Part shown: one piece after another, positions 1 through 64,000 of the stretch | Layout: every line of letters starts with the position of its first letter | Position numbering within the stretch: position 1 is the first letter of the stretch | Assembly: GCA_964520655.1 (NCBI GenBank) | Contig: CAZFNI010000006.1 | Coordinates: 78,790-142,789, forward strand | Source of the DNA: an uncultured Planctomycetales bacterium | GTDB lineage: Bacteria > Omnitrophota > Gorgyraeia > Zapsychrales > Fredricksoniimonadaceae | Direction of reading: 5' to 3' | Length of the DNA stretch: 64,000 bases | Position numbers and translations under genes: made by a program | The notes under the pieces: model-generated | The model's database searches: none | Told to the model about the DNA's origin: nothing | Seen by the model: only the letters and a program-made list of their open reading frames with translations

Positions 1-354
1 GTCCCGCGCATCGCTGCTTTCGGAGCATTTGCCTATAATCCTCAGCCTAAAGATGAGAACAAGGCCTGGATGGCGGGGGCTTATATAGGGAATTCTAAAG
101 TGGCCAGCAAAGGCGCCTGGAAAATGACCTGGGCTTATAAATCGCTGGGCAGGGATTCCTGGCTGGATGTTTTGCCGGATTCCGATTTCTACAGCGGCAA
201 TACAGACACCAAAGGTTATGAAGGCATCTTTGAGTACGGTTTAGCAAAGAACATTACTCTTGTGGTGGATTATTATCACACCCAACGGATGTCCTCACTG
301 TCTGCGCCGCAAGCTGAAAGCATTATTCAGACAGATCTTAACTGGAAATTCTAA
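1..354 (+). CDS. Outer-membrane porin, C-terminal fragment. The frame is open from the window edge and the gene starts upstream of the window. Possibly a phosphate-selective OprO/OprP-like porin, given its position directly upstream of pstS.
   Basis: Frame open from nt 1. Beta-strand-like alternating pattern ending in a C-terminal ...NWKF aromatic residue typical of OM beta-barrels. C-terminal pattern resembles the second porin at 6881-8281. Confidence 0.5.
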   Translation, partial: VPRIAAFGAFAYNPQPKDENKAWMAGAYIGNSKVASKGAWKMTWAYKSLGRDSWLDVLPDSDFYSGNTDTKGYEGIFEYGLAKNITLVVDYYHTQRMSSLSAPQAESIIQTDLNWKF

Positions 355-507
355 TTTTAAGAACACATTGTTGTTGGCAGGTCAGTATCGGTTTTAATGC
401 GGTCATAAAAGAAGGGGGGCGTTATTAAACAAGCATAATTAATCGTTGTTGCGTACGAATTTCTGTATAGAATATTCATTAATTCATTTAACCCATAGGG
501 GATAAAT

Positions 508-1368
508 ATGCGTTCAAAGATAATGCTGCTGTTGGTTATGTTCGTTGCTGTTCTTGGTTGTTCGGTGTATGCGGCCGGCCCGTCCATACAGATCAAGGGG
601 TCGGACACCATGGTCAATTTGGGCCAGGCTTGGGCGGAAGAATATATGAAGGAACATCCGGATGCTTTTGTCGCGGTGACCGGAGGAGGTTCAGGAACGG
701 GGATCGCGGCCTTGATCAGCGGAACATGCGACATCGCCGAATCGTCGCGCGAGATGAAAAAAGAAGAGATCGATCTGGCTAAAAGCAAAGGCATTGACGC
801 GAAGGAGTATAAGGTCGGCATCGACGGGCTGGCGGTCGCGGTCAGTCCTCATAATCCCGTCAATCAGCTGACGATCGACCAATTATCGGATATTTTCACC
901 GGTAAGATCAAGAACTGGAAAGAAGTCGGCGGTAAAGATGCCCAGATCGTTGTGCTGTCGCGGGAGGTCAATTCCGGGACCCATGTGTATTTCAAAGAAC
1001 ATGTATTGCGCAAAGGCGATGCCAAAAGCACGGTTGAGTTCACGCCGGATGCGCTGTTGATGTCCTCCTCTCAGGCCATCGTGGATGAGATCGCACAGAA
1101 TGATGTGGCCATCGGTTATTACGGGATGGGGTATGTGAACAATACCCAGAAAGCATTGGCTGTATCCAAAGACGCGGCAGGCCCTTTTATCGCTCCTACT
1201 ATTGAGAATGTGATGCAAAATAAGTATTATATCTCCCGTCCCCTGTTGATGTATACTAACGGCCAGCCTCAAGGGGCGGTGAAAGGATTCATGGATTTTG
1301 CTTTAAGTCCGGAAGGTCAAAAAATCGTTAAGGAAACGGATTTCGTCCCTGTCCAAAAACATGAATAG
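508..1368 (+). CDS. pstS: Phosphate ABC transporter substrate-binding protein PstS
   Basis: Signal peptide, then GSDTMVNL...VTGGGSGTG...SSREMK motifs typical of the PstS family. First gene of a pstSCAB-phoU operon. Confidence 0.9.
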   Translation: MRSKIMLLLVMFVAVLGCSVYAAGPSIQIKGSDTMVNLGQAWAEEYMKEHPDAFVAVTGGGSGTGIAALISGTCDIAESSREMKKEEIDLAKSKGIDAKEYKVGIDGLAVAVSPHNPVNQLTIDQLSDIFTGKIKNWKEVGGKDAQIVVLSREVNSGTHVYFKEHVLRKGDAKSTVEFTPDALLMSSSQAIVDEIAQNDVAIGYYGMGYVNNTQKALAVSKDAAGPFIAPTIENVMQNKYYISRPLLMYTNGQPQGAVKGFMDFALSPEGQKIVKETDFVPVQKHE

Positions 1369-2248
1369 AACACAGTGGAATTTTAAGCGCGGCAAAGAAT
1401 TGTGCATCGAACAATGCATCTATTTAAGCGGTGTTGTTTCGATCATTATCGTCGCGTTGATCTTTATCTTTTTGGCTAAGGAAGGATTCGCCTTGTTTAG
1501 CACCGTCGGGTTGGGGGATTTTTTGACGGGCAAGAATTGGTATCCTATCTCAACCCCCAGTCAGTTCGGCATCTTCCCTTTAATTCTGGGGTCCTTGTAT
1601 GTGACGGTCGGTGCCAGCTTGATCGCGGTGCCGATCGGGATCGCCAGCGCTGTTTTTATCTCAGAGGTTGCTACCGGCCGTGTGAAAGAGATCTTAAAAT
1701 CCGGTATTGAGCTTTTGGCGGCGATCCCAAGCGTCGTTTTGGGTTTTATCGGCATGATGACCCTTGTGCCTTGGGTCAAGACGACATTTAAGATACCGAC
1801 GGGACTCACCGCTTTTTCCGGGGCCTTGATGCTGGGCTTCATGGCCATGCCCACCATCGTCAGCATCGCGGAAGACGCGCTCAATGCTGTTCCTAAACGT
1901 TACAAGGAAGCGGCTCTGGCCTTAGGCGCGACGCGCTGGCAGGCCATATGGCGGGTCATTTTACCTGCCGCCTCTTCAGGTATCGTGGCAGCGGTGATGC
2001 TGGGGATAGGTCGCGTCATCGGGGAGACCATGGCCGTCATGATGATCACCGGTAATGCCGCGCGCATCCCAAAAACCATTCTGGAGCCCGTCAGGACGCT
2101 GACCGCGACCATCGCGGCGGAAATGGGCGAGACGGTCCGTGGCAGCGATCATTATCATGCGTTGTTCGCTATCGGGATCGTATTATTCGTCATTACTTTT
2201 ATCATCAATCTGATCGCGGATTTCGCGGTCAACTATAAACGCAAATGA
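1361..2248 (+). CDS. pstC: Phosphate ABC transporter permease PstC
   Basis: Polytopic membrane protein with an ABC permease EAA-like loop. ATGA start/stop overlap with pstS. Operon context. Confidence 0.9.
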   Translation: MNRTQWNFKRGKELCIEQCIYLSGVVSIIIVALIFIFLAKEGFALFSTVGLGDFLTGKNWYPISTPSQFGIFPLILGSLYVTVGASLIAVPIGIASAVFISEVATGRVKEILKSGIELLAAIPSVVLGFIGMMTLVPWVKTTFKIPTGLTAFSGALMLGFMAMPTIVSIAEDALNAVPKRYKEAALALGATRWQAIWRVILPAASSGIVAAVMLGIGRVIGETMAVMMITGNAARIPKTILEPVRTLTATIAAEMGETVRGSDHYHALFAIGIVLFVITFIINLIADFAVNYKRK

Positions 2249-3096
2249 TCAAGAATCCGCACATCCGGGAGAAAATCGCTTTTACTTTTCTGTTTATAGC
2301 AACAGCGATCGTTGTTCTGCCGGTTATTTTTATTTTCGGGTATATCATTGCCAAGGGCTACAGTGCCATCTCGTGGGAATTTTTTACCCAGATGCCGACG
2401 CGCGGCATGCGCGAAGGCGGCATATTCCCGGCGATCATCGGTACGCTTTATCTGGTTTTGGGCACATTGGTTTTTGCCCTGCCGCTGGGTGTTCTGACCG
2501 CGATCTATTTGACCGAGTATGCGAAAGATAACTGGTTTACCAGGGCTGTCAAATTAGCCATCATCAATCTGGCCGGTGTTCCCTCGGTCGTCTTTGGATT
2601 GTTCGGGCTTGGTGTTTTTGTCATGTTCCTTAAATTCGGGGCGTCGATCCTGGCGGGATCATTGACACTGGCCATTATGGTGCTGCCGATCATTATCACG
2701 ACCACGCGCGAAGCCTTAGACAGCGTGCCGCAATCGTTTCGGCAGGTGAGCATGGCGCTTGGAGTGTCGCGCTGGGATACCATCCGTCATGTGGTGTTGC
2801 CCAATGCGATGCCTGGGATATTAACGGGGATGATCCTGGCGATATCGCGCGCTGCCGGCGAGACCGCACCCATTTTATTTACGGTCGCGGCGTTCTATTT
2901 GCCCAAACTGCCCAAGTCGGTCATGGACCAGGTCATGGCATTGCCATATCATTTGTATGTCATCTCAACCCAGGTGCCCAATATCAAGCCGCAAGTGCGT
3001 TATGGCACGGCCCTGGTATTGCTGATGATCGTGTTGTCGGTGAATTTAGCGGCGATCATTTTGCGTTCATATTTCAGGAAAAAGAAAAAATGGTAA
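2245..3096 (+). CDS. pstA: Phosphate ABC transporter permease PstA
   Basis: Polytopic permease. ATGA overlap with pstC. Conserved pstA position in the operon. Confidence 0.9.
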   Translation: MIKNPHIREKIAFTFLFIATAIVVLPVIFIFGYIIAKGYSAISWEFFTQMPTRGMREGGIFPAIIGTLYLVLGTLVFALPLGVLTAIYLTEYAKDNWFTRAVKLAIINLAGVPSVVFGLFGLGVFVMFLKFGASILAGSLTLAIMVLPIIITTTREALDSVPQSFRQVSMALGVSRWDTIRHVVLPNAMPGILTGMILAISRAAGETAPILFTVAAFYLPKLPKSVMDQVMALPYHLYVISTQVPNIKPQVRYGTALVLLMIVLSVNLAAIILRSYFRKKKKW

Positions 3097-3848
3097 AACC
3101 GGTCAAGATCGAGGTCCGTGATCTAAGTGTCACCTACGGCGCTGTTAAGGCGCTTTCCCGTCTGAATTTAACGGTCTATGAAAATGAGATATTAAGCATC
3201 ATCGGCCCGTCCAACAGCGGCAAGTCGACATTTTTACGGTGTTTAAACCGGTTCAATGATAATTTCGCACAATTTAAACGGCAGGGCACGATCACCATTA
3301 ACGGCAATGATATATACGGTAATATCGATGTGCAGACATTGCGTAAGAAAGTCGGCATGGTCTTTGCCTTGCCCATGGTCTTACCGATGACGGTCATGGA
3401 CAATGTGGCCTACGGCTTGCGGCGACACGGCATTAAGGATAAAACGGTGATCCAGGAAGCTGTTGAGCGCAGTTTAAAAGCCGCGTATCTCTGGGATGAG
3501 GTCAAGGACCGTCTTAATGCATTGGCAATGAATTTATCCGGTGGTCAGCAGCAGCGTTTGTGTTTGGCCAGGACGCTGGCGGTAGAGCCGGACATCATTC
3601 TTTATGATGAGCCCTGTTCGGCGCTTGATCCCATATCGACGGCGAAGATCGAGGAAGCGATGGTGCGTTTTAAGCAGAAATACACCCAGGTCCTTGTGAC
3701 CAATAATACCAAACAGGCGGCGCGCGTCGGAGATCGCACGGCATTCTTTTTGATGGGCGAGATGGTCGAGCTGGATAAGACCGATAAGCTGTTCACCAAG
3801 CCGGCGGATGAGCGTACGGAAAGTTATATCTCCGGGAGGTTCGGTTAA
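3090..3848 (+). CDS. pstB: Phosphate ABC transporter ATP-binding protein PstB (copy 1). Canonical Walker A and LSGGQQQR signature, but the Q-loop Gln and the H-loop His are substituted.
   Basis: Walker A GPSNSGKST, signature LSGGQQQRLCLAR, Walker B IILYDEP. The Q-loop reads VFALP instead of VFQ. The H-loop reads VTNNTKQAARV instead of VTHNMQQAARV. Confidence 0.88.
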   Translation: MVKPVKIEVRDLSVTYGAVKALSRLNLTVYENEILSIIGPSNSGKSTFLRCLNRFNDNFAQFKRQGTITINGNDIYGNIDVQTLRKKVGMVFALPMVLPMTVMDNVAYGLRRHGIKDKTVIQEAVERSLKAAYLWDEVKDRLNALAMNLSGGQQQRLCLARTLAVEPDIILYDEPCSALDPISTAKIEEAMVRFKQKYTQVLVTNNTKQAARVGDRTAFFLMGEMVELDKTDKLFTKPADERTESYISGRFG

Positions 3849-4603
3849 TGAAAGCGATCGTGACCACCCGTCAGCTGAATTTATATTACGGCACATTTAA
3901 AGCGCTGATCAATATTGATATGGCCATCGAAGAACATAAGATCACGGCGTTGATCGGGCCTTCCGGATGCGGCAAAACAACACTGCTGAGGGCTTTTAAC
4001 CGGATGAATGATCTGATCGAGGGGGTCAAGGTTGACGGTCAGGTATTGATCGAAGGTCAGGATATTTACGCGCCTCAGACAGACATGGTGAGCTTGCGCA
4101 AAAAAGTCGGGATGGTCTTTCAGCGGCCTAATCCTTTTGCTTTGTCCGTTTGGGATAATATCCTTTTTGGGGTCAAGATCCATCAGGCCGCGCCCCGTAA
4201 GGAATATGGCCGCATCGTCGAGGAATCTCTGCGGGCGGTGGATCTCTGGGATGTACTTAAAGATAAATTGAACGCTTCCGCGCTGAATATGTCGCTGGAA
4301 GTGCAGCAGCGTTTGTGCATCGCGCGCCTGCTTCCGGTCAAGCCGGATATTCTGCTGATGGATGAACCCTGTTCGGCGCTCGATCCGATATCGACCAGCC
4401 ATATTGAAGAGCTGATCTTTGAATTGAAGAAGAATTATACGATCATCATCGTCACGCACAATATGCAGCAAGCCGCGCGTGTATCGGATTACACGGCGTA
4501 TTTGTATCTGGGGGAGTTGATCGAATTTGGCCCCACCCAGCGTATATTCACTGTCCCGCAGGATAAGCGCACCGAAGCTTATCTGACCGGGCGTTTTGGT
4601 TAA
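3848..4603 (+). CDS. pstB: Second PstB-like ATP-binding protein (copy 2). Canonical Walker A, Q-loop and H-loop, but a degenerate ABC signature motif.
   Basis: Walker A GPSGCGKTT, Q-loop VFQRPNPF, Walker B ILLMDEP, H-loop VTHNMQQAARVSD. The signature reads LSLEVQQRLCIAR instead of LSGGQQQR. TAATG overlap with copy 1. Confidence 0.88.
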   Translation: MKAIVTTRQLNLYYGTFKALINIDMAIEEHKITALIGPSGCGKTTLLRAFNRMNDLIEGVKVDGQVLIEGQDIYAPQTDMVSLRKKVGMVFQRPNPFALSVWDNILFGVKIHQAAPRKEYGRIVEESLRAVDLWDVLKDKLNASALNMSLEVQQRLCIARLLPVKPDILLMDEPCSALDPISTSHIEELIFELKKNYTIIIVTHNMQQAARVSDYTAYLYLGELIEFGPTQRIFTVPQDKRTEAYLTGRFG

Positions 4604-4617
4604 TTGAAAGGAATCGT

Positions 4618-5289
4618 ATGTTACGAGATAAATTAGTCGAATTAAAACGACACTTGCTGGAGGATGCGGCCTTGGTCGAGGAAATGATCGCCAAAAGTAT
4701 CCGCGGCCTTTCGGAAAAAAATGAGGTCATGCTCCTTGAAGTTGTCAACACCGAGGAGCCCAAGGCTAATGACTATGACCGGGAGATCGATGAGATGTGC
4801 GTTGAACTGATCGCCCAGTTCGAGCCAGTGGCCCGCGACCTGCGCATGGTCATCATGATCGTCAAGATGAACAAGGACTTGGAGCGCATCGCAGACCACG
4901 CGGTCAATGTCTGTGAGAGCGCCTTGTTCTTGATCGATAAGCCAACGCTGCCGCCATTAAATGACTTAAAGCTCATGGGCGATAATGCTGTGCATATGCT
5001 TAAAGACAGCATCAATGCCTTTGTGAATGAGAACGTGCAGCTGGCCAGCGCTGTCTTAGAGCGTGATAATATCGTGGATAGCGCAGGGGATAAGATCTTA
5101 AAAGACCTGACCGAACTGATGCGTAACCAAAAAGACGTGATCCCGCGCGCCCTGCAGGTCATGCGCATCGCGCATAACCTGGAACGCATCGCGGACTTGG
5201 CGACGAATATCGCTGAAGAAGTTATTTATATCGTCGAAGGGCGGGACATCAAACACCATCATGTGGAAGATGAGCCTGCAAATCCATAA
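4618..5289 (+). CDS. phoU: Phosphate signalling complex protein PhoU
   Basis: Two-repeat PhoU architecture (E..D...NKDLERIADHA and NLERIADLATNIAE). Position after pstB. Confidence 0.9.
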   Translation: MLRDKLVELKRHLLEDAALVEEMIAKSIRGLSEKNEVMLLEVVNTEEPKANDYDREIDEMCVELIAQFEPVARDLRMVIMIVKMNKDLERIADHAVNVCESALFLIDKPTLPPLNDLKLMGDNAVHMLKDSINAFVNENVQLASAVLERDNIVDSAGDKILKDLTELMRNQKDVIPRALQVMRIAHNLERIADLATNIAEEVIYIVEGRDIKHHHVEDEPANP

Positions 5290-5330
5290 ATAGTGCTAGA
5301 AAAAACCGTTGAATGCGTTAATGTAAGCGT

Positions 5331-6668
5331 ATGCATCCTTTAGAATGCCGTCGATTATTGCCGCAGGACCTCAAACCGCTGAACAGTTTGGCTGATTATA
5401 AGGCCATTGGCGGCGGGCAGGGCTATAAGCGCGCATTGTCCATGTCACCTGTTGATGTCATTGCCGAGATCAAGAAGGCTAATTTGCGCGGCCGAGGCGG
5501 TGCGGGTTTTCCAACGGCGATTAAATGGGGCGGCGTGCGTAATGAACCATGCCCGATTAAATATGTGGCCTGCAATTTCTCTGAAGGAGAACCCGGCACC
5601 TTTAAGGACCGCTACAATATTTTGATCAATCCCTATCATTTGTTTGAAGGGATCGCGATCGCGCTTTATGCCATTGGCGCCAAAGAAGCTTATATAGGTA
5701 TCAAAAAGAAATACACGCCCCAGGTCAAGCGCCTTTTTGCCGCGCGCAAAGAGATGGAAGAAGCCGGCATGATCCCTAAGGGGCTGATCAAGATCCATTT
5801 GGGGCCGGATGAATACCTTTTTGGAGAAGAAAAAGGTTTGATCGAATCGATCGATGGCCGCTATCCTATGCCGCGTAACATTCCTCCCTTTATCCAGGGG
5901 ATCAATTTCGAACCGAATTCACCCAATCCCACCTGCGTCAACAATGTGGAGACATTTTGCCAGGCGGCCTATATATTGAGGAAGGGCGCGGATAACTTTA
6001 GATCAGTCGGATCAGAGGATACTCCGGGTACTGTGATGTGTACAGTGTGTGGAGATGTGCAAAGGCCTGGTGTATATGAGGTTGCAGCTGGAAAAGTGAC
6101 ATTAAAACAGCTTATTTATGACATTGCCGGGGGCCCGGCAGGCAAATTCCCTATCAAAGCCGTGTTTTCAGGGGTTGCCAGCGGTGTTGTAACGCCGGAG
6201 CGTTTCGATACGCCGTTGGATTTCGGTTCTTTAAAGAAAGTGGGCGGCGGTTTAGGGTCTGGCGGCTTCATTGTCTATGATCAAAGCGCCTGCATGGTGC
6301 AGGTGGCGCTTAAATTCAGCAATTTTCTGGCCAAAAGTTCCTGCGGACAATGTGTCCCCTGCAACCGCGGTACCGCCCATATCACGGAATATCTCAAAAA
6401 GATCGAGTTTGGCCAGGGCAAGGTAGATGATCTGGAGGCGATCTTTGAGATCTGCGGCCGCTGCACTAATCAGACCCGTTGCTTTTTGCCAACTCAGGAA
6501 AGTATCCTTATCCCCAGCATTATCAAGACTTTTAGCGCCGAATTCAAGGCCCATATCGACGGCAAACGCGATCCTGATGAACGCGATCTGATACTGCCCA
6601 AGCTACATGCCTATCATGCCGAAACATCCCTGTTTAGTTACGACGACCCCGCGAAGTTCGCCATCTGA
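5331..6668 (+). CDS. NuoF-like NADH-binding flavoprotein (complex I 51 kDa subunit family). Stand-alone, with no partner subunits nearby.
   Basis: RGRGGAGFPTAIKW FMN/NADH-binding motif. SLBB-like middle region. C-terminal CGQCVPCNRG...C 4Fe-4S cysteine cluster as in NuoF/HoxF/FdsB. Confidence 0.7.
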   Translation: MHPLECRRLLPQDLKPLNSLADYKAIGGGQGYKRALSMSPVDVIAEIKKANLRGRGGAGFPTAIKWGGVRNEPCPIKYVACNFSEGEPGTFKDRYNILINPYHLFEGIAIALYAIGAKEAYIGIKKKYTPQVKRLFAARKEMEEAGMIPKGLIKIHLGPDEYLFGEEKGLIESIDGRYPMPRNIPPFIQGINFEPNSPNPTCVNNVETFCQAAYILRKGADNFRSVGSEDTPGTVMCTVCGDVQRPGVYEVAAGKVTLKQLIYDIAGGPAGKFPIKAVFSGVASGVVTPERFDTPLDFGSLKKVGGGLGSGGFIVYDQSACMVQVALKFSNFLAKSSCGQCVPCNRGTAHITEYLKKIEFGQGKVDDLEAIFEICGRCTNQTRCFLPTQESILIPSIIKTFSAEFKAHIDGKRDPDERDLILPKLHAYHAETSLFSYDDPAKFAI

Positions 6669-6880
6669 TAAAATTTTTCTAAAAATCGTTGACAATGATT
6701 TTGTGCTGTGTAAAAATCAATGCACTTAAAACCCTGGTGATCTAAATTCTGACCGCGAAAGGAGGGATGAGATAAAACGGTTGCTGGATCATCACAAGGG
6801 GTCTATGTCGTAAGATACTAGGTTTATAGATCCTAGATATATATATAGCTAAATCCATGTAATATTTTTGGAGGATTCAA

Positions 6881-8281
6881 ATGAGAAAATTCTTTTTAGC
6901 GTTAGCTGTCGTTGCTTTAGCAACCCCGGCTTTCGCTGCTGTTCAAAACGTGAAAGTTTCCGGCGACATCGATAACTGGATGGTCAGCCGTGATAATTTC
7001 AACTTAGGTTCCAAGATCAGAACCGGTGTTGGTACTGGTACCAACCAGGGTCTCAAGAGCCAGAACGTGTTTTTGACCCAAACCCGTATTCGCGTTGACG
7101 CTGATCTAAGCGACAATGTGTCTACAACCGTGCGTTTATTAAGTGAAAATGCATGGGGCGCCGGCAACATCAATTCCGGTATCGGTATTGATTTAGCTTA
7201 CGCCACGTTGCGTGAATTCTTGTATTCACCGTTAACAGTGACTGTTGGTCGTCAAGAATTCATCTACGGTAACGGGATGATCTTAGGCGGCAATGGTCCT
7301 AACAACGGGACCACAGGCAGCCTGCAATATATCGCTGCTGACCGCTCCAAGAACGCTTCCAACGACGGTGTTAAGTTAGTCTTCGATTACAAGCCGTTAA
7401 CGTTGGATGTTTTGTACATCAAAGCTGGTCAAACCACGCTCACTGGTGCTGAACTCGCGAATAGAACCAGCACGGATGTTTATGGTTTGAACGCGAATTA
7501 CCAATTGGGTGATTCTAACAACAGTGCTGTTGAAGGTTACTTGTTCAGCAGACTCAAAGGCAGCAACGTTTCTACCGCAACTGATAAAGGCGACAGTTTA
7601 TATGTCCCTGGTTTACGCGTCAGCACAAACCCCATCAAAGGGTTGACGACATCAGCGGAAGTTGCCTGGCAATTAGGTTATGTTCCAGTTTCTGCTGGCG
7701 GCGTTGAAAATGCCGTTCACCGCAATGCCATGGCTTACCAGTTAATGGGCAGCTATGCCATCCAAGGTGATGATTTGGCAAAATACAAACCGTCTGTGAA
7801 TGCTTCTTATTCCCACTTCTCTGGTGATAAGAACGCTGCGGCCAACCACTCAAGCGATGCGGTTAATTCTGCAAAACGTTATTCTGCTTGGGATTCCTTC
7901 ATGGAAGGTCAGAATGGCGGCACGATCTACAATGCGTTGTTCACTTTGAGCAACTTGAACATCCTCACAGCGGGTGCTACAGTTTCTCCTATCGAAGACG
8001 TCACTGCGTCTTTCTTGTGGAGCAATCTGAGCGCGGATAAGAAATACCGCACGGGTAATGCCTTAAGCATCACCCAACCGGATGGTTCTTCAACCAACAC
8101 GATCGTTACTTCCGGACGCAAGGATGTTGGTAACGAATACGATGTGAATGTCAACTATGCGTACACCGAAGATGTGACCCTTGGTCTGTCTTTAGGTTGG
8201 TTCGCTCCTGGCAAAGCGTTTGATGGCGTTAATGATTCAACCGCAAGCCAAGCGTTGGCGCATGTTAACGTGAACTTCTAA
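6881..8281 (+). CDS. Outer-membrane porin / beta-barrel protein
   Basis: N-terminal signal peptide (MRKFFLALAVVALATPAFA). Gly/Asn/Thr/Tyr-rich alternating beta-strand composition with a C-terminal ...VNVNF. Strong intrinsic terminator follows. Codon usage typical of a highly expressed gene. Confidence 0.75.
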   Translation: MRKFFLALAVVALATPAFAAVQNVKVSGDIDNWMVSRDNFNLGSKIRTGVGTGTNQGLKSQNVFLTQTRIRVDADLSDNVSTTVRLLSENAWGAGNINSGIGIDLAYATLREFLYSPLTVTVGRQEFIYGNGMILGGNGPNNGTTGSLQYIAADRSKNASNDGVKLVFDYKPLTLDVLYIKAGQTTLTGAELANRTSTDVYGLNANYQLGDSNNSAVEGYLFSRLKGSNVSTATDKGDSLYVPGLRVSTNPIKGLTTSAEVAWQLGYVPVSAGGVENAVHRNAMAYQLMGSYAIQGDDLAKYKPSVNASYSHFSGDKNAAANHSSDAVNSAKRYSAWDSFMEGQNGGTIYNALFTLSNLNILTAGATVSPIEDVTASFLWSNLSADKKYRTGNALSITQPDGSSTNTIVTSGRKDVGNEYDVNVNYAYTEDVTLGLSLGWFAPGKAFDGVNDSTASQALAHVNVNF

Positions 8282-8309
8282 TTCAAAAAAGTTCATTGTT
8301 GATGTCAGA

Positions 8310-8344
8310 AACCCCCGCCGGAAACGGCGGGGGTTTTCTTTTTA
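8310..8344 (+). terminator. Rho-independent terminator after the porin gene
   Basis: GC stem ACCCCCGCCG-GAAA-CGGCGGGGGT followed by TTTTCTTTTT. Confidence 0.85.
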
Positions 8345-8494
8345 GTCGTTCCCGTCGATAAAATGCCTCCGCGCAGGTAAAAATATTTTACTTTTCTTTT
8401 TGCATTCCCAATTTCTTTGCTAAGATAAAACCAATAGAGATTCTAAAGTTGTAACTTTATATTTATTAATAGCTTAAATAAAGATTGGGGTAGC

Positions 8495-9070
8495 ATGACC
8501 CGTGATGAGATATATGACCATCTTGCCAAGGTTTATTTAGGCAAGCGTGAAAGCGTCGCGTCAAAGCAGAAGAAGAAAAAGGTAAATCAATCGTGGCTGG
8601 TGATCAATGTGGTCATCACCATTGTGATCGTTCTTTCGACGGTGTATGGTTTTACGGCCTTCCTGACGCGCCGAGCGGGGCTGAATAATCAGGTTTATTA
8701 TGAATTAAATAACAGCCTGATCAAGATCGGGTATGACTTAAATGATCCTTTCCCGTCGACAAAAACGTTCTCGATCACGTTGCCGGAAAAGGATGCCAGC
8801 AAATACAGCAAGTTGAATTTAAAGATCCGTGGACTCAATGGCGCTTATCCCGGAGTGGTCAAGTTAGTCGTCAATAACCAGCGTAATGAACGCGCGACAT
8901 ATTACATCAAAGATGTGGGGGCGCAATGGCAGAAGGTGGCCATCCCATTTGATAAATTGAATCTGACGGACTGGAGCAATGTGACGGAAGTGGCGTTTGT
9001 TCTGGAAGCGTGGAATGTGGATTTCAAGCAGGGGGCGATGCTTGTCGATGATGTGAGTTTCTCAAACTAG
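8495..9070 (+). CDS. Hypothetical signal-anchored membrane protein with a C-terminal carbohydrate-binding-module-like beta-sandwich
   Basis: Cytoplasmic basic N-terminus and one TM helix (LVINVVITIVIVLSTVYGFTAFL). C-terminal region ends ...AMLVDDVSFSN, resembling CBM4_9/CBM11-type module termini. First gene of a tightly coupled operon. Confidence 0.5.
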   Translation: MTRDEIYDHLAKVYLGKRESVASKQKKKKVNQSWLVINVVITIVIVLSTVYGFTAFLTRRAGLNNQVYYELNNSLIKIGYDLNDPFPSTKTFSITLPEKDASKYSKLNLKIRGLNGAYPGVVKLVVNNQRNERATYYIKDVGAQWQKVAIPFDKLNLTDWSNVTEVAFVLEAWNVDFKQGAMLVDDVSFSN

Positions 9071-9091
9071 GACTATCCTAAGGAAAAGCGT

Positions 9092-10279
9092 ATGAAAATC
9101 ATCTCAATTGCGAATCAAAAAGGCGGGTGCGGCAAAACGACCACGGCCATCAATCTGGCCTCGGCCCTGGCATTTAACGGACAGAAGGTCCTTCTCATTG
9201 ACCTTGATCCTCAAGCGCACGCGACACTTGGATTGAACATCGACGACGCTAACAGTTTGTACAATGTCATTTCGAAATTAACGCCTAGAAAATTGCGCAT
9301 CAAGGATATTATTACCCGTGCTGACAGGACGTTCGATGTGGTGCCGTCCAATGTTCTCGTTGGCACACTTGAACAAGAGTTGGCGGAAGAGATCGGTCGC
9401 GAGCTTAAACTGGTCGACGTGATCAATGAGATCAAGGGGTTGTATGATTATGTGCTCATCGATTGCCCGCCGTCGTTAGGGTTCCTGACGGTCAATGCGA
9501 TCCGTGCCAGTAACGAGGTCATTATCCCTGTTGAGACCAGTCGTTTCTCCATGCAGGGTGTTGACCACCTGCACGACATCATTTTCCTGATCCGCGACCG
9601 TTTGAACCACCCGGTCACAAGCAGGGTGCTCATCACCATGTTCGATTCGCGTTTACGTCATTCCTTCACCATGCTGGCCAAGATGAAGGATAAGTTCGGT
9701 AAGCTGTTGTATGATACCATTGTTCATGTGAACGTGAAACTAAAGGAAGCAGCGGTCATGGGGGAAGCGGTGCTCAAGTATGATAAATATTGCCGCGGAT
9801 CCAAAGATTATCTGGGCCTCGCGCGTGAGATATTGACCGACGATAAGGTTCTATCCATGCCTGCTCGTGAGAAAACCGTCAAGGCCAAACCTGTTGCTGT
9901 TGAGGCGCGGTCTCAGGAAGAGATCGTTCAGGCTGTGGCTTCCGCCATGGAGGATGCAGCGGATTATCAGCCTTCCGAGCGCATGCAGGAAATTGTTTCC
10001 AAAGAAGCGGCGTCGTTCGCTGGTTCGGCTTTCTTTAAGCTTAATGCTCCCCAGGCGCAGTCGGTGTATGTGACGGGATCTTTCAATGACTGGTCGTTGG
10101 ATGAATCTTGCCGCATGAAGAATATCGGCGGTCTCTGGACGTTGCAACTGCCTTTGAAGCCTGGCATGTATAAGTATCAATTCATTGTCGACGGTAAATG
10201 GCAGGAAGATCCTGAGAACAAAATGATCGAACGCAACTCTTTCGGTGACGTCAATTCCCTTATTGAGGTCCAGGGTTAA
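9092..10279 (+). CDS. ParA/MinD-family P-loop ATPase fused to a C-terminal CBM48 / AMPK-beta glycogen-binding domain
   Basis: Deviant Walker A ANQKGGCGKTTTAINLA, plus DLDPQ and LIDCPPSLG motifs of ParA/Soj. After a linker, the C-terminal ~80 aa read YVTGSFNDWSLDE...WTLQLPLKPGMYKYQFIVDGKWQEDPEN, the classic AMPK1_CBM/CBM48 signature. Confidence 0.75.
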   Translation: MKIISIANQKGGCGKTTTAINLASALAFNGQKVLLIDLDPQAHATLGLNIDDANSLYNVISKLTPRKLRIKDIITRADRTFDVVPSNVLVGTLEQELAEEIGRELKLVDVINEIKGLYDYVLIDCPPSLGFLTVNAIRASNEVIIPVETSRFSMQGVDHLHDIIFLIRDRLNHPVTSRVLITMFDSRLRHSFTMLAKMKDKFGKLLYDTIVHVNVKLKEAAVMGEAVLKYDKYCRGSKDYLGLAREILTDDKVLSMPAREKTVKAKPVAVEARSQEEIVQAVASAMEDAADYQPSERMQEIVSKEAASFAGSAFFKLNAPQAQSVYVTGSFNDWSLDESCRMKNIGGLWTLQLPLKPGMYKYQFIVDGKWQEDPENKMIERNSFGDVNSLIEVQG

Positions 10280-10602
10280 TGCCGAGGCAAGCAGCGTTCT
10301 TTAAAGAAGACATCATCGATGGAAAGATGTATGCGGTATTGGCTTATCTGTCGATCCTTTGCATTATTCCGCTCATTTTAAAGAAAAAGAATCCGTTCGT
10401 CCTAGCTCACGGCAAGCAGGGACTTGTCCTTTTTATCGCCCAGGTTGGGGTGATGATATTAAGCATTGTTGTACCGTGGGTCTTCTCGGTGCTCATGTTT
10501 GGTCTGTTGATCTTTTCGTTCTGGGGCATGATCGCGGTCATCCGGGGCGAAATGGTCGACCTTCCTATCATCAGCGGCATATCCAAAAAGATCGACCTTT
10601 AA
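10279..10602 (+). CDS. DUF4870-family small membrane protein
   Basis: YAVLAYLSILCIIPLIL..KKNPFVLAHGKQGLVLFI motif and two TM helices. TAATG overlap with the upstream gene. Confidence 0.6.
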   Translation: MPRQAAFFKEDIIDGKMYAVLAYLSILCIIPLILKKKNPFVLAHGKQGLVLFIAQVGVMILSIVVPWVFSVLMFGLLIFSFWGMIAVIRGEMVDLPIISGISKKIDL

Positions 10603-10605
10603 GAT

Positions 10606-11082
10606 ATGTTCAAGAAAATCGTTGATGTGCTCAAAGAGGTTTTCTGGCTGAAGAAATCCCCCAAAAGATCCGCCCGCAAACCTGTCCGGAAAAAGATCAA
10701 AGCCCTCCCCAAAAAAACAGTCAAAGCAATTAAACCTGTTAAAAAAGCGCAGCCGTCTCCTAAAGTTAAATCCTCGATCGTCAAGCCTGTTGCTCCGGCT
10801 AAAGAAAAGAAGATCAAAACGCCCCAGATCGATCCTGCTTTAAAACCCATGGGAGAGATCACGCATTATTTTGACCGCATCAAGGTCGCTGTGCTTAAGA
10901 TCAACCAGGGGACTGTGTTGATCAATGACCGTTTGACCATTATTTCGGGCAAGACCAAATTTGTGCAGAAAGTCTGGTCCATGCAGATCGAAAGCGAGGA
11001 TGTCAAGGTGGCCAAGAAGGGGCAGATCGTTGGCATCAAGGTCGACCGTCAGGTTGTTCCCGGCGATATTGTTTATAAATAG
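10606..11082 (+). CDS. Hypothetical protein with a highly basic Lys/Pro-rich disordered N-terminal half and a C-terminal EF-Tu-domain-2-like beta-barrel
   Basis: N-terminal ~75 aa are K/P/A-rich (KKSPKRSARKPVRKKIKALPKK...). C-terminal ...GTVLINDRLTIISGK...KGQIVGIKVDRQVVPGDIVYK resembles translation-factor beta-barrel domain 2. Confidence 0.45.
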   Translation: MFKKIVDVLKEVFWLKKSPKRSARKPVRKKIKALPKKTVKAIKPVKKAQPSPKVKSSIVKPVAPAKEKKIKTPQIDPALKPMGEITHYFDRIKVAVLKINQGTVLINDRLTIISGKTKFVQKVWSMQIESEDVKVAKKGQIVGIKVDRQVVPGDIVYK

Positions 11083-11104
11083 CTTTTATGGTATATTTGA
11101 GTAT

Positions 11105-11275
11105 ATGGGAAAACGCGGCCAAAATACTGTTGAATATGTTTTGCTAGTCGTCGCTGTGATGCTGGTGATGATCCCTTTTCTGGCACCCAACGGCCCATTC
11201 CATACCAAGGTGGGTAAGGTCGGGGACTCTATTGTTAATAAGATCGACGAAGCCACTTCCAGCATCAATTTCTAA
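11105..11275 (+). CDS. Flp/Fap-type pilin-like small protein (class III prepilin-like N-terminus)
   Basis: MGKRGQNTVEYVLLVVAVMLVMIPF matches the Flp prepilin motif G/xxxxEY followed by a hydrophobic helix. 56 aa. Weak RBS. Confidence 0.4.
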   Translation: MGKRGQNTVEYVLLVVAVMLVMIPFLAPNGPFHTKVGKVGDSIVNKIDEATSSINF

Positions 11276-11277
11276 TT

Positions 11278-11673
11278 ATGCCTAAACAAACACCTTTATC
11301 AGCCAGCCGTAAGGCTTTGATCGCCCGTTATCTGACATGGGCCTATAAAAGCACAAAAGAGTCCTTTGATCGTTTGGAGAGAAAGACCACCCAGGCGATG
11401 GTGGATGAGTTCATCTGGAAGGGTTTGAATAGTTCCCATCAGGCGGATATGGCTGATCCCGCCTATAAGGCCTTGGTGGATGATTTCCGCCGTTATGTAG
11501 ATAAGAAGTCGGTGCAGCCTGTTGATCAGGCCCAATACCGTTATTTATCCAATCGTTTATTGGTCATTGAAAAAGCAGTTAAACATTTTTTGGGTGACAA
11601 GGCGCTTTCTAAAATGCGCTGTGTTTATGAAGAGGAGTTCACTCGACGGATATGGGAATCAAAGGATCATTGA
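11278..11673 (+). CDS. Hypothetical protein (131 aa)
   Basis: ORF tightly coupled to its neighbours (3 nt gap upstream, TGATG overlap downstream). No recognisable motifs. Confidence 0.45.
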   Translation: MPKQTPLSASRKALIARYLTWAYKSTKESFDRLERKTTQAMVDEFIWKGLNSSHQADMADPAYKALVDDFRRYVDKKSVQPVDQAQYRYLSNRLLVIEKAVKHFLGDKALSKMRCVYEEEFTRRIWESKDH

Positions 11674-12098
11674 TGCGCTTTGTTGCGGTCATTTTTGGGG
11701 TATTTTGGGCCTTAGGATCAATGGTTTTTGCCCGGGAGATTGAAGTTGTTATTGGTGGGAAGTCGTATTATTCCATGAAAGATTACCGGGCGGCCCAAAG
11801 AGGCCTTGTTGCGGCGAAGACTCCCCAGTCCGAGAAGATCGATCCTGTCACAGAACAGGCCGTCAATGAATTGAAGTCCGTCAGTTTGGAGCAGGGCATA
11901 AGCCGTGTGCGGACGGATTTTGACCAGAATTGGGATAATCCAACCCCGAAATTCCATGTGGAAGAGGAGAATTTAGAGAAGCAGCTGGAAGCGGTCGCAG
12001 ATAACCGCAAAGAACCGGTCTTGGTCGTTTCCGAGAACGGAAAGCTGCGTGTCATGCTCCTGGAAGAGAATAAAACAAGCACTACGCCTGAAAAATAG
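11673..12098 (+). CDS. Hypothetical secreted protein (signal peptide)
   Basis: MRFVAVIFGVFWALGSMVFA signal peptide. Translationally coupled to the upstream ORF. The alternative start at 11652 overlaps the upstream gene. Confidence 0.45.
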   Translation: MRFVAVIFGVFWALGSMVFAREIEVVIGGKSYYSMKDYRAAQRGLVAAKTPQSEKIDPVTEQAVNELKSVSLEQGISRVRTDFDQNWDNPTPKFHVEEENLEKQLEAVADNRKEPVLVVSENGKLRVMLLEENKTSTTPEK

Positions 12099-12104
12099 TT
12101 TCCC

Positions 12105-12133
12105 TTGACGCTTGACCCCCGGGCGGGTATAAT
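12105..12133 (+). promoter_or_regulatory. Sigma70-like promoter for rpsO-pnp (TTGACG-17-TATAAT)
   Basis: TTGACG at 12105-12110, a 17 nt spacer, and TATAAT at 12128-12133, about 60 nt upstream of the rpsO start. Confidence 0.6.
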
Positions 12134-12195
12134 CCTTGAACTTTTAAGTCATTAACTACAAAGGCGGCAGGGCCGTCTAACAAGGAGGAAGTACG

Positions 12196-12465
12196 TTGGC
12201 TATTGTAAAGACTAAGAAAACAGAAGTCATTAACCGTTTCAAGACCCACGCGAAAGATACTGGCTCCGCGCCTGTTCAGATCGCCGTGTTGACCGAACAG
12301 ATCAACGCGCTCAATTTGCATTTTAAGTCCCATCAGAAGGACTTCCATTCCCGTCGTGGATTGCTCGTATTGATCGGCAAACGCCGCCGTCTTTTGGATT
12401 ATCTCCAATCGATAGATCCCAAAAAATACGAAGAAACCATCAACAAGCTTGATTTACGCAAGTAA
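12196..12465 (+). CDS. rpsO: 30S ribosomal protein S15
   Basis: 89 aa. [48 protein letters not shown] is a typical S15 sequence. Confidence 0.95.
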
Positions 12466-12495
12466 AAAGCTTTTATAAAATTTTAAGGATCTATT

Positions 12496-14601
12496 ATGTC
12501 TACGGCTCGCGTTGAGGCCACGTTCAGTGGTCACCCCATCATTATTGAATCAGGAAAATTAGCAAAACAGGCCAATGGAGCGGTTGTTGTATCCGCTGGT
12601 GGTACTGTTGTTTTGGTAACGGCGTGTATGTCCAAGAAGGCCAAAGAAGGCCAGGAATTCTTCCCGTTGACCATCGAATATCAGGAAAGAACTTATGCCG
12701 CTGGACGAATCCCTGGAGGTTTCTTCAAGCGTGAAGGCCGGCCCTCTGAGCGGGAAGTTCTGGTGTCCCGCCTGATCGATCGTCCTGTTCGTCCGTTATT
12801 CCCGGAAGGTTTCCTCAATGAAGTTCAGGTTGTGGCCACGGTGTTAAGCCATGACGGCGAAAATGACCCGGATATTCTGGCCATGATCGGCTCATCCGCG
12901 GCATTGATGGTCTCGGATATTCCATTTGACGGTCCTATCGGCGCTGTGCGTGTCGGTTTGATCGATGGTGAATTAGTCGCTAACCCCACATTTGCCCAAA
13001 GAGTTAACAGCACGATGGATCTGGTCGTGGCTGGCTGGGGCGACGGCATTGTCATGATCGAGGGGGAGGGAGATCAAGTCCCGGAAGCGAAAGTCCTGGA
13101 AGGGTTGAAATTCGCGCTGGGGGCTTTGAAAGCTTCTCAAGAGATCCAGAAAAAATTACAGCAACAGGTCGGTAAGGCCAAAGCGGTTGTCCCGGTCAAA
13201 GAACCTAATGAAGCGTTCATCAAGAAAGTACGTTCATTAGGCACTGACCGTTTAAATAAGATCTATAGCGGCATCGCCGACAAGGCTGAGCGCGAGAACG
13301 CGGTCAATGCCTTGTTCGCCGATCTGACCAAGGATTTGACGATCTACGCGGATTGCGCAAAGGCCGGCGAAGAATTCACGGCTGGCGCGGTCAATGCTGT
13401 TTTTGAGGTCATGCAGTACGAGATCATCCGCCAGAACGTGTTCCAAAAGCAGCTGCGTGCCGACGGGCGTGGTTTAAAAGAGGTCCGTGCCATCGAATGC
13501 GAGGCTGGTGTTCTCCCGCGTACCCATGGTTCGTCATTGTTCACCCGCGGTCAGACCCAGAGTTTGGGTGTTGTGACCTTAGGGACCAAGGATGATGAGC
13601 AGTTAGTCGAGACCTTGGAAGGTACTTCCTATAAGACATACATGTTGCACTATAATTTCCCTTCGTTCTCTGTTGGTGAGACAAAGCCAATGCGTTCTCC
13701 AGGTCGCCGCGAAGTCGGCCATGGGGCTTTGGCGTCGAAGGCTATCCGCTATGTTATCCCTTCTAAAGAGGATTTCCCTTATACGATCCGCGTGGTCTCT
13801 GAGATCTTGGAATCCAATGGTTCCTCGTCCATGGCTTCTGTCTGTGCCGGCTGTTTGGCGCTCATGGATGCGGGTGTTCCGCTCAAAGCGACGGTCGCTG
13901 GTATTTCCGTCGGGTTGATCTCGGATGCGACCCAAACGGTCTTGATCACTGATATCATGGGGCTGGAAGATCATTTCGGCGACATGGATTTCAAGGTGGC
14001 TGGAAGCCGTACAGGCGTCACCGCGATACAGCTGGATCTGAAGATCAAATCACTGTCCATGAGCTTGATCGAACGCACCGTCGCCCAGGCGAGGGAAGCT
14101 CGTTTGATGATCATCGACACAATGGAAAAGGCCTTACCTGCGCCGCGCAAGGAAATGTCTCCTTATGCGCCACGCATCGTCACCATCCAGATCCCGCAAG
14201 ATAAGATCGGGGAAGTGATCGGGCCGGGCGGCAAAACGATCCGTAAGATGATCGAGGAGACCGGTGTTACCTCCATCGACATCGAAGAGGACGGTAAAGT
14301 CATCATCGCGTCCCCTAATGGCGAAGCGTTGGATAAAGCCTACGGCATGATCAAGGGCATGACCCATGAACCCGAGATCGGCGGGATCTTTGATGCGACC
14401 GTCAAGCGGATCATGAATTTTGGCGTGTTCGTAGAATTCCTTCCTGGCCGCGAAGGTCTGGTGCATGTCTCGGAATTAGCCAATAAATTCGTCAAGGATG
14501 TCAATGAGGTCGTTAAATTAGGCGATAAATTCAAAGTCAAGCTTGTCGAAAAAGACGAGCAGGGCCGCTTTAATTTAAGCAAGAAACAAGCAGAGTCCTA
14601 G
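12496..14601 (+). CDS. pnp: Polyribonucleotide nucleotidyltransferase (PNPase)
   Basis: 701 aa. Two RNase PH domains, a KH domain and a C-terminal S1 domain (GIFDATVKRIMNFGVFVEF). Conserved rpsO-pnp arrangement. Confidence 0.95.
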   Translation: MSTARVEATFSGHPIIIESGKLAKQANGAVVVSAGGTVVLVTACMSKKAKEGQEFFPLTIEYQERTYAAGRIPGGFFKREGRPSEREVLVSRLIDRPVRPLFPEGFLNEVQVVATVLSHDGENDPDILAMIGSSAALMVSDIPFDGPIGAVRVGLIDGELVANPTFAQRVNSTMDLVVAGWGDGIVMIEGEGDQVPEAKVLEGLKFALGALKASQEIQKKLQQQVGKAKAVVPVKEPNEAFIKKVRSLGTDRLNKIYSGIADKAERENAVNALFADLTKDLTIYADCAKAGEEFTAGAVNAVFEVMQYEIIRQNVFQKQLRADGRGLKEVRAIECEAGVLPRTHGSSLFTRGQTQSLGVVTLGTKDDEQLVETLEGTSYKTYMLHYNFPSFSVGETKPMRSPGRREVGHGALASKAIRYVIPSKEDFPYTIRVVSEILESNGSSSMASVCAGCLALMDAGVPLKATVAGISVGLISDATQTVLITDIMGLEDHFGDMDFKVAGSRTGVTAIQLDLKIKSLSMSLIERTVAQAREARLMIIDTMEKALPAPRKEMSPYAPRIVTIQIPQDKIGEVIGPGGKTIRKMIEETGVTSIDIEEDGKVIIASPNGEALDKAYGMIKGMTHEPEIGGIFDATVKRIMNFGVFVEFLPGREGLVHVSELANKFVKDVNEVVKLGDKFKVKLVEKDEQGRFNLSKKQAES

Positions 14602-14604
14602 TTT

Positions 14605-14633
14605 AAAAAGGCGGCCTTGTGCCGCCTTTTTAT
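14605..14633 (+). terminator. Rho-independent terminator after pnp
   Basis: AAAAAGGCGGCCTTGTGCCGCCTTTTTAT hairpin with a U-tract. Confidence 0.8.
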
Positions 14634-14641
14634 CTTCCACT

Positions 14642-16876
14642 ATGAAGCTTGAACATCTCAACGAGATCAAAGGGATCGTCATCTTAGGCGCCAGCCTGTT
14701 ATTGCTTGCCAGTCTGCTGTCCTTTTCTCCTTATGATCTGTCCTGGTATACCTCCGCTCCCTTTCATCCCGCGCACAATCTGATCGGAATTGCTGGCGCT
14801 TACATCGCCGGGATATTTTATTTTGTTTTGGGCTATAGCTCATTTGCGCTGGTCGTGTTCGGCCTGTTTATCAGCTGGAACAAATTCACGTCGCGCGACA
14901 TCCAGTGTTCATTCCCTAAACTCTTAAGTTTGGTTGTTCTGTTGATGGTCGCCAGCGCCCTGCTTGCCATGGCTTTTGCCGTCGATCATCATGAACAGTT
15001 CCACGCGGCCGGCTTGGTCGGTATTATCTTCAGCGATTTCCTCCAAAAATATTTAAGTCCTGTCGGTGCATTGATCACGCTGGTGATCTTAGGAGCATTG
15101 GCCTTGGTCGTCACCGGTGAGTTTATGGTGTCGCCGTTCGTGGTGTGGCTGGTGGGATTCGTCAAGGATGGGGTGGGCAAATTGTTGGGGAATATCAAGA
15201 TCCCGATGCCGGCTCCAGCCCCAGTCAAGGCGAAAGAGCCCATCATAAAGAAGACGCCGGAGTTAAGCGAAAAAGATTTTACTGGTCTGGCCAATCCTGC
15301 TGAGAATAAGCCGAAGAAAGATGTGCCGATGCCTGTAGCCGCTGCGGTCAGCAAACCAGCCGAGCCGAATATCCATATCGTTGCCCCTAAAGAAACGCAA
15401 AAGCCCTCACCGCCAGCGCAGCCGAAGGTGGTGGGAGAATATCATCTGCCGTCGCTGGATCTGCTCAAAGATCCTCCGGTTGTCCCGGAAAGCCGTATCC
15501 AGGAATCCTTAAAGAACGGGGCCAAGATCCTGGAAGAAACGCTGGAAGATTTCGGGGTTAATATCAAGGTTGTGGACATTGAGCGCGGTCCCGTGATCAC
15601 CCGTTATGAGCTGCAGCCGGCGCCGGGCGTGAAGATCCAGAGCATTTCGTCATTAGCGGATGATATCGCTTTAGCCTTGAGCGCACCCGCGGTGCGTATC
15701 TTAGCGCCCATTCCAGGCAAGAACCGGGTGGGGATCGAAGTACCAAATGGTGCTACCGCGGCCGTGTTCCTCAAAGATGTTATTTCGCAGGAACAATACC
15801 GTTCCGCCAAATCAAAGTTGACACTTTGTGTCGGGAAAGATACTTCCGGTAAACCATTGTTCGCGGATCTGGCGGACATGCCGCATTTACTTGTCGCCGG
15901 TACGACCGGGTCGGGTAAGACGGTGTGCTTAAACAGCCTGATCATGTCGATATTATTTAATTCTTCGCCCTCTGAAGTGAAATTCATCATGGTCGACCCC
16001 AAAATGGTCGAGCTTGTGCCGTACAATGATCTGCCGCATTTGATCACGCCGGTCATCACGGATGCCAAGAAGGTCAATCCGGTGTTAAGCTGGCTGGTCG
16101 GAGAAATGGAGAACCGCTATAAGACATTGGCCAAAGAGCAGGTCAAGAACATCAAAGGTTATCATGCCAAAGGTTTGACCATGCCCTATATTGTCGTTGT
16201 CGTCGATGAGTTGGCAGACTTGATGCAGGTGTCAGCCAAGAGTGTCGAGGGGGCCATTGCCCGCCTGGCGCAGCTGGCTCGCGCGGTCGGCATCCATTTG
16301 ATCTTAGCGACCCAGCGTCCATCAGTCGATGTCATCACTGGGGTCATCAAAGCGAATTTTCCTGCACGTATTTCTTTTAAGGTCGCCTCTAAAGTGGATT
16401 CACGTACTGTGCTGGATGCCAACGGCGCGGAAAATCTGCTTGGCAAAGGGGACTTGTTGTTCATGAAGCCTGGCGACAGCAAGCCGACGCGCGGCCAGTG
16501 CTGCTATGTGTCCGATGATGAGATCAACAATGTGATCGCCTTTATCAAGACCCAGGGCAATCCCGAATATAATGATCAGGTATTAAAACCACAGGCTTCT
16601 GCTGGTGCCGGCGGGTCGGAAGAGCAGGATGAGATGTATGATGAAGCGGTGCGGGTTGTGATCGAAACAAACCAGGCGTCGGTGACTATCCTCCAGCGCC
16701 GTTTGCGTCTGGGATATTCCCGAGCGGCGAGGCTGATCGACATGATGGAACAATACGGCATCGTCGGTCCTTATGCAGGAAGCAAGGCCCGAGATATTTT
16801 AGTTGACCGGGAGAAGTGGTTGTTAGAAAATGCAGGAAGCGTACAAAACAATGACCCAGCCAACAACCCAACATAA
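14642..16876 (+). CDS. ftsK: DNA translocase FtsK/SpoIIIE
   Basis: N-terminal TM helices, a Pro/Ala-rich linker, a motor domain with Walker A GTTGSGKT, and a C-terminal gamma winged-helix domain. Confidence 0.92.
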   Translation: MKLEHLNEIKGIVILGASLLLLASLLSFSPYDLSWYTSAPFHPAHNLIGIAGAYIAGIFYFVLGYSSFALVVFGLFISWNKFTSRDIQCSFPKLLSLVVLLMVASALLAMAFAVDHHEQFHAAGLVGIIFSDFLQKYLSPVGALITLVILGALALVVTGEFMVSPFVVWLVGFVKDGVGKLLGNIKIPMPAPAPVKAKEPIIKKTPELSEKDFTGLANPAENKPKKDVPMPVAAAVSKPAEPNIHIVAPKETQKPSPPAQPKVVGEYHLPSLDLLKDPPVVPESRIQESLKNGAKILEETLEDFGVNIKVVDIERGPVITRYELQPAPGVKIQSISSLADDIALALSAPAVRILAPIPGKNRVGIEVPNGATAAVFLKDVISQEQYRSAKSKLTLCVGKDTSGKPLFADLADMPHLLVAGTTGSGKTVCLNSLIMSILFNSSPSEVKFIMVDPKMVELVPYNDLPHLITPVITDAKKVNPVLSWLVGEMENRYKTLAKEQVKNIKGYHAKGLTMPYIVVVVDELADLMQVSAKSVEGAIARLAQLARAVGIHLILATQRPSVDVITGVIKANFPARISFKVASKVDSRTVLDANGAENLLGKGDLLFMKPGDSKPTRGQCCYVSDDEINNVIAFIKTQGNPEYNDQVLKPQASAGAGGSEEQDEMYDEAVRVVIETNQASVTILQRRLRLGYSRAARLIDMMEQYGIVGPYAGSKARDILVDREKWLLENAGSVQNNDPANNPT

Positions 16877-17675
16877 TTCACTTCTTAAAGACACCCGCGA
16901 GTCCAAAGGCCTCACGCTTGAGATCGTGCATGAAGCCACCAAGATCCCGCTGGATGCGCTTAAAGCCATTGAGCAGGGGTATTCCACCCGCATCCTAACG
17001 CCGTTCTATTACAAAGGATTTATCAAGATCTACGCGGAGTTCCTGGGGCTTAATGTTGATGATGTATTAAAAGAGTACCATTTAGACAAAAAGCCTGCCC
17101 CTAAGATCGTTGCGCCGCCTGTTAAGAAACCGGCAAAAGTGAATAAACCTGTCCAGGTTATTGAAAAGTCCCAGCATGTATTGACGGGCTTAAACAACCG
17201 CAAGAACCGCGATATATTGTCCAGGGTTCTTGCCGCAGCCGCTGTTATCCTTGTTATATTCCTGTTTGTGAAATTTGTTCTCCCTCATATCAAGTTCCCT
17301 CAATTCAAGAAGGCAGCCAAAACTCAAGAGATCGTGCTTGAAAAAGAAAGCAAGGATACGGCTGATAGCAGCGAGAAGCCGGCGTTCAAGCTGATACGTG
17401 CCGAGAGCAGTAATTTAAAGGTCGGATTGTCCGTGCGCGCGGTCAAAGACAGCTGGATACAGGTCAAGGTCGACGGCAAGGTCGTTTACGCCATGACGAT
17501 CAATAAAGGTACGATGGAGAGTTGGGTCGCTTATAATCAGATCGAGCTTTCCGGACGTAATATCAATGAATTAGACATGGAAGTCAATGGTAAACATTTA
17601 GGGTCTCTAGGTTCATCCGAGCGGGGAGCCAGGAAAGCGGTCATCACCCGTGCGGGGCTGACGGTCAAGAAGTGA
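16830..17675 (+). CDS. rodZ: RodZ-like cytoskeleton protein (HTH, TM helix and C-terminal DUF4115-like domain)
   Basis: N-terminal XRE-type HTH (LTLEIVHEATKIPLDALKAIEQG), a single TM helix and a conserved C-terminal domain. The start may instead be 16851. Confidence 0.6.
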   Translation: MQEAYKTMTQPTTQHNSLLKDTRESKGLTLEIVHEATKIPLDALKAIEQGYSTRILTPFYYKGFIKIYAEFLGLNVDDVLKEYHLDKKPAPKIVAPPVKKPAKVNKPVQVIEKSQHVLTGLNNRKNRDILSRVLAAAAVILVIFLFVKFVLPHIKFPQFKKAAKTQEIVLEKESKDTADSSEKPAFKLIRAESSNLKVGLSVRAVKDSWIQVKVDGKVVYAMTINKGTMESWVAYNQIELSGRNINELDMEVNGKHLGSLGSSERGARKAVITRAGLTVKK

Positions 17676-18976
17676 GCATGAAAACCACAGAAGATCTACG
17701 CAAAGAACGGTTAGGCGCCGGCCAAAAGGTCGGCGTTGTTAATTTAGGCTGCGCCCGCAATTTGGTCGACGCCCAGATGCTGCTTGGCCGTTTGAAAAGA
17801 CAAGGCCACCGCATCGTCGACAGCGAGGAAGCGCAGACGGTGATCGTTAACACCTGTTCGTTCATTGACGAGGCGCGAAAAGAATCGGTGGATACGATCC
17901 TGGAGCTGTTGGAATTAAAGAAGCAGGGTAAGATCAAAAAAGTGATCGTGGCCGGCTGTTTGGCGCAGCGTTACGGTAAAGATCTGGCGGATGAGTTTAA
18001 GGATGTGGATGCATTTGTGGGCACCCCTGTGCTTAATCGCGACGGAGCTGCGGATCAAGTGCAGTTAACCCCGGCGCATTTTGCTTATGTGAAGATCTGT
18101 GAGAGCTGTTTTAATGCCTGTTCGTTCTGTGCCATCCCCAAGATCAAGGGGAAATTCATTTCGCGTACCATTGAAAGCGTTGTCGAGGAGGTTAAGCGTC
18201 TGGATGCCAAGGGAGTCAAGGAGATCAATATCATCGGTCAGGATATCACCGCTTACGGCATGGATATTTACCGTGAGAAATCACTGGCGCGCTTGATCAA
18301 GGCGATAACTAAGGTGTGTCACAATATTGAATGGATCCGCTTATTGTATGCTTTTCCGGCGCATGTGACGGATGAATTGATCGATGTGATGGCGAGTGAA
18401 AAGAAAGTCTGCCAATATATTGATATGCCCCTGCAGCATATCAGCGATCATATTTTAAAGGAGCAGAACAGGAATATCACGTCTCAAGAGACCATTGATC
18501 TGATCCGCAAGATCCGCAAGGCTATGCCTCAGGCGTTCTTGCGCACCACGTATATCGTCGGGCTTCCAGGAGAGACGGCGGAAGATTTCAAACATTTGCG
18601 TGTATTTAACCAAGAGATGCGTTTTGAGAGGGTCGGCGTCTTTATCTATTCGAAAGAAGAGGATACATTGGCGGCCAAGATGAAGGGGCATGTCGCTGGG
18701 GCTGTTAAGAAGCAGCGGATGGACCTCTTGATGCAGGACCAGCAGCGCATATCCAAAGAAGTGCAGCAGCAATTTGTCGGGAGGCGTTTAAAAGTCCTGA
18801 TCGAAGAACAGGAGAAAGATTCTCCCCAGACCTATATCGGCCGCAGCGAATACGATGCTCCGGATGTTGACGGCTTAGTTTATGTGCGTTCCACCAAGGC
18901 GCTAAAGCCTGGACAGTTTGTCATGGTGGATATCACTGATGCTTATGAATATGATCTTTCGGGGGTAGCGGTATGA
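17672..18976 (+). CDS. rimO: Ribosomal protein S12 methylthiotransferase RimO (MiaB-family radical SAM MTTase)
   Basis: MTTase N-domain (VNLGCARNLVD...VNTCSFI), radical-SAM CxxxCxxC (CFNACSFC) and a C-terminal TRAM domain. Length of ~434 aa fits RimO. Confidence 0.8.
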   Translation: MSMKTTEDLRKERLGAGQKVGVVNLGCARNLVDAQMLLGRLKRQGHRIVDSEEAQTVIVNTCSFIDEARKESVDTILELLELKKQGKIKKVIVAGCLAQRYGKDLADEFKDVDAFVGTPVLNRDGAADQVQLTPAHFAYVKICESCFNACSFCAIPKIKGKFISRTIESVVEEVKRLDAKGVKEINIIGQDITAYGMDIYREKSLARLIKAITKVCHNIEWIRLLYAFPAHVTDELIDVMASEKKVCQYIDMPLQHISDHILKEQNRNITSQETIDLIRKIRKAMPQAFLRTTYIVGLPGETAEDFKHLRVFNQEMRFERVGVFIYSKEEDTLAAKMKGHVAGAVKKQRMDLLMQDQQRISKEVQQQFVGRRLKVLIEEQEKDSPQTYIGRSEYDAPDVDGLVYVRSTKALKPGQFVMVDITDAYEYDLSGVAV

Positions 18977-19551
18977 ACATCCCTAATATTCTGACAGTGT
19001 CCCGTTTATTTTTTGCCGCCTTGATCCTTTTGTTAATGTCCTCGAGGAACTTGGAGGCGATCATTGCCGCGACCATGCTGTTCTTGATCGCGTCGATCAC
19101 GGATTTTTACGATGGATATCTGGCTAAAAAGAAAGGACTGATCACTGATTTTGGCAAGATCATGGATCCTATCGCGGATAAAGTCCTGATGCTGGTTGTG
19201 TTCTTTTCGTTGGTGCTGCACGGGATGGTGCAAGGGTGGATGGTGGCGTTGATCATGGTCCGGGAGGTTTTGGTCACGGTGTCGCGTTTGCGGGCCATGG
19301 CTAAAGGCCAGGTGCTGGCGGCGGAGAGATCCGGAAAGATCAAAACAGTCTTTCAAATGGCGTCGATCGGCGCGGCATTATTATTCCTCATTTGCGAACA
19401 AAGCGAGCTGGCCAGGGGGTGGTTTTACCGCGCAGAACCGGCTTGGAGGACCATCATCGAGGTGATGATGCTCATGAGTGTTATATTAACGGTGAGTTCT
19501 GGTATCAGTTATTTCAGGAATAAATGGAACAGCGAAAAAACATCTTCTTAA
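18973..19551 (+). CDS. pgsA: CDP-diacylglycerol--glycerol-3-phosphate 3-phosphatidyltransferase
   Basis: CDP-alcohol phosphatidyltransferase motif DFYDGYLAKKKG...GKIMDPIADK. Four TM helices. Confidence 0.9.
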   Translation: MNIPNILTVSRLFFAALILLLMSSRNLEAIIAATMLFLIASITDFYDGYLAKKKGLITDFGKIMDPIADKVLMLVVFFSLVLHGMVQGWMVALIMVREVLVTVSRLRAMAKGQVLAAERSGKIKTVFQMASIGAALLFLICEQSELARGWFYRAEPAWRTIIEVMMLMSVILTVSSGISYFRNKWNSEKTSS

Positions 19552-19988
19552 ATTTGGCTGCGACCTTCTTTGGGGTTGGTTATTTTCCCTTGGGTTCCGG
19601 CACAGCGGCGACAGCAGCCGGCCTTGTGGTGGTCTATGGGCTATCTCATCAACCGGTCGTGTACCTGTTGGTATTATTTACGTTAACGTTGATCGGGGTT
19701 ATTGCCGCCGGTCATGTGGAAAGAACAAGCGGAGAAAAAGACCCGGGGATCGTTGTTATAGACGAAGTGGTGGGGATCATGATCGCGTTGCTTGGTATTC
19801 CCTTAAGCTGGAAGACCGCGTTGTGCGGATTTTTCTTGTTTCGCGCGCTGGATATGTTTAAAATATATCCTATTAATAAGTTTGAAGCCATTCCTGGCGG
19901 AGTGGGGATCATGCTTGATGACGTCATGGCGGGTTTATACACGAATATCATATTGTCCATTGCTGTGCATTGGGCAGGGTTGGTCTAA
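19524..19988 (+). CDS. pgpA: Phosphatidylglycerophosphatase A
   Basis: PgpA-family sequence (FFGVGYFPLGSGTAATAAG...IDEVVG). Confidence 0.85.
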   Translation: MEQRKNIFLNLAATFFGVGYFPLGSGTAATAAGLVVVYGLSHQPVVYLLVLFTLTLIGVIAAGHVERTSGEKDPGIVVIDEVVGIMIALLGIPLSWKTALCGFFLFRALDMFKIYPINKFEAIPGGVGIMLDDVMAGLYTNIILSIAVHWAGLV

Positions 19989-20008
19989 TAACAAGGAGGG
20001 AAGTAACG

Positions 20009-20752
20009 ATGGAAAGCAGTAATCCTACATTGAATAATAAAGCGTTTGTCGAAGCCCAGGTTGTCGGCGGTGCGCCGGCGATGACCATACAAGGGACGGT
20101 CAATAAATCGCTTATTTTGCTTGGGTTGTTGATCGCGTCTGCATTTGCGACATGGTCGATGTTGTCCAGCGTGAACGCCGGTTCTGTGGGCATTTTATTG
20201 TTAGTCGGCGGTATCGGTGGTCTTATTTTGGCCATTGCCACCAGTTTTAAACCTAACTGGGCACCGGTCACGGCTCCTTTGTATGCGGTTTGCGAAGGAG
20301 TTGTTTTGGCATTGATCTCCGCTTTTTTTGAAATGCGCTATCCTGGCATTGTCATCCAGGCCGTCGGTTTGACCTTTGCGGTGACCTTAGTCATGCTCAT
20401 GGGATACAAGGCGGGTTTCTTCGCCGCGACCCCGGCGCTGCGCAAGGGCATGATGATCGCCATGGGCGGTTTGATGCTGTTCTATGTGGTAGTCATGATC
20501 GCAGGCTTCTTTGGTATCAAGCCTCCAGCATTCATCAGCGGTGGCGGTCCTTTGGGGATTGCGTTTAGTTTATTCATCGTCGGTCTGGCTTCTATGAGCC
20601 TGATCCTGGATTTTGATTTCATTGAACAGGCTTCCAAGAACGGACTGGACAAACGCATGGAGTGGTATGGAGCTTTCACGCTCATGGTCACGTTGGTCTG
20701 GCTGTATATGGAAATCTTGCGCCTTTTAAGCAAGCTTCAGTCGCGTGATTAA
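20009..20752 (+). CDS. Polytopic membrane protein, possibly Bax-inhibitor-1/YccA family
   Basis: AGGAGG RBS 8 nt upstream of the ATG at 20009. About 7 predicted TM helices. The family assignment is tentative. Confidence 0.45.
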   Translation: MESSNPTLNNKAFVEAQVVGGAPAMTIQGTVNKSLILLGLLIASAFATWSMLSSVNAGSVGILLLVGGIGGLILAIATSFKPNWAPVTAPLYAVCEGVVLALISAFFEMRYPGIVIQAVGLTFAVTLVMLMGYKAGFFAATPALRKGMMIAMGGLMLFYVVVMIAGFFGIKPPAFISGGGPLGIAFSLFIVGLASMSLILDFDFIEQASKNGLDKRMEWYGAFTLMVTLVWLYMEILRLLSKLQSRD

Positions 20753-21758
20753 TAGCATTGATAAAATGATGTTATTAAAAGCCCTGGCAGAATATGCCAG
20801 GGCTTTTGCATTGGCAGCGATGTTTTCTCTCCTGATGTTCCGTCATGCTGCTGCCGGCGATCACACAATTGAATTTGGATTCTCCGCGATCACTAAAGAA
20901 GGCGGCCTGCCGCATTACCGCGCGATCAAGAATTTTGAATCTCGGACCGGCGTCGCGGTCAAGACCATGAATTGGTATATGGGTTTTAACGGGGATGACA
21001 GACGCCTTCCGGATATCCCGCTGCGCCGGATGAGTGAATACGCGAACCGGGACATCACGCTCATGCTGACCTTGGAGCCGTGGGGCAATTCAACAGACTG
21101 GAAGGGGCGTGCCATTGATCCTCTTGGATCCATCAATGACGGGCTTCTTGACGGGTATATCCGAAAGATGGCCCGCCAGCTGCGGGATTTCGGTCATCCC
21201 ATCCGCCTGCGTTTTGGTCATGAGATGATCCAGGACGACCATCTTGACACCAAAGGCTGGTATCCTTGGCAGGACAGGCCTGAAGCGTACAGGTCCGCGT
21301 TCATCCGTGTGCGCGATATATTTATCGACGAACATGCGCTCAATGTCGAGTTTGTCTGGTCGCCCAATTATAGTCCTGCGCATCTGGAGATCTTAAAGAA
21401 ATACTATCCTGGACCGGAGTATGTTGATTGGATCGGCATGGATGGGTATAACTGGAACGGGGAAAGTTTTGATGGCATCTTTAAAGGCTTGTATCAGACG
21501 ATCCTCGAGCATCCTGAGGTTTTTGGCCAAAAGCCGCTCATGATCGCCGAGTTTGCCTGCGGGGCTGATAAGAAATTGCTGGATTTCAACAAAGCACGGT
21601 GGATGAAAGACGCCTTTAGCCGTATCTTGATAAAATATCCTCTGGTCAAAGCGGTATATTGGTTGAATTTAAAAAAGGAACGCGATTGGCGTTTGGATTC
21701 ATCGCCGGAAAGTTTGGATGCATTCAAGGAGGCGATGAAAGCCTGGCAAGGTCAATGA
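20745..21758 (+). CDS. Glycoside hydrolase, clan GH-A, GH26-like (beta-mannanase-like)
   Basis: Signal-peptide-like N-terminus. RLRFGHEM acid/base motif and LMIAEFA nucleophile context resemble GH26. Confidence 0.5.
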   Translation: MINSIDKMMLLKALAEYARAFALAAMFSLLMFRHAAAGDHTIEFGFSAITKEGGLPHYRAIKNFESRTGVAVKTMNWYMGFNGDDRRLPDIPLRRMSEYANRDITLMLTLEPWGNSTDWKGRAIDPLGSINDGLLDGYIRKMARQLRDFGHPIRLRFGHEMIQDDHLDTKGWYPWQDRPEAYRSAFIRVRDIFIDEHALNVEFVWSPNYSPAHLEILKKYYPGPEYVDWIGMDGYNWNGESFDGIFKGLYQTILEHPEVFGQKPLMIAEFACGADKKLLDFNKARWMKDAFSRILIKYPLVKAVYWLNLKKERDWRLDSSPESLDAFKEAMKAWQGQ

Positions 21759-23350
21759 CGCCGGGCTTTGATGTCGTACATCCGCTGTTCAAAAAGGCTG
21801 TGGGCCTTAAACGGTTTGTCGGTAAACCACATGACCCACAAGCGTTTGATCTTCGAAGGTGAGCGCAGATAGCTTAAGGTGTAATAGACCGCGAACCCAA
21901 GCGCGCGGTAGATCATCAGCTCGACGCCGCTGATCGCCCGGCAGAATGACGAGGGGATGGTCAGGTCGAACTGGGTGATCAGATGCTTGAAATAATTGTC
22001 GTCGATCTTCCCTAAACGTCCTTCTTTTTCTAACTCTGTGAATAGCTCGCTTCCCGGATAGGGTGAGAACGGGCTGATATTGCAGTCCTGGACTTTAAGC
22101 AAGGCCAGTTTCCATGCAAAGAACAATGTTTTGAACACATCAATGCGCGTTTCAAAAGGAAACCCGATGATGAAGTTGACCTTGACGATCATGCCCTTGG
22201 CGATCGCGATGGCGACAGACTCTTCCAGCTTTTTTAAATGGACTCTTTTTTTGATCATGTCGAGCGTTCTTTGTGAGCCGCTTTCCGGCGCGTAGACGAC
22301 GAATTCACACCCGGTTTCTTTAAGACCAGTGAGGACTTCCTCATCCAGACTTTCTGAACGCGTTCCTGATGGGAGCTGCCAGACGGTCTTGATGCTGCGT
22401 TTTTTGAGCGCCGCGATCAATTCCAGGATCCATTCTTTCTTGACAACAGCCGTTAAGTCGTAGAAATCGATGCTCGTGATCTGATATTTTTTGATATAGT
22501 CTTCGATCTCGTCGATCACATCACCGACGTCGCGCATGGTGTAGCGGGTGGTCCACATCGTCGGGTTGGAACAAAAGGTGCATTGATAGGGGCAGCCACG
22601 CGTGGCGATCATGGCCATATTACGGCCATGAGAGATGCCCATGGTGAAATTTGGCTGAAAATACGGTTCTAAATTGATCAAATGCCAGGACGGCCAGGGC
22701 ATTTTTTTGATGTCTGCGAGACGATTTAACTGGCCTGAACGCACGACGGTGCCGTTGTCACGGTAGGCAATGCTGCGGATGTTGCGTATATCCAAAGAAT
22801 TCCTTATTTTGTGGCACAATTCCAAGAATGTCAATTCGCCTTCGCCCATCACGATATAGTCCACAGCCTTGCAGTCATTCATGGAATATTCCGGCATGGC
22901 CGTGGGATGTTCGCCGCCGATCACGATCGTGGCTTTAGGAAAAGCGCGCCGGATCTTTTGGATATAGTCCCGGACGAAAGGCCATTCCTGCGAGAACATG
23001 ATGCTCACCCCGATGATATCCGTCTTAGGATCGATCAATTTGATCGACTCATCCACATCCTGGCCTTGAACATGAAAATTCCCGTCAGCTGTTAATTGGA
23101 TCCGGTCAATGCCGTTGCCGGGACAGTCGATGATGCGGGCAGTGTATCCGGCTTTTTCTAAAACCCCGGCAATATAGGCCAGTCCGATCGGCAAGGCAAT
23201 GGGGGTGCTGTAGGATGTCCTGGAAAAAATGATCGGAGCTCTGATCAGGGTGATGGGTCTAGTGTCCGCAGGGTTGTTCTTAAAGACAAAAAGCGCGTCC
23301 GCGATGGTGGTGCTGCTGGCGGGCGTGATGTAGCGTACATTTCCACTCAT
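21752..23350 (-). CDS. B12-binding domain radical SAM protein (class B rSAM, likely methyltransferase)
   Basis: N-terminal cobalamin-binding domain. Radical SAM motif ATRGCPYQCTFCSNP. 532 aa. Divergent from the CDP-sugar operon. Confidence 0.8.
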   Translation of the reverse strand: MSGNVRYITPASSTTIADALFVFKNNPADTRPITLIRAPIIFSRTSYSTPIALPIGLAYIAGVLEKAGYTARIIDCPGNGIDRIQLTADGNFHVQGQDVDESIKLIDPKTDIIGVSIMFSQEWPFVRDYIQKIRRAFPKATIVIGGEHPTAMPEYSMNDCKAVDYIVMGEGELTFLELCHKIRNSLDIRNIRSIAYRDNGTVVRSGQLNRLADIKKMPWPSWHLINLEPYFQPNFTMGISHGRNMAMIATRGCPYQCTFCSNPTMWTTRYTMRDVGDVIDEIEDYIKKYQITSIDFYDLTAVVKKEWILELIAALKKRSIKTVWQLPSGTRSESLDEEVLTGLKETGCEFVVYAPESGSQRTLDMIKKRVHLKKLEESVAIAIAKGMIVKVNFIIGFPFETRIDVFKTLFFAWKLALLKVQDCNISPFSPYPGSELFTELEKEGRLGKIDDNYFKHLITQFDLTIPSSFCRAISGVELMIYRALGFAVYYTLSYLRSPSKIKRLWVMWFTDKPFKAHSLFEQRMYDIKARRH

Positions 23351-23457
23351 AATGTCACCAGATTATCATGTTTTTTTCCAAATGCTATTCATTTTTAGAT
23401 GATGCTAACCTGTTGTATTTTAACGGGCTTTGTGCTATAAAAAAGCATATGAAAAAT

Positions 23458-24222
23458 ATGAAAGTCGTTATCTTGGCCGGCGGGATGGGTACCAGATTAT
23501 CGGAAGAAACAGACACCAGGCCTAAGCCCATGGTTGAGATCGGCGGCAAACCGATCCTTTGGCACATCATGAAATACTACAGTGCCTTCGGATTCAAGGA
23601 ATTTGTCATTGCCCTGGGGTATAAGGGGCATCTGATCAAAGATTTCTTTGTTAATTATCATCTCCACCACAGCGACCTAAGTGTTGATATCAAGGACGGT
23701 TCGGTGCGTCTCAATAAAGCGCCCGCGGAAGACTGGCGCGTGCATTTGGTCGACACTGGTTTGCATTCCGGAACTGCCGGACGGTTAAAAATGCTCAAAT
23801 CTTATTTAAAGGGAACATTTTTAATGACGTACGGCGACGGGGTCAGCAATGTGGATCTAACAGCGCTGATCACACATCACCGCCGTTGTAAAAAAGCCGC
23901 GACCTTGACCGCTGTCAGACCGCCCGCTCGTTTTGGTAACTTAAGCTTTAAAGGAACATCCCAGGTGCAGTTTTCCGAGAAATCACAAGTGGCTGAAGGC
24001 TGGATCAACGGCGGATTTTTCGTTCTTGAGCCCAAAGTCCTTGATCTGCTGGATGATACTAAAGAAATGTTCGAACAGCGCCCTTTGGAAACATTGTCCG
24101 TCAAGGGACAGCTCAATGCGTATAAGCACGAAGGGTTTTGGCAGTGCATGGACACCCTGCGTGATGTGAAACTCTTAAACCAGCAGTGGGACGCCGAGCA
24201 GGCGCCCTGGAGAATATGGTGA
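23458..24222 (+). CDS. rfbF: Glucose-1-phosphate cytidylyltransferase
   Basis: MKVVILAGGMGTRLSEETDTRPKPMVEIGGKPILWHIM is near-identical to the RfbF/DdhA N-terminus. An alternative start lies at 23449. Confidence 0.88.
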   Translation: MKVVILAGGMGTRLSEETDTRPKPMVEIGGKPILWHIMKYYSAFGFKEFVIALGYKGHLIKDFFVNYHLHHSDLSVDIKDGSVRLNKAPAEDWRVHLVDTGLHSGTAGRLKMLKSYLKGTFLMTYGDGVSNVDLTALITHHRRCKKAATLTAVRPPARFGNLSFKGTSQVQFSEKSQVAEGWINGGFFVLEPKVLDLLDDTKEMFEQRPLETLSVKGQLNAYKHEGFWQCMDTLRDVKLLNQQWDAEQAPWRIW

Positions 24223-25193
24223 TGGATTTTTGGAAAGACCGCAGTGTTCTGATTACAGGAGCCTCAGGGCTGGTTGGTTCATGGCTGACAGAGCAGCTTG
24301 TCTTAAACCAGGCCCGAGTCACGGTTTTGTTGCAGGATGTGCATGCGCGTTCCCCTTTTATGAAGAACGCGCATGGGAACGTGCATTGTTTTTATGGTCA
24401 GCTCGAAGATAGGGTGATCGTTGAGAAAGCGCTGCTGATATCGGAAGCGGACACGGTCTTTCATTTAGGCGCCCAGACCATCGTCGGGAATGCATTGACG
24501 ACCCCCTGGATCACTTTTGAGGCCAATGTGCGCGGGACATACAATGTCCTGGAAGCTTGCCGTGGTCAAGGTAAGGGGTTAAAAGCGGTCGTGATCGCTT
24601 CCAGCGATAAAGCCTATGGAGACTCATCGCGTCTGCCGTATACGGAGGATATGCCGTTAAACGGCATTGCGCCTTACGATGCTTCTAAAGTTTGCACCGA
24701 AGTCATTGCGAGATCATATGCGAGTACTTACGGTTTGCCGGTCATTGTGGCGCGCTGCGGGAATATTTACGGCGGGGGAGATATGAATTTCAGCCGTTTG
24801 ATCCCGGGCACGATCAAGTCCTTGATCTTTGACCAGGCGCCCATCATCCGTTCTGACGGAACATTTGTCAGGGATTATGTGTATGTCAAGAATGTGGCGG
24901 ATGTCTATATGAAGCTCGCGCATCTGGCCCACCAGAACAAGGCCATCGGGGAGTCTTTTAATTACAGCGACGACGCTCCTAAGAAAGTCCTGGAAGTCGT
25001 CGATATGATCATCCGTGTGATGGGTAAGCCCCATTTAAAGCCTGTGATCCAAAATAACGCGGCGCATGAAATTCACGACCAGCATTTGTCCAGCGCTAAA
25101 TTGCGTTCTTACGTGGATCTTGCGCAGTTGTCAAGCATGGAGAAGTCATTAACCGAAACGATCGGCTGGTACCATGAATTCTTCCGACAATAA
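24216..25193 (+). CDS. rfbG: CDP-glucose 4,6-dehydratase
   Basis: Rossmann GASGLVGSWL and the SDR catalytic YDASK motif. Overlaps the rfbF stop (ATGGTGATGG). Confidence 0.85.
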   Translation: MVMDFWKDRSVLITGASGLVGSWLTEQLVLNQARVTVLLQDVHARSPFMKNAHGNVHCFYGQLEDRVIVEKALLISEADTVFHLGAQTIVGNALTTPWITFEANVRGTYNVLEACRGQGKGLKAVVIASSDKAYGDSSRLPYTEDMPLNGIAPYDASKVCTEVIARSYASTYGLPVIVARCGNIYGGGDMNFSRLIPGTIKSLIFDQAPIIRSDGTFVRDYVYVKNVADVYMKLAHLAHQNKAIGESFNYSDDAPKKVLEVVDMIIRVMGKPHLKPVIQNNAAHEIHDQHLSSAKLRSYVDLAQLSSMEKSLTETIGWYHEFFRQ

Positions 25194-26148
25194 ACAAAAT
25201 GTACCACTTACCGGAAAAGTATTTCTAGTCACCGGTGCGGATGGTTTCTTGGGGGCGGCGCTGGTTAAAATGCTGCTGGCCCAAGGCGCGCGAGTGTACG
25301 GCCAGGTCCGTTCTCTAGAGAACCTGAAGCGATTAGATGCTTCTGCCGAAGGGCTGACGCTTATTCCTTTTGATCTGATGAAGCCGGACTGGGACGTATT
25401 TAAGTCGCATGTGCCAAGCGGTATTGATGTGTTGATCCATACCGCCGCCGCCGGGGTCAGGCCTGATGATAATACCTGGGAGACGCTGTCGCGTGTGAAT
25501 ATCGACGGAACCCAGGGGATGCTGGATACGGCAGCTGTCAAAAAAATAGGACGTTTTGTCTATATTGGATCAAGTTTTGAGTACGGCGACGGGAATTTGT
25601 GGGAAGAGAGCGCGCCGATACGACCCAGGACTTTGTACGGTGTCAGCAAGAGTGCCGGCTGGATGCTGGCTAAGTGTTATGCGGAAACATATCAGCTGCC
25701 GATCGTGGGTTTTCGTCCGTTCTATATGTATGGTCCTAATGAAGGCAAGGAGCGGCTCATCTCTGCGGTCATCCATTCTGCTTTTTCAAGAACATTGCTG
25801 CCGATGACCCTGGGTGAGCAGGAAAGGGATTTTGTTTATATCGACGATGTGGTTCGCGCGATCTTGTGCGGCAGCGTTGAGCCTAGAGCGGCCGGTGAAA
25901 TTTTTAATATCTGCACAGCGGAGTCTGTTTCTATCCGAAAAGTTATTGGATGTTTGGAAGAAGAATCAGGCAAGGCCTTTCCTCTGGCCTGGGGGCAGCT
26001 TCCCTACCGCAAAATGGAATGGGTGCATCTCTCCGGGTCGGGCAATAAGGCCAAACAGTTGCTGGGGTTCATGCCCTTAGTTGGATTACGTGAAGGTTTA
26101 AAAAAGACTTATGAGCATTACCAGAAGCAGTATATTGGGGCAAGTTAA
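25174..26148 (+). CDS. NAD-dependent epimerase/dehydratase family protein. Candidate CDP-paratose synthase/epimerase or CDP-abequose synthase.
   Basis: GADGFLGAALV Rossmann fold and a YGVSK catalytic motif. Sits between rfbG and rfbH, as in dideoxyhexose clusters. Confidence 0.7.
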   Translation: MNSSDNKQNVPLTGKVFLVTGADGFLGAALVKMLLAQGARVYGQVRSLENLKRLDASAEGLTLIPFDLMKPDWDVFKSHVPSGIDVLIHTAAAGVRPDDNTWETLSRVNIDGTQGMLDTAAVKKIGRFVYIGSSFEYGDGNLWEESAPIRPRTLYGVSKSAGWMLAKCYAETYQLPIVGFRPFYMYGPNEGKERLISAVIHSAFSRTLLPMTLGEQERDFVYIDDVVRAILCGSVEPRAAGEIFNICTAESVSIRKVIGCLEEESGKAFPLAWGQLPYRKMEWVHLSGSGNKAKQLLGFMPLVGLREGLKKTYEHYQKQYIGAS

Positions 26149-27415
26149 GGCGTTTTCACAGGAGTCTTCGCTCGCGAGATCGTTCGTTGCTGGCAAAACC
26201 TATATCCCGGTATCCGGAAAAGTATTGGATGCTGACGATTATGCGTTCTTGGTTGATGCCTGTCTTGATGGTTGGCTGACAGCAGGCCGTTTTACCGACG
26301 CATTTGAAAAGGATCTGTGCGCGGCAACGGGTGTTCGTTTTGCCAGCATGGTCAATAGCGGTTCCTCAGCGAATTTACTGGCCGTATGCGCGTTGACCTC
26401 AAAGTCTTTGGGAGCAAGGGCGCTCAAGCCAGGCGATGAAGTGATCGCGACTGCCGCTGGTTTTCCCACGACCCTTAATCCCATCATTCAGAATGATCTT
26501 GTGCCAGTCTTTGTGGATGTCGATCTATCCACCATGAATGTGGATGTGACAAAGCTTGAAGCCGCGATCAGCCCTAAAACCAAGGCCATGATCTTCGCGC
26601 ATACGCTGGGCAATCCTTTTGATATCGCGGCTGTTAGGGCCTTGGCTCAGAAACATGGGTTGTGGCTCATTGAGGATTGCTGCGACGCTTTAGGGGGGAC
26701 ATATGACGGTAAGTCCGTCGGGAGTTTTGGGGACATTGCCACATTGAGTTTTTATCCGGCGCATCATATCACGACTGGCGAAGGCGGGGCGGTGCTGACT
26801 AACAATGCCGTCTTGCAGAAGGCCATTTTATCGTTCCGTGACTGGGGCAGGGACTGCTGGTGCGCGACAGGTAAAGACAACACCTGCGGGAAGAGATTCG
26901 GCTGGCAGCTGGGCAAATTGCCTCAGGGGTATGATCATAAATACATTTATTCACACATCGGCTATAATCTGAAAGCCACCGACATGCAGGCGGCGCTGGG
27001 CGTCTCGCAAATAAAAAAACTGCCGGGATTTGTCCAGATCCGTCGGGACAATTGGCAGGCGTTGCGCTCGGGATTAGACACCTTGTCAGGGCGATTGTCA
27101 TTTGTTGAACCAACCAAGCGATCAGTGCCCAGCTGGTTCGGGTTTATCCTCATGGTCAATGATCCGCGTATCAAGCGTGATGATCTGGTGCGTCATTTGG
27201 AATCTAAAATGATCGGGACGCGGATGTTGTTCGGAGGGAATCTATTAAGCCATCCAGCCTATGAAGCCATCAACCACCGCATTGCGGGTTCTTTGAGCGC
27301 CAGTCAACGCGTGACTGACGATGTATTGTGGATCGGGGTTTATCCGGGGATCACTCCTGAGATGATCGCGTATATGACCGAAACCATAAAACAATTCGTG
27401 AAGGAACGAGCATGA
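26111..27415 (+). CDS. rfbH: CDP-6-deoxy-D-xylo-4-hexulose-3-dehydrase (E1; DegT/DnrJ/EryC1 fold)
   Basis: 434 aa PLP/PMP-dependent aminotransferase-fold protein with RfbH-like length and N-terminal region. Cluster context with rfbF and rfbG. Confidence 0.75.
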   Translation: MSITRSSILGQVKAFSQESSLARSFVAGKTYIPVSGKVLDADDYAFLVDACLDGWLTAGRFTDAFEKDLCAATGVRFASMVNSGSSANLLAVCALTSKSLGARALKPGDEVIATAAGFPTTLNPIIQNDLVPVFVDVDLSTMNVDVTKLEAAISPKTKAMIFAHTLGNPFDIAAVRALAQKHGLWLIEDCCDALGGTYDGKSVGSFGDIATLSFYPAHHITTGEGGAVLTNNAVLQKAILSFRDWGRDCWCATGKDNTCGKRFGWQLGKLPQGYDHKYIYSHIGYNLKATDMQAALGVSQIKKLPGFVQIRRDNWQALRSGLDTLSGRLSFVEPTKRSVPSWFGFILMVNDPRIKRDDLVRHLESKMIGTRMLFGGNLLSHPAYEAINHRIAGSLSASQRVTDDVLWIGVYPGITPEMIAYMTETIKQFVKERA

Positions 27416-28359
27416 GCCGTACATTGAACGTTTTGTCCGTTGTCATTCCCTGTCATAATGAGGAAGAAGTCCTGCCTTCGACGCACAAGCATTTGACCGG
27501 TTTGTTGACCGGATTAAAGCAGTCTAAGCTGATCGGGGATTATGAGATCGTTTTCGTCAATAATGGCTCTACAGACAATACGGCTGCCGTGATGCTGCGA
27601 TTGTTCAAAGAAGATCCGCATGTGCAGGTCGTTGACCTGCGCCGCAATTTCGGCTATCAGGCCTCCATTACGTCGGGGCTGGATGCGGCCACAGGCGACG
27701 CGGTGGTGACGATCGACGCAGATCTGCAGGACCCCCCGGAGAAGATCGAGGAAATGATCCATCATTACAACAAGGGCTATGACCTGGTCCTAGGGATACG
27801 TCAGGACCGGTCGACGGATAGTTTCTTCAAACGCGTGTTCTCTCAATTTTTTTACCGTTTTTCCCAATGGATGGGGGTGGAGGTCGTTTATAATCACGGC
27901 GATTTTCGTTTGATGGCCAGATCCTTACTGGACCAATTCAAGGAAATGGCTGAGCGCGACCGCTTTATCCGGGCCATGATCCTCTATCTGGATAACCACT
28001 ATGCCAGTGTCTTTTATGAAAGGCAAAGCCGCAAGATGGGTCGGACTAAATTCTTTGTCGGGGATCTGCTGGCACTTGCCATGGACGGCATTATTTCGTA
28101 TTCGTATAAACCTTTGCGCATGATGTCTTTGTTCGGGTTATTTACCAGTATAGTTGCGCTTGTCCTGGCCTGCTGGGTCGTTTATATGAAATTGATGTTT
28201 AACATCATCATGGGCTGGGCCTCAACCTTGCTGCCCATTGTATTTTTCGGCGGTATCCAGTCATTGTTCCTGGGGATCATCGGTGAATATGTCGGTCGAC
28301 TTTACGCGGAGGTCAAAGCCCGTCCTCTTTACGCTATCCGCGCCATCCATAAACATTGA
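27412..28359 (+). CDS. Family 2 glycosyltransferase, polyprenyl-phosphate sugar transferase type (GtrB/ArnC/DPM1-like)
   Basis: GT2 DxD motifs (TIDADLQD) in an N-terminal catalytic domain, followed by two C-terminal TM helices. Confidence 0.8.
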   Translation: MSRTLNVLSVVIPCHNEEEVLPSTHKHLTGLLTGLKQSKLIGDYEIVFVNNGSTDNTAAVMLRLFKEDPHVQVVDLRRNFGYQASITSGLDAATGDAVVTIDADLQDPPEKIEEMIHHYNKGYDLVLGIRQDRSTDSFFKRVFSQFFYRFSQWMGVEVVYNHGDFRLMARSLLDQFKEMAERDRFIRAMILYLDNHYASVFYERQSRKMGRTKFFVGDLLALAMDGIISYSYKPLRMMSLFGLFTSIVALVLACWVVYMKLMFNIIMGWASTLLPIVFFGGIQSLFLGIIGEYVGRLYAEVKARPLYAIRAIHKH

Positions 28360-28438
28360 CCTAAAGGGATATCTCTGATCTTCCCTTGAGCAACACTTTT
28401 TTTGGCAAAATAGCCGAATATCGTGTACACTTTCTCCT

Positions 28439-29221
28439 ATGACCGAAGAATCTAAACCAACACCACAAGCAACCCCGACTTTGGGGGTTCCGCCCCAGAA
28501 GAAGGGCTTTAAGATCAAGGCCGGTGCCGTCTTGACCGTCTTGGCTGTCCTTATATTGGGGGCCGGCGAAGCAGTGATATTCTTAAGGCATTCCAATCAG
28601 ATCGATCAGACCCAAAAAGATGCCGTTGATCAGAAAGACATGCTTAACAGCGTCAATGTCCAGATCAGCAGCCTTAATGATAAGCTTAAGGAAATGAAGA
28701 AACAGAACGATGCCCTGGAAGTGGCCATTGCCGGCCAACAGGGGACGGTTGACTCTATCAGAAAAGATTATGGCGTGTTCCAGGTCAAGGCCAAGAGCGT
28801 TGAGGGTAAATTAAGTGAACTGAAAGAAGAATTCAATGACAAATTTGTCCGTTCCGAGAAAGAAATAAGGGACGTAAGAACATTGATCGAACCGCTCAAA
28901 TCCGGGATCAACTTAGTCAAAGATAATACGGAAGCCTGGCAGAAAGATTATATGGCCACGTTAAATGACCTGCAGAACAGGGTAGCCCAGGTCTCGGCGG
29001 ATGTGGAAAAGGCGGATCAGGAACTTTATAAAAAGATCGAGTTCATCAGCATGGTCCAGGAAAAGATGATCCGGGACCTGTCTTTAGATAATCCTTCATT
29101 AAGGGGCAAATCTCCCGAGATCCCCGATCCGACCCAGGTCATGCACCGGGAAACGGTCAATAATTCTCAGCCCGAACCTCAAGAAAAGATCGACCAGCCG
29201 GCTGAGGATCTCTCCAAGTAA
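28439..29221 (+). CDS. Hypothetical membrane-anchored coiled-coil protein
   Basis: N-terminal TM helix (AVLTVLAVLILGAG), then a long heptad-rich charged region. Confidence 0.5.
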   Translation: MTEESKPTPQATPTLGVPPQKKGFKIKAGAVLTVLAVLILGAGEAVIFLRHSNQIDQTQKDAVDQKDMLNSVNVQISSLNDKLKEMKKQNDALEVAIAGQQGTVDSIRKDYGVFQVKAKSVEGKLSELKEEFNDKFVRSEKEIRDVRTLIEPLKSGINLVKDNTEAWQKDYMATLNDLQNRVAQVSADVEKADQELYKKIEFISMVQEKMIRDLSLDNPSLRGKSPEIPDPTQVMHRETVNNSQPEPQEKIDQPAEDLSK

Positions 29222-29229
29222 CGTTTGAT

Positions 29230-29889
29230 CTATTGATGTATCTTTTTCTTATTTAATTCGTAGATAATATCCAGCAGGATCAAGATTGCGGCCAGTCCAA
29301 GCAGGAAAATGCCTTTGGGGCTGATGCTTTTGTGTTCGATGAGCAGGCGTGTTTTCAGGTGGAACGCGATCATGAGGATGATGACCCAGAAAAAAGGTTT
29401 ATGTTCCTTGCTGTCGATCAGGCGTTTTAAACTAAAGGGCCATTTCTCGCCTTGGGGGTAAGGGTTAAGGGTCGGCAACATGGCAGGGACTTTGGCGGTG
29501 TAATTGCGGTAGTCCTCGCCGAATTTGGCCTCCAGCATTCCTTGTTCGTCACGGATCGTTTTGTAATAGATCAATGCCAAAGCCAGGATAAACAGCAGGC
29601 CAGCCCATCCCGTGTTCAGTAGAATGCAGAAGCCGATACAGATCAGAAAAGTTCCCAGATATAACGGATTGCGGACAAATGCATAAGGGCCTGAAGTTGT
29701 CAGGCGGTCATTCTTGATGGCATAGCCGTTGGACCACAGGCGGATGAGCAGCCCGGCGATCACATATCCCACGCTGGCGCGGATGGAATGTTCGGTTGTC
29801 TGTCCGAAAATAGCGACTAAGATCCCGAAAGGATAGATGACAGCAAATCGGGGTTTGAACCAGCGGTTTAAGCGGTGCGATAAATTCAT
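29230..29889 (-). CDS. Isoprenylcysteine carboxyl methyltransferase (ICMT/PEMT) family membrane methyltransferase
   Basis: GPYAFVRNPLYLG...EEQGMLEAKFGEDYRNY motif set. Confidence 0.7.
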   Translation of the reverse strand: MNLSHRLNRWFKPRFAVIYPFGILVAIFGQTTEHSIRASVGYVIAGLLIRLWSNGYAIKNDRLTTSGPYAFVRNPLYLGTFLICIGFCILLNTGWAGLLFILALALIYYKTIRDEQGMLEAKFGEDYRNYTAKVPAMLPTLNPYPQGEKWPFSLKRLIDSKEHKPFFWVIILMIAFHLKTRLLIEHKSISPKGIFLLGLAAILILLDIIYELNKKKIHQ

Positions 29890-29916
29890 AACAGGTATTA
29901 TACAAAAAAAATTTGA

Positions 29917-30384
29917 TTAAGCCAGCATTCCCCAGAGAATTCTGAGCGCGGCATTCTTGGCAAGGGTTTTATTTTGCAAGCGGCTGCCGTTGAAATGATA
30001 TTGTTTGACGACAGTGTTCTTTTTCGAGCATACAGCGATATAGATCAGTCCAACGGGTTTGTGCTTATTGCCGCCTGTAGGGCCGGCAATGCCGGTGATG
30101 GCGATACCGAAGTCTGTATTGTGGATCGACCGCACTCCTTGGGCCATGAGGCCAACAACCTGCGCGCTGACCGCTCCGTGAGTCTGGATGATACGGGCAG
30201 GGACTTTCAGTAATTTTGATTTAGCCATATTGTCATAGGCAATGACCCCTAAGATAAAAAAAGCGGAGGAACCGGGGATATTGGTCAGGGTGTGACACAG
30301 CAGGCCTCCGGTGCAGGACTCGGCTGCAGCCAGTGTTCTTTTGGTTGTGATCAGATTTTTTGCTATTTTTTCTTCAAGTCGCAT
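29917..30384 (-). CDS. CinA-family C-terminal-domain protein (nicotinamide-nucleotide amidohydrolase PncC-like)
   Basis: AAAESCTGGLL and GIAITGIAGP motifs of the CinA C-terminal domain. Confidence 0.8.
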   Translation of the reverse strand: MRLEEKIAKNLITTKRTLAAAESCTGGLLCHTLTNIPGSSAFFILGVIAYDNMAKSKLLKVPARIIQTHGAVSAQVVGLMAQGVRSIHNTDFGIAITGIAGPTGGNKHKPVGLIYIAVCSKKNTVVKQYHFNGSRLQNKTLAKNAALRILWGMLA

Positions 30385-30442
30385 GTTATTTAAAATAAAC
30401 AGGTTATGTAATTAGCGGGCATTATACCGCTTATCTTATTCA

Positions 30443-30471
30443 TTGACAAGGACGAAGATTTTCAATATACT
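30443..30471 (+). promoter_or_regulatory. Near-consensus sigma70 promoter upstream of ribBA (TTGACA-17-TATACT)
   Basis: TTGACA at 30443-30448, a 17 nt spacer, and TATACT at 30466-30471, about 45 nt before the ribBA ATG. Confidence 0.65.
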
Positions 30472-30515
30472 TTGCGGATACTTTTGTGGATATGTAATCA
30501 ATTTGGGAGGAGTGC

Positions 30516-31718
30516 ATGTTTAATTCAATTCCAGAGGTTTTAGAAGAGTTAAAAGCCGGCCGCATGGTCATTGTCATGGATGATGAAGGGCGCGAGAATG
30601 AAGGGGATATTTTAGTGTCCGCCCAGTTTATAACGCCTGAGATCATCAATTTCATGGCCACCAATGCCCGCGGGCTGATCTGTGTGCCGATGGAAGATGC
30701 CCGTTTATCGGCATTAGACCTGCATCCCATGAAGGAAGACAATAATTCCAAGCATCAGAAATGCAACACCGCCTGGACGGTGTCTGTGGATGCGGCTTAT
30801 GGAGTAACGACCGGTATTTCCGCGGCTGACCGCGCTAAAACGGTTGAAGTCTTGATGGATGAAAAATCCAAACCCTCTGACCTGGTGACCCCTGGCCATT
30901 TATTCCCGTTACGCGCCCGACGCGGCGGCGTTCTGGTCCGTGCTGGTCATACAGAAGCTTCTGTCGACCTGATGCGTTTGGCTGGGCTTTATCCTGCCGG
31001 TGTCATCTGTGAGATCATGAATGATGACGGCACCATGGCGCGCACCAATGACCTGATCGCTTTTGCCAAGAAACATAAATTAAAGATCTGCACGATCGAC
31101 AGTTTGATCGAATACCGCCGTAAGTCTGAAAAGTTGGTGGAGCGGGTGGAAGAAACCACCTTGCCGACCCAGGAAGGCGAATTCAAGTTAGTTGCATATA
31201 AATCCATCATTGATGATGTGATCCATTTGGCGTTGGTCAAGGGACAGATCGATGCGACGACTCCTGTTTTGGTACGCGCGCAATCCGAATGTTTGACCGG
31301 CGATATTTTTGGTTCCCTGCGCTGTGATTGCAACAGCCAGTTGAAAGCGGCGATGAAAATGATCGAGAGCGCTGGTTCAGGGGTCATTTTGTATATCCGT
31401 CAACATGAAGGACGCGGCATTGGTTTGCTCAATAAATTAAAAGCGTACAATTTGCAGGATGAGGGCATGGACACCGTGGAAGCTAATCAGGCGCTGGGTT
31501 TCCCGGCGGATTTGCGCGATTACGGCATCGGCGCGCAGATCTTAGTTGATCTGGGGGTCAAGCAGATCCGTTTGTTGACCAATAATCCTCGCAAGATTGT
31601 TGGCTTAGAGGGGTATGGACTTTCCGTCGTTGAGCGCGTGGCCATTAAAGGCGCCCATCATCCCCGGACAGAACAATATTTGAAGACCAAGAAGGAAAAA
31701 TTAGGACATATCCTTTAA
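30516..31718 (+). CDS. ribBA: Bifunctional 3,4-dihydroxy-2-butanone-4-phosphate synthase / GTP cyclohydrolase II
   Basis: DHBP synthase N-half ([15 protein letters not shown]). GTP cyclohydrolase II C-half with zinc cysteines (CLTGD...CDC) and [14 protein letters not shown]. Confidence 0.93.
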
Positions 31719-32152
31719 TGAACGCGCGCATTGCCATTGTCGCCAGCGAGTTCAATGAATTCATCAGCAAGGCTTTGCTTGCTGCATGTTTAAAAGAGTT
31801 AAAAAAGAGCGGGATCCCCGACAAAGCCATTACCACTGTCTGGGTTCCCGGTTCTTTTGAAGTTCCGCTGGCAGCATTAAAATTAGCCAAAAAGAAGAAT
31901 GTTGACGCGGTTATTTGTTTAGGCGCAGTGATCCGCGGCGAAACGTATCATTTTGAAGTTGTGGCCAATGGTGTTGCACAGGGGATCATGCAGGCATCTC
32001 TACAGTCATCAAAGCCTGTGATCATGGGAGTGCTAACCACAGACACCATCTCTCAAGCCCAGGCGCGCGCGCAAGCAAACGGCAAAGACAATAAAGGCCG
32101 CGACGCGGCAAAGACGGCGTTGGCCATGACCGCTCTTTTAAAGAGAATATAG
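31718..32152 (+). CDS. ribH: 6,7-dimethyl-8-ribityllumazine synthase
   Basis: RIAIVASEFNEFIS...VWVPGSFEVPLAA...GAVIRGETYHFEVVA family motifs. Confidence 0.92.
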   Translation: MNARIAIVASEFNEFISKALLAACLKELKKSGIPDKAITTVWVPGSFEVPLAALKLAKKKNVDAVICLGAVIRGETYHFEVVANGVAQGIMQASLQSSKPVIMGVLTTDTISQAQARAQANGKDNKGRDAAKTALAMTALLKRI

Positions 32153-32161
32153 CAGGATCAT

Positions 32162-32593
32162 ATGAGACGACGCACACTTGGACGCGAACACGCGCTAAAG
32201 ATCTTATACCAGCTGGACATCACCCAAAGGCCTCTGGAGGCGATCTTAGTTGATTACTGGAAAGCCGATGATACCAAAGATGTGAAGGATGATGTTGTCA
32301 TTGAATTCGCCGCCTCGCTCTCCAAAGGCGTCGTCCAGCATCTGAAAGCCATCGATGATAAGATCTCCGAATACGCCACGAACTGGCAGTTGAAACGCAT
32401 GGCGGTCATTGACCGCAATTCCATGCGCATCGGCCTGTATGAATTGAAATATTCTACAGAGACGCCTCCCAAGGTTGCCATCAACGAAGCGGTCGAGCTT
32501 GCCAAGAAATACGGCGACCTCGAATCAAGTAAATTCGTCAACGGCATCTTAGACAAGATCCACAAAAAAGAGATCGTCGAGCCGAGCAATTGA
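32162..32593 (+). CDS. nusB: Transcription antitermination factor NusB
   Basis: [18 protein letters not shown] and the NusB fold. Conserved ribH-nusB linkage. Confidence 0.9.
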
Positions 32594-32594
32594 T

Positions 32595-33431
32595 ATGCGG
32601 CTGGCGGACCTGCACATCCACACATATTATTCCGACAGTACTGCTTCACCGCAAGAGGTCGTGGACGAAGCGCTAAAAGCGGGATTAGCGGCGATCGCCA
32701 TTTCCGACCATGATATTATAGACGGTGTTCTGCCGACGCAGGAAGCGGCGAAAGGCAAAGACCTGGAGATCATTTCCGGCATTGAATTGTCCGCGGAATA
32801 TGAAGGTAAGGATATCCATATGCTCGGGTATTTCATCGACGTCCATAAAGGGCCGTTGGTCGAGAAATGCCAGGTTTTCTTAAACGCGCGGGTTGAACGC
32901 ATGAAACAGATGATCATGAATCTGCGGGCGGTCGGCATCACCAATATTGATTTTGATGAAGTGGCGGCGTTGACGAAAGCTAAAGCGGTAGGCCGGGCGC
33001 ATTTGTCGTTCCTGATGGTGCAGAAAGGTATTGTCAAGAACGCCAAAGAAGCGTTTGAGAAATATCTCAGTGAAGGCTGTCCGGGATATGCGCCAAAATA
33101 TAAGCAAAGCCCATTTGAGGCGATCGATCTGATCCATCAAAGCGGAGGCTTAGCGGTGATGGCGCATCCGATGCTGACGCAGAAAGATGAGCTGATCGCG
33201 CCGATGGCCAAAGCGGGTTTAGATGGGTTGGAAATTTATTACCCTAATTGTTCGGATGCCGTGCATAATTTCTATTATGGGCTGGCTAAAAAGAACAAGC
33301 TGCTGATGACCGGCGGATCTGACGCGCACGGCAAAGCCAAACCCTATACCTATATCGGTAAAGCAACGATCGATTACGCGTTAGTTGAGAAAATGAAAGA
33401 ACGTGTGGCAGAGCGTTTGTCGCAGACATGA
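32595..33431 (+). CDS. PHP-domain phosphoesterase (TrpH/YciV-like)
   Basis: DLHIHTYYSD...ISDHD...GGSDAHG metal-binding motifs of the PHP family. Confidence 0.8.
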   Translation: MRLADLHIHTYYSDSTASPQEVVDEALKAGLAAIAISDHDIIDGVLPTQEAAKGKDLEIISGIELSAEYEGKDIHMLGYFIDVHKGPLVEKCQVFLNARVERMKQMIMNLRAVGITNIDFDEVAALTKAKAVGRAHLSFLMVQKGIVKNAKEAFEKYLSEGCPGYAPKYKQSPFEAIDLIHQSGGLAVMAHPMLTQKDELIAPMAKAGLDGLEIYYPNCSDAVHNFYYGLAKKNKLLMTGGSDAHGKAKPYTYIGKATIDYALVEKMKERVAERLSQT

Positions 33432-33433
33432 GT

Positions 33434-33606
33434 TATAGAGCTGGGGCAAGCTTCATTCAGGATTCAACCCCCCTAGCCCCCGTAACACATGCACGGGTTT
33501 TGTAAACAACGGTGGTTGCTTAACGAAAATCTAGTGGGTACGTATTCAATAGGGCCGCATGTGACGGGGGAGTTTCATCCTTCATGAACTTCCCCCAGCT
33601 CTATAA
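33434..33606 (+). repeat. ~170 bp imperfect-palindromic intergenic repeat, copy 1. Nested inverted repeats: outer TTATAGAGCTGGGG..AAGCTTCAT / ATGAACTTCCCCCAGCTCTATAA; inner CCCCCGTAACACATGCAC / GCATGTGACGGGGG.
   Basis: Directly visible nested inverted repeats. Copy 2 at 34685-34841 matches the reverse complement of this copy at ~85% over the arms. Confidence 0.7.
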
Positions 33607-33629
33607 CGGCATATAATGAGGTAACCGTT

Positions 33630-34691
33630 TTGTCAGAACATTTGAAATATATGTCTCAGGCCTACGAGCTGGCCCTGCGAGGATGGGGGCGGGTCAGCCC
33701 TAATCCCATGGTCGGGGCTGTGCTTGTTAAGTCGGGCAAGGTGATCGCCAGGGGGTTTCACGCCTATTATGGCGGTCCTCATGCCGAAGCAGCGGCGATC
33801 AAAACCGCTGGGGCGAAGGCCAAAGGCGCGCATTTGTATGTCACACTTGAGCCATGTTCGCATTTCGGCAAGACCCCACCTTGTACACAGGCGATCATTG
33901 ATGCTGGTATTACAAAAGTTTTTGTCGGTGTCAAAGACCCTAACCCGTGCATGAATGGCAAGTCCATCACGCTGTTAAAGAAAGCGGGGATCAACGTCGA
34001 GGTTGGCTTCCTTGAAGATGAGCTGTTGCGATTAAATGAAAGTTTCAACAAGCATGTGAAAAGCGGTATGCCGTTTGTGACTGCGAAGATCGCCCAGACG
34101 CTTGACGGGAAGATCGCTAATTCAAATGGTGATTCCAAATGGATCACAGGTCAGGACGCCCGTGATTACGCGCATGAATTAAGGTTCGGATTTGACGCCA
34201 TTATCGTCGGCATCAATACGGTCTTAAAAGACGACCCAGCCTTAAACAGTGTTCCCCGCAAATCCATCAAGAAGGTCATCCTGGATACGCATTTGCAAAT
34301 GCCTTCCAAGGGTCGGATTTACACACAAACACCGCCGGAAGATATTCTGATCTTTACAACTTCAAAAAAGATCAAGAAGCTTAATGCGACGATCATTCAA
34401 GCGCCTTTGAAAAATAACAAGGTAGACCTTAAATGGGTGCTGCGCTATTTAGGCCGGATAGGCGTTGCCAATCTGTTGATCGAGGGTGGCGCCAAGGTCA
34501 TCGGTAATGCTTTAAATGAAAAGCTGGTCGATAAAATGATGGTCTATGTCGCGCCTAAGATCATGGGCGACGGGATCAATGCAATCGCTGGCATGACAAC
34601 AAAAGATATTAGCAAGATATTAACGCTAAAAGATGTACAAATGGGCAGGATAGGCGAGGATCTTTTTATCGAGGCGCCAATTAAGGGGTAG
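33630..34691 (+). CDS. ribD: Bifunctional diaminohydroxyphosphoribosylaminopyrimidine deaminase / 5-amino-6-(5-phosphoribosylamino)uracil reductase
   Basis: Deaminase zinc motifs (HAE...PCSHFGKTPPC) and a reductase C-domain. TTG start at 33630 with GAGG 9 nt upstream. The alternative ATG at 33651 gives MSQAYELAL. Confidence 0.9.
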   Translation: MSEHLKYMSQAYELALRGWGRVSPNPMVGAVLVKSGKVIARGFHAYYGGPHAEAAAIKTAGAKAKGAHLYVTLEPCSHFGKTPPCTQAIIDAGITKVFVGVKDPNPCMNGKSITLLKKAGINVEVGFLEDELLRLNESFNKHVKSGMPFVTAKIAQTLDGKIANSNGDSKWITGQDARDYAHELRFGFDAIIVGINTVLKDDPALNSVPRKSIKKVILDTHLQMPSKGRIYTQTPPEDILIFTTSKKIKKLNATIIQAPLKNNKVDLKWVLRYLGRIGVANLLIEGGAKVIGNALNEKLVDKMMVYVAPKIMGDGINAIAGMTTKDISKILTLKDVQMGRIGEDLFIEAPIKG

Positions 34692-34841
34692 GATAAGTTC
34701 GTGAGGGGCGAAACCACCCCCGTCACATGCCACCCTAAACGAAACCAACAAACACATCAAATAAACCGTTCGCGAAACGAATTTGTGCATGTGTTACGGG
34801 GGATGGGGGGTGTTGAGCCCCGAACGAAGCTTATCCTACCC
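34685..34841 (-). repeat. ~160 bp imperfect-palindromic intergenic repeat, copy 2, inverted relative to copy 1. Overlaps the ribD stop codon and sits upstream of ribE.
   Basis: Outer inverted repeat GGGGTAGGATAAGTTCGTGAGGGGC / GCCCCGAACGAAGCTTATCCTACCCC. Inner CCCCCGTCACATGCC / GCATGTGTTACGGGGG. Its reverse complement aligns with copy 1 (AAGCTTC.TTC.GG..TCAAC.CCCCC.A.CCCCCGTAACACATGCAC). Confidence 0.7.
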
Positions 34842-34879
34842 CTTAATCCATGCTAGATATTAATAAATGGAGAGCACAT

Positions 34880-35461
34880 ATGTTTACCGGCATTATTGAA
34901 CAATTAGGCAAAGTCAGATCAATTGAAGCGAAAAAGAATTTGATCGTTTATGAGGTCGATTGCGGAAAATTAGCCAAGCAGATCAAGGTGGGGGACAGCG
35001 TGGCGATCAACGGCGTATGCCTGACGGTGACAAGAAAGAAAGGCAATGCCGTTTCTTTTGACCTGATGCGCGAGACGATCGAAAAAACTTCGCTTAAACA
35101 GATCAAGGCCGGCAGCGGTGTCAATATGGAGTTGGCATTAAGGGCTAACGGTCGTTTGGGCGGGCACTTTGTCACCGGACATGTTGATGAGGTCGGTGTC
35201 ATCACCTCCATTGAGCGTGAACCCAACTGGGTCGCTATGACCGTTGCCGTTTCCAAAGAAGCCATCAGGCACTTGGTCCATAAAGGTTCAGTAGCCTTAG
35301 ACGGGATAAGCTTGACCGTCGGCAAGGTCACCAAGAAGGACTTTTGCGTGTATTTGATCCCGTACACGCTCGAGGTTACCAACCTCTCGGCCAAGAAAAA
35401 AGGCGATCTGCTCAATATCGAAACGGATATCCTTGCTAAATATATTCTTAATAAAGAATAG
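34880..35461 (+). CDS. ribE: Riboflavin synthase (alpha subunit)
   Basis: MFTGIIEQLGKV, the internal duplicated half (GHFVTGHVD) and the classic N-terminus. The start was chosen at the MFTGII methionine. Confidence 0.9.
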   Translation: MFTGIIEQLGKVRSIEAKKNLIVYEVDCGKLAKQIKVGDSVAINGVCLTVTRKKGNAVSFDLMRETIEKTSLKQIKAGSGVNMELALRANGRLGGHFVTGHVDEVGVITSIEREPNWVAMTVAVSKEAIRHLVHKGSVALDGISLTVGKVTKKDFCVYLIPYTLEVTNLSAKKKGDLLNIETDILAKYILNKE

Positions 35462-35543
35462 TTTTTTGGGGGGCTGACCCTGATTTAAAAAATTTGACAT
35501 ATCCCTGATAAAGTCCTAGGATAAAGCCAGTAGCGCATCCACA

Positions 35544-37274
35544 TTGAGGTGGTTTATGACTACTGCTCCTGCCCCACACACATCCAAACACCATATTCTT
35601 CGAGGGATCCCTATTGTCCACGGCTTTGCCATTGGGCATCTGGTTTGCTGCCATAATGCGTTAGCCCGTGAATATCAACAGCGCGTACTGTCTGAGGATG
35701 AGGTGGAGCATGAGATCAAGAGGATACGTGTCGCTGTCGATAAAGTCTGCGATGAGCTGGCGATGCTTAAATCCAAGGTCATCAGCCAGATCGATGCCAA
35801 ACACGCCGAGATCTTTGAGGCTCACCGTCAGATCGTGACCGATGTCGAGCTGTTCCAGGAGATGGAAAAACATTTACGGACGCGTCTGCTTAATGCCGAG
35901 CGCATCGTCCAGGATGTTTTCTTAGGGTGGGAGAATAAGTTACGGGCCTCCCAGAGCGTGATGATCCATGATAAGGCCGATGACATTGTCGATGTGGGGC
36001 GGCGTTTGCTTGAGATATTAAGCGGAGCTGTCTCTCAGGAAATGCCGGCAACGCTGCCGCCGGATTCTGTCTTGTATGCCAAATGCCTTTTGCCTTCTGA
36101 TGTGGTCAAGCTGGATGTGGATAACATTAACGCCATCATTACCCAGGAAGGCACGCAGAATTCCCATTCAGCTATCCTGGCCCGCGCGTTGGATATTCCC
36201 TTTGTCGCCAATATCAATCTTCGGAGTAAATTCATTGTCCCCGGGGCGCCGGTCGTTGTCGACGGTAAGAATGGGAAGATCATTATTGATCCCAAACCGG
36301 TAGAGGTGGAAGCTTACGCCCAGTTGATCCGTCAGCGCGATGAATACAGGGTCGATGTATTGCGATATATCAAAAACCTGCCGCTGACGATCAAGGGGGA
36401 TTTCATTAAGGTTCGGGCCAATGCCTCTTGCCTGGCGGACCTTAAGATGGCGAAAAAGTTTGGCGCGGACGGGATCGGGCTTTACCGGACAGAATTGTTC
36501 TATATGGAGCGCACAGATATCCCGACAGAGGAGGTATTTTACACCCAGCTTAGGACCGCATTAAAGCATGTCGCGCACGATGAGATCATCATGCGCCTGC
36601 TTGATATCGGGGGGGATAAAACACTCTCGTTTTGGAATGTTGATGAGGCGCCAAACCCTGCCTTGGGGCTTAACGGCATTCGGCTGCTTCTAAAATACCC
36701 GAAGCTGCTTCAGATGCAGCTGCGGGTATTTTTGCGATTAAGCGCGGAATTCAAGATCAAGGTACTGGTGCCAATGGTGTCTTTGCCTAAAGACATGGTG
36801 GAGGTCAGGCGGTATTTGCAGGAGGAAAAGGCAAAGCTCGATCATGAAGGAGGACTATACAATGAGCATTTGGAACTGGGGGCGATGATCGAGACCCCGG
36901 CGGCGGTATTGTCGATCGATGAGTTGATCGGTGTTTCAGATTTTTTTAATGTCGGGACCAATGATTTGGTGCAGTATATCATGGCGGCGGGACGGGGACG
37001 CGCGGATGTTGCGGACTACTACGAGGCCGGCAATCATTTGGTCCTGGATACGTTAAAGAACATTCTCCACACCTGCAGGGCTCACGGCCGGGAGTGCTGC
37101 GTGTGTGGAGAATTGGCGGGGGATTTAAATTACACCAAAGATCTGCTGGATATCGGCTTAAGGAATTTTAGCGTCCAGCCGGCGCTGATCCCGTATGTCA
37201 AAAGTAAGGTCCTGTCTTTGTCCGCCTGCGAAGCAGACCCTTCCGCAGCAAAGAAAGATAAAGTGATCGCCTGA
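35544..37274 (+). CDS. ptsI: Phosphoenolpyruvate--protein phosphotransferase (PTS enzyme I family)
   Basis: Phosphohistidine domain (GTQNSHSAILARALDIPFV) and a C-terminal PEP-utilising TIM barrel (ETPAA..., GTNDLVQY). 576 aa. No HPr or EII genes adjacent. Confidence 0.8.
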   Translation: MRWFMTTAPAPHTSKHHILRGIPIVHGFAIGHLVCCHNALAREYQQRVLSEDEVEHEIKRIRVAVDKVCDELAMLKSKVISQIDAKHAEIFEAHRQIVTDVELFQEMEKHLRTRLLNAERIVQDVFLGWENKLRASQSVMIHDKADDIVDVGRRLLEILSGAVSQEMPATLPPDSVLYAKCLLPSDVVKLDVDNINAIITQEGTQNSHSAILARALDIPFVANINLRSKFIVPGAPVVVDGKNGKIIIDPKPVEVEAYAQLIRQRDEYRVDVLRYIKNLPLTIKGDFIKVRANASCLADLKMAKKFGADGIGLYRTELFYMERTDIPTEEVFYTQLRTALKHVAHDEIIMRLLDIGGDKTLSFWNVDEAPNPALGLNGIRLLLKYPKLLQMQLRVFLRLSAEFKIKVLVPMVSLPKDMVEVRRYLQEEKAKLDHEGGLYNEHLELGAMIETPAAVLSIDELIGVSDFFNVGTNDLVQYIMAAGRGRADVADYYEAGNHLVLDTLKNILHTCRAHGRECCVCGELAGDLNYTKDLLDIGLRNFSVQPALIPYVKSKVLSLSACEADPSAAKKDKVIA

Positions 37275-37316
37275 TTCCTGCTATAATATCTTTCCATTCA
37301 TTGTTAAGGGGCATAT

Positions 37317-37496
37317 ATGTGGGACTGTAAACATAGAAATACCAAAGACGATTCCTGCCGCCGGAGAAAGGCCAAATGTTATCCAGGCGGGGTGGCGTGC
37401 GTATTAAAAGACAAGTTTGAATTCCCGCTGCGCAAAGAAGATGACCCCTTGCTTAAACGCAAAAAGAGCAAATCTTCAAGTTCCAAGACCCGTTGA
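37317..37496 (+). CDS. Possible small basic Cys-containing protein (59 aa). Below the ORF-track length cutoff.
   Basis: ATG preceded by AAGGGG 6-7 nt upstream. MWDCKHRNTKDDSCRRRKAKCYPGGVAC... has four Cys in 28 residues and a Lys/Ser-rich tail. No homology could be judged. Confidence 0.3.
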   Translation: MWDCKHRNTKDDSCRRRKAKCYPGGVACVLKDKFEFPLRKEDDPLLKRKKSKSSSSKTR

Positions 37497-37556
37497 CCAT
37501 ATTGATTGACGATGTCAGGTTCGGATGTTAAGATAACCCCTTATTTGCTCATTTTT

Positions 37557-40179
<2,623 letters not shown>

Positions 40180-40196
<17 letters not shown>

Positions 40197-41070
40197 GGAA
40201 TTTATCACATACATCAGTGTTGAGCGCGGACTGGCGAAAAATACGCTGCTGGCATACCGCCGGGACCTGAATAAATATGCCACGGTTCTCCATAAAGCGG
40301 GGGTTGCATTGCCTGAAGGTATTAGGCGGGAGCATATCAGCGGGTACATGTTCGCATTGAAAAAAGAAGGATTAACGACGGCCAGTATTTGTCGGAATCT
40401 GGCGGCGATCAAGATGTTCCATCGTTTTTTGGTTCGGGAGAATTTATCCAAGGAAGACCCGACAACTCTGGTGGAAACACCCCGGCAGTGGAAAAAGGTG
40501 CCGGAGGTGCTGACGCAAAGGGAAGTGGATGCGCTGTTGCTTGTCATTGCCAATGCCCAGGGGCCCCAGGCCAAGCGTGATCTGGCCATTATGGAATTGC
40601 TTTACGCGTCGGGGTTGAGAGTTTCTGAGATCGTGGACCTAAAGATCGGAAGCGTTGAGCCCCAGGTTGGATTTGTCCGGGCGGTCGGCAAAGGCAGTAA
40701 AGAACGCATTATTCCTGTCGGCGCGAAAGCTCTGGAGACTCTGATGGTATATTTACAGAAAGCCCGGCCGAAATTGGTCAAAGGCAAAGAAAGTGATGCC
40801 TTATTCGTCAGCCGATTGGGCAAGAAGTTAAGCCGGGTCAGCGTCTGGAATATGATCAAATCATACGCAAGGCTTTGCGGGATCAAAAAGAACATTAAAC
40901 CCCACACGCTGCGTCATACATTCGCGACGCATCTGCTGGAGCACGGGGCGGATCTGCGCAGCGTCCAGGAAATGCTGGGGCATGCGGATATATCGACGAC
41001 CCAGATCTATACCCATGTGGATAAAGAACGTTTAAAGAGCGTGCATAAGGAATTTCATCCCAGGTCATGA
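40180..41070 (+). CDS. xerD: Tyrosine recombinase XerD/XerC family
   Basis: N-terminal SAM-like domain (FITYISVERGLAKNTLLAYRRDL). Catalytic R..H..R..Y region (HTLRHTFATHLLEHGADLRSVQEMLGHADISTTQIYTH). Confidence 0.85.
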
Positions 41071-41774
41071 AGAACATATTGTCTCATATCGATGATGATT
41101 CTCTCGAGCTGCTGCGCGCCGCAGGGACGATCGCGCAGGAAAAGCGGATGGGGGCGTATTTAGTCGGCGGGCCGGTCAGGGATATTCTGCTTAAAGCTCC
41201 TCTGGTTGATATCGATATCGTTGTGGAAGGTAAAGGCATGGAAGTCGCCCGATCGTTTGCGGTCGCGTTTGGAGGTAAGGTCGTTGTCTATCCGGCGTTT
41301 AAGACAGCCACGGTGACATTGCCCGGCGGACGTCAGGTCGATTTTGCCACGTGCCGCAAAGAGCGCTATGTGCGTCCGGGCGCTTTCCCCAAAGTTGCTC
41401 CGGCAAAGATCGAGGAAGATCTGAAAAGGCGTGACTTTACTGTCAATGCTGTCGCGGTCGCTGTCGATCCGGCACATTGGGGGACCATGATCGATCCTTT
41501 TGGCGGGGTCAAGGACATCGGATCCAAAAAGATCCGCGTGCTGCATGAAAAAAGTTTTATCGATGATCCCACGCGGATGCTGCGAGCAGTTCGTTTTAAA
41601 GAACGTTTTGGTTTTGAGATGGAAAAGAAAACAATGCGGCTGCTTAAAGAAGCGGTTGCCGGCGGTGCGATCAAGACCATCACAGCACAACGTTATAAAA
41701 AAGAGCATGATAAGATCTTAAAAGAACCCAGGTCTTTGGCGATGTTAGCGTGTTTGAGAACCTGGGGCATTTAA
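41067..41774 (+). CDS. CCA-adding-enzyme / poly(A) polymerase family nucleotidyltransferase. Unusually short: head and neck domains only.
   Basis: GGPVRD...DIDIVV catalytic head and RRDFTVNA motif. Only 235 aa, against >=380 aa for typical bacterial CCA enzymes. Stops in all frames follow, before rbfA. Confidence 0.6.
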   Translation: MKNILSHIDDDSLELLRAAGTIAQEKRMGAYLVGGPVRDILLKAPLVDIDIVVEGKGMEVARSFAVAFGGKVVVYPAFKTATVTLPGGRQVDFATCRKERYVRPGAFPKVAPAKIEEDLKRRDFTVNAVAVAVDPAHWGTMIDPFGGVKDIGSKKIRVLHEKSFIDDPTRMLRAVRFKERFGFEMEKKTMRLLKEAVAGGAIKTITAQRYKKEHDKILKEPRSLAMLACLRTWGI

Positions 41775-41791
41775 TCAATAAGGATGGGATT

Positions 41792-42154
41792 ATGTCACGC
41801 ATAGAAAAAGTCAATGAAATGATCAAGCGGGAGATCGGCGAGTTGTTGCTTTTCGGGGAGGTCCGCGACCCCAGGATCAAATTTGTTACCATCCTTAATG
41901 CGGATGTCAGTAAAGACCTTCAGCATGCACGGGTGCGTTTCAGCATATTGTCGGATGACAAGAAAGTGATCGAGGAAACGACAAAGGCGCTTAACCACAT
42001 GAGCGGTTATATCCGCAAGCTCATCGGATCCAAGATCGACCTACGCTATACGCCGCAGATCCAGTTCATTTATGACAAAGGGGTCGCGCATGCGGCCTTG
42101 ATCGACTCAAAGATCGAGGAGATCAAAAAGCTTAAGGAGCAGGAACATGGATGA
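41792..42154 (+). CDS. rbfA: Ribosome-binding factor A
   Basis: SRIEKVNEMIKREIGELL...RDPRI N-terminus typical of RbfA. AGGATGGG RBS. The alternative upstream start at 41750 overlaps the previous gene. Confidence 0.88.
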   Translation: MSRIEKVNEMIKREIGELLLFGEVRDPRIKFVTILNADVSKDLQHARVRFSILSDDKKVIEETTKALNHMSGYIRKLIGSKIDLRYTPQIQFIYDKGVAHAALIDSKIEEIKKLKEQEHG

Positions 42155-43109
42155 GCGTAAAGCGATCCTGGAGGTGATCAAGCGCCATAAGCATTTTTTG
42201 GTGACCACGCATCACAATCCCGACGCGGATGCCGCGGCTTCGGCATTGTGTGTGGCTATGATGCTCAAGGCCATGGGAAAAACCGTGCGGGTGGTCAATG
42301 AGGATGATCTGCCTGGCTGGTTGGAATTCTTGCCCCAGGCTAAATTGTTCAAGAAGGCATCCAAGGTCAAAGCCTTCGATTATGATGCGGCCATCATGCT
42401 CGACTGCGGGGACTTTGAACGCATCGGCGGGGTGAAGAATTTATTGATCGCTGGTAAGCCGATCATCAACATCGATCACCATCAGACCAATACACGGTTT
42501 GGATCTCTCAACTGGGTAGTCCCGAAAGCTTCATCGACGTGTGAAATGCTCTATGATCTTTTAGTGGCCTCTAAGTTAGGGTTTAACAGGCAGCTGGCCA
42601 CACTGCTCTATGCGGGGATCATGACGGATACGGGCTCATTTAAGTATGATAATGTCACTCCCAAGGTCCATGCCATCGTATCTGACCTGATGCGCTTTAA
42701 CATCAATGCCCAGGAGATGCACGAGAAGCTCTATGTGGGGATGCCGGTTGCGGACATGAGATTATTCGCGAAAGTGATCCATGATGCCGAGCTTTTTTGC
42801 CAGAACAAGGTTTTTTGCGTGAGTTTGTCCTTTGCTTCATCGCAAACTTTTTCTAAGTCGTTTGACCTTAAAGAAAAGCTATTCGGGTTCTTAAGATCGG
42901 TCGAAGGGGTCGAGGTGGTGGTGATCTTAACGCAGATCAACGCCCAGGAAGTGCGTATAAATTTCCGCAGTCAGGGGCAGGTCAATGTGGCCAAATTAGC
43001 ACAACGTTTTCATGGCGGAGGTCATCCCAGGGCAGCGGGCGGGAAAATGACCGGGACGCTCGATCACGTGAAAAAACTGGTATTAACCGCGATCAAAAAG
43101 GTCTTATGA
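42147..43109 (+). CDS. nrnA: DHH-family phosphoesterase NrnA (oligoribonuclease / pAp phosphatase)
   Basis: DHH motifs (HHNPDADAAAS, DCGD, IDHH) and a DHHA1 GGGH motif (HGGGHPRAAGG). Confidence 0.82.
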   Translation: MDERKAILEVIKRHKHFLVTTHHNPDADAAASALCVAMMLKAMGKTVRVVNEDDLPGWLEFLPQAKLFKKASKVKAFDYDAAIMLDCGDFERIGGVKNLLIAGKPIINIDHHQTNTRFGSLNWVVPKASSTCEMLYDLLVASKLGFNRQLATLLYAGIMTDTGSFKYDNVTPKVHAIVSDLMRFNINAQEMHEKLYVGMPVADMRLFAKVIHDAELFCQNKVFCVSLSFASSQTFSKSFDLKEKLFGFLRSVEGVEVVVILTQINAQEVRINFRSQGQVNVAKLAQRFHGGGHPRAAGGKMTGTLDHVKKLVLTAIKKVL

Positions 43110-43786
43110 GAACATTAACGGAAAAGCAGGGTGTATTGATCATCAATAAACCAGCGGGCAAAACCTCGCATGATGTGGTGGCCATGGTGCGCCGTATCTT
43201 AGGCCAGCGCCGCGTTGGTCACGCGGGGACACTGGATCCTTTAGCAACGGGTGTGCTGGTCGTTCTGGCGGGAAAGTCGACCAAGATGTTCGATAAATTC
43301 GTGGCCTATGATAAGGGTTACCGTGCGACACTAAAGCTGGGGCTTAAAACAACGTCGGCGGATACGATGGGAGAAACGATCGAACAGAAGTCGTTCGCTC
43401 ATGTGACAAGGATGGATGTGGAAAAAGCTTTTGCTAAATTCACTGGAGAGATCGAGCAATTGCCGCCCATGGTCTCGGCGGTGCGCCATAAAGGCGAACG
43501 GTTATATAAGATCGCCAGGACCGGTCAGCAGGTGGAGCGTACTGTGCGCAATGTGCGCATCGACGAGTTGACCATCTTGCGTTTTGAGCCCCCTGAGGTG
43601 GAATTCTACATGGCTTGTTCGAAAGGTACCTATGTTCGTCAGTTGGCAGACGATGTGGGTGACCTGTTAGGCTGCGGCGCATGCATATGCCAGATCGAGC
43701 GTACCAAGGTTGGTCCATTTGAGATCACCCAGGCGAAGAATATTGAGGATGTCAATGAAAGTCATCTTATTGACTTCAAAGGTTAA
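43106..43786 (+). CDS. truB: tRNA pseudouridine(55) synthase TruB
   Basis: GHAGTLDPLATGVL catalytic Asp motif. Conserved rbfA-(nrnA)-truB-ribF neighbourhood. Confidence 0.9.
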   Translation: MRTLTEKQGVLIINKPAGKTSHDVVAMVRRILGQRRVGHAGTLDPLATGVLVVLAGKSTKMFDKFVAYDKGYRATLKLGLKTTSADTMGETIEQKSFAHVTRMDVEKAFAKFTGEIEQLPPMVSAVRHKGERLYKIARTGQQVERTVRNVRIDELTILRFEPPEVEFYMACSKGTYVRQLADDVGDLLGCGACICQIERTKVGPFEITQAKNIEDVNESHLIDFKG

Positions 43787-44699
43787 ATTAAAGGATACCG
43801 CGGCGGCTATAGGTATTTTTGACGGGGTGCACCGGGGGCATCGTTATTTGCTCGGAAAAATGCTGGCTAAGGCCAGAACCCACCGTTATACGTCCGCGGT
43901 CATCACATTTTTCCCGCACCCTGCCCATGTCCTGCGTCCCGACCTGCAGCTGAAATATTTAACCACTATGGCTCAGCGTATGTGTTTGCTTGAGGAGCTT
44001 GGGGTGGACATTTGTCTGGTTGTTCGTTTTACAAAGACTTTTGCGCATGTGAAACCGGAGTCTTTCATTAAGAATGTCCTGGTCCGTCAGCTGGGCGTCA
44101 AAGAGTTATTTGTCGGCGATGATTTTCGTTTCGGCCGGGAACGCGCCGGTGATGTGGGGTTATTTCGATCGCTGTCTAAAGAATGTGGTTACAGTATGCA
44201 TGGGGTCAAGGCATTAAAAAATGGGGGGAAGCCAGTGAGCAGTACCCGCATTCGGCGGATGGTCGTGCAAGGTGATCTCTTAAGTGCAAAAAAATTATTG
44301 GGCCGGGACTTTAGCTGCGAAGGTAAGGTTGTTAAAGGCGACGGCCGCGGCAAGACCCTTGGTTTTCCGACAGCCAATATTGATTATCAGAACGGGATCA
44401 TGCCTCCCAACGGGGTTTATGCGGTTGTTGTTGCACATAAACGTAAATTCTACAAAGGCGTGGCCAATTTGGGGTTTCGTCCTTCTTTTGAAACAGCATC
44501 TCCAAAACCGCTTTTGGAAGTGCATTGCTTTGACCTGCATCAAGATATCTACGGGGATTTGATCGAAGTTTCTTTTATCAGGAAGATCCGAGACGAGCGC
44601 TCTTTCCCCTCAGTAGAAATGCTCACCCAACAGATCAACAGGGATGCCGTCAAGGCGCGTGGCATTCTACGATCCCATAGGGTATACTTGTCCCGGTAG
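43755..44699 (+). CDS. ribF: Bifunctional riboflavin kinase / FMN adenylyltransferase
   Basis: N-terminal FAD synthetase motifs (GIFDGVHRGH). C-terminal riboflavin kinase (GRGKTLGFPTANI...E). Confidence 0.9.
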   Translation: MKVILLTSKVKLKDTAAAIGIFDGVHRGHRYLLGKMLAKARTHRYTSAVITFFPHPAHVLRPDLQLKYLTTMAQRMCLLEELGVDICLVVRFTKTFAHVKPESFIKNVLVRQLGVKELFVGDDFRFGRERAGDVGLFRSLSKECGYSMHGVKALKNGGKPVSSTRIRRMVVQGDLLSAKKLLGRDFSCEGKVVKGDGRGKTLGFPTANIDYQNGIMPPNGVYAVVVAHKRKFYKGVANLGFRPSFETASPKPLLEVHCFDLHQDIYGDLIEVSFIRKIRDERSFPSVEMLTQQINRDAVKARGILRSHRVYLSR

Positions 44700-44724
44700 T
44701 ATATATACTACCTTTCGGGAAAAT

Positions 44725-47700
44725 ATGATGTTATTGCGGCCCATTATCCATTTTAGCGTTATTCTTTCTTTGCTCGTCACATCCGTGATGCCTTTGTCCA
44801 GGGCATCGGCGGCGCCTTTGTCTGATCTTCCTAAAGCCGGCACAATGGTTGCTTTAAGTCAAGCCTATCAACCTGCGATCATCCGGGGCATCACCGTCCA
44901 TCCAGATGATCCGTTTATCTTCGATTTTATTGTGGATGCCGGGCAGGACAAGCTGCAGGGCGAGGCATTGAATATGGAAGGGGATAAGCTGGTCAAATAT
45001 TTCCTGGCGGCCCTTGCGGTGCCAGAGAAGGAATTGTGGGTCAACTTAAGTCCTTATGAACAAGAACGCGTTATTCCTGAAGGGTTGGGGCAAACCGATA
45101 TGGGACGCGATCTTTTGGCGCAGGATTATATTTTAAAGCAATTGACCGCATCATTGATCTATCCGGAAAAGGAACTGGGCAAGAATTTCTGGGACAAGGT
45201 TTACAGTCAGATGCAAGCTAAATACGGCAAGAGCGTCAATGTTCCGGTAAATACTTTTAATAAAGTCTGGATCATGGCGGATCAGGCTGAGGTGTTTGAG
45301 CGTGCTCAGACGGCCATGGTGACCAAGAGTCACTTGAAGGTCATGCTGGAGGAGGATTATTTAGCGATGAATAGAAATGCGGCGGGTGGCGCTGAAGTTG
45401 GTGCTTTTGCCCGCAGCGACAGGGGGTCAATGGCTTTATTCCCAGCTACCCCACGGGGGGATGGGTGGCGCGAGGACAAAAGCACCAATTCAGCGACAGG
45501 ACCCGCTCTTGCTAGCCAGGTCATAAAGGAAATCATCCTTCCTGAACTCGAACGTGAAGTGAACACGGGAAAGAATTTCGCGCCGCTGCGTCAGATATTT
45601 CATTCCATCATCCTGGCTGGTTGGTACAAGAATAATTTGAAGGAGGCGTTGCTCAATCAGGTCTATTCAGATCAGAACAAAGTGCGCGGTATTGATCTTG
45701 ATGATAAAACAGTCAAACAGCAAATTTATGAACAATATTTGAAGGCGTATAAAAAAGGCGTGTTCAATTTTATCAAGGATGACATGGTCGAGGGACGCAT
45801 GGTTCCCCGGAAATATTTCTCCGGCGGGGTCGATGCCGCGATGGCCCTTCATCCCAAAAGAACAACGGACAGTGCCATGCTCATCACCGGCCTTGCTGGT
45901 GCTTTGCTTCAGGCGATCACGGTTAGATTAAAAAGGAATGATGTGAAGAAAGAGAAAAAGACCGCCCCTAGCGAACAATTCCGAGTGATCATCAGCAAGT
46001 TGATCAACAATATACAGGGTCCGGATAAGTGGGTCATGCGTCCTTTGTATAACCGTTGGGAAGTAGGGGTGACAGTTGAGGGCTGGCCAAGAACCGTTGA
46101 TGGAAAGAGTACGGCCAGTGCCGAGGACTCCAGGATGCTGTTGGATATTTCTCGGGAGTTTCAACAGGTTTTTCCTGATGCTGTATTTGCTGTGGGGGCA
46201 CAGAATTGGAATCTGCGGATCGTTTATATCGTTAAGACAGAGGCAGAAGCTTTTAGGGTGAAAAACATGCTTAACAGTTCTTCAGTCACTTCAGATATGG
46301 TCCAGTTGCTGGAGAGCTATCTGAAAGAAGGAAAAGCGGCTCCTAGGTCTGGCGAGGCCGCAAAGGAACGTAAGTCCGACGCCGCGATGCAAAGCCTCCC
46401 CAAGGAATATGTGCTTAGGGTGAAGCGTTTGGAGAAATATGAAGCACATACGACCTCTCAGGCGATGATTGATCAATTAATGCGGGATAAGGAACGTCTG
46501 GAATCTACAGAGAAATATATGACAGGACAAATGGAAAGAGGATTTGCTTACGATTTTCAAAAGAAGGAAGCCCAAGCCCGTCTAGAGAGGGTGCAGAAGG
46601 ATTTGATCATTATAAAAAAAGCGTTAGAGGTGTGGGAAGAAATACGACTTGCCCAGATCCCTCATTTAAGCCGCAGGGATATAGTGAATGCTTTTGTTAG
46701 GGATTTTGGTTTGGATTATGGCGTTGGAGGAGAAGAGGAGGCTTATGACTATTCGTTAAAAAGGGATGAATCGATCCTGCCTTTTCTAAAGTTCCTAAAG
46801 AGTAAACAAGGTGCGAATATTCCTTTGGTGGTCATCAATCAACCCGACGGCCAAATTGTGGACCCGGGCATTCAAGAAATGATGGGTTTTGGGATCGATG
46901 CGAAAGAAGCATTAAGGATCTTAGCTGTTTATCTTGATCCGCGCGCTGCCTCTGTTGTGGAGGCCGTATTGAACATGACCATTGAATTGTCAGGGGCATT
47001 AAGCGAAAAGGGTATCCATGCTGCGGATGAGATAGCAATTTATATCATCAATCAAATGGGGTTAGACGGCGGAGACGCTATTACAGATAGTGCCATGCTG
47101 GGAGAGCTTATCCGTGATTATTATCCTTTGCCGAGAAGCACACTTCATCCTCTAAAGATGATGGATCAGCTAAAAGCACGATTAAACAGCCGGACAGACC
47201 GCGAGTGGGTCGCGGTTTCTGACAGCGAAGACGTGCTGCGCCGCGTGCGTTGGGACGTGCATTTTTCTTTAGATGGTCAGGATCATACATTGAATGGTTT
47301 TCTGGCAACGCTTGGACTGCCAAGTGAATTCCATCAAAATCTTGAGCGCGACGGAGGTGCGTCGGTGATCATCTATGATGTAAATACACGCGCCTTGACC
47401 GGTCGCGTTCACCGCGCTTTGACCGCGTTGGCCAGGGAATTAAGAGCTGACCAAAAATTCAACCACCGTTATAGCATTAAGTTGACGCCCAATAAGGATC
47501 AACAGTACTTCCCGGGAACGCTGCATACAGCTAGAATCGCTTTTTCCGTCAGGGAGAATGAACCCAGGGCTGAAAAGTATTATGATTCAACGAACTGGAT
47601 GGTGCGGCTGCGGGCATTGTCGACAAATGAATTACAGGGGTTGCTGGCTCAGGAAGAGCGTATTGTTCGAGAAGTCAAGAATGGGGTCAGTGATTCCGCG

Positions 47701-50163
47701 TTGCATCAGGCCGTGGCGATGGCGCAGGAGCGATTGTATTTTTTTAAGGTGTTGGAGAAAGAAATATCGATAAGGGATCGTTTCACAAAAGCTGCTGAGG
47801 CGTATATCAACGGTGCCGATGAGGCCAGAAAGACGGCCTTCCAGGTTTTGGTCAATGAGACGACATATTGGAGTTATGCCCAGATCAAGAAATTAAAAGA
47901 AGCCGCGCAAGATGAGCAGGTCCGTCTTGAATGGGAAAGAGTTCTGGATGCGATCGAGGAGAGATACAACGGCGTAAGAAAACAAGGCCGGTTTGATAAG
48001 AATGAGGTTGGCCAGTTATTAAGCGGGACTGACGCCGCGATGGCTTATGGTTTTCCTAAGCAGATCTATAATTATATGGCGGGATTTGAATCACCTGAAC
48101 GCTTGGCGATCATCGACGGGATCCTCAGAGCCAGCAAGGATGTTCTGGCAGCGATAGGGGCGACGGACAAGGTCAGGTTGGCGCTGGGGTTGTATTATTT
48201 AGGGTATTACGATATTGAAAAATTAACATACCGTTTGAAAGGGATCTTTATTGAAGAATCGAGGACTTATAGCGTAGAAGATGCGAGAGCCCGCCGTTTG
48301 AATGCCGTTGATCAACAGCGGCTGGATGGTCTTCTGGAGGTTGCTTATAATCCTCCATTAAGGCTGGTCAATAACGTCGAACTGGATATTGATGCGGCGG
48401 CGAGAGCTCAAAAGAATATTCTCGTGCTGGATGATGATCCTCAACAGATCTCCCGTTTGGAGGGATATTTTAAAACGATGGGGTATTCTGTCGTAACAGC
48501 GCAGAAACTCGACTGGGCGAAGAAAATATTGGGCTCATCAACTCAACCGATCCATATCATTATCAGCGACATGGAACTGGAGGGGGAGAGGAATAGTCAC
48601 ATACTGCTAAGTCGGGCGCTTGAGGCATCGCATCCTCCGGCGTTCTTTCTAAGGGCGGACAATATTTTAAGCGTGCTCTATGATAACAAGATCTTTAATG
48701 AATTCATCGAAGAATATCCGGGTAGGGATATAAGCGGTATTTTCGATAAAGATGATTTTTCGCTTCAGCGTTTGGGCCGCGCGATAGATCGTGTGTTGTT
48801 TAGTGATGCCGCGATGGCTGGGTCCGCTGAGACGAAGCCCGAAGCGAATGCGGATAGGGCGATGAATGTGATACGCCAGCTTCGAGCATTGGACAGGCTG
48901 GATGCGCCTGGTCTAATGAAAGCGTTGGAAAAATTGATCGGGGCCCTTCGGGACCCTAATGTTTTTCTTGAACAAAGGATCAAGATCATTGACGGCATCC
49001 TCGCCAGGAAGAATATCAGCAAGCCGCCTAAAGCGGTTGAAACCTTAAAAAGCGTGAGACGGTTTCTCATCGATGATGACGTTAAGTTCTTGTTGGATGT
49101 TGGTCCCAGAGAAGAGGTCCTTGCGGTAGAGACAATGTTATTGGCTTTTAAGGATCCGCAGGTCGACGAGGTTGTTGAGGCAATGATGCTGCTGGGTGGT
49201 TTTTCAAAAAGAACGAAACGATACCAAAGGATATATGACATCGCCAGGCAGTTGATCGATCAACCTGTTAGACCAGATGTTCAGACGGGCTTAACAAGGA
49301 CGGAACAGCTGCAGGACATCGATCGGCAGATCACAGTATTGGAAGAAGAACTTCAAGTCATTAGGAATGATATCGCGTCGATGGAAAGTGTTGTTGGCGC
49401 GAGGTTCGAGGGGGAATTATTAAAAGTCGGACTTCGGGATAATGATAAAAGAAGAGGGATCTTAAGCAGGATCAGTGAGGAATTACAGAGTAATCCTCAG
49501 ATCAAAGGGTTAAAACAGTCGCGCGCAGATATTGAGGAACGTTTAGAGAAGCTTCGTTCGCAGCGGTTTTCTTTGGAACAGAAGATGCATGACGGCCAAA
49601 CAGCGCTTGCGGCCCCGGTTGTGACGGCTTTCACAGCGGCAAGCACTGCCCCTGTTGCTGTATCGGAAGACATCCATTTTGATACGATCGTCAAGGCAGC
49701 CAATTTCATTATGGCTGAGCGGCTGCGGCTTCGTTTAAAGATCCCTGAAGTTGCTCGTCGAGTTCGGGTGAGTTCTGAGACGGTCGAGGCATGGGAGCTG
49801 GGTAAAGATCTGTTCATTCAAGGCATCATCCACCCAGCTTTAAGACGCTGGGCGGACCAGTTGCATGTGAGCCATCAAGAAGAGTTGTTTTATGATCTGG
49901 AACAGTTGTTAACCAAGATGCGTCAGGAAGTTGTTCCAGGCGGCGATGTGCAGCAGGGCGGGGACATGGCCATGAAGGGTGGTATTGATCTAGTCCAATC
50001 CAATGATCTTACAGTGACTCGCAAAGAGGGCGCCGGCGTGAAGATGGATATTGATCCCAATGTCATTGAGCAAATTAAACGTGATGGTGTTGATGGACTA
50101 TCACCCCAGATCATCAATGTCCGACCCATTGTCGATATTCTGCGTTTTATTACCCTCCAATAA
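44725..50163 (+). CDS. Giant hypothetical protein (~1812 aa). N-terminal signal peptide or anchor, an internal receiver(REC)-like segment and an HTH-like segment near the C-terminus. No family assignable.
   Basis: Continuous ORF. N-terminal MMLLRPIIHFSVILSLLVTSVMPLSRASAAPL. REC-like NILVLDDDPQQISRLEGYFKTMGYSVVTAQ...IHIIISDMELEG at about nt 48412-48760. HTH-like KIPEVARRVRVSSETVEAWELGK at about nt 49720-49810. Many predicted coiled-coil stretches. Confidence 0.7.
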   Translation: MMLLRPIIHFSVILSLLVTSVMPLSRASAAPLSDLPKAGTMVALSQAYQPAIIRGITVHPDDPFIFDFIVDAGQDKLQGEALNMEGDKLVKYFLAALAVPEKELWVNLSPYEQERVIPEGLGQTDMGRDLLAQDYILKQLTASLIYPEKELGKNFWDKVYSQMQAKYGKSVNVPVNTFNKVWIMADQAEVFERAQTAMVTKSHLKVMLEEDYLAMNRNAAGGAEVGAFARSDRGSMALFPATPRGDGWREDKSTNSATGPALASQVIKEIILPELEREVNTGKNFAPLRQIFHSIILAGWYKNNLKEALLNQVYSDQNKVRGIDLDDKTVKQQIYEQYLKAYKKGVFNFIKDDMVEGRMVPRKYFSGGVDAAMALHPKRTTDSAMLITGLAGALLQAITVRLKRNDVKKEKKTAPSEQFRVIISKLINNIQGPDKWVMRPLYNRWEVGVTVEGWPRTVDGKSTASAEDSRMLLDISREFQQVFPDAVFAVGAQNWNLRIVYIVKTEAEAFRVKNMLNSSSVTSDMVQLLESYLKEGKAAPRSGEAAKERKSDAAMQSLPKEYVLRVKRLEKYEAHTTSQAMIDQLMRDKERLESTEKYMTGQMERGFAYDFQKKEAQARLERVQKDLIIIKKALEVWEEIRLAQIPHLSRRDIVNAFVRDFGLDYGVGGEEEAYDYSLKRDESILPFLKFLKSKQGANIPLVVINQPDGQIVDPGIQEMMGFGIDAKEALRILAVYLDPRAASVVEAVLNMTIELSGALSEKGIHAADEIAIYIINQMGLDGGDAITDSAMLGELIRDYYPLPRSTLHPLKMMDQLKARLNSRTDREWVAVSDSEDVLRRVRWDVHFSLDGQDHTLNGFLATLGLPSEFHQNLERDGGASVIIYDVNTRALTGRVHRALTALARELRADQKFNHRYSIKLTPNKDQQYFPGTLHTARIAFSVRENEPRAEKYYDSTNWMVRLRALSTNELQGLLAQEERIVREVKNGVSDSALHQAVAMAQERLYFFKVLEKEISIRDRFTKAAEAYINGADEARKTAFQVLVNETTYWSYAQIKKLKEAAQDEQVRLEWERVLDAIEERYNGVRKQGRFDKNEVGQLLSGTDAAMAYGFPKQIYNYMAGFESPERLAIIDGILRASKDVLAAIGATDKVRLALGLYYLGYYDIEKLTYRLKGIFIEESRTYSVEDARARRLNAVDQQRLDGLLEVAYNPPLRLVNNVELDIDAAARAQKNILVLDDDPQQISRLEGYFKTMGYSVVTAQKLDWAKKILGSSTQPIHIIISDMELEGERNSHILLSRALEASHPPAFFLRADNILSVLYDNKIFNEFIEEYPGRDISGIFDKDDFSLQRLGRAIDRVLFSDAAMAGSAETKPEANADRAMNVIRQLRALDRLDAPGLMKALEKLIGALRDPNVFLEQRIKIIDGILARKNISKPPKAVETLKSVRRFLIDDDVKFLLDVGPREEVLAVETMLLAFKDPQVDEVVEAMMLLGGFSKRTKRYQRIYDIARQLIDQPVRPDVQTGLTRTEQLQDIDRQITVLEEELQVIRNDIASMESVVGARFEGELLKVGLRDNDKRRGILSRISEELQSNPQIKGLKQSRADIEERLEKLRSQRFSLEQKMHDGQTALAAPVVTAFTAASTAPVAVSEDIHFDTIVKAANFIMAERLRLRLKIPEVARRVRVSSETVEAWELGKDLFIQGIIHPALRRWADQLHVSHQEELFYDLEQLLTKMRQEVVPGGDVQQGGDMAMKGGIDLVQSNDLTVTRKEGAGVKMDIDPNVIEQIKRDGVDGLSPQIINVRPIVDILRFITLQ

Positions 50164-50212
50164 ACCCTGTTTTAAATAATATTATTAATAAATAAAATGA
50201 CGTTTTTTGGTG

Positions 50213-50241
50213 TTGACAACCCACGCGGGTTCTTCTATACT
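50213..50241 (+). promoter_or_regulatory. Near-consensus sigma70 promoter of the mraZ/dcw operon (TTGACA-17-TATACT)
   Basis: TTGACA at 50213-50218, a 17 nt spacer, and TATACT at 50236-50241, 57 nt before the mraZ ATG. Confidence 0.7.
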
Positions 50242-50250
50242 CACATTCAA

Positions 50251-50276
50251 GTGGAGCAAAGTGGTGTGTTGTGGAG
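50251..50276 (+). promoter_or_regulatory. Putative MraZ operator: three direct GTGGNG repeats at 10 bp periodicity
   Basis: GTGGAGcaaaGTGGTGtgttGTGGAG between the -10 element and the mraZ start. MraZ-regulated dcw promoters in other bacteria carry similar 10-bp-spaced direct repeats. Confidence 0.6.
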
Positions 50277-50297
50277 TAAATTGTTAATTGGAGTTCA

Positions 50298-50741
50298 TTG
50301 ATGTTCTACGGCGAATATGCCCATGGGATCGATACCAAAGGCCGTTTGATCTTGCCCGCCCGCATTCGGGATGTGGCCAAAGAGAACGGCATTGAGAAAT
50401 TCTTTGTCACCCGCGGTCTGGACAAATGCATCTTTATGTTTTCCGAAGCGGAATGGCATTTGCAGGAAAACAAATTCAAAGGCCTGTCATTTACCAAGCA
50501 GCAGGCCAGGCATTTTAACCGTTTATTCTTCTCGGGCGCTGTTGAGGTCCTGCCGGACCGTCAGGGTCGTTTTATCATCCCGAGTTATTTAAAAGATTTT
50601 GCCGGCATCAAAAAAGATGCGGTCGTGATCGGTGTATCTAATCGTATCGAGATCTGGGACACCAAGACCTGGCAGGAGTTCTTTAACAAACAAAGTGCGG
50701 ATTTCGAAGCGACGGCTGAAGGGATGCTGGATCTAGCGTGA
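50298..50741 (+). CDS. mraZ: Transcriptional regulator MraZ
   Basis: Two DXXXR MraZ/SpoVT-AbrB-like repeats (IDTKGRLILP and PDRQGRFIIP). First gene of the dcw cluster. Confidence 0.92.
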   Translation: MMFYGEYAHGIDTKGRLILPARIRDVAKENGIEKFFVTRGLDKCIFMFSEAEWHLQENKFKGLSFTKQQARHFNRLFFSGAVEVLPDRQGRFIIPSYLKDFAGIKKDAVVIGVSNRIEIWDTKTWQEFFNKQSADFEATAEGMLDLA

Positions 50742-51628
50742 GCGAAACCCATGTTTCTGTCATGCCCCAGGAAGCTCTGGAATACTTAAATGTTCCCGCT
50801 GGCGGTGTGGTTGTCGATGGGACGCTGGGGCTTGCGGGACATTCCTGCTTGATCGCGCAGAAGCTGGGGCAGAACGGGCATTTGATCGGTATTGACCGGG
50901 ATGTGCTGGCCATCAAACTGGCTCAAGAGAAGCTGGCCGGTCTAACACTCCAAAAAGATCTCTGTCAGGGGGATTTCGCGGACATACAGCAGCATTTATC
51001 GGGTTTAGGAGTCACTGCGGTTGACGGCATTCTGCTGGACCTGGGGATATCCAGTTTTCAGTTGGACAATGCGGCGCGCGGTTTTGCTTTTAGCAGCGAC
51101 GGTCCTTTGGATATGCGCATGGATCCTGCGAACGGTAAGAGCGCGGCGGATCTGGTCAATGCCCTGTCAGAGGGAGAGTTGACAGCCATTATTGAGAAGT
51201 ATGGGGAAGACCGGTTCGCCAAACGCATTGCCAGGGCGATCGTTTACCACCGGGCAGAGAAACGCATCGAACGTACGGAAGAACTGGCCCAGATCGTTTT
51301 GCGGGCGCTGCCCAAAGGGTATACCCGCGGGCGCATTCATCCGGCGACACGGACATTTCAAGCATTACGCATTGAGGTTAACGACGAGCTGGGCAGTTTG
51401 CAGCGCGCTTTATCGGCATGTTTGGAAGTTTTAAAGCCTGGCGGGCGTTTGTGCGTCATCTCTTTTCATTCATTGGAAGACAGGATCGTCAAACAGTCGT
51501 TTAAACGGTTTGCGGAACAAGGGCAGGCGGTCATTTTGACCAAAAGACCCTTGGTGCCGACAGAAATAGAATGTGAAACGAATCCCCGGAGCCGGTCAGC
51601 AAAGCTTCGGGCTATCGAGAAAATATAA
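50738..51628 (+). CDS. rsmH: 16S rRNA (cytosine1402-N4)-methyltransferase RsmH
   Basis: HVSVM...DGTLGLAGHS...DLGISSFQLD motifs. Confidence 0.93.
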   Translation: MSETHVSVMPQEALEYLNVPAGGVVVDGTLGLAGHSCLIAQKLGQNGHLIGIDRDVLAIKLAQEKLAGLTLQKDLCQGDFADIQQHLSGLGVTAVDGILLDLGISSFQLDNAARGFAFSSDGPLDMRMDPANGKSAADLVNALSEGELTAIIEKYGEDRFAKRIARAIVYHRAEKRIERTEELAQIVLRALPKGYTRGRIHPATRTFQALRIEVNDELGSLQRALSACLEVLKPGGRLCVISFHSLEDRIVKQSFKRFAEQGQAVILTKRPLVPTEIECETNPRSRSAKLRAIEKI

Positions 51629-52008
51629 TGAATCTAGTCTCTTCTTTTAAGATCATGGTGTTCGCCACTGTCGTGGCGCTCATTTACACGCATATGCAGA
51701 TGCAGATCGTGGAGTATTCCTACAAGGCCAAGGAAAAACAGCGGCGCATTCATGAACTTCAGGATAATAACGGCATTTTGACACACCAGATTTTGGTGCT
51801 AAAATCAGCGAAGCATTTAGGCGAACAGTTATTAAATAAAGATGACGCGTTGCAGTTCATCGGGCGCGATAGGGTGATGACCATTAATGCCCCGGTGCCG
51901 AAAATACCCGCACGTCCGTCACAGAAACTGAAAGATGCGACCCAGGCCCCTATGTGGAACTGGCTGTCGTTTCTGTCAATACCGGAAGCACGAGCTTTCG
52001 ACCGATAA
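51628..52008 (+). CDS. ftsL: Cell division protein FtsL
   Basis: Small bitopic protein: TM helix plus a coiled coil (QRRIHELQDNNGILTHQILVLKS). Position between rsmH and ftsI. Confidence 0.75.
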   Translation: MNLVSSFKIMVFATVVALIYTHMQMQIVEYSYKAKEKQRRIHELQDNNGILTHQILVLKSAKHLGEQLLNKDDALQFIGRDRVMTINAPVPKIPARPSQKLKDATQAPMWNWLSFLSIPEARAFDR

Positions 52009-53764
52009 GAAAAAGATCGAGGCCCATTTGTACCTGCGCAAATATCCTTTTCGATTTGCATTCGTATTCATATTCATTTTCCTCGGTTTCTGTTACTCGA
52101 TCGTTTTCCTGTTCTCCATCCAGATCTTCCGTTCCTCGCACCTTTCCCGCTTAGCCCAGCGTCAGCATGAGCACTTAAAGTCGATCGATCCTAAACGCGG
52201 GACGATCTATGACCGCAACCTTCATCCGCTGGCGATCAATTTGCCGGTGTATTCTGTTTATGCGAATCCGCGTATGCTGGCTAAACTCCACAACAGCGAT
52301 GAGGTCATTTCCAACCTGGCCGCGACGCTTAGGATGAATGAGGAACAATTAAAGCAAAAAGTCAGCAAGGACAAGTTCTTTGTGTGGGTCGCCCGCATGC
52401 TGCCCCAGGCTACTTATGAAACCCTTAAAGCCAAACATTTCCCCGGGATCGGTTTTGTTAAGGAAAGCAAACGTTTCTATCCCAATAAATATTTGGCGGC
52501 GCATTTAGTCGGGTTTGCCGGTATTGACAATACCGGTCTTGACGGGTTGGAGCGCGATTATGACAAATATCTAAAGGGTAAGACAGGCAGTTCCGTCACC
52601 CTGCGCGACGCGCGCCAGCGTGAATTAGCGGAGAGAGATTATCAACCCCCGGTGGATGGATTTGATCTGGTGTTGACGATCGATGAGACTATCCAGTATT
52701 TAGCGGAACAGGCGCTGGATAAGATGTACCGTAAATATAATGCCAAGGGCGGCAGCATCATTGTCATGGACCCCAAGACCGGCGAGATATTGGCGTTTGC
52801 CAACCGTCCGACCTATGATCTGGAACAGCCCGGAAAGAGTTCAGCGCAGGCCAGGACCAACCGGGCGATCGTATTTACCTATGAACCTGGATCTGTTTTT
52901 AAGATCGTCACGGCCGCGGGCGCTTTGCAGGAGAAGGTGGTCACAGAAAAGGATGTGATCAATTGTGAGCATGGTGCTTATAAAGTGGGTAATCATATTC
53001 TGCATGACCATGAGCCGGCGGGAAATTTAACGTTCAGGGAGGTTATTGAACAGTCCAGCAATATCGGCACGGTCAAGGTGGCTCAGCGTTTGGGGCCGCA
53101 AAGGGTCTATAACTACGCACGTCGTTTCCGTTTTGGGATCAAGACGGGGATCGATCTGCCGGGAGAGGCGCGGGGTAATCTAAAATCTGTGAAGTCCTGG
53201 TCCAAGACATCCATCGGAGCTGTGCCCATCGGGCAGGAGGTCACGGTCACGCCGCTGCAAATGGTCGCCGTCATGTCGGCCATTGCCAATAACGGTGTGT
53301 ATATGCGGCCGTTCGTGGTGAAATATGTGAAAGATGCCCAGGGGCAGATCATCCAGGAGCATAAGCCGCAGATATTAGATAAGATCATGACCGATGATAC
53401 CGCTAAACGTCTTCATGCCATTTTGCAGGGGGTTGTCGATAATGGGACAGCGAAAAAAGCACAGATCGAAGGGGTTCGTGTCGCTGGAAAGACCGGGACA
53501 GCGCAGAAAGTTGTCGGGGGCGCGTATTCCCACTCGAATTTTTATGCGACTTTCGTTGGGTTCGCACCGGTGGATAATCCAAGGCTTGCCTGTGTGGTCG
53601 TTTTCGATGAACCCCATCCGATCTATTACGGGGGGCTTGTGTCCGCACCGGTATTTAAAGAAGTTGTGGAAAATGCCTTGCGTTATTTAAATGCGCAGGA
53701 AACAAAAGAGATCTCGGATATGGACGACAATAGTCCAGAGAATGAACCGCAGTACAAGGATTGA
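51935..53764 (+). CDS. ftsI: Peptidoglycan D,D-transpeptidase FtsI (PBP3-type class B PBP)
   Basis: TM anchor, dimerisation domain and transpeptidase SxxK (TYEPGSVFK), SxN (SSN) and KTG(T) motifs. The ORF-track start at 51935 overlaps ftsL; the true start is more likely TTG 52028 with GAGG upstream. Confidence 0.85.
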   Translation: MRPRPLCGTGCRFCQYRKHELSTDKKKIEAHLYLRKYPFRFAFVFIFIFLGFCYSIVFLFSIQIFRSSHLSRLAQRQHEHLKSIDPKRGTIYDRNLHPLAINLPVYSVYANPRMLAKLHNSDEVISNLAATLRMNEEQLKQKVSKDKFFVWVARMLPQATYETLKAKHFPGIGFVKESKRFYPNKYLAAHLVGFAGIDNTGLDGLERDYDKYLKGKTGSSVTLRDARQRELAERDYQPPVDGFDLVLTIDETIQYLAEQALDKMYRKYNAKGGSIIVMDPKTGEILAFANRPTYDLEQPGKSSAQARTNRAIVFTYEPGSVFKIVTAAGALQEKVVTEKDVINCEHGAYKVGNHILHDHEPAGNLTFREVIEQSSNIGTVKVAQRLGPQRVYNYARRFRFGIKTGIDLPGEARGNLKSVKSWSKTSIGAVPIGQEVTVTPLQMVAVMSAIANNGVYMRPFVVKYVKDAQGQIIQEHKPQILDKIMTDDTAKRLHAILQGVVDNGTAKKAQIEGVRVAGKTGTAQKVVGGAYSHSNFYATFVGFAPVDNPRLACVVVFDEPHPIYYGGLVSAPVFKEVVENALRYLNAQETKEISDMDDNSPENEPQYKD

Positions 53765-53765
53765 C

Positions 53766-55232
53766 ATGCGATTAGACGAGCTGTTAAAAAATATCCCCGA
53801 ACTGCACTGGCCTTTGGAAAAAGGATCGACGGAAATTACCGCGCTTAGCTGTGATTCCCGGGAAGCCCAGCAGGGGGCCCTGTTTGTGGCTTTAAGCGGC
53901 GCAAAATTCAGAGGAGTAGATTTTGTTGCCGATGTGGTCGCAAAGGGCGCGGCTGCGGTCGTGATCGCTCGATCGGAGGCGCCGTTATTAAAGAAAGAAA
54001 TTCCCGCTGGCGTCGTGATCATTTTAGCCGCAGATCCTAAGGCCTTATTAAGAACGGCCGCACGCTGCTTTTACGGCGATCCTTCGCGTTCGATACAAAC
54101 GATCGGGATCACCGGTACCAATGGCAAGACAACATTTACTTATCTGATGGAAAGCATTCTTCATCACAGCGGTGAGATGTGCGGGGTGATAGGAACGGTC
54201 AATTATCGTATCGGCAAGGAGATATTACCGGCGCCAAATACAACGCCAGGATTTTTGGACCTTCAACGCTTTTATCATCAAATGCTGGGCCAGGGAGCCA
54301 GGCATTGCGTGATGGAGGTCTCATCGCATGCGCTGGACCAGGGCCGGGTCGACAACATTCATTTTAATGCGGCAGTGTTCTCGAACTTGACGCAGGACCA
54401 TTTGGATTACCATCAGGATATGGAGTCCTATTTTTTGGCGAAGGCCTTATTGTTCAAAGGGCTTTCGTCCAATGCCGCGGCCCTTATCAATGGGGATGAT
54501 CCATACGGGCGGCGTTTGTGCAAAATGACGCAAGCGAAGGTTATCACCTTTGGCATTGACTCGGATGTGAATGTAAAGGCCGTTGGGATCCATTACACAT
54601 TGACAGGCACAACATTTGATGTTGCGTATCCGTCCGGGAAGGTTAAGGTCATAACGCGGCTTATCGGTAAGCATAATGTGTATAATATCCTTGCGGCCTT
54701 TGCCTGTGCCTATGCGCTGGGCTTTAAGATGGAGAGTGTCGTCAGGGGCATAGAGTCAATGGCAAATGTGCCGGGACGTTTGGAGGCGGTCGAGACGCGT
54801 AAAGGCTTTCATGTGTTTATCGATTATGCCCATACGGAAGACGGGCTGGTCAATGTGTTAAAAGCGTTGCGGGAAGTCAGTTCTGCCAGGATCACCACGG
54901 TGTTCGGCTGCGGCGGGGACAGGGACAGGGCCAAACGTCCTAAGATGGGTGCGGCGGTGTGCGCACTGTCTGATCATGCCATCATCACCAGTGATAATCC
55001 GCGCAGTGAGGACCCGCTTGCGATCATTGAGCAGATCGTGGCAGGGTTTAATAAAAAGAATTATGACGTCTGTCCAGACCGCAAGGAGGCGATACGCACA
55101 GCGTTGAAAGAAGCGCGCCCGGGGGATATTATTTTGCTGGCGGGTAAAGGCCATGAGGATTACCAGATCTTGAAAGAGGGTAAGATCCAATTCAACGAAG
55201 CACAGATCGTTAAGGAGTATTTAGGTGTTTAG
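53766..55232 (+). CDS. murE: UDP-N-acetylmuramoyl-L-alanyl-D-glutamate--2,6-diaminopimelate ligase
   Basis: Mur ligase fold with GITGTNGKTT P-loop and a DNPR motif (SDNPRSEDP) typical of MurE. Start chosen at MRLDELLKN. Confidence 0.9.
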   Translation: MRLDELLKNIPELHWPLEKGSTEITALSCDSREAQQGALFVALSGAKFRGVDFVADVVAKGAAAVVIARSEAPLLKKEIPAGVVIILAADPKALLRTAARCFYGDPSRSIQTIGITGTNGKTTFTYLMESILHHSGEMCGVIGTVNYRIGKEILPAPNTTPGFLDLQRFYHQMLGQGARHCVMEVSSHALDQGRVDNIHFNAAVFSNLTQDHLDYHQDMESYFLAKALLFKGLSSNAAALINGDDPYGRRLCKMTQAKVITFGIDSDVNVKAVGIHYTLTGTTFDVAYPSGKVKVITRLIGKHNVYNILAAFACAYALGFKMESVVRGIESMANVPGRLEAVETRKGFHVFIDYAHTEDGLVNVLKALREVSSARITTVFGCGGDRDRAKRPKMGAAVCALSDHAIITSDNPRSEDPLAIIEQIVAGFNKKNYDVCPDRKEAIRTALKEARPGDIILLAGKGHEDYQILKEGKIQFNEAQIVKEYLGV

Positions 55233-56607
55233 TGTTCAGGAAATATTAACAGCCACATCAGGGAAGTTGTTGTCAGGGAAAGAGGATGGCATTGTTCGGG
55301 GTTTAAGTATCGATTCGCGCCAGGTCAAAAAGAATCAGGTATTCGTTGCTGTCAAAGGAGAGATCTTTGACGGCCATGATTTCATCGCCAATGTGATTGG
55401 TTTGGGTGTGAAGGTCGTTGTTGTCCATAAACCCGTTGTGATCCCACAGCCGGGGGTTACTGTGATTTTAGTCAAAGATACGACCAAAGCGCTGGGGGAC
55501 TTAGCCCGGTCCCACCGTCAGCGTTTTAAGGTCCCAGTCATCGCCATCACCGGCAGCGCCGGTAAAACAACGACAAAGGAAATGATAGGGGCGGTCCTCT
55601 CCAAGAAATTCAATGTGTTAAAGAATGAAGGGACGCAGAATAATCATATCGGCGTGCCTTTAACGCTTTTTAAGCTGCGATCTTCCCATGATGTTGTGGT
55701 CATGGAATGTGGTACCAATCAGCCCGGCGACATTCTCTGGCTGGCGGATGTATTAAGGCCGACGGCTGTTGTGTTCACCAATATCGGCGAGTCTCATCTG
55801 GAGCGTTTGGGGACACCCCAAGGGGTGCTCAAGGAAAAATGGGTCTTAATGAAATATCTGCCTAAAGGGGCTTTCGTGATCATTAACGGGGATGACCCGT
55901 TGCTCTCTAAGGCGGCAGCGAAAGTCAGCAAGACGCACCATGTGATCCGATACGGGATCCATCGGCCGGCAGATCTGCAGGCCAATGCGGTCATCGTTTC
56001 CGGGGCGGCATCGCTGCGTTTTAGTGTGTCTGGAAAAACCGTAGAACTTCATTCCTGCGGGATCAATAATGTCTATAATAGTTTAGCGGCGTACGCCTGC
56101 GGCGACATGCTGGGGGTCAAACAATCCGCGATCGCCTCGGCGCTGGCAGGATTTGAATTCCCTCAAGGGCGCGGGCAGATCCTGCGGCTTGGCAAAGGAT
56201 GGCTTTTAAATGATGCGTACAATGCCAACCCTGTTTCCATGCGCAGCGCTTTGCAGACCCTGCAGGCGGTTTCTGTGCCGGGTAAGAAGATCGCCGTGCT
56301 GGCGGATATGCTGGAGCTGGGGCCTTTGTCCAAGCAGCTGCACGGCTCGATAGGGAAACTAGCGGCATCCATGGATGTGGATGTCCTGATCACTGTCGGC
56401 AAGCTGGCTAAAGAGATCGGTGTACAGGCGAAAAGATCTTGCAAAAGAACGCGCGTCGTTGCCTGCGCGGAGGTTGAGGGGGCCAAGGCAGAGCTGGCTA
56501 AATTGTTTGAGAATGGGGATGCGGTCTTAGTCAAGGGATCGCGCCGGATGAAAATGGAGCATGTGGTGGAATTCCTGCTGGAATCGCCGCAGGCGGTTTT
56601 AAATTAA
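55225..56607 (+). CDS. murF: UDP-N-acetylmuramoyl-tripeptide--D-alanyl-D-alanine ligase
   Basis: Mur ligase with GSAGKTTTKEM P-loop. Position after murE. Confidence 0.9.
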   Translation: MFSVQEILTATSGKLLSGKEDGIVRGLSIDSRQVKKNQVFVAVKGEIFDGHDFIANVIGLGVKVVVVHKPVVIPQPGVTVILVKDTTKALGDLARSHRQRFKVPVIAITGSAGKTTTKEMIGAVLSKKFNVLKNEGTQNNHIGVPLTLFKLRSSHDVVVMECGTNQPGDILWLADVLRPTAVVFTNIGESHLERLGTPQGVLKEKWVLMKYLPKGAFVIINGDDPLLSKAAAKVSKTHHVIRYGIHRPADLQANAVIVSGAASLRFSVSGKTVELHSCGINNVYNSLAAYACGDMLGVKQSAIASALAGFEFPQGRGQILRLGKGWLLNDAYNANPVSMRSALQTLQAVSVPGKKIAVLADMLELGPLSKQLHGSIGKLAASMDVDVLITVGKLAKEIGVQAKRSCKRTRVVACAEVEGAKAELAKLFENGDAVLVKGSRRMKMEHVVEFLLESPQAVLN

Positions 56608-56626
56608 ATAGATCGGGTGCTTATTT

Positions 56627-57715
56627 ATGTTTTATTTTTTATCAGGACTTTCCGAGGCGTATTCAGGGTTTAACATCTTTCGCTATATCACGTTCCGTGC
56701 CGGCATGGCCGCGGTCACGGCGTTCTTATTGTGTTTGATCTTAGGGCCAGTATTCATCCGTTTATTTAAAGCATACAAGATCAAGGAGGTCAATAAACGT
56801 AAAGATGCGCCGTCGCTGGATAAATTCCAGGAGAAAAAGGAAGGGACTCCGACGATGGGGGGGTTGTTTATTGTCGGCAGTATCGTGCTGTCAGTGCTGC
56901 TGTGGGCGAATCTGACCAACCATTTTATCCAGGTCACGCTGTTTGTTTTTGTCGCGCTCGCGCTTGTCGGTGGTATTGACGATTATATTAAGTTAAAAGG
57001 CATCGGTAAACACCGGGGGATCAGGTCCCGGACGAAATTGATCTGGCAGGTGGTCATCGCCTCCGGAGCGGCCTTGTATGCGTATTTGAATCCGGATGTG
57101 ACGAGTAGCCTTGATATCCCCTTCTTTAAATACCTGGTCATTGATCTGGGTGCGTTCTTTGTGTTCTGGGTCGTGGTGGTGGTGGTCGGCTCATCGAATG
57201 CGGTCAATTTGACTGACGGACTTGACGGTCTGGCCATCGGCTGCACATTGATGGTGGCATTTACTTTAGGGGTGCTCAGTTATGTCGCCGGTAACTTCGC
57301 GATGAGCGATTACCTCTGGGTGCCCTATATCCCAGGCACCGGCGAGCTGACGGTATTCTGCGCGGCCATGGTGGGAGCGAGCCTCGGGTTCTTGTGGTTT
57401 AACTGCCATCCGGCATCTGTGTTCATGGGTGATGTGGGGTCATTGGCTTTAGGCGGGGCATTGGGAATGATCGCTGTTTTTATTAAGAAGGAGATATGGC
57501 TGGTCGTACTCGGGGGCGTTTTTGTCATTGAGGCTGGCTCGGTCATCCTGCAGGTACTGTCCTTTAAGATCACGGGAAAAAGGATATTTAAAATGTCCCC
57601 TTTCCATCATCATCTGCAGTTATCCGGCTGGAACGAGAATAAGATCATTGTGCGTTTTTGGATCCTGGCCATCATCCTGGCGATGCTGACGATAACCATA
57701 TTGAAGATCAGGTAA
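56627..57715 (+). CDS. mraY: Phospho-N-acetylmuramoyl-pentapeptide-transferase
   Basis: 10-TM protein with NAVNLTDGLDGLA and MGDVGSL motifs. Confidence 0.93.
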   Translation: MFYFLSGLSEAYSGFNIFRYITFRAGMAAVTAFLLCLILGPVFIRLFKAYKIKEVNKRKDAPSLDKFQEKKEGTPTMGGLFIVGSIVLSVLLWANLTNHFIQVTLFVFVALALVGGIDDYIKLKGIGKHRGIRSRTKLIWQVVIASGAALYAYLNPDVTSSLDIPFFKYLVIDLGAFFVFWVVVVVVGSSNAVNLTDGLDGLAIGCTLMVAFTLGVLSYVAGNFAMSDYLWVPYIPGTGELTVFCAAMVGASLGFLWFNCHPASVFMGDVGSLALGGALGMIAVFIKKEIWLVVLGGVFVIEAGSVILQVLSFKITGKRIFKMSPFHHHLQLSGWNENKIIVRFWILAIILAMLTITILKIR

Positions 57716-57718
57716 GCT

Positions 57719-58981
57719 ATGGCATTACAGATCAAGGGAAAGACGGGGTTGGTCTTAGGCGCGGCACGCAGCGGCATTGCGGTCGCCCGTACGATCATCG
57801 ATCTGGGCGGCAAGGTCATGGTTTCCGAGTTTAAGCCGCGTGACGCTGTGGCTAGGGAGCTGGAAGAGTTGGCGTTGTTAAATGCTACCGTCGAGGTTGG
57901 CGGACATACCCGGGAATTTATTTTAAAAAGCGACTATATCGTTCTTTCTCCCGGTGTCAGGATGGACATCCCGCCAGTAGAGTGGGCGAAAGAGGCTGGC
58001 ATTGAGGTGATGGGGGAGATCGAGTTCGCCTATCGTTTGTGCCCATGTCCCATCATCGCGGTGACCGGCAGCAACGGCAAGACGACCACGGTGACATTGA
58101 TCGCGCGGGTCTTGCAAAAGGCCGGCAAGAATGCCGTCTTATGCGGCAATATCGGCAGTCCTTTTTCCAAACATGTGCTGTTCTTGAAAGCGTCTGATAT
58201 CGTGGTGCTGGAGATCAGTTCGTTCCAGCTGGAGTCTACGACCACGTTCAAACCAAAAGTCGCCGTTTGGCTCAATTTCTCCCAGAACCATTTAGACCGA
58301 CATAAAGATCTGGAAGAATATTTTCAGGCGAAGAAAAAGATCTTCGCTCAACAGGACGCTGGTGATACGGCGGTCTTAAACGCGGGACAAGCGGAATTTC
58401 AAGCGATGGCAGCAACGCTCAAGAGTCGAGTGGTCTTTTTTGATCGGGATGATCCGCAGGACGCGGGACTCAATGCCAATCAAATGGCGGTGATCGCATC
58501 CGTCGGTGCGATGGGTGTGCCTAGAGATGTCTGTCTGGAGGTATTTGCGTCATTTAAAGGGGTTGAACACCGCCTGGAATTTGTGCGGAATTTAGGCGGG
58601 GTCGAGTATATCAACGATTCCAAGTCAACAACACCGGAAGCTGGACGATGGGCTATGAGCTATTTGACCAAACCTTTGGTCATGATCTGTGGCGGCAGCG
58701 ATAAACATGCGGATTTTTCCGGGTTAAGGGACCTGGCTCGTGCCAAGGTCAGGAAAATGATCGTGATCGGTACGACCAAAGAGCAGTTGCGCCGGACATT
58801 CGCGGATATTGTCCCGCTTGCTGTCTGCGGCACTCTGCCCGAGGCCGTGGCATTAGCCAGAAGTGATGCGCGTGCTGGCGATATTGTTGTTTTGTCGCCC
58901 ATGTGCGCGAGCTTTGACATGTTCAAGGATTATGAACACCGGGGACAGGTTTTTAAAGAGATCGTGAGCCAGTTGACATAA
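57719..58981 (+). CDS. murD: UDP-N-acetylmuramoylalanine--D-glutamate ligase
   Basis: Mur ligase with VTGSNGKTTT P-loop. Position between mraY and ftsW. Confidence 0.9.
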   Translation: MALQIKGKTGLVLGAARSGIAVARTIIDLGGKVMVSEFKPRDAVARELEELALLNATVEVGGHTREFILKSDYIVLSPGVRMDIPPVEWAKEAGIEVMGEIEFAYRLCPCPIIAVTGSNGKTTTVTLIARVLQKAGKNAVLCGNIGSPFSKHVLFLKASDIVVLEISSFQLESTTTFKPKVAVWLNFSQNHLDRHKDLEEYFQAKKKIFAQQDAGDTAVLNAGQAEFQAMAATLKSRVVFFDRDDPQDAGLNANQMAVIASVGAMGVPRDVCLEVFASFKGVEHRLEFVRNLGGVEYINDSKSTTPEAGRWAMSYLTKPLVMICGGSDKHADFSGLRDLARAKVRKMIVIGTTKEQLRRTFADIVPLAVCGTLPEAVALARSDARAGDIVVLSPMCASFDMFKDYEHRGQVFKEIVSQLT

Positions 58982-58982
58982 T

Positions 58983-60077
58983 ATGAGAGATTCCCGTATA
59001 GCTTTGACCATTGTGACGATGACGCTTATTTGCGTGGGCGTCGTCATGATCTATTCCGCCAGCTGTGTGAACGCGATGGAAATATTTAAAGACAGTTTAT
59101 ACTATCTTAAACGACATTTGATCTTTCTAGGCATGGGATTGATGGCGACCTATGTGGTCATGAGCGTTGATTACCATCAGATCCAACCGTATGCCCGCCG
59201 TATTTTGCTTGTCAGTATTGTTCTTTTGGCACTGGTCTTGATCCCTCACATCGGGAAAGAAAGTTACGGGGCCCGACGGTGGTTTAAACTTGGGGTGTTC
59301 CATTTTCAGCCCTCGGAATTAGCGAAATTGGCCATGATCGTTTTTACGGCGGATTTTTTGGCGCGCAAACAGGATATCATCAAGAATTTCTGGCGCGGCT
59401 TTCTGCCGGTCATTCTGGTGATGGGAGTTGTCTGCGCGCTGACCGTCAAACAGCCGGATCTGGGGACAACGGTCGAGACAGCCTTTGTGGTACTGGTCAT
59501 GCTGTTCATTGGCGGAGCACGCAAACGGCATATGGCCATGATCGGATTGGGCGGGGTGGTCATGGTGACCTATTTGATCATCAAGGAACCTTACCGTATG
59601 GCGCGCATCATCGCTTTCTTGGATCCCTGGCAGGACAGTCAGGGGATAGGATTCCAATTGACCCAATCCCAGATCGCTTTAGGGTCCGGTGGAGTTCTGG
59701 GCGTCGGGTTAGGTCACAGCCAGCAAAAACTATTTTATTTGCCCGCGGCGCACACGGATTTCATCCTTTCGATCATCGGGGAGGAGTTGGGAATGGTTGG
59801 GGCCTTCGCTGTCATTGGTTTGTTCGTCATGTTCATTTGGTACGGGACCCGGATCATCCGGCAGACACATGATGCCTTTGGGTATTTCATGGCGATCGGC
59901 ATTGTCACCATGCTGGGGTTACAGGCCATGGTCAATGTGGGGGTATCGATCGGTGCTTTCCCGACAAAAGGTTTGCCTTTGCCGTTTATCAGCTACGGCG
60001 GGTCCGCGCTTATTTTTCATTTGATGGCTGTCGGGATACTGCTAAATGTATCCAAGTCCGGGGATTATAAAATATGA
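58983..60077 (+). CDS. ftsW: Peptidoglycan glycosyltransferase FtsW (SEDS family)
   Basis: 10-TM SEDS protein with GVSIGAFPTKGLPLPFISYGGSA motif. Confidence 0.9.
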   Translation: MRDSRIALTIVTMTLICVGVVMIYSASCVNAMEIFKDSLYYLKRHLIFLGMGLMATYVVMSVDYHQIQPYARRILLVSIVLLALVLIPHIGKESYGARRWFKLGVFHFQPSELAKLAMIVFTADFLARKQDIIKNFWRGFLPVILVMGVVCALTVKQPDLGTTVETAFVVLVMLFIGGARKRHMAMIGLGGVVMVTYLIIKEPYRMARIIAFLDPWQDSQGIGFQLTQSQIALGSGGVLGVGLGHSQQKLFYLPAAHTDFILSIIGEELGMVGAFAVIGLFVMFIWYGTRIIRQTHDAFGYFMAIGIVTMLGLQAMVNVGVSIGAFPTKGLPLPFISYGGSALIFHLMAVGILLNVSKSGDYKI

Positions 60078-61141
60078 AGGTGCTGATATCGACGGGCGGC
60101 AGCGGCGGTCATATTTTCCCTGCCCTTAAGACCGGCCTGGAATTAAAGCGGCGTGGCCATGAGGTCGTGTTTGCCGGGGCCCTGTCGATGTGCGTTGATA
60201 AGGTCAGGCAAGAAGGTTTTGAGGCTCATGTGATCAATGCCGGCGGTCTGACAGACAGGTCGCCAGCAGGCTTATTTCGTTTTTGTTCGGTCATGACAGG
60301 CGCATTGGGTCAGGCGTTCGTGCTTGTGGGCCGCATCCGTCCAGATAAGGTCATTGGTTTTGGCGGATATGGGTCTTTCCCGGTGCTGATGGCGGCGTGC
60401 CTGAAAGGTTATCCGGCCATGCTCCATGAGCAGAACGTGGCCGTCGGCAAAGCCAACCGGATCCTGGGAAAGTTCGTCAGAAAAGTCGCGGTCTCATTTC
60501 AGGAAACGTCAACGGCGTTCGGCCCAAAAGCGGTCTGGACCGGATGCCCCTGCCATAACAGTCCTTCTTTAAACACCAAGGATAACATTTTGGCTGATCT
60601 AGGACTGACAAAAGGGGCTAAGATCATTGTGCTGTTGGGCGGCAGCCAGGGCAGCCAATTTTTGAATCAAACATTTTATGACGCTGTGAAGCCTTTATTA
60701 AAGAAAGGCGTTGTGGAAGCCGTTCATGTGACGGGAAAGACAGAATTTGAACATTATCAACAGCGCTACAGCAACGAAGGCCTTCCGGTTGTTGCGAGGG
60801 ATTTTTTCAGTCCGATCGAGGATGTGTATACAGTTGCGGATGTGATCATCAGCCGTGCGGGGGCCGCGACGGTCAGCGAACTGGGATGTTGGGCGATCCA
60901 TTCGGTTTTAGTTCCTTATCCATATGCCCATGGGCATCAGGTCTATAATGCGCGCGTGCTGGAACGCGCGGGCAGCGCGAAACTTATTGAACAGCGGGAT
61001 CTGTCGGTTGAAGTGCTGCGCCGAACTATCGAAGGTTTGATCGAGAAGACACAAGACAAGCAGGAGATGGTGCGAAAGAATGGCGCGTTGTTTGTGTCGG
61101 ACGCGGCCGCACGTTTGGCAGATGCCGTGGAGGTCTTATGA
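60074..61141 (+). CDS. murG: UDP-N-acetylglucosamine--N-acetylmuramyl-(pentapeptide) pyrophosphoryl-undecaprenol N-acetylglucosamine transferase
   Basis: GT28 GTGGSGGHIFPAL N-terminus and a C-terminal GGSQGS motif. Confidence 0.92.
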   Translation: MKVLISTGGSGGHIFPALKTGLELKRRGHEVVFAGALSMCVDKVRQEGFEAHVINAGGLTDRSPAGLFRFCSVMTGALGQAFVLVGRIRPDKVIGFGGYGSFPVLMAACLKGYPAMLHEQNVAVGKANRILGKFVRKVAVSFQETSTAFGPKAVWTGCPCHNSPSLNTKDNILADLGLTKGAKIIVLLGGSQGSQFLNQTFYDAVKPLLKKGVVEAVHVTGKTEFEHYQQRYSNEGLPVVARDFFSPIEDVYTVADVIISRAGAATVSELGCWAIHSVLVPYPYAHGHQVYNARVLERAGSAKLIEQRDLSVEVLRRTIEGLIEKTQDKQEMVRKNGALFVSDAAARLADAVEVL

Positions 61142-61920
61142 GAATATTGTTGATGGCGCTGTTGCTCGTTGTCACTGCATCCAGCGTGTGCCTGGCTGCC
61201 AATAAGGAATGGAAAGAGTATAAGACGGATAATTTCAGGATATTCGCTCATCAGGTGGATGAGGATTTTATCAATGCCGTGATGACGGAGGCCGAAAGCG
61301 CATTGTCCCACGTGAAGGATAATCTGGGGATCAACAGGCACCGCGTGTGGCCGCTGGATAAACCGGTGGCGATCCACATTTACAAGGATGAACAGGATTA
61401 TATCAAGAACGGTTGTCAGGCCAAATGGTCCCATGGGGTGACCATCGTGGAGGATCGTTCTATCCGTACCTATCCTTCGGCCAGCGGTTTTTTCGACAGC
61501 ATACTCCCGCATGAACTTGGACATATTGTCCTGCATGAGTATCTGGGGATGCATATTGCGGTCCCCAACTGGTTTGATGAAGGGGTTGCCCAGTATCAGG
61601 AGAAAGCCAAGCAGTTGGGTAGTCATAAAAAAGTCGCCGCTGCGGTGAAAAATAGGAAATTTATTCCGTTGACGGAATTGACGAATATGAGATTATATTC
61701 AGAGATCGATCTGGACACCTTGGCGCTGTTCTATGCGGAATCCGCCAGTGTTGTCAATTTTATGATCACACAGTCTGATGATTTTCATTTTCAGAAATTA
61801 TGCCGGGAATTGAAGGAAAGCCGCAGTTTCCATGATGCTCTGACCGACGCGTATCCCCGGATCAAAAGTATAGAGGACTTAAACAAGAAATGGCTGGAGT
61901 TTTTAAAGGATTATGAATAA
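61138..61920 (+). CDS. Secreted gluzincin-like zinc metallopeptidase (peptidase MA-type HEXXH-X18-E)
   Basis: Signal peptide (MRILLMALLLVVTASSVCLAA). HELGHIVLHEYLGMHIAVPNWFDEGVAQ carries HEXXH with a Glu exactly 18 residues after the second His. Inserted between murG and murC. Confidence 0.6.
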   Translation: MRILLMALLLVVTASSVCLAANKEWKEYKTDNFRIFAHQVDEDFINAVMTEAESALSHVKDNLGINRHRVWPLDKPVAIHIYKDEQDYIKNGCQAKWSHGVTIVEDRSIRTYPSASGFFDSILPHELGHIVLHEYLGMHIAVPNWFDEGVAQYQEKAKQLGSHKKVAAAVKNRKFIPLTELTNMRLYSEIDLDTLALFYAESASVVNFMITQSDDFHFQKLCRELKESRSFHDALTDAYPRIKSIEDLNKKWLEFLKDYE

Positions 61921-63277
61921 ACATTACCATTTGATCGGCATTGGCGGTATTGGGATGGGGACATTGGCGTCGCTGTTATTGTCCCAGGGACACCGTGTCA
62001 GCGGTTCTGATCTCAAAGAAAATGATCTGATCGCGCGTTTGCGCAAAGAAGGTGCTCTTATTACGATCGGTCATCAAGCCGGCAATGTTCAAAACCCGGA
62101 TGTTGTCGTCTATTCTTCAGCGGTGCGTATCCAGAACCCTGAGCGGATCGAGGCGGAAAGCAAGAATATCCCTGTTGTCCTGCGAGCCAAAGTGCTGGCG
62201 GATCTTGTCAACGAGAAAAAAGGGATCACGGTCGCCGGGGCCCACGGCAAGACCACCACGACATCCATGGTCAGTACAGTGCTGATCGCCGCCGGGCTTA
62301 ATCCCACGACCGCGGTCGGGGGCATCTGTGCGCATCACGCGAATTTGGGGGCTGGTGAATATTTTGTGGCTGAGGCCGATGAGAGCGACGGGACATTTCT
62401 GCTCTTTAAGCCCATGATCTCTGTGATCACTAATATTGATTTTGAACATGTGGACCATTATAAGAATTGGGATGGTATTTTGGCGGGATACACGCAGTTT
62501 ATCCAGTGCACGGCCAAAGGCGGATTGGTTGTCGCCTGCGGTGAAGATGGCCGATTGTCGGCGCTGCTGGATAGATCTTCCGTGCGCAATGTCCGCTATG
62601 GGCTGCGTTCGGGATTCGATGTTTATGCCCAGAATATCAAAATGCAGGGTTTTGACACCACATTTGATGTCTTGACCCAAAAAGGTTATCTGGGAAGTTT
62701 TAAGTTATCTGTTCCGGGAGAGCATAATGTATTAAACGCCCTTGCGTCGATCGCTGTTGGTTTGGAATTGCGGATCGATGTGCCCGTCATGCGGGATGCG
62801 CTGGCTGGGTTTACCGGCGTCAAACGCCGTTTTCAGCTTAAAGGGCAGATCGACGGGGTCATGGTCGTTGATGATTATGGGCATCACCCTTCAGAGATCG
62901 CGGCCACGATCAAAGCCGCCAGGAGTTTTGCGCCCAAGCGGCTGGTTGTGGCGTTTCAGCCGCATCGGTATTCCCGCACTAAATTCTTGTTAAATGAATT
63001 TGTGGAGGCTTTAAAGCTCGCGGATAATGTGATATTGACGGACATTTATGAAGCCAGTGAAAAAGTCACGGAAGGTGTTTCGACCGATGTGCTGTTGGCG
63101 AAGATCAAGGAACAAATGGGCGAGAAGATCGTTTACATGAAAAAAGAAGGGATCGTTGACCATGCCTCGGCCAATGCCCGTCCCGGGGATCTTGTCCTGT
63201 TCTTAGGCGCCGGGGATATTTATCATTTATCTGATCAGCTGGTGGCAAAATTGTCGCATAAAAAGGTTGGGGTATGA
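61913..63277 (+). CDS. murC: UDP-N-acetylmuramate--L-alanine ligase
   Basis: HLIGIGGIGM and GAHGKTTTTSM P-loop. Mur ligase C-terminal domain. Confidence 0.92.
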   Translation: MNKHYHLIGIGGIGMGTLASLLLSQGHRVSGSDLKENDLIARLRKEGALITIGHQAGNVQNPDVVVYSSAVRIQNPERIEAESKNIPVVLRAKVLADLVNEKKGITVAGAHGKTTTTSMVSTVLIAAGLNPTTAVGGICAHHANLGAGEYFVAEADESDGTFLLFKPMISVITNIDFEHVDHYKNWDGILAGYTQFIQCTAKGGLVVACGEDGRLSALLDRSSVRNVRYGLRSGFDVYAQNIKMQGFDTTFDVLTQKGYLGSFKLSVPGEHNVLNALASIAVGLELRIDVPVMRDALAGFTGVKRRFQLKGQIDGVMVVDDYGHHPSEIAATIKAARSFAPKRLVVAFQPHRYSRTKFLLNEFVEALKLADNVILTDIYEASEKVTEGVSTDVLLAKIKEQMGEKIVYMKKEGIVDHASANARPGDLVLFLGAGDIYHLSDQLVAKLSHKKVGV

Positions 63278-64000
63278 GCAACGTTTCAGAGTTTGGCAAT
63301 ATTGGTGTTTTGATGGGCGGGTATTCGTCGGAGAGGCAGATCTCGCTTAAGTCCGGACAGGGAGTCCTTGATGCCCTGACGCAAGCAGGTTATCCGGTCG
63401 TGGCCATCGACATTACGCTCCAGGACAGACATAAGATCAAGGAACAGATCGCCAATGCGGCCATCGACATCGCTTTTATCGCCCTTCATGGGCGTTTAGG
63501 GGAAGACGGTGTGATCCAATCCATTTTAGAGGAGATGAATATCCCCTACACCGGTTCTGGCGTGGCGGCGAGCCAGAAAGCATTCAATAAAACAACAACG
63601 CAGAAGATCTTTAAAAGCAGCGGTCTTCCTGTCCCGGAACATTTTTGTATTACCGACGGTCAGCGGAAAGATTTCAAGGAAGTCTTCGCGGTCTTGAAAA
63701 AACTGCCGTTTATCGTCAAGGCCGCCTGCGAGGGATCCAGCATCGGCATTTATATGGTGCGTCACCCTTCTCAATGGGATGCCACGATCAAGGATGCCCT
63801 GGCCTTCGGACCTTATGTGATCGTCGAGAAATACATTAAGGGCCGCGAGATCACCGCCGGTGTCTTTGACAATGAAGCCCTGCCGTTAGTTGAGATCCGT
63901 CCCAAGACTGCCATGTTCGATTTTAATTCGAAATATCAGAAAGGGTTGACCGAATACGATGTCCCGGCACGGTTGGATAATGATCTTGCTTTAAGGATAC
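63274..64000 (+). CDS. ddl: D-alanine--D-alanine ligase. N-terminal portion; runs off the window end.
   Basis: ATGA overlap with the murC stop. IGVLMGGYSSEREISLKSG and ATP-grasp motifs (EKYIKGREITAGV). No stop codon before nt 64000. Confidence 0.88.
   Translation, partial: MSNVSEFGNIGVLMGGYSSERQISLKSGQGVLDALTQAGYPVVAIDITLQDRHKIKEQIANAAIDIAFIALHGRLGEDGVIQSILEEMNIPYTGSGVAASQKAFNKTTTQKIFKSSGLPVPEHFCITDGQRKDFKEVFAVLKKLPFIVKAACEGSSIGIYMVRHPSQWDATIKDALAFGPYVIVEKYIKGREITAGVFDNEALPLVEIRPKTAMFDFNSKYQKGLTEYDVPARLDNDLALRI

Follow-up and report, generated by a model that had tools for sequence, protein, structure and literature searches.

High-affinity phosphate import of the canonical kind is understood to rely on a PstB homodimer with two equivalent ATP sites (PMC12976172). 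In the E. coli PstSCAB complex (9k3x, 9k3y and 9k3s; PMC12976172), which has type I importer architecture, two identical PstB subunits form two consensus sites, one on PstA and the other on PstC. Tandem pstB genes are known from Firmicutes, where they lie between pstA and phoU and encode PstB1/PstB2 in E. faecalis and PstBA/PstBB in B. subtilis. For the latter, a PstBA-PstBB-PstC-PstA-PstS complex is the modelled stoichiometry (PMC11466899), and the known Firmicute tandem proteins are fully canonical (PMC12096839). Degenerate ATP sites count as an exporter trait ("found frequently in ABC exporters", PMC3971661), and their role is still debated.

The window analyzed here, a stretch of 64,000 nucleotides from a Candidatus Omnitrophota genome, carries a pstS-pstC-pstA-pstB(1)-pstB(2)-phoU operon at positions 508-5289 (Table 1). 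It is composed of the same parts as the E. coli system and, as in the Firmicutes, the two pstB genes stand between pstA and phoU; their coordinates are exactly those given in the preliminary description of this DNA. All four neighboring genes exceed their curated family cut-offs, and the order of the operon including the position of phoU is the same in the related loci L201-L206. Copy 2 passes the equivalog cut-off for PstB, while copy 1 fails it by 3 bits, with the next-best family scoring far lower (249 bits), which marks it as a diverged paralogue of PstB and not as an equivalog. In the precomputed annotation both proteins match PF00005. Both genes are at present labelled simply "phosphate ABC transporter ATP-binding protein". 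The end of pstA overlaps the start of copy 1 by 7 nt and the stop codon of copy 1 overlaps the start codon of copy 2 by 1 nt (TAATG), with GGGAGG located 9 nt upstream of the copy 2 start. Judged from these gene ends, pstA, copy 1 and copy 2 are translationally coupled.

Table 1 Genes of the pst operon and nucleotide-binding motifs of the two PstB copies, in window coordinates.
Feature	Position	Strand	Family score or motif state
pstS, periplasmic phosphate-binding protein	508..1368	+	TIGR02136, 270 bits (cut-off 206.6)
pstC, permease subunit	1361..2248	+	TIGR02138, 304.5 bits (cut-off 196.45)
pstA, permease subunit	2245..3096	+	TIGR00974, 312.7 bits (cut-off 193.45)
PstB copy 1, degenerate-Walker-side NBD, 252 aa	3090..3848	+	TIGR00972, 340.1 bits (cut-off 343.2)
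Copy 1 Walker A GPSNSGKST	3204..3230	+	fourth position Gly to Asn; Lys45 and Ser46 kept
Copy 1 Q-loop VFALP	3360..3374	+	Gln to Ala
Copy 1 signature LSGGQQQR	3534..3557	+	canonical; would complete the consensus site with the copy 2 Walker side
Copy 1 Walker B IILYDEP	3594..3614	+	Asp and catalytic Glu retained
Copy 1 H-loop VTNNTKQ	3696..3716	+	His to Asn, Met to Thr, Gln to Lys
PstB copy 2, consensus-Walker-side NBD, 251 aa	3848..4603	+	TIGR00972, 367.0 bits (cut-off 343.2)
Copy 2 Walker A GPSGCGKTT	3956..3982	+	canonical
Copy 2 Q-loop VFQRP	4115..4129	+	canonical
Copy 2 signature MSLEVQQR	4289..4312	+	LSGGQ to MSLEV, second Gly is Glu; predicted to face copy 1 Walker A
Copy 2 Walker B ILLMDEP	4349..4369	+	canonical
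Copy 2 H-loop VTHNMQQ	4451..4471	+	canonical
phoU, phosphate signalling complex protein, last gene of the operon	4618..5289	+	TIGR02135, 183.5 bits (cut-off 130.25)

Residues 5-251 of copy 2 align without a gap to residues 11-257 of E. coli PstB in the solved PstSCAB structure (9k3x, E = 2.9e-87). This fixes the motif register, so that E. coli LSGGQQQR corresponds to MSLEVQQR of copy 2, and every other motif of copy 2 is of the same type as in E. coli PstB. Copies 1 and 2 share 48% identity and their alignment contains one single-residue gap, which falls outside all motifs. The full set of ABC nucleotide-binding domain motifs (Walker A GxxGxGK[ST], Q-loop Gln, LSGGQ, Walker B hhhhDE, H-loop His) is complete in neither copy. 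Copy 1 lacks the fourth Gly of Walker A, the Q-loop Gln and the H-loop His while its A-loop aromatic residue is kept, and in copy 2 the GG is missing from the signature, the second Gly being the position of CFTR G551D (PMC2606936). In Firmicute tandems, by contrast, there is no complementary degeneracy, and in the only one sampled here (Ammoniphilus, L015) both copies are canonical and cluster among the canonical sequences of the tree set; the deviations in both copies set the present pair apart from the Firmicute PstB1/PstB2 type. The alignment also bears out the motif assignments of the preliminary description for copy 1 (canonical signature, no Q-loop Gln, no H-loop His) and for the Walker A, Q-loop, Walker B and H-loop of copy 2. 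The signature of copy 2 was rightly called degenerate but had been read as LSLEVQQR, although it starts with Met. Motifs in all further proteins were likewise read by alignment to copy 2. Motif calling by regular expression was discarded; it gave false Q-loops (IFTNP, IFTAP) in proteins with the His kept, and protein P0241 proved canonical (VFQKS) once aligned.

When the motifs are placed according to the established head-to-tail geometry of such dimers (PMC7756269), on which this mapping rests rather than on a structure of the pair, all deviations of both copies fall into one composite ATP site. The pair thus has the attributes of an asymmetric dimer, i.e., two non-identical nucleotide-binding domains with Walker-side and opposite-signature defects in the same composite site. 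The consensus, hydrolytic site would be built from Walker A, Q-loop, Walker B and H-loop of copy 2 and the LSGGQ of copy 1, and the motif states agree with its earlier characterization as fully consensus. The degenerate site would combine the Walker side of copy 1 (Gln to Ala, His to Asn, Walker A Gly variable) with the copy 2 signature (second Gly to Glu or Asp). This second site had also been recognized before, with three altered elements; since Walker A of copy 1 deviates as well, it differs in four. A homodimer of copy 2 would carry a G551D-like signature in both sites, and a homodimer of copy 1 would have neither Q-loop Gln nor H-loop His in either. Because the defects are complementary, one normal and one altered site would arise only in the mixed pair.

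We propose, at a probability of roughly 75%, that the products of the two neighboring pstB genes combine into an obligately heterodimeric ATPase of a PstSCA-type phosphate importer, with one consensus and one degenerate site. Gene order, motif states, their conservation throughout the family, the strict co-occurrence and the separate clades are observed directly. The physical heterodimer is predicted from complementarity and co-occurrence, with indirect backing from the gene overlap and the mirror-tree correlation; the hydrolysing site, a one-ATP cycle and the catalytic asymmetry are predictions as well. Copy 1 retains all residues required to hold the nucleotide (A-loop aromatic, Walker A Lys and Ser/Thr, Walker B Asp and Glu), and the degenerate site most likely still binds ATP, with hydrolysis slow or absent. 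It may act as a stable hinge or an allosteric site while the consensus site turns over a single ATP per cycle, in the manner of heterodimeric ABC exporters. The pair would have originated from one old duplication, after which both genes were passed on together in many phyla.

Copy-1-type relatives were collected in two independent protein searches, which provided the 120 closest proteins and 120 from other lineages. Among the best 120 listed of the closest relatives, 120/120 have the Q-loop Ala, the H-loop Asn and xSGGQQQR. All 120 further listed proteins share the Q-loop Ala, SGGQ and the Asp-Glu pair; their H-loop reads VTNNTKQ in 118 cases and VTNNTKP or VTNNTKH in the remaining two. The substitutions of copy 1 are thus kept in all 240 relatives listed. 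A count that was not selected on the motif yielded VTNNTKQ 112 times, VTNNVKQ nine times and VTHNMQQ once, the last being copy 2 itself, which was included. In the copy-2-type, all 120 matches listed have a non-SGG signature with the remaining motifs canonical. In the corresponding motif count of 122 rows (the matches plus both window copies), LSLEQQQR accounts for 97 and the sole LSGGQQQR row is copy 1. Counted site by site, the 77 copy-1-type proteins have Walker A Lys, Walker B Asp, Walker B Glu and the signature Ser, both Gly and Gln in 77/77 cases each, and Phe, Tyr or Trp in the A-loop in 74/77. The loss of the catalytic Walker B Glu that is typical of exporters is accordingly absent here, a point that counts against the proposed degenerate site. 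The Q-loop position is Ala in 76/77 and Ser in 1/77, compared with Gln in 67/67 canonical PstBs. The H-loop position is Asn in 77/77, a figure to be read with the note that the metagenome loci were chosen by the copy 1 H-loop DNA pattern, which makes H-loop conservation inside that set circular. The fourth Walker A position varies (N, G, R, S, A, H or K), and in about two thirds of the copy-1-type proteins Gly is replaced there by N, R, K, H, S or A. In the copy-2-type, the second signature Gly is Glu in 73/81, Asp in 8/81 and Gly in 0/81, while Q-loop Gln and H-loop His are each present in 81/81. Compared with canonical PstB, all near-fixed replacements lie in motifs of the same composite site except for the conservative V137L and A217G in copy 2; a few other columns are merely relaxed. 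With the same substitutions fixed across the whole family, the deviations of copies 1 and 2 are not due to chance.

The preliminary description had named paired substitutions in related genomes as a check on its proposal, and these were found, in support of its interpretation. A copy-1-type gene is followed by its partner in 100/100 loci with enough downstream DNA. In all 81 full-length partners the second signature Gly is replaced by Glu or Asp, and Walker A Lys, Q-loop Gln, Walker B and H-loop His are canonical; the readable partner signatures are non-canonical in 93/93 cases. In the reverse direction, a copy-1-type gene lies upstream of 5/5 copy-2-type genes. A search of genome contigs with an alignment of copy-1-type proteins, which was reduced to generic PstB patterns (LW[DE]EVKDR, GGQQQRLC), recovered canonical PstB in 75 of the 80 loci listed, the pair being carried by L001-L004 and L076 alone. 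The 75 canonical loci, 74 with a single PstB and one with a canonical tandem, were reused as background and outgroup. In a neighbor-joining tree, copy-1-type (77/77) and copy-2-type (81/81) proteins form separate clades apart from the 67 canonical PstBs. The clades survive masking of the motif columns, with only moderate bootstrap values of 74% and 68%. Pairwise distances of the two types are correlated (mirror-tree r = 0.805, 63 loci), and mean identity within the types is 59% and 63% as compared with 65% in canonical PstB, values that indicate purifying selection on both types. Overall, the paired design occurs in more than 100 related loci from about eight bacterial phyla. The carriers, among them Omnitrophota, Planctomycetes, Verrucomicrobiae, Acidobacteriota, Ignavibacteria, Bacteroidetes, WOR-1 and Desantisbacteria, are all metagenome-assembled genomes. 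When copy 1 and its H-loop peptide were compared with the PLSDB plasmids by tblastn, no cultured or plasmid-borne carrier was recovered; the matches were all canonical PstBs, with at most 57% identity for the whole protein and at most 69% for the H-loop peptide.

Position 4 of Walker A in copy 1 is strongly associated with position 3 of the partner signature (N with SLE, G or R with SGE, G with PLD, S with SPE or SAE), an association that follows lineage and is inseparable from shared ancestry. A general salt bridge between the H-loop Lys of copy 1 and the signature Glu of copy 2 was considered and rejected; in Ignavibacteria, copy 1 reads VTNNVAQ and the partner LSLEQ. Locus L207 encodes a single PstB with the signature LTADERQR and the Q-loop VFDRP and has no tandem partner, so a deviant signature is not always rescued in cis. 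As a separate observation, D172 and W193 in the EAA loop of PstC are invariant in the paired systems, and PstA has nothing comparable; as the canonical comparison set is phylogenetically broader, these residues are only a lead on how the permease subunits and the two nucleotide-binding domains pair up.

In principle, a heterodimer could also form in which the altered site holds no ATP in the closed dimer because the signature Glu or Asp repels the gamma-phosphate. Such a site might be kept closed by protein-protein contacts or have become a sensor for another ligand, such as ADP, Pi or a PhoU-dependent signal. This would suit the bulky or charged residues that often replace the fourth Walker A Gly, the new charges on both sides of the site (Lys at H-loop +3 in copy 1, Glu in the copy 2 signature) and the location of phoU directly next in the operon; CFTR G551D, moreover, is described as making ATP at the affected site inhibitory (PMC4178940). 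We nevertheless consider this unlikely. The strict conservation of Walker A Lys and Ser/Thr, Walker B Asp and the A-loop aromatic residue is hard to explain without nucleotide binding, and the Lys-Glu pairing is not universal, as the Ignavibacteria demonstrate. The degenerate site of Pdr5, whose signature shows the same exchange of Gly for Glu, still holds ATP.

Slightly less probable again is a heterodimer whose altered site still hydrolyses ATP, perhaps more slowly or in a regulated manner, such that two ATP are consumed per cycle with unequal kinetics. The conserved Walker B Asp-Glu, Walker A Lys and A-loop aromatic residue of the copy-1-type would permit this. In the consensus site of MRP1, His to Asn and His to Gln mutants of the H-loop keep wild-type-like transport (PMC7756269), and an H-loop Asn alone is thus no proof of inactivity. 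Here, however, three or four elements of one site have changed jointly, and the changes are fixed across phyla. Without the Q-loop Gln, a contact to the gamma-phosphate and Mg is missing (PMC7756269), and replacing the second signature Gly by an acidic residue is the very exchange that, as Asp in CFTR G551D, abolishes ATP-dependent function of the affected site (PMC2606936).

That the two paralogues act apart and fill non-overlapping roles, whether as homodimers or as parts of different complexes, appears improbable. The adjacent E. faecalis genes pstB1 and pstB2 do have non-overlapping cellular functions (PMC12096839), but in the present case neither homodimer would contain a consensus site, the two genes co-occur strictly and in fixed order (100/100 and 5/5), the overlap of stop and start codon speaks for their joint production in a 1:1 ratio, and their distances covary (r = 0.80). 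The idea that copy 1 is a functionless, decaying duplicate with coincidental complementarity could appeal to its score just under the PstB cut-off, but is effectively refuted by intact open reading frames in more than 300 proteins and loci, by a within-type identity near that of canonical PstB, by the invariance of the replacing residues themselves (Ala, Asn, Thr, Lys) next to a 100% canonical signature, and by the matching defect that is always found in the partner.

An obligate PstB heterodimer with one consensus site thus remains our preferred explanation. A search of open-access full texts yielded no description of a degenerate PstB pair; pstB/pstB' tandems also occur in cyanobacteria, and the motif comparison with known tandems covered those of Firmicutes. 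The wider proposition, which we rate as an even bet, is that the pair represents an ancient, widespread and undescribed class of Pst systems with an obligately heterodimeric ATPase that spends one ATP per cycle and uses its second site as a non-hydrolytic, nucleotide-holding or regulatory element. If true, a natural type I importer with a single catalytic site would exist in at least eight phyla, in mostly uncultured, energy-limited lineages. Such a phylogenetically broad importer with a built-in single consensus site could be used as it stands to decide between one and two ATP per substrate in importers, make the long-standing question of ATP:substrate stoichiometry and that of functional asymmetry directly testable without engineered mutants, and allow a test of whether the degenerate site is coupled to PhoU/PhoR phosphate signalling. 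The restriction to metagenome-assembled genomes of Omnitrophota, Planctomycetes, Acidobacteriota, Ignavibacteria and others is a speculative hint at an energy-saving variant of phosphate scavenging. In practical terms, the shared gene label and the score of copy 1 just under the cut-off lead annotation pipelines and metabolic reconstructions to treat what would be obligate halves as redundant copies.

Compared with E. coli PstSCAB, two diverged subunits and one predicted consensus site take the place of two identical subunits and two consensus sites; the contrast with a PstB homodimer drawn in the preliminary description is therefore correct. The asymmetry confined to one composite site is shared with heterodimeric exporters such as TM287/288, TmrAB, BmrCD, PatAB, TAP1/2, MRP1 and CFTR (PMC3971661, PMC7756269). 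These have type IV or V folds with nucleotide-binding domains fused to the transmembrane domains, whereas free subunits in a type I importer are present here. Loss of the Walker B catalytic Glu, which is described as a hallmark of degenerate exporter sites (PMC7544095), is replaced by changes of Q-loop Gln, H-loop His and Walker A Gly. The degenerate signature LNVEQ of yeast Pdr5 has the same second Gly to Glu exchange as LSLEQ and MSLEV, and its H-loop is altered on the opposite nucleotide-binding domain (PMC7756269). Pdr5 is, however, a full-size eukaryotic PDR exporter whose degenerate site lacks Walker A Lys and Walker B Glu; the present pair retains both. The exporter solution would have evolved convergently, with the signature exchange of Pdr5, at the position of CFTR G551D, and with the catalytic Glu retained. 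Among bacterial importers, one degenerate ATP site has a precedent in RbsA and NupO of the CUT2-type sugar and nucleoside importers (PMC11466899). Their two nucleotide-binding domains are fused into a single chain, the Walker A Lys is absent, in NupO also the Walker B Asp and Glu, and they belong to a different ABC family with different substrates, whereas the Omnitrophota pair is encoded by two genes of the PstB family and keeps its nucleotide-binding residues.

The two PstB-like ATPase genes, copy 1 and copy 2, are part of a compact phosphate-uptake operon on the forward strand (508-5289). Its genes are translationally coupled, with a 7-nt overlap between the pstA stop and the copy 1 start and a TAATG in which the copy 1 stop and the copy 2 start have one base in common, 9 nt downstream of GGGAGG. 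No other ABC ATPase was found within the 64-kb window. Taxon names carried by the nearest homologues point to Candidatus Omnitrophota as the source. While copy 2 clears the cut-off of the curated PstB model TIGR00972 (367 vs 343.2 bits), copy 1 falls 3 bits short (340.1) and therefore receives a generic name from annotation pipelines. NCBIfam has no curated model that distinguishes copy-1-type or copy-2-type proteins, i.e., relatives sharing the motif pattern of one or the other copy, and in databases the two genes resemble redundant copies.

With regard to the surroundings, the porin ORF, of which only the last 94 residues are listed, ends just before pstS; the porin may be phosphate-related and belong to the same regulon. 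The NuoF-like gene directly after phoU is not adjoined by nuo genes, and the fusion of a ParA/MinD-type ATPase with a glycogen-binding module is an unusual domain combination. Strand bias is strong over positions 1-64000, where ORFs of at least 180 aa outside longer forward-strand ORFs lie mostly on the forward strand and every 2-kb segment has a positive GC skew. Both features are consistent with the leading strand of one replichore.

Features of the window and the evidence for their assignment
Feature	Position	Strand	Evidence or remark
Porin_5-family outer-membrane porin, C-terminal part	70-354		PF16930, E = 2e-14
pstS	508-1368	+	curated NCBIfam cut-off passed
pstC	1361-2248	+	curated NCBIfam cut-off passed
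pstA	2245-3096	+	curated NCBIfam cut-off passed
PstB copy 1	3090-3848	+	PstB-like ATPase gene
PstB copy 2	3848-4603	+	PstB-like ATPase gene
phoU	4618-5289	+	curated NCBIfam cut-off passed
NuoF-like protein, stand-alone	5331-6668		Complex1_51K FMN-binding domain, NADH_4Fe-4S
ParA/MinD-type P-loop ATPase	9092-10279		AAA_31, CbiA; C-terminal AMPK1_CBM / CBM_48
tRNA-Pro (CGG)	37557-37633		sole tRNA in the window
ORF of 1839 aa	44644-50163		no Pfam match at E <= 1e-5

The two copies are 48% identical, and their alignment contains one single-residue gap outside the motifs. Copy 2 aligns without gaps to the E. coli PstB of the solved PstSCAB complex (9k3x, E = 2.9e-87), E. coli LSGGQQQR standing opposite MSLEVQQR, so that the motif positions do not stem from misalignment. 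This comparison with a reference PstB bears out the positions assigned in the preliminary description of this DNA. Copy 1 carries Walker A GPSNSGKST, Q-loop VFALP, signature LSGGQQQR, Walker B IILYDEP and H-loop VTNNTKQ; the corresponding motifs of copy 2 are GPSGCGKTT, VFQRP, MSLEVQQR, ILLMDEP and VTHNMQQ. The deviating residues are Asn42, Ala93 and Asn205 in copy 1 and Leu150 and Glu151 in copy 2; the Walker B Glu is residue 174 in copy 1 and 173 in copy 2. The motif list given in the preliminary description was thus correct except that the copy 2 signature begins with Met (not LSLEVQQR) and that the Gly to Asn exchange at the fourth Walker A position of copy 1 was missing from it.

These motif states are conserved family-wide. 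All 120 closest listed relatives of copy 1 (65-77% identical) have Ala in the Q-loop, Asn in the H-loop and a canonical xSGGQQQR signature. H-loop strings in this search were VTNNTKQ (112), VTNNVKQ (9) and VTHNMQQ (1, the included copy 2), and the fourth Walker A position was N, S or T. A second search with a profile of divergent members listed 120 further matches from other lineages, all of them with Q-loop Ala, SGGQ and Asp-Glu. Here, the H-loop read VTNNTKQ in 118 cases (the remaining two were VTNNTKP or VTNNTKH) and the fourth Walker A residue was R, G, S or N. The best 120 listed relatives of copy 2, some labelled Bacteroidetes or Ignavibacteria, uniformly possess a non-SGG signature together with canonical Walker A, Q-loop, Walker B and H-loop; in the 122 rows comprising these matches and both window copies, LSLEQQQR occurs 97 times, and the only LSGGQQQR belongs to copy 1.

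Residues at ATP-site positions in the two types and in canonical PstB
Position	Copy-1-type (n = 77)	Copy-2-type (n = 81)	Canonical PstB (n = 67)
A-loop aromatic	Phe/Tyr/Trp 74/77	Tyr 81/81	Tyr 64, Phe 3
Walker A Lys	77/77	81/81	67/67
Q-loop Gln	Ala 76, Ser 1	Gln 81/81	Gln 67/67
Signature second Gly	Gly 77/77	Glu 73, Asp 8	Gly 67/67
Walker B Asp and catalytic Glu	77/77	81/81	67/67
D-loop Asp	77/77	81/81	67/67
H-loop His	Asn 77/77	His 81/81	His 67/67

All 77 copy-1-type proteins have the signature Ser, its two Gly residues and its Gln. In the copy-2-type, several residues occur at the first Gly position (L 40, G 19, P 10, A 6, E 2, D 2), and S, T, P or A at the Ser position. A screen for columns separating each type from canonical PstB placed all near-fixed replacements of copy 1 in Walker A, the Q-loop region, the D-loop or the H-loop, and those of copy 2 at the second signature Gly, along with conservative V137L and A217G and a relaxed first Gly. 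A few further columns were merely relaxed. In a head-to-tail dimer, all motif changes would map to one composite site formed by the Walker side of copy 1 and the signature of copy 2; the opposite site would be fully consensus.

Pairing of the two types was studied in 120 loci from metagenome contigs scanned for a DNA pattern encoding VTNNTKQAAR, to which five pair-carrying genome loci were added (Planctomycetales, WOR-1, Desantisbacteria, a planctomycete and one further bacterium); motifs were read via alignment to copy 2. A PstB partner follows immediately downstream on the same strand for 99 of 117 copy-1-type genes and across a 600-bp gap for one more (L178), and in the remaining 17 the contig ends first. 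None of the 93 readable partner signatures is LSGG; all are non-canonical (LSLEQ 26, LSGEQ 18, LPLDQ 10, LSPEQ 7, LTLEQ 7, plus others). In the same 93 partners, Walker A is canonical and the Q-loop Gln is present, as are the Walker B Asp-Glu and the H-loop His wherever the contig extends that far. As background, 74 of 75 loci among the genome-scan matches listed contain a single canonical PstB, and one, from a Firmicute (L015), contains two canonical copies. Because the copy 1 H-loop served to select the metagenome loci, conservation of this motif among them is circular; neither the protein searches nor the reverse test depends on this selection. In the reverse test, copy-2-type proteins on long contigs (Ignavibacteria, Bacteroidetes MAGs and others) had a copy-1-type gene directly upstream in 5/5 cases, in the order pstS-pstC-pstA-B1-B2-phoU. 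The tandem PstBs with complementary degeneracy noted earlier are confirmed by alignment and family-wide motif counts, and the paired substitutions recur in related genomes, with a partner downstream of the copy-1-type gene in all 100 cases where the contig extends far enough.

Within the metagenome pairs, the fourth Walker A residue of copy 1 tracks the partner signature (N with SLE, G or R with SGE, G with PLD, S with SPE or SAE). These two positions lie opposite one another in the degenerate site, but the association runs along lineages as well. One metagenome contig (L141) carries a degenerate pair (2133-3664) and, 8 kb downstream, a third, canonical PstB-like gene (11755-13092), and an Omnitrophota MAG (L051, 3967-4759) has a single canonical PstB only. 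A paired system and a homodimeric one can thus exist side by side, and not all Omnitrophota carry the pair. Asp172 and Trp193 in the EAA/coupling loop of PstC are invariant in pair-carrying loci (100% of 60) and variable in canonical systems, with no comparable difference in PstA; they may show on which permease the specialised NBD docks, although phylogeny is a confounder here.

A neighbour-joining tree of 225 sequences places copy-1-type (77/77) and copy-2-type (81/81) proteins in separate clades without canonical PstBs. Both clades were recovered from a subsample of 28 per group with motif columns masked, at moderate bootstrap values (74% and 68%). Pairwise distances among copy 1 genes correlate with those among their partners (r = 0.805, 63 loci), as expected for co-inheritance as a unit. 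Neither copy is decaying (mean within-type identity 59% and 63%; canonical PstB 65%). A single old duplication with subsequent complementary specialisation would be the simplest history. Labels of the carriers, all MAGs, include Omnitrophota, Planctomycetes, Verrucomicrobiae, Acidobacteriota, Ignavibacteria, Bacteroidetes, WOR-1 and Desantisbacteria. Judged by sequence comparison, the Pst importer variant with paired PstBs is real, conserved and widely distributed.

The most likely arrangement is an obligate heterodimer of copy 1 and copy 2 on PstC-PstA. If copy 2 paired with itself, the second signature Gly would be replaced by Glu or Asp in both sites; in CFTR, the equivalent exchange to Asp (G551D in LSGGQ) abolishes ATP-dependent function of the contributed site (PMC2606936). 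A copy-1 homodimer would lack Q-loop Gln and switch His in both sites, and the mixed dimer alone would provide one complete site. A heterodimeric ATPase with one consensus and one degenerate site, as proposed in the preliminary description, is supported by motif states, conservation and pairing as far as comparative genomics reaches. Copy 1 retains all nucleotide-holding residues and has lost those that sense the gamma-phosphate or assist catalysis, so that the degenerate site would most probably bind ATP with little or no hydrolysis. Each cycle would then consume one ATP, at the consensus site. Such a scheme is established for heterodimeric exporters (PMC3971661; PMC7756269), in keeping with the likeness to exporter asymmetry pointed out earlier.

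Counting against this mechanism, the catalytic Glu is kept here, whereas its loss is described as a hallmark of exporter degenerate sites (PMC7544095), and MRP1 tolerates His to Asn in an active site (PMC7756269). Both ATP sites could accordingly still be active with different kinetics. Alternatively, the altered site could contain no nucleotide or have turned into a sensor, perhaps one connected with PhoU. Also speaking against the heterodimer mechanism is L207 (JGI Ga0130016_10001764, 4001-4786), a single-copy PstB encoded in a phoB-phoR-pstC-pstA-pstB-phoU cluster: its Q-loop (VFDRP) and signature (LTADERQR) are both non-canonical, its H-loop His is normal, and it lacks a tandem partner. 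Its homodimer would have two identical deviant sites, a separate kind of PstB degeneracy. That each copy forms its own homodimer with a role of its own, as reported for the PstBs of E. faecalis, fits poorly because the latter are fully canonical (PMC12096839). That copy 1 is a dead duplicate is effectively excluded by the conservation data.

The E. coli PstSCAB importer contains two identical PstBs, one each on PstA and PstC (PMC12976172), so that the contrast drawn earlier between a homodimeric phosphate importer and the paired system with its two different PstBs holds. Firmicute tandems (E. faecalis PstB1/B2, B. subtilis PstBA/BB) likewise comprise two genes, but their motifs are canonical (PMC12096839; PMC11466899). 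In full-text searches of the open-access literature, cyanobacterial pstB/pstB' tandems being outside the comparison, no account of a PstB pair with complementary degeneracy was found. Degenerate sites are called frequent in exporters (PMC3971661), and the degenerate signature of Pdr5, LNVEQ, shows the same Gly to Glu exchange as the copy-2-type (PMC7756269). Among importers, a degenerate site has been noted in the fused NBDs of RbsA and NupO, where the Walker A Lys is lost (PMC11466899), whereas it is kept here. The principle is already known from exporters and some fused importer NBDs; as far as found, its occurrence in this family is new, as are the pattern of residues and the breadth, and the interest of the paired PstB system stems from what would be a natural single-consensus-site type I importer.

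Follow-up and report, generated by a model that had tools for sequence, protein, structure and literature searches.

The 64-kb window, by which we mean the whole stretch of DNA analyzed here, contains what is, judging by the homologies of the encoded proteins, a complete gene set for the synthesis of a CDP-3,6-dideoxy sugar and its loading onto a membrane lipid carrier, with a radical SAM (rSAM) gene transcribed divergently from it. The gene identities were obtained from ORF calls combined with Pfam and NCBIfam profile searches, which recovered, at matching coordinates, all the genes named in an earlier, sequence-only reading (Table 1).

Table 1. Genes and intergenic region of the locus, in window coordinates
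Feature	Position	Strand	Basis
GH26-like protein, signal-like N-terminus	20745-21758	+	PF02156, 40 bits vs cut-off 20
Class-B-like radical SAM protein, 532 aa	21752-23350	-	PF02310 71 bits, PF04055 74 bits (both above cut-off), CxxxCxxC
Divergent intergenic region, rSAM/rfbF	23351-23448	.	sequence read
RfbF, glucose-1-phosphate cytidylyltransferase	23449-24222	+	TIGR02623, 370 bits vs cut-off 300
Extended SDR 1, CDP-glucose 4,6-dehydratase type, non-canonical	24186-25193	+	TIGR02622, 173 bits vs 278, below cut-off
Extended SDR 2, probable CDP-4-keto-3,6-dideoxyhexose 4-reductase	25174-26148	+	Pfam Epimerase
RfbH, E1-type CDP-6-deoxy-L-threo-D-glycero-4-hexulose 3-dehydrase (PMP, [2Fe-2S])	26111-27415	+	NF011936, 676 bits vs cut-off 423
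GtrB/ArnC-type GT2, polyprenyl-phosphate glycosyltransferase	27412-28359	+	GtrB 5EKP, 229 bits; two C-terminal TM helices

The five plus-strand genes overlap or abut, with overlaps, as listed, of 20 nt between SDR1 and SDR2, 38 nt between SDR2 and RfbH, and 4 nt between RfbH and the GT2. The ORF listed for RfbF begins at 23368, with the TIGR02623 match running from residue 31; the initiating ATG is at 23449 or 23458. Translation of SDR1 probably starts in fact at an ATG near 24216-24222. The rSAM gene lies on the opposite strand, so that its co-transcription with the sugar operon is not a given, and is separated from rfbF by a divergent spacing of 98-107 nt. This intergenic region holds a single weak sigma-70-like match (n = 1; 23340-23369, plus strand), its count of promoter-like sites did not rise above that of shuffled sequences, and it has no match in Rfam; the promoter and terminator scans likewise returned nothing above shuffles, and a cobalamin or other riboswitch sought with Rfam was not found, the sole Rfam match being a tRNA-Pro. 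The GH26-like hydrolase to which the earlier reading drew attention is indeed present, transcribed toward the rSAM gene, with which it shares 7 nt at that gene's end, but because it is kept in close relatives alone (the syntenic loci L001, L003, and L004) it falls outside the recurrent module, and we rejected it as a member.

The dideoxyhexose core and its lipid-carrier transferase

The proposed CDP-3,6-dideoxyhexose core is borne out, with RfbF and RfbH above their family cut-offs and SDR1 carrying dehydratase motifs in the RfbG position. RfbF is 53% identical to Salmonella RfbF. SDR1 has the CDP-glucose 4,6-dehydratase family as its best profile match, yet scores below that family's cut-off; in the PDB, dTDP- and CDP-glucose 4,6-dehydratases share first place among its matches, and it shows only 27-28% identity with canonical RfbG. 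It nonetheless has S-D-K (SSDK) and YxxxK motifs, which we take to be the dehydratase catalytic motifs, and in about half of the 80 closest RfbH loci a protein of this type (39-50% identity) is encoded between rfbF and rfbH or just 5' of rfbH. SDR2 keeps YxxxK and has no dehydratase D-K/D-E pair; its best reference match is an oxidoreductase encoded directly 3' of rfbH in Azospirillum (32%), its similarity to Salmonella paratose synthase is weak, and it is the probable CDP-4-keto-3,6-dideoxyhexose 4-reductase.

On the strength of its alignments and motifs, RfbH is a genuine E1-type 3-dehydrase, as had been proposed. It aligns end to end with the Yersinia pseudotuberculosis E1 (3BCX, 533 bits, residues 8-429 against 10-432), compared with 174 bits for ColD, and is 55% identical to Salmonella RfbH. 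In the motif FYPAHH, His218/His219 align with E1 His220, in place of the aminotransferase Lys, and the [2Fe-2S] motif C-x57-C-x-C-x7-C is formed by Cys191, Cys249, Cys251, and Cys259, whereas ColD is devoid of it. (PDB entry 3BB8 is the H220K mutant of E1.) Assignment of RfbH to the ColD type or to the ordinary DegT aminotransferases, the check that the earlier reading had called for, was rejected on the difference between these scores and on the retention of both the Fe-S cysteines and the His-His pair. All six of the rSAM-linked RfbH proteins checked in other loci have the E1 Fe-S and His motifs.

The earlier reading also remarked on a missing E3 reductase, and the absence itself holds: among the window ORFs scanned (at least 150 aa, over 64 kb) there is no ferredoxin/FNR-type E3, that is, no dedicated DdhD/AscD protein (Fer2 plus FNR-like) encoded with E1. 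In a tblastn search with Salmonella DdhD, no match in the window surpassed E = 2 and none in related loci fell below E = 1, the query being the real DdhD, which was recovered from an unannotated gap in a Salmonella plasmid locus. As a distinguishing feature, however, the absence does not stand. The lack of an E3 near RfbH is normal, because one is missing from all 80 closest RfbH loci, drawn from metagenomes, from three plasmid loci, and from every rSAM-linked RfbH locus, and because general ferredoxin/flavodoxin reductases can serve the Fe-S 3-dehydrase SpnQ (PMC8987622). SpnQ, of the spinosyn forosamine pathway, is likened here by description, as an E1-type enzyme without an E3 (PMC8987622); its substrate is a dTDP-2,6-dideoxy sugar and its setting a secondary-metabolite cluster, whereas the enzyme of the window would work on a CDP-sugar destined for an envelope glycan. 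The E1-type 3-dehydrases of environmental bacteria hardly ever have an E3 encoded alongside, which corrects a common expectation, and a missing E3 is therefore a sign neither of a defective pathway nor of novelty. The E1/E3 system of Yersinia and Salmonella (AscC/DdhC, corresponding to RfbH, with AscD/DdhD) resembles the window in its RfbF-RfbG-RfbH core and in the E1 His and Fe-S motifs, but differs in more than its E3 gene: the window's 4,6-dehydratase is divergent, its 4-reductase is neither RfbS- nor RfbJ-like, and it has no Wzx/Wzy O-unit genes, the sugar presumably passing to a GtrB-type GT2 instead.

That the operon ends in a lipid-carrier GT2 of the GtrB/ArnC type, as proposed, agrees with matches over its full length to Synechocystis GtrB (5EKP, residues 7-310 against 27-327, end to end) and to ArnC (9HWJ, 158 bits). 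It has a GT-A domain with a DAD (DxD) motif, followed by C-terminal TM helices at residues 234-269 and 271-294, and falls below the NCBIfam equivalog cut-offs for PgfS (247 vs 500) and ArnC (169 vs 529). The match, TM helices included, recalls the three-component GtrB/ArnC/CsbB glycosylation systems, which consist of a GT2, a flippase, and a GT-C, and whose donors are UDP-Glc, UDP-GlcNAc, and UDP-Ara4FN, whereas the donor in the window would be a CDP-3,6-dideoxyhexose. These systems also differ in having no rSAM partner, and no GT-C or flippase was found adjoining the window's sugar cluster, whereas related rSAM loci encode a YfhO or PMT_2 GT-C. More broadly, polytopic membrane proteins are encoded in 47 of 76 rSAM loci, and 12 of the 36 scanned match GT-C families (PMT_2, PMT, YfhO, GT87, and GT22).

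The radical SAM enzyme and its genomic neighborhoods

The rSAM protein, whose CxxxCxxC cysteines are C252, C256, and C259, is a class-B-like enzyme, with a B12-binding domain, of a large unnamed family, and may use cobalamin. It resembles the class B C-methylases TokK, CysS, MgmA, and TsrM in placing an N-terminal B12-binding Rossmann domain ahead of the CxxxCxxC core, and residues 120-290 profile-match TokK, CysS, and MgmA, with GGEH aligned to the GGPH of TokK. No named class B family of NCBIfam is matched above its cut-off: the best score is that for the Sden_1168 P-methylase (167 vs 575), with BchE at 137 vs 481, HpnJ at 127 vs 578, AprD4 at 82 vs 500, and TsrM at 49 vs 500, and PhpK, HpnR, MgmA, and other named class B families are also below cut-off. 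An AF2 model (pLDDT 86) has AprD4, MgmA, TsrM, OxsB, CysS, and TokK as its best Foldseek matches. Among PDB structures AprD4, the partner of AprD3 in apramycin biosynthesis and an enzyme of sugar rings, ranks first both by profile (E 1e-25) and by fold (E 3e-21; a full-length match with TM 0.77 over the target). Its two-domain layout is also that of the window protein, but the two proteins are 18% identical, only the core aligns by sequence, and the AprD4 N-domain has no sequence match to the window protein. We take AprD4 to be a non-methylating sugar 1,2-diol dehydratase that is reported not to bind cobalamin; since it shares the architecture, a B12-type architecture alone is no proof of cobalamin use.

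Most characterized class B rSAM enzymes are methylases, and GenK and GenD1 methylate sugar carbons; these two, likened to the window protein by analogy, act on aminoglycoside pseudo-oligosaccharides, not on NDP- or polyprenyl-linked monosaccharides. The C-methylation put forward in the earlier reading is a guess, given that no methylase family scores above cut-off and that the closest structure is that of AprD4, a dehydratase. TsrM, one of the methylases suggested for comparison, is among the fold matches and far below cut-off by profile. A literature search for B12-rSAM enzymes with CDP-sugar, GtrB, or O-antigen genes, or for the window's rSAM family, found nothing relevant, and a plasmid collection searched with the rSAM returned one distant Clostridium match, which had no annotated context.

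The neighborhoods of the rSAM family were sampled in 79 species-level loci (1.34 Mb), 55 of which contain one or more homologues of sugar genes from the window: SDRs are found in 39, full-length GtrB-type GT2s in 26 (in 12 of these less than 1 kb from the rSAM), other DegT proteins in 19, RfbF in 11, and E1-type RfbH in 8. When all rSAM-neighbor ORFs of about 76 loci were clustered without supervision, only the window's gene types recurred, and the family next in frequency was found in 6 loci. The expected co-conservation of the rSAM with the sugar gene types was confirmed, in a syntenic relative that keeps the window's arrangement (L003/L004) and, more tellingly, in distant phyla. Two Elusimicrobia loci (L040 and L042) encode RfbF, RfbG, SDR, RfbH, GT2, and rSAM, in that order, in one tight operon; L010/L085 has the order rSAM, RfbF, RfbG, RfbH, SDR, GT2, with a YfhO GT-C ahead; and variants of the rSAM-RfbH set occur in Omnitrophota (L008), Spirulina (L058), and Pelagibacteraceae (L025/L039), where the Omnitrophota assignment relies on named homologues and on L006 (84%), the nearest rSAM locus. 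Beyond Elusimicrobia, four lineages have an E1-type RfbH near the rSAM, two of them with all six gene types, and in the family tree the RfbH-linked rSAMs occupy no fewer than four distinct regions. Apart from an unannotated 452-aa protein common to L008 and L010, no further conserved partner gene was found in the window's rSAM clade.

The rSAM is not dedicated to the dideoxy pathway: its commonest partners are SDRs and GT2s of the GtrB type, whether RfbH is present or not, and it is missing from all 80 of the closest RfbH loci, so that the pathway operates in its absence. A GtrB-type GT2 occurs near RfbH (25/80) about as often as near the rSAM, and the GT2 link may therefore mark the rSAM only as a glycan-locus gene. 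It could even be a mere neighbor that belongs to an unrelated pathway, while the operon places an unmodified 3,6-dideoxyhexose on the lipid carrier. This reading, which we consider unlikely, is consistent with those 80 loci, with the 24 of 79 rSAM loci that have no sugar gene, with the opposite orientation of the window's rSAM, and with the fact that its nearest non-syntenic homologues (P0004, 69%; P0005, 65%; P0011, 64%; L007; L009) stand alone, and the L003/L004 arrangement could be plain synteny of close relatives; it does not sit well with the tight co-directional operons that join all six gene types in Elusimicrobia and L010, with the variants in three more lineages, or with the recurrence of non-glycan families in at most 6 of about 76 loci, against 26-39 for GT2s and SDRs.

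The enzyme might, on the other hand, tailor the sugar without methylating it, in the manner of AprD4, OxsB, or HpnJ, by a radical dehydration (further deoxygenation, finished by an SDR), a rearrangement, or a ring contraction. The rank of AprD4 by profile and fold, the presence of HpnJ and BchE among the best NCBIfam matches, and the 12 loci in which the rSAM has an SDR no more than 300 nt away, an adjacency that to our mind recalls the AprD4/AprD3 dehydratase-reductase pair of apramycin biosynthesis, all point this way. We nevertheless hold such chemistry to be rather improbable, as the AprD4 equivalog score is far below cut-off and its alignment confined to the core, the N-domain matches cobalamin-binding methylases, and characterized class B enzymes are mostly methylases; moreover, the window's pathway would end in a 3,6-dideoxyhexose, a sugar with no vicinal diol, which on chemical grounds disfavors an AprD4-type dehydration after the RfbH step.

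We know of no radical SAM enzyme that serves as a reductase partner, and this counts against the rSAM as a substitute for E3. Although its redox-active [4Fe-4S] cluster and the lack of E3 in the window and in every rSAM-linked RfbH locus would suit a transfer of electrons to the E1 [2Fe-2S] cluster, we rejected this role as scarcely credible, because E3 and rSAM are both missing from all 80 RfbH loci, so that E1 needs neither nearby, because 71 of the 79 rSAM loci have no RfbH, and because SpnQ runs on general ferredoxin/flavodoxin systems (PMC8987622).

Proposed pathway and its implications

With confidence a little better than even, we favor a five-gene CDP-3,6-dideoxyhexose route to undecaprenyl phosphate combined with tailoring of the deoxysugar by the rSAM, most likely by C-methylation. 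By homology, RfbF would convert glucose-1-phosphate to CDP-glucose, the non-canonical SDR1 would yield CDP-4-keto-6-deoxyglucose, and the E1-type RfbH would take off the 3-OH, presumably with electrons from general ferredoxin/flavodoxin reductases instead of a dedicated E3, after which SDR2 would reduce the 4-keto group to give the CDP-3,6-dideoxyhexose. The GT2 would transfer the sugar to undecaprenyl phosphate at the cytoplasmic face, and once the lipid-linked sugar has been flipped, a GT-C encoded elsewhere would pass it to an acceptor in the envelope. Before flipping, the rSAM would act at an unactivated carbon of the deoxysugar, either on the CDP-sugar or on the undecaprenyl-phosphate-linked form. 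A functional link between the rSAM and the sugar genes is supported by comparative genomics, and the enzyme probably tailors the sugar of the locus, because its family sits in sugar-modification loci across many phyla. Points that speak against this reading include the stand-alone homologues, the RfbH loci devoid of the rSAM, the lack of a methylase family above cut-off, the match to the non-methylating AprD4, the orientation of the rSAM gene in the window, and the lack of a GT-C or flippase near the cluster.

Most known class B radical SAM enzymes belong to antibiotic, cofactor, and lipid pathways, and to our knowledge none has been established in a cell-surface glycan pathway that uses a polyprenyl-phosphate carrier. 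More tentatively, with confidence well short of even, we suggest that the rSAM family may represent a new class of enzymes for tailoring envelope glycans, cobalamin-dependent and modifying, for example by C-methylation, a deoxysugar on CDP or undecaprenyl phosphate, which would make it a fourth component of GtrB/GT-C systems in more than 10 phyla, including Pelagibacterales, Acidobacteriota, Elusimicrobiota, and Omnitrophota, and a source of branched or otherwise unusual, undescribed surface sugars. The association of the rSAM with the deoxysugar locus is a lead for enzymology and not a solved system. If the family does tailor lipid- or CDP-linked deoxysugars, undescribed branched or modified surface sugars would be present in abundant, mostly uncultured lineages, namely SAR11 relatives, soil Acidobacteriota, Elusimicrobiota, and Omnitrophota, and envelope glycosylation in these lineages would be tied to the availability of cobalamin.

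The sugar operon and its enzymes

All genes named in the sequence-only reading are present, and the plus-strand sugar genes adjoin or overlap one another, which is consistent with a single operon; a gap of about 98 nt separates rfbF from the divergent gene for the B12-binding radical SAM protein (rSAM). The upstream flank is made up of housekeeping genes (pnp, ftsK, rodZ, a MiaB-like gene, pgsA, pgpA, and a BaxI-like gene), and the downstream flank carries cinA and riboflavin genes, with the dcw cluster farther along.

Features of the window and the basis of their naming
Feature	Position	Strand	Basis or remark
ParA/MinD-type ATPase (AAA_31) fused to a C-terminal glycogen-binding module (AMPK1_CBM/CBM48)	9092-10279	+	Uncommon domain pairing
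GH26-like protein	20745-21758	+	ORF list, Pfam and NCBIfam scans
rSAM: B12-binding domain and radical SAM core, 532 aa	21752-23350	-	Pfam and NCBIfam scans
RfbF	ORF 23368-24222; real start ATG at 23449 or 23458	+	TIGR02623, 370 bits, above cut-off
First extended SDR	24186-25193	+	Best model CDP-glucose 4,6-dehydratase, 173 bits, below cut-off of 278
Second extended SDR	25174-26148	+	ORF list and scans
RfbH	26111-27415	+	NF011936, 676 bits, cut-off 423
GT2	27412-28359	+	ORF list and scans
TM-anchored coiled-coil protein	28439-29221		Between sugar cluster and PEMT/ICMT-type gene
Four-TM PEMT/ICMT-type membrane methyltransferase	29230-29889	-	Just downstream of sugar cluster; weakly resembles Leptospira lipid A 1-phosphate methyltransferase LmtA (64 bits, cut-off 325)
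1839-aa ORF	44644-50163	+	Signal-like N-terminal hydrophobic segment; no Pfam family at E <= 1e-5

The alignment of RfbH with the Yersinia pseudotuberculosis 3-dehydrase E1 (3BCX) covers both proteins from end to end at 533 bits; His218-His219 of RfbH falls where E1 has His220, and the E1 [2Fe-2S] motif (Cys191-x57-Cys249-x-Cys251-x7-Cys259) is kept, all of which marks RfbH, by sequence, as an E1-type, reductase-dependent 3-dehydrase. The two other assignments raised earlier thus fall away: a ColD type is ruled out by a score of 174 bits against 533 for 3BCX together with the E1 histidine and cysteine motifs, and an aminotransferase by the same alignment and residues. With the ATG at 26111 taken as its start, the exact RfbH sequence is absent from the public protein collection, in which rSAM, GT2, and PNPase are present; a different start codon was probably chosen in the public annotation.

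The reductase E3 (DdhD/AscD), the usual partner of E1, had been noted as absent from the cluster, and it is indeed lacking in the window. Among the window ORFs scanned (150 aa or longer), none encodes a Fer2/FNR-type protein. A tblastn query with a genuine DdhD, taken from an unannotated stretch of the rfb locus on a Salmonella plasmid, had no match with E below 1 in the window, the 79 rSAM loci, or the plasmid-borne RfbH loci from Azospirillum, Qipengyuania, and Desulfobaculum. E3 adjoins rfbH in Salmonella plasmids and in one Sphingomonas plasmid; a homologue was found in none of the fetched flanks of the 80 best E1-type RfbH loci from metagenome contigs (L090-L169). Given this survey, and the precedent of SpnQ, an Fe-S 3-dehydrase for which a review describes activity with general reductase pairs of the ferredoxin or flavodoxin kind (PMC8987622), the lack of E3 from the cluster is the norm outside a few lineages and not a distinguishing feature. 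The common environmental form appears to be an rfbFGH cassette that lacks E3 and supplies a lipid-carrier GT2. For RfbH of the window, general reductases would provide the electrons.

S-D-K and YxxxK, motifs of CDP-glucose 4,6-dehydratases, are present in the first SDR, which shares only 27-28% identity with canonical RfbG. Because its type (39-50% identity) fills the RfbG position beside rfbH in about half of the 80 environmental RfbH loci, we accept CDP-glucose 4,6-dehydratase as its predicted function, though not membership of TIGR02622, and there seem to be two RfbG types that are not orthologous. Loci with a divergent 4,6-dehydratase in this slot include L090, L091, L097, L103, L117, and L120. 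The second SDR, whose best match is an oxidoreductase directly downstream of rfbH on an Azospirillum plasmid (32%), is likely a 4-ketoreductase and would serve as the 4-reductase of the pathway. No 3,5-epimerase was found at the window locus, in contrast to the rSAM-linked loci of Pelagibacteraceae and Spirulina, so the sugar would differ among loci that share rSAM. RfbC-like 3,5-epimerases lie at 6084-6548 (-) in the Pelagibacteraceae locus L025 and at 11693-12268 (-) in the Spirulina locus L058, which suggests that these two make an ascarylose-type L-sugar.

Full-length matches link GT2 to Synechocystis GtrB (5EKP) and to ArnC, and two TM helices lie at its C-terminus, which supports the proposed transfer of the sugar to polyprenyl phosphate; undecaprenyl phosphate would be the acceptor, and the transfer would be completed by a GT-C from elsewhere in the genome. 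Neither a GT-C nor a flippase lies near the cluster within the window. Large polytopic proteins are present in 47 of 76 rSAM loci, and 12 of the 36 scanned matched a GT-C family (PMT_2 seven, PMT two, and YfhO, GT87, and GT22 one each), the remainder being without any match.

Architecture of the radical SAM protein

No NCBIfam family is reached by rSAM, its top matches being the Sden_1168 P-methylase (167 bits against 575), BchE, HpnJ, and MJ_1487, and AprD4 scoring 82 bits against a cut-off of 500; Omnitrophota, Acidobacteriota, and other groups contain many homologues (50-65% identity), under generic names only. A confident AF2 model built from 34 homologues (pLDDT 86, pTM 0.88) was compared with the PDB by Foldseek, which returned AprD4 first (E 3e-21, TM 0.77 over the target), followed by MgmA, TsrM, OxsB, CysS, and TokK. 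Although AprD4 is the best fold match, its profile similarity is limited to the core (217-460), and the N-domain (about 120-290, with GGEH) resembles those of the cobalamin-dependent methylases TokK, CysS, and MgmA. By these comparisons rSAM has class B architecture; its reaction is not readable from sequence.

Linkage of the rSAM family to sugar genes

The closest relative with known context (P0003, 75%) is syntenic including the housekeeping flanks, which by itself proves little, and the next relatives (P0004 at 69%, P0005 at 65%, and P0011 at 64%) have no sugar genes nearby. Scanning one genome per GTDB species gave 79 rSAM loci (39-84% identity), against which the window proteins were run by tblastn. 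At least one homologue of the window sugar genes occurs in 55 of them: SDR in 39, full-length GtrB-type GT2 in 26 (12 within 1 kb of rSAM), other DegT enzymes in 19, RfbF in 11, and E1-type RfbH in eight. Unsupervised clustering of all neighbour ORFs recovered the same sugar-gene families and no other family above six loci, which provides an internal check against families that are simply common in genomes.

The order RfbF>RfbG>SDR>RfbH>GT2>rSAM is found in two Elusimicrobia (L040, L042), a YfhO GT-C followed by rSAM>RfbF>RfbG>RfbH>SDR>GT2 in L010/L085, rSAM>RfbF>RfbG>RfbH in another Omnitrophota (L008), and rearranged sets in Spirulina (L058) and Pelagibacteraceae (L025, L039). The E1 motifs are kept in all six rSAM-linked RfbH proteins checked, and RfbH-linked rSAMs are spread over four or more distinct regions of the family tree. 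GT2>rSAM pairs lacking RfbH occur in Magnetospirillum, Hyphomicrobiales, Acidobacteriota, and Gemmatimonadota. Cultured strains that carry the family include Magnetospirillum moscoviense BB-1 (L018), Magnetospirillum sp. LM-5 (L019), Minicystis rosea DSM 24000 (L055), and Spirulina sp. CCY15215 (L058). Across phyla, linkage of the family to NDP-sugar genes and to GtrB-type genes is thus recurrent, and the possibility that the rSAM gene is a mere bystander of the sugar operon seems rather unlikely.

Co-conservation of rSAM with the sugar genes holds across phyla but is not pathway-specific. Viewed from the RfbH side, none of the 80 best metagenomic loci (55-61% identity) contains a family member, so the dideoxy pathway runs without rSAM, which is an optional add-on not bound to 3-deoxygenation; a GtrB-type GT2 in 25 of these 80 makes the GT2 link a general property of such loci.

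Several family paralogues, in tandem or within 20 kb, occur in Polyangiaceae, Binataceae, and deltaproteobacterial loci (L055, L053, L060, L082, L052), with four or five copies in Minicystis rosea DSM 24000 (L055); more distant rSAM genes often lie beside these loci. Directly upstream of rSAM in L010 (8508-9866) and L008 (29-1156) is an unannotated protein of about 452 aa without a Pfam match, the two being 51% identical and having no window counterpart.

Proposed role

We propose that rSAM tailors the sugar at an unactivated carbon, C-methylation being the most likely reaction: methylation is what the majority of characterised class B radical SAM enzymes catalyse, the N-domain is similar to those of cobalamin binders, and the predicted sugar, a 3,6-dideoxyhexose, lacks the vicinal diol that an AprD4-type reaction would act on. 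A non-methylating dehydratase or rearrangement enzyme, to which the AprD4 fold match might point, is unlikely. That rSAM substitutes for E3 is very unlikely.

As to the substrate of the putative tailoring enzyme, nucleotide-sugar genes vary across rSAM loci and the polyprenyl-phosphate GT2 is the steadiest specific partner, so that the sugar on its lipid carrier, at the cytoplasmic face, would be an attractive substrate common to these loci; ArnD, which edits undecaprenyl-phosphate-Ara4FN, is a precedent for modification at the analogous stage. A CDP-sugar is equally possible.

Overall, the core pathway and lipid-carrier GT2 of the sequence-only reading are upheld and the emphasis on E3 is not; these features, the missing E3 included, are ordinary. 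What is real is an optional yet conserved link, in many phyla, between an unnamed class-B-like rSAM family and polyprenyl-phosphate monosaccharide loci. Our literature searches found no description of this link, and the association is a good lead for enzymology.

What the first reader, a model, noticed from the sequence alone, without database searches (positions are those of the whole stretch)
33434..34841. ribD bracketed by two inverted copies of a ~160 bp nested-palindromic repeat
The ribD-flanking intergenic regions each contain an imperfect palindrome with an outer stem (e.g. TTATAGAGCTGGGGcAAGCTTCAT ... ATGAACTTCCCCCAGCTCTATAA) and an inner stem (CCCCCGTAACACATGCAC ... GCATGTGACGGGGG). 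Copy 2 (34685-34841) is the reverse complement of copy 1 (33434-33606) at roughly 85% identity over the arm regions. The two arms of each copy are distinguishable: one carries GTAACACATGCAC, the other GTCACATGC. Orientation is therefore unambiguous, and the copies form a long inverted-repeat pair around the 1.06 kb ribD gene. Copy 2 overlaps the ribD stop codon, and copy 1 contains ribD's likely -10 (ATATAAT) and RBS. No other copy occurs in the window. This could be an ERIC/MITE-like mobile repeat, a pair of structured RNA elements, or recombination substrates that could invert ribD. Each alternative has regulatory consequences for riboflavin synthesis.
Basis: seen in the sequence. Interest (0 to 1): 0.6.

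Follow-up and report, generated by a model that had tools for sequence, protein, structure and literature searches.

The report
Mobile hairpin repeats flanking ribD
Two diverged copies of a previously undescribed ~175-bp hairpin-forming mobile repeat were inserted on either side of the riboflavin gene ribD in an uncultured bacterium; this looks like a new family of a familiar kind of small bacterial "junk" repeat, not a switch that flips the gene.

Summary
E1 (33432-33607, + orientation) and E2 (hairpin 34680-34847, inserted block 34675-34855, reverse orientation) are homologous, and each folds into one long hairpin.

They share an invariant asymmetric core, CCCCCGTAACACATGCAC ... GCATGTGACGGGGG, with an AA bulge. 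The outer stems differ in sequence but still pair.

I found eight distinct copies in five genomic contexts: the PHP-ribD spacer, the ribD end, the hisB-hisH spacer and two other loci. They come from Omnitrophota and Planctomycetales MAGs and from metagenomes. Across them, 93% of stem positions pair and 19 of 43 pairs show double-sided changes.

Syntenic relatives have empty sites at both ribD positions and at the his site. One relative carries only E1 and another only an intact E2. Removing E2 restores the conserved RibD C-terminus IEGY*. The copies are therefore independent insertions, not a ribD cassette.

There is no match in Rfam, E. coli genomes (so not ERIC), YPAL, plasmids or phages, and no transposase in the 64 kb window.

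Best reading: a new family of MITE-like palindromic intergenic repeats (ERIC/YPAL/Correia-like), co-transcribed inside operons, where it would form long mRNA hairpins. Inversion of ribD is not supported. The mechanism of mobility, the genome-wide copy number and any host function remain unknown.

The parts
33432..33607 (+). E1: 176-nt hairpin element (subfamily A), model strand is +. It starts directly after the PHP-gene stop codon and ends 22 nt before the ribD TTG start.
   Evidence: Inverted arms. RNA fold -73.9 kcal/mol, z -5.2. CM hit 178.7 bits. Identical copy in related assembly L012.
33432..33463 (+). E1 5' outer-stem arm, pairing with 33576-33607. The sequence is variable between copies but pairing is kept.
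   Evidence: 18 of 29 outer-helix pairs show double-sided changes across copies.
33464..33476 (+). E1 conserved C-rich 5' internal loop, TCAACCCCCCTAG. It is unpaired and longer than its 3' counterpart AGTTTC.
   Evidence: Alignments A3 and A4.
33477..33494 (+). E1 5' core arm, CCCCCGTAACACATGCAC. It contains the AA bulge and is nearly invariant in all copies.
   Evidence: 13 of 14 core pairs never vary.
33495..33556 (+). E1 apical region: variable and non-palindromic.
   Evidence: 38-78% identity between copies..
33557..33570 (+). E1 3' core arm, GCATGTGACGGGGG.
33428..33435 (+). Left copy of the direct repeat flanking E1, ATGAGTTA. It includes the PHP stop codon TGA (33429-33431).
   Evidence: The homologous 12-nt repeat GGCGTGAGTTAA / GGCGTGAATTTAA flanks the copy at the same site in L016. 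The empty site in L014 carries GCGTGAGTTAA once.
33616..33623 (+). Right copy of the direct repeat, ATGAGGTA. It now supplies the ribD GAGG ribosome-binding site and lies in the 3' tail that starts CGGCAT at 33608.
33630..34691 (+). ribD (TTG start), 353 aa. Its last residues (APIKG*) are encoded by E2.
   Evidence: Pfam dCMP_cyt_deam_1 + RibD_C..
34675..34855 (-). E2: 181-nt inserted block (subfamily B), model strand is -. It comprises the hairpin 34680-34847 plus short non-palindromic tails. On the model strand these are 5' TAGCATGGA and 3' TTGGCG.
   Evidence: Alignment with four relatives places the insertion between ...ATCGAGG and GATATTAA. CM hit 173.2 bits. Fold -80 kcal/mol, z -7.2 to -7.8.
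34785..34802 (-). E2 5' core arm, CCCCCGTAACACATGCAC.
34717..34730 (-). E2 3' core arm, GCATGTGACGGGGG.
34856..34863 (+). Displaced original end of ribD (GA TAT TAA). Joined to ...ATC GAG G at 34674, it reads IEGY*, the C-terminus conserved in relatives.
32595..33431 (+). PHP-domain gene upstream of E1. It belongs to the conserved ribBA-ribH-nusB-PHP-ribD-ribE gene row.
34881..35461 (+). ribE (riboflavin synthase, MFTGIIE...) downstream of E2.
   Evidence: Lum_binding.

Best explanation
E1 and E2 are two diverged members (subfamilies A and B) of a previously undescribed family of small, non-coding, hairpin-shaped mobile repeats. The family is MITE-like and closest in architecture to YPAL/RU-2, ERIC and Correia elements. 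It occurs in uncultured PVC-group bacteria (Omnitrophota and Planctomycetales MAGs).

Each unit is about 165-180 bp and has these parts:
- a long, variable, but always-paired outer stem;
- a conserved asymmetric internal loop;
- a nearly invariant 14-bp core helix with an AA bulge;
- a variable apical region;
- short non-palindromic tails.

Shown: the units were inserted separately into intercistronic spacers or gene ends of housekeeping operons. E1 sits between the PHP gene and ribD. E2 sits in the last codons of ribD and rewrote its C-terminus from IEGY* to IEAPIKG*. The bracketing of ribD is therefore a by-product of two insertions at neighbouring permissive sites, not a functional cassette.

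Inferred: E2 may be a local copy of the ancestral copy at the E1 site.

Inferred: because both copies lie inside a co-directional gene row with no promoter-like or terminator-like sites around them, they are transcribed as part of the mRNA. There they would form double-stranded stems of about 36 + 14 bp. As shown experimentally for Correia and ERIC elements, such stems are substrates for RNase III or RNase E and can change the relative stability of the flanking cistrons.

Inferred: the invariant core is the recognition site for whatever machinery moves or maintains the element.
For: 1. Homology and structure. Five, then eight, distinct copies share the core while the stems covary. 93% of cells are paired against 37-48% in slid controls. 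19 of 43 pairs carry double-sided changes, and 0 of 500 shuffles reach the observed covariation score.

2. Insertion polymorphism at three sites.
- PHP-ribD spacer: filled in the window, L012 and L016; decayed in L013; empty in L014, L017 and L018.
- ribD end: filled in the window, L012 and L013; empty in L014, L015, L016, L017 and L018.
- hisB-hisH: filled in L003 and L022; empty in L019, L020 and L021.

3. Removing 34675-34855 restores the conserved RibD end IEGY*.

4. The loci are unrelated (rib, his, downstream of an FGGY kinase, upstream of a DCC1-like gene). The taxa differ. Both orientations occur, always between co-directional genes.

5. Flanking direct repeats occur at several copies: 12, 8, 6 and 5 nt.

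6. The stems are pure Watson-Crick. There are 4 G.U and 4 A.C among 344 cells, with no strand bias, as expected for a DNA palindrome that must work in either orientation.

7. There is no Rfam family and no promoter or terminator.

8. There is no transposase, RAYT, reverse transcriptase or integron integrase in the 64 kb window, which is consistent with a non-autonomous element.

9. Published behaviour of the analogues. Bacterial MITEs are under 200 bp, carry terminal inverted repeats and target duplications, and give transcripts with long stem-loops. YPAL is 168 bp, not AT-rich, and has internal inverted repeats and target duplications of 3-26 bp. Correia hairpins are cut by RNase III. ERIC modulates decay by RNase E (PMC2229807, PMC10969869).
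Against: - Copy number looks low. There are two copies in 64 kb. The exact 18-mer occurs in only 2 of about 185,000 species-representative genomes, once in each. The metagenome scan added one more distinct locus. This is atypical for MITEs, although MAG assemblies lose repeats and the core can vary (L016, L022).
- No autonomous partner with matching ends was found.
- Flanking duplications are inconsistent: 12 nt at one site, 1 nt at most at E2 and none at L003.
- The termini are the least conserved part and an internal core the most conserved. This is the reverse of a classical transposase-bound terminal inverted repeat.
- The E2 orthologues (window against L013) are 97% identical outside the apical loop, while 4-fold degenerate sites of ribD differ at 47%. 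That points to purifying selection or concerted evolution rather than neutral junk.
- RNA processing at the hairpins is inferred only from analogy.
Confidence: 0.62

Rival explanations
1. The element is above all a host-selected structured RNA or DNA signal. Examples would be an intercistronic processing or stability element, or a protein-binding hairpin. On this view it spread once by mobility or horizontal transfer and is now kept by purifying selection. The core helix, the AA bulge and the C-rich loop would be the binding site of a conserved host protein.
For: The core and both internal loops are nearly invariant across phyla. E2 outside its apical loop is 116/120 identical between the window and L013, although 4-fold sites of the adjacent ribD differ at 47% and the flanking spacer is about 70% identical. 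A compensatory A-U to U-A swap occurs inside the core in L016. The conserved asymmetries have not been erased although the stems stay perfectly paired. All copies sit in transcribed intercistronic positions.
Against: The constraint is the same in copies of opposite orientation relative to transcription (E1 sense, E2 antisense), so a single RNA strand cannot be the selected molecule. There is no G.U enrichment on either strand. The copy at the E1 site has decayed in L013. Close relatives do without the element at all three sites. Copies at one site in related genomes belong to different subfamilies or are mosaics, which fits turnover or gene conversion rather than stable function.
Confidence: 0.2
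2. E2 is not a transposition product but a local inverted segmental duplication of the ancestral (subfamily B) copy at the E1 site. It would have been copied together with a few flanking host nucleotides and pasted 1.06 kb downstream. That would explain why the two copies bracket ribD.
For: On the model strand, E2 carries tails (5' TAGCATGGA, 3' TTGGCG) that resemble the sequences flanking the hairpin at the E1 site (GGCGTGAG ... CGGCG in L016). E2 is closer to the L016 copy at the E1 site (75%) than to the window's own E1 (61%). Two of very few copies lie 1.3 kb apart.
Against: The his-locus copies in other genomes carry the same kind of tails (GCATGAC ... CGGCA). The tails are therefore more simply part of the element. 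The similarity of the tails is short (5-7 nt).
Confidence: 0.12
3. E1 and E2 are the inverted repeats of an invertible or mobilisable ribD cassette. This could be a recombinational switch, or a composite transposon that carries ribD.
For: The two copies are in inverted orientation around a single gene. A tyrosine recombinase gene lies 5 kb downstream at 40180-41070.
Against: The longest exact shared run is 18 nt and overall identity is 61%. ribD has the same orientation in the window, L012 and L013. L016 has only E1, and L013 has an intact E2 with only a decayed E1. The ribBA-ribH-nusB-PHP-ribD-ribE order is conserved in L014, which lacks both elements. The recombinase is in conserved synteny in L014 as well, so it is a housekeeping Xer-type gene. 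Inversion would place ribD antisense to its operon.
Confidence: 0.02

Closest known systems
YPAL / RU-2 (Yersinia palindromic sequences, ~168 bp)
   Same: Nearly the same size and not AT-rich. Forms a long stable hairpin. The most conserved inverted repeats are internal rather than terminal. No obligatory TA ends. Target duplications of variable length. Intergenic, with filled/empty polymorphism, and can extend the 3' end of a neighbouring ORF (PMC2229807, PMC2759123).
   Different: No sequence similarity. Different phyla. YPAL has about 60 copies per genome, whereas the copy number here appears low. This element has an invariant asymmetric core shared across phyla.
ERIC / IRU (enterobacterial repetitive intergenic consensus, 127 bp)
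   Same: An imperfect palindrome in transcribed intergenic regions, found in either orientation, with no known transposase and conserved across genera. It affects mRNA decay in an orientation-dependent way.
   Different: No match in 5,426 E. coli genomes, which all carry ERIC. This element is longer, its flanks are not consistently TA, and its hosts are different.
Correia / NEMIS elements of Neisseria
   Same: A hairpin-forming MITE that is co-transcribed with neighbouring genes. Its terminal-repeat stems are RNase III substrates. This is the model for the inferred RNA-level effect (PMC10969869, PMC2649163).
   Different: Correia elements have conserved 24-26-bp terminal repeats, TA duplication, IHF sites and hundreds of copies. 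None of this is shown here. Sequence similarity was not tested.
REPINs (inverted REP doublets mobilised by RAYT)
   Same: Two conserved inverted sequence blocks are separated by a variable spacer and fold as one hairpin. Correlated changes between the two arms are taken as evidence that the hairpin is the evolving unit (PMC3116915, listed; my own knowledge of its content).
   Different: The core arms are not themselves REP-like palindromes. No RAYT (Y1 transposase) gene lies in the window. Long additional outer stems are present.

Membership tests
Bacterial MITE-like repeat (generic) | Small (under about 300 bp) and non-coding | tested here: met
   Units are 162-181 bp. Six-frame translations of the copies share no conserved reading frame.
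Bacterial MITE-like repeat (generic) | Terminal inverted repeats or a long stem-loop | tested here: met
Bacterial MITE-like repeat (generic) | Filled and empty orthologous sites (evidence of insertion) | tested here: met
   Three sites.
Bacterial MITE-like repeat (generic) | Target-site duplication of constant length | tested here: inconclusive
   Flanking direct repeats are 12, 8, 6 and 5 nt, 1 nt at most at E2, and absent at L003. TA/TTAA at the stem ends is itself palindromic and covaries.
Bacterial MITE-like repeat (generic) | Many copies per genome | not testable with these tools
   Two copies in the 64 kb window. Collection scans found one exact-core copy per hit genome. Whole genomes could not be searched with the model.
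Bacterial MITE-like repeat (generic) | An autonomous IS with the same ends | not testable with these tools
   None in the window or the fetched loci. No IS library was available.
ERIC | Sequence homology to the ERIC consensus | tested here: not met
   No blastn match (word 11, E <= 0.1) in 5,426 complete E. coli genomes.
YPAL / RU-2 | Sequence homology to the 168-nt Y. pestis RU-2 | tested here: not met
   Only 7-12-nt chance matches, with E >= 0.45. The RU-2 sequence was taken from PMC2759123.
Any Rfam RNA family (including FMN riboswitch, 6S, ribozymes) | Covariance-model match | tested here: not met
   At gathering thresholds the only hit in the window is a tRNA. At E <= 10 across 33300-35000 there is one chance hit of 15.9 bits.
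Integron attC site | 5' RYYYAAC ... GTTRRRY 3' box order, same orientation in an array, intI nearby | tested here: not met
   The ends read GTTA...TAAC, the opposite order, on both strands. The copies are inverted. There is no integron integrase; the only recombinase is a syntenic Xer-type gene.
Invertible DNA segment | Both orientations observed, and a dedicated recombinase | tested here: not met
   The orientation is the same in the window and in two related genomes, L012 and L013. Exact identity between the copies is 18 nt at most.
REPIN / REP-RAYT | REP palindromes with a GTAG/CGTC tag, and a RAYT gene in the genome | tested here: inconclusive
   No Y1 transposase among the window ORFs that were scanned or listed. 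The core arms are not self-palindromic. The rest of the genome was not available.

The most novel reading that the evidence does not exclude
The element is not a classical transposase-driven MITE. It would be a new class of polar, hairpin-shaped mobile element. Its invariant, bulged core helix would be recognised in folded form (single-stranded DNA or RNA) by an unknown enzyme. It would insert with little or no target duplication next to stop codons inside operons. It would then be held under purifying selection in Omnitrophota and Planctomycetota as an intercistronic processing signal.
Probability: 0.15. Interest if true: 0.65.

Novelty: new member of a known kind. Interest (0 to 1): 0.4.

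Why it matters
The finding adds a structurally well-supported repeat family, with a ready covariance model, for candidate phyla in which mobile elements and non-coding features are almost uncharted.

It gives a clean natural example of such an element rewriting the C-terminus of an essential biosynthetic enzyme and splitting tightly coupled cistrons (hisB/hisH, ribD/ribE).

It also warns annotators and assemblers. Three short-read contigs start or end inside copies (L001, L013, L022), which may mean the element breaks assemblies, and the element generates spurious ORFs.

If the slow evolution of the core and loops reflects host-level selection, the family would be a tractable case of a mobile hairpin domesticated as an mRNA signal.

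Tried and rejected
- Rfam, at gathering thresholds and at E <= 10: nothing.
- blastn of E1 against plasmids, phages and E. coli genomes: only chance 45-nt hits in Rhizobium plasmids, otherwise none.
- Viral contig scans. Six hits to a 16-mer of the core were all chance, because none matched the covariance model. A gapped two-arm pattern gave zero hits.
- The metagenome scan with the gapped core gave only one new distinct locus (L004 and L005 are the same sequence).
- A search for solo ends or further copies in the window and in all loci found none.
- TA or TTAA target duplication was my first model. I dropped it as the general rule. The E2 boundaries restore IEGY* only if short tails belong to the insert. 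In addition, the "duplicated" TTAA changes in a palindromic way rather than as a direct repeat in E1 and L003.
- I considered a peptide-coding reading. An ATG sits in the core and ORFs of 33-54 aa exist, but the frames are not conserved between copies.
- Searching the E2 pseudo-ORF against 1.84 billion proteins gave one hit, P0242. It carries the translated core motifs ETSPVTC ... PVHVLRGLGGVE and so marks one more copy somewhere. Its DNA could not be fetched because the look-ups were exhausted.
- Promoter and terminator roles: no consensus sites.
- The taxonomic identity of the window's organism could not be established (one search gave no names). It is inferred only loosely from the Omnitrophota affiliation of L003 and of the HisH homologues.
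Full report
**1. Checking the observation**

The region contains two long imperfect palindromes. E1 has outer arms 33432-33450 and 33589-33607 (95% complementary). E2 has outer arms 34680-34697 and 34830-34847 (100%). Two further inverted matches link the inner arms of E1 to those of E2.

E1 aligns along its whole length with the reverse complement of E2, but only spuriously with E2 on the same strand. The shared 18-mer CCCCCGTAACACATGCAC occurs exactly twice in the 64 kb window, where 0.02 occurrences are expected. Each element folds into one long hairpin on either strand, at -74 to -84 kcal/mol and z -5.2 to -7.9 against dinucleotide shuffles.

The 5' core arm carries two extra A's, which form an AA bulge in the core helix.

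**2. Gene context**

All genes here are on the + strand. The order is:
- ribBA (30516-31718)
- ribH (31718-32152)
- nusB (32162-32593)
- a PHP-domain gene (32595-33431)
- E1
- ribD (TTG at 33630, to 34691)
- E2
- ribE (ATG at 34881, to 35461)
- a PtsI-like gene, then a tRNA and ligA

The E1 hairpin starts at the base after the PHP stop codon. It ends 22 nt before the ribD start. The ATATAAT and the GAGG ribosome-binding site lie in that 22-nt flank, not in the palindrome. The 5' arm of E2 contains the last three codons and the stop codon of ribD. No sigma-70-like promoter and no intrinsic terminator is predicted in or next to either element. Both elements should therefore be transcribed within a polycistronic mRNA.

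**3. Relatives of the element**

Rfam has nothing, even at E <= 10.

A scan of one genome per species (GTDB) for the 18-mer gave two hits. Both are full-length homologues rather than chance matches:
- One is in a Planctomycetales MAG (L002). It overlaps the stop codon of an FGGY-kinase gene.
- One is in an Omnitrophota MAG (L003). It lies between hisB and hisH.

A gapped two-arm pattern found one more distinct locus in metagenomes (L004, identical to L005), between two co-directional genes. Viral contigs, plasmids, phages and E. coli genomes gave nothing real.

A covariance model built from five copies (R1) found no third copy in the window.

**4. Structure and covariation**

RNAalifold on five copies predicts 43 pairs, 18 of them with compensatory changes.

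The model-based alignment holds nine copies, eight of them distinct. On it, 93.0% of cells form standard pairs, against 37-48% when the 3' partners are slid by 1-3 columns. Nineteen of 43 pairs carry double-sided changes. None of 500 column shuffles reaches the observed covariation score.

The architecture, from outside to inside, is:
- an outer helix of about 29 pairs with small internal mismatches; it is variable but paired;
- an asymmetric internal loop, with 5' UCAAC(A)CCCCCC(A/U)(G/U) opposite 3' (A/U)NGUUUC;
- a 7 + 7-bp core helix interrupted by the AA bulge, in which 13 of 14 pairs never vary and one shows an A-U to U-A swap in L016;
- a non-palindromic apical region of 54-63 nt, which is poorly conserved.

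The stems are almost purely Watson-Crick. Among 344 cells there are 4 G.U (at the outermost columns) and 4 A.C, with no bias to either strand. This is what a DNA palindrome, or an element that must fold in either orientation, would show. It is unlike a typical one-strand RNA.

**5. Evidence that the copies are insertions**

RibD homologues and their contigs give a small natural experiment.

| Locus | RibD identity to the window | E1 site | E2 site |
|---|---|---|---|
| L012 (GCA_041910255.1; 97-99.7% nucleotide identity) | 99% | filled | filled |
| L013 | 82% | degenerate copy with deletions | intact |
| L016 | 77% | intact | empty; ribD stop abuts ribE ATG |
| L014 (same ribBA-ribH-nusB-PHP-ribD-ribE order) | 72% | empty | empty |
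| L015 | 72% | not covered (contig starts 49 nt before ribD) | empty |
| L017, L018 | 68% | empty | empty |

The alignment of the ribD 3' ends places the window and L013 insertion between ...ATC GAG G and GA TAT TAA. Removing 34675-34855 yields ...IEGY*, which is the conserved C-terminus of the relatives (IEGYI*, IEGYLQ*, MEGYL*, VEGYI*). E2 therefore changed RibD from ...IEGY* to ...IEAPIKG*.

The his locus shows the same pattern independently. L003 is filled. L022 is also filled, and its contig starts inside the element. In L019, L020 and L021 (HisH 86-87% identical) the hisB stop codon touches or overlaps the hisH start codon.

**6. Boundaries and duplications**

At the E1 site, L016 has a 12-nt direct repeat, GGCGTGAGTTAA / GGCGTGAATTTAA. 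The window has an 8-nt remnant, ATGAGTTA / ATGAGGTA. The empty site in L014 carries GCGTGAGTTAA once. L004 has a 6-nt repeat and L002 a 5-nt repeat. E2 has 1 nt at most and L003 has none.

Copies at the ribD end and the his site also carry short non-palindromic tails on the model strand: 5' GCATGA-N and 3' (C/TT)GGC-R. These tails resemble the repeat at the E1 site. I could not decide between three readings:
- The tails are the true ends of the element.
- The element prefers a GCRTGA-N-TTAA target.
- E2 was copied locally from the E1 locus.

A simple TA or TTAA duplication, which was my first model, does not fit E2.

**7. Evolution of the copies**

Two subfamilies are visible:
- Subfamily A: E1 of the window and L012, L003, and part of L022.
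- Subfamily B: E2 of the window, L012 and L013, and the E1-site copies of L016 and L013.

At the same site, related genomes carry different subfamilies or mosaics. The 3' arm of L022 is identical over 22 nt to the window's E1, not to L003. This suggests turnover or gene conversion among copies.

Between the window and L013, 47% of the 4-fold degenerate sites of ribD differ. E2 outside its apical loop is nevertheless 116/120 identical, and the apical loop is 78% identical. So the stems, the loops and the core evolve far more slowly than neutral sites. Either they are under purifying selection, or they are being homogenised against a conserved active consensus. The decayed E1-site copy in L013 shows that retention is not universal.

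**8. What it is**

Taken together, E1 and E2 are members of a new family of small, non-coding, hairpin-shaped insertional repeats. The closest described kinds are the enterobacterial and neisserial MITE-like repeats.

YPAL/RU-2 matches best in architecture. It is 168 bp, not AT-rich, has internal inverted repeats and no TA ends, shows target duplications of 3-26 bp, and can extend neighbouring ORFs (PMC2229807, PMC2759123). There is, however, no sequence similarity to YPAL and none to anything in E. coli genomes, which rules out ERIC.

No transposase, RAYT, reverse transcriptase or integron integrase is encoded in the window. The only recombinase is a Xer-type gene that is syntenic in relatives lacking the element.

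**9. How it probably works (inferred)**

As DNA, the element was inserted by an unknown trans-acting machinery. The invariant bulged core is the obvious recognition site. The conserved AA bulge and loop asymmetry make sense only in a folded (hairpin) form, because the two arms would otherwise be unequal duplex sites.

As RNA, both copies would fold within the rib operon transcript into stems of about 36 + 14 bp. By analogy with Correia elements (RNase III cleavage at the terminal-repeat stems) and ERIC (orientation-dependent RNase E decay), they could uncouple the stabilities of the upstream genes, ribD and ribE (PMC10969869). None of this was testable here.

**10. What it is not**

- It is not a riboswitch. 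No FMN riboswitch or other Rfam family matches, and the same element sits in his and other operons.
- It is not an attC site. The box order and the orientation are wrong.
- It is not an invertible or transposable ribD cassette. The copies share 18 nt of exact identity at most. Orientation is constant in the window and two related genomes. E1 and E2 have separate histories. The gene order is conserved without them.

**11. Limits**

- Whole genomes could not be searched with the model, so copy number per genome, the true termini and any autonomous partner remain open.
- Exact-pattern scans underestimate the family, because the core varies in L016 and L022.
- One further copy is implied by a spurious ORF, P0242, which carries the translated core motifs.
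- The taxon of the window's organism is not established.

Noticed in passing
window 32595-33431 (also L014 9144-9980): A PHP-domain (histidinol-phosphatase-like) gene is conserved inside the riboflavin gene row ribBA-ribH-nusB-PHP-ribD-ribE in several relatives. It could be the pathway's poorly known pyrimidine-phosphate phosphatase.
   Followed up: no
window 44644-50163: A 1839-aa ORF with no Pfam domain at E <= 1e-5. It sits between ribF (FAD synthetase/riboflavin kinase, 43710-44699) and the mraW-ftsI-mur cell-wall gene cluster.
   Followed up: partly
window 35544-37630, compared with L013 and L014: The region downstream of ribE is variable between relatives. The window has a PtsI-like PEP-utilising enzyme plus a tRNA. 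L013 has an AAA_14/DUF4143 ATPase, an HTH protein and CsgG. L014 has only a 540-nt gap before ligA.
   Followed up: no
window 36692-36732 and 37062-37113: Two abutting palindromes (20-nt arms at 90% and 26-nt arms at 81%) lie inside the 3' part of the PtsI-like coding region.
   Followed up: no
L001 end, L013 start, L022 start: Three short-read (Logan) contigs start or end inside a copy of the element. This suggests that it breaks assemblies, through repeat or strain variation, and so is under-represented in MAGs.
   Followed up: partly
L013 1-130: At the E1 site this relative has a degenerate, AT-shifted copy with two internal deletions. It still ends with GAACTTGCCCTGCCCCTGTAAC. This looks like a decaying element next to an intact E2.
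   Followed up: yes
L022 1-143 compared with window 33571-33592: The his-locus copy of L022 is a mosaic. Its 3' inner arm (GAGTTTCATCCTTCATGAACTT) is identical to the window's E1, while its outer arm resembles L003. Its core has a double, non-compensating change (CAAATGC / GCATATG).
   Followed up: partly
window 1-64000: Rfam at gathering thresholds finds only one tRNA in 64 kb. There is no FMN riboswitch before either rib gene block. GC skew is positive throughout and nearly all genes are on the + strand.
   Followed up: no
L022 1491-1587: The hisA-hisF spacer of this relative holds two short GC-rich hairpins (CCCCGAAGGTTTAAATCGGGG and CCTCCGATAAACACATTCGGAGG) that are unrelated to the element studied.
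   Followed up: no
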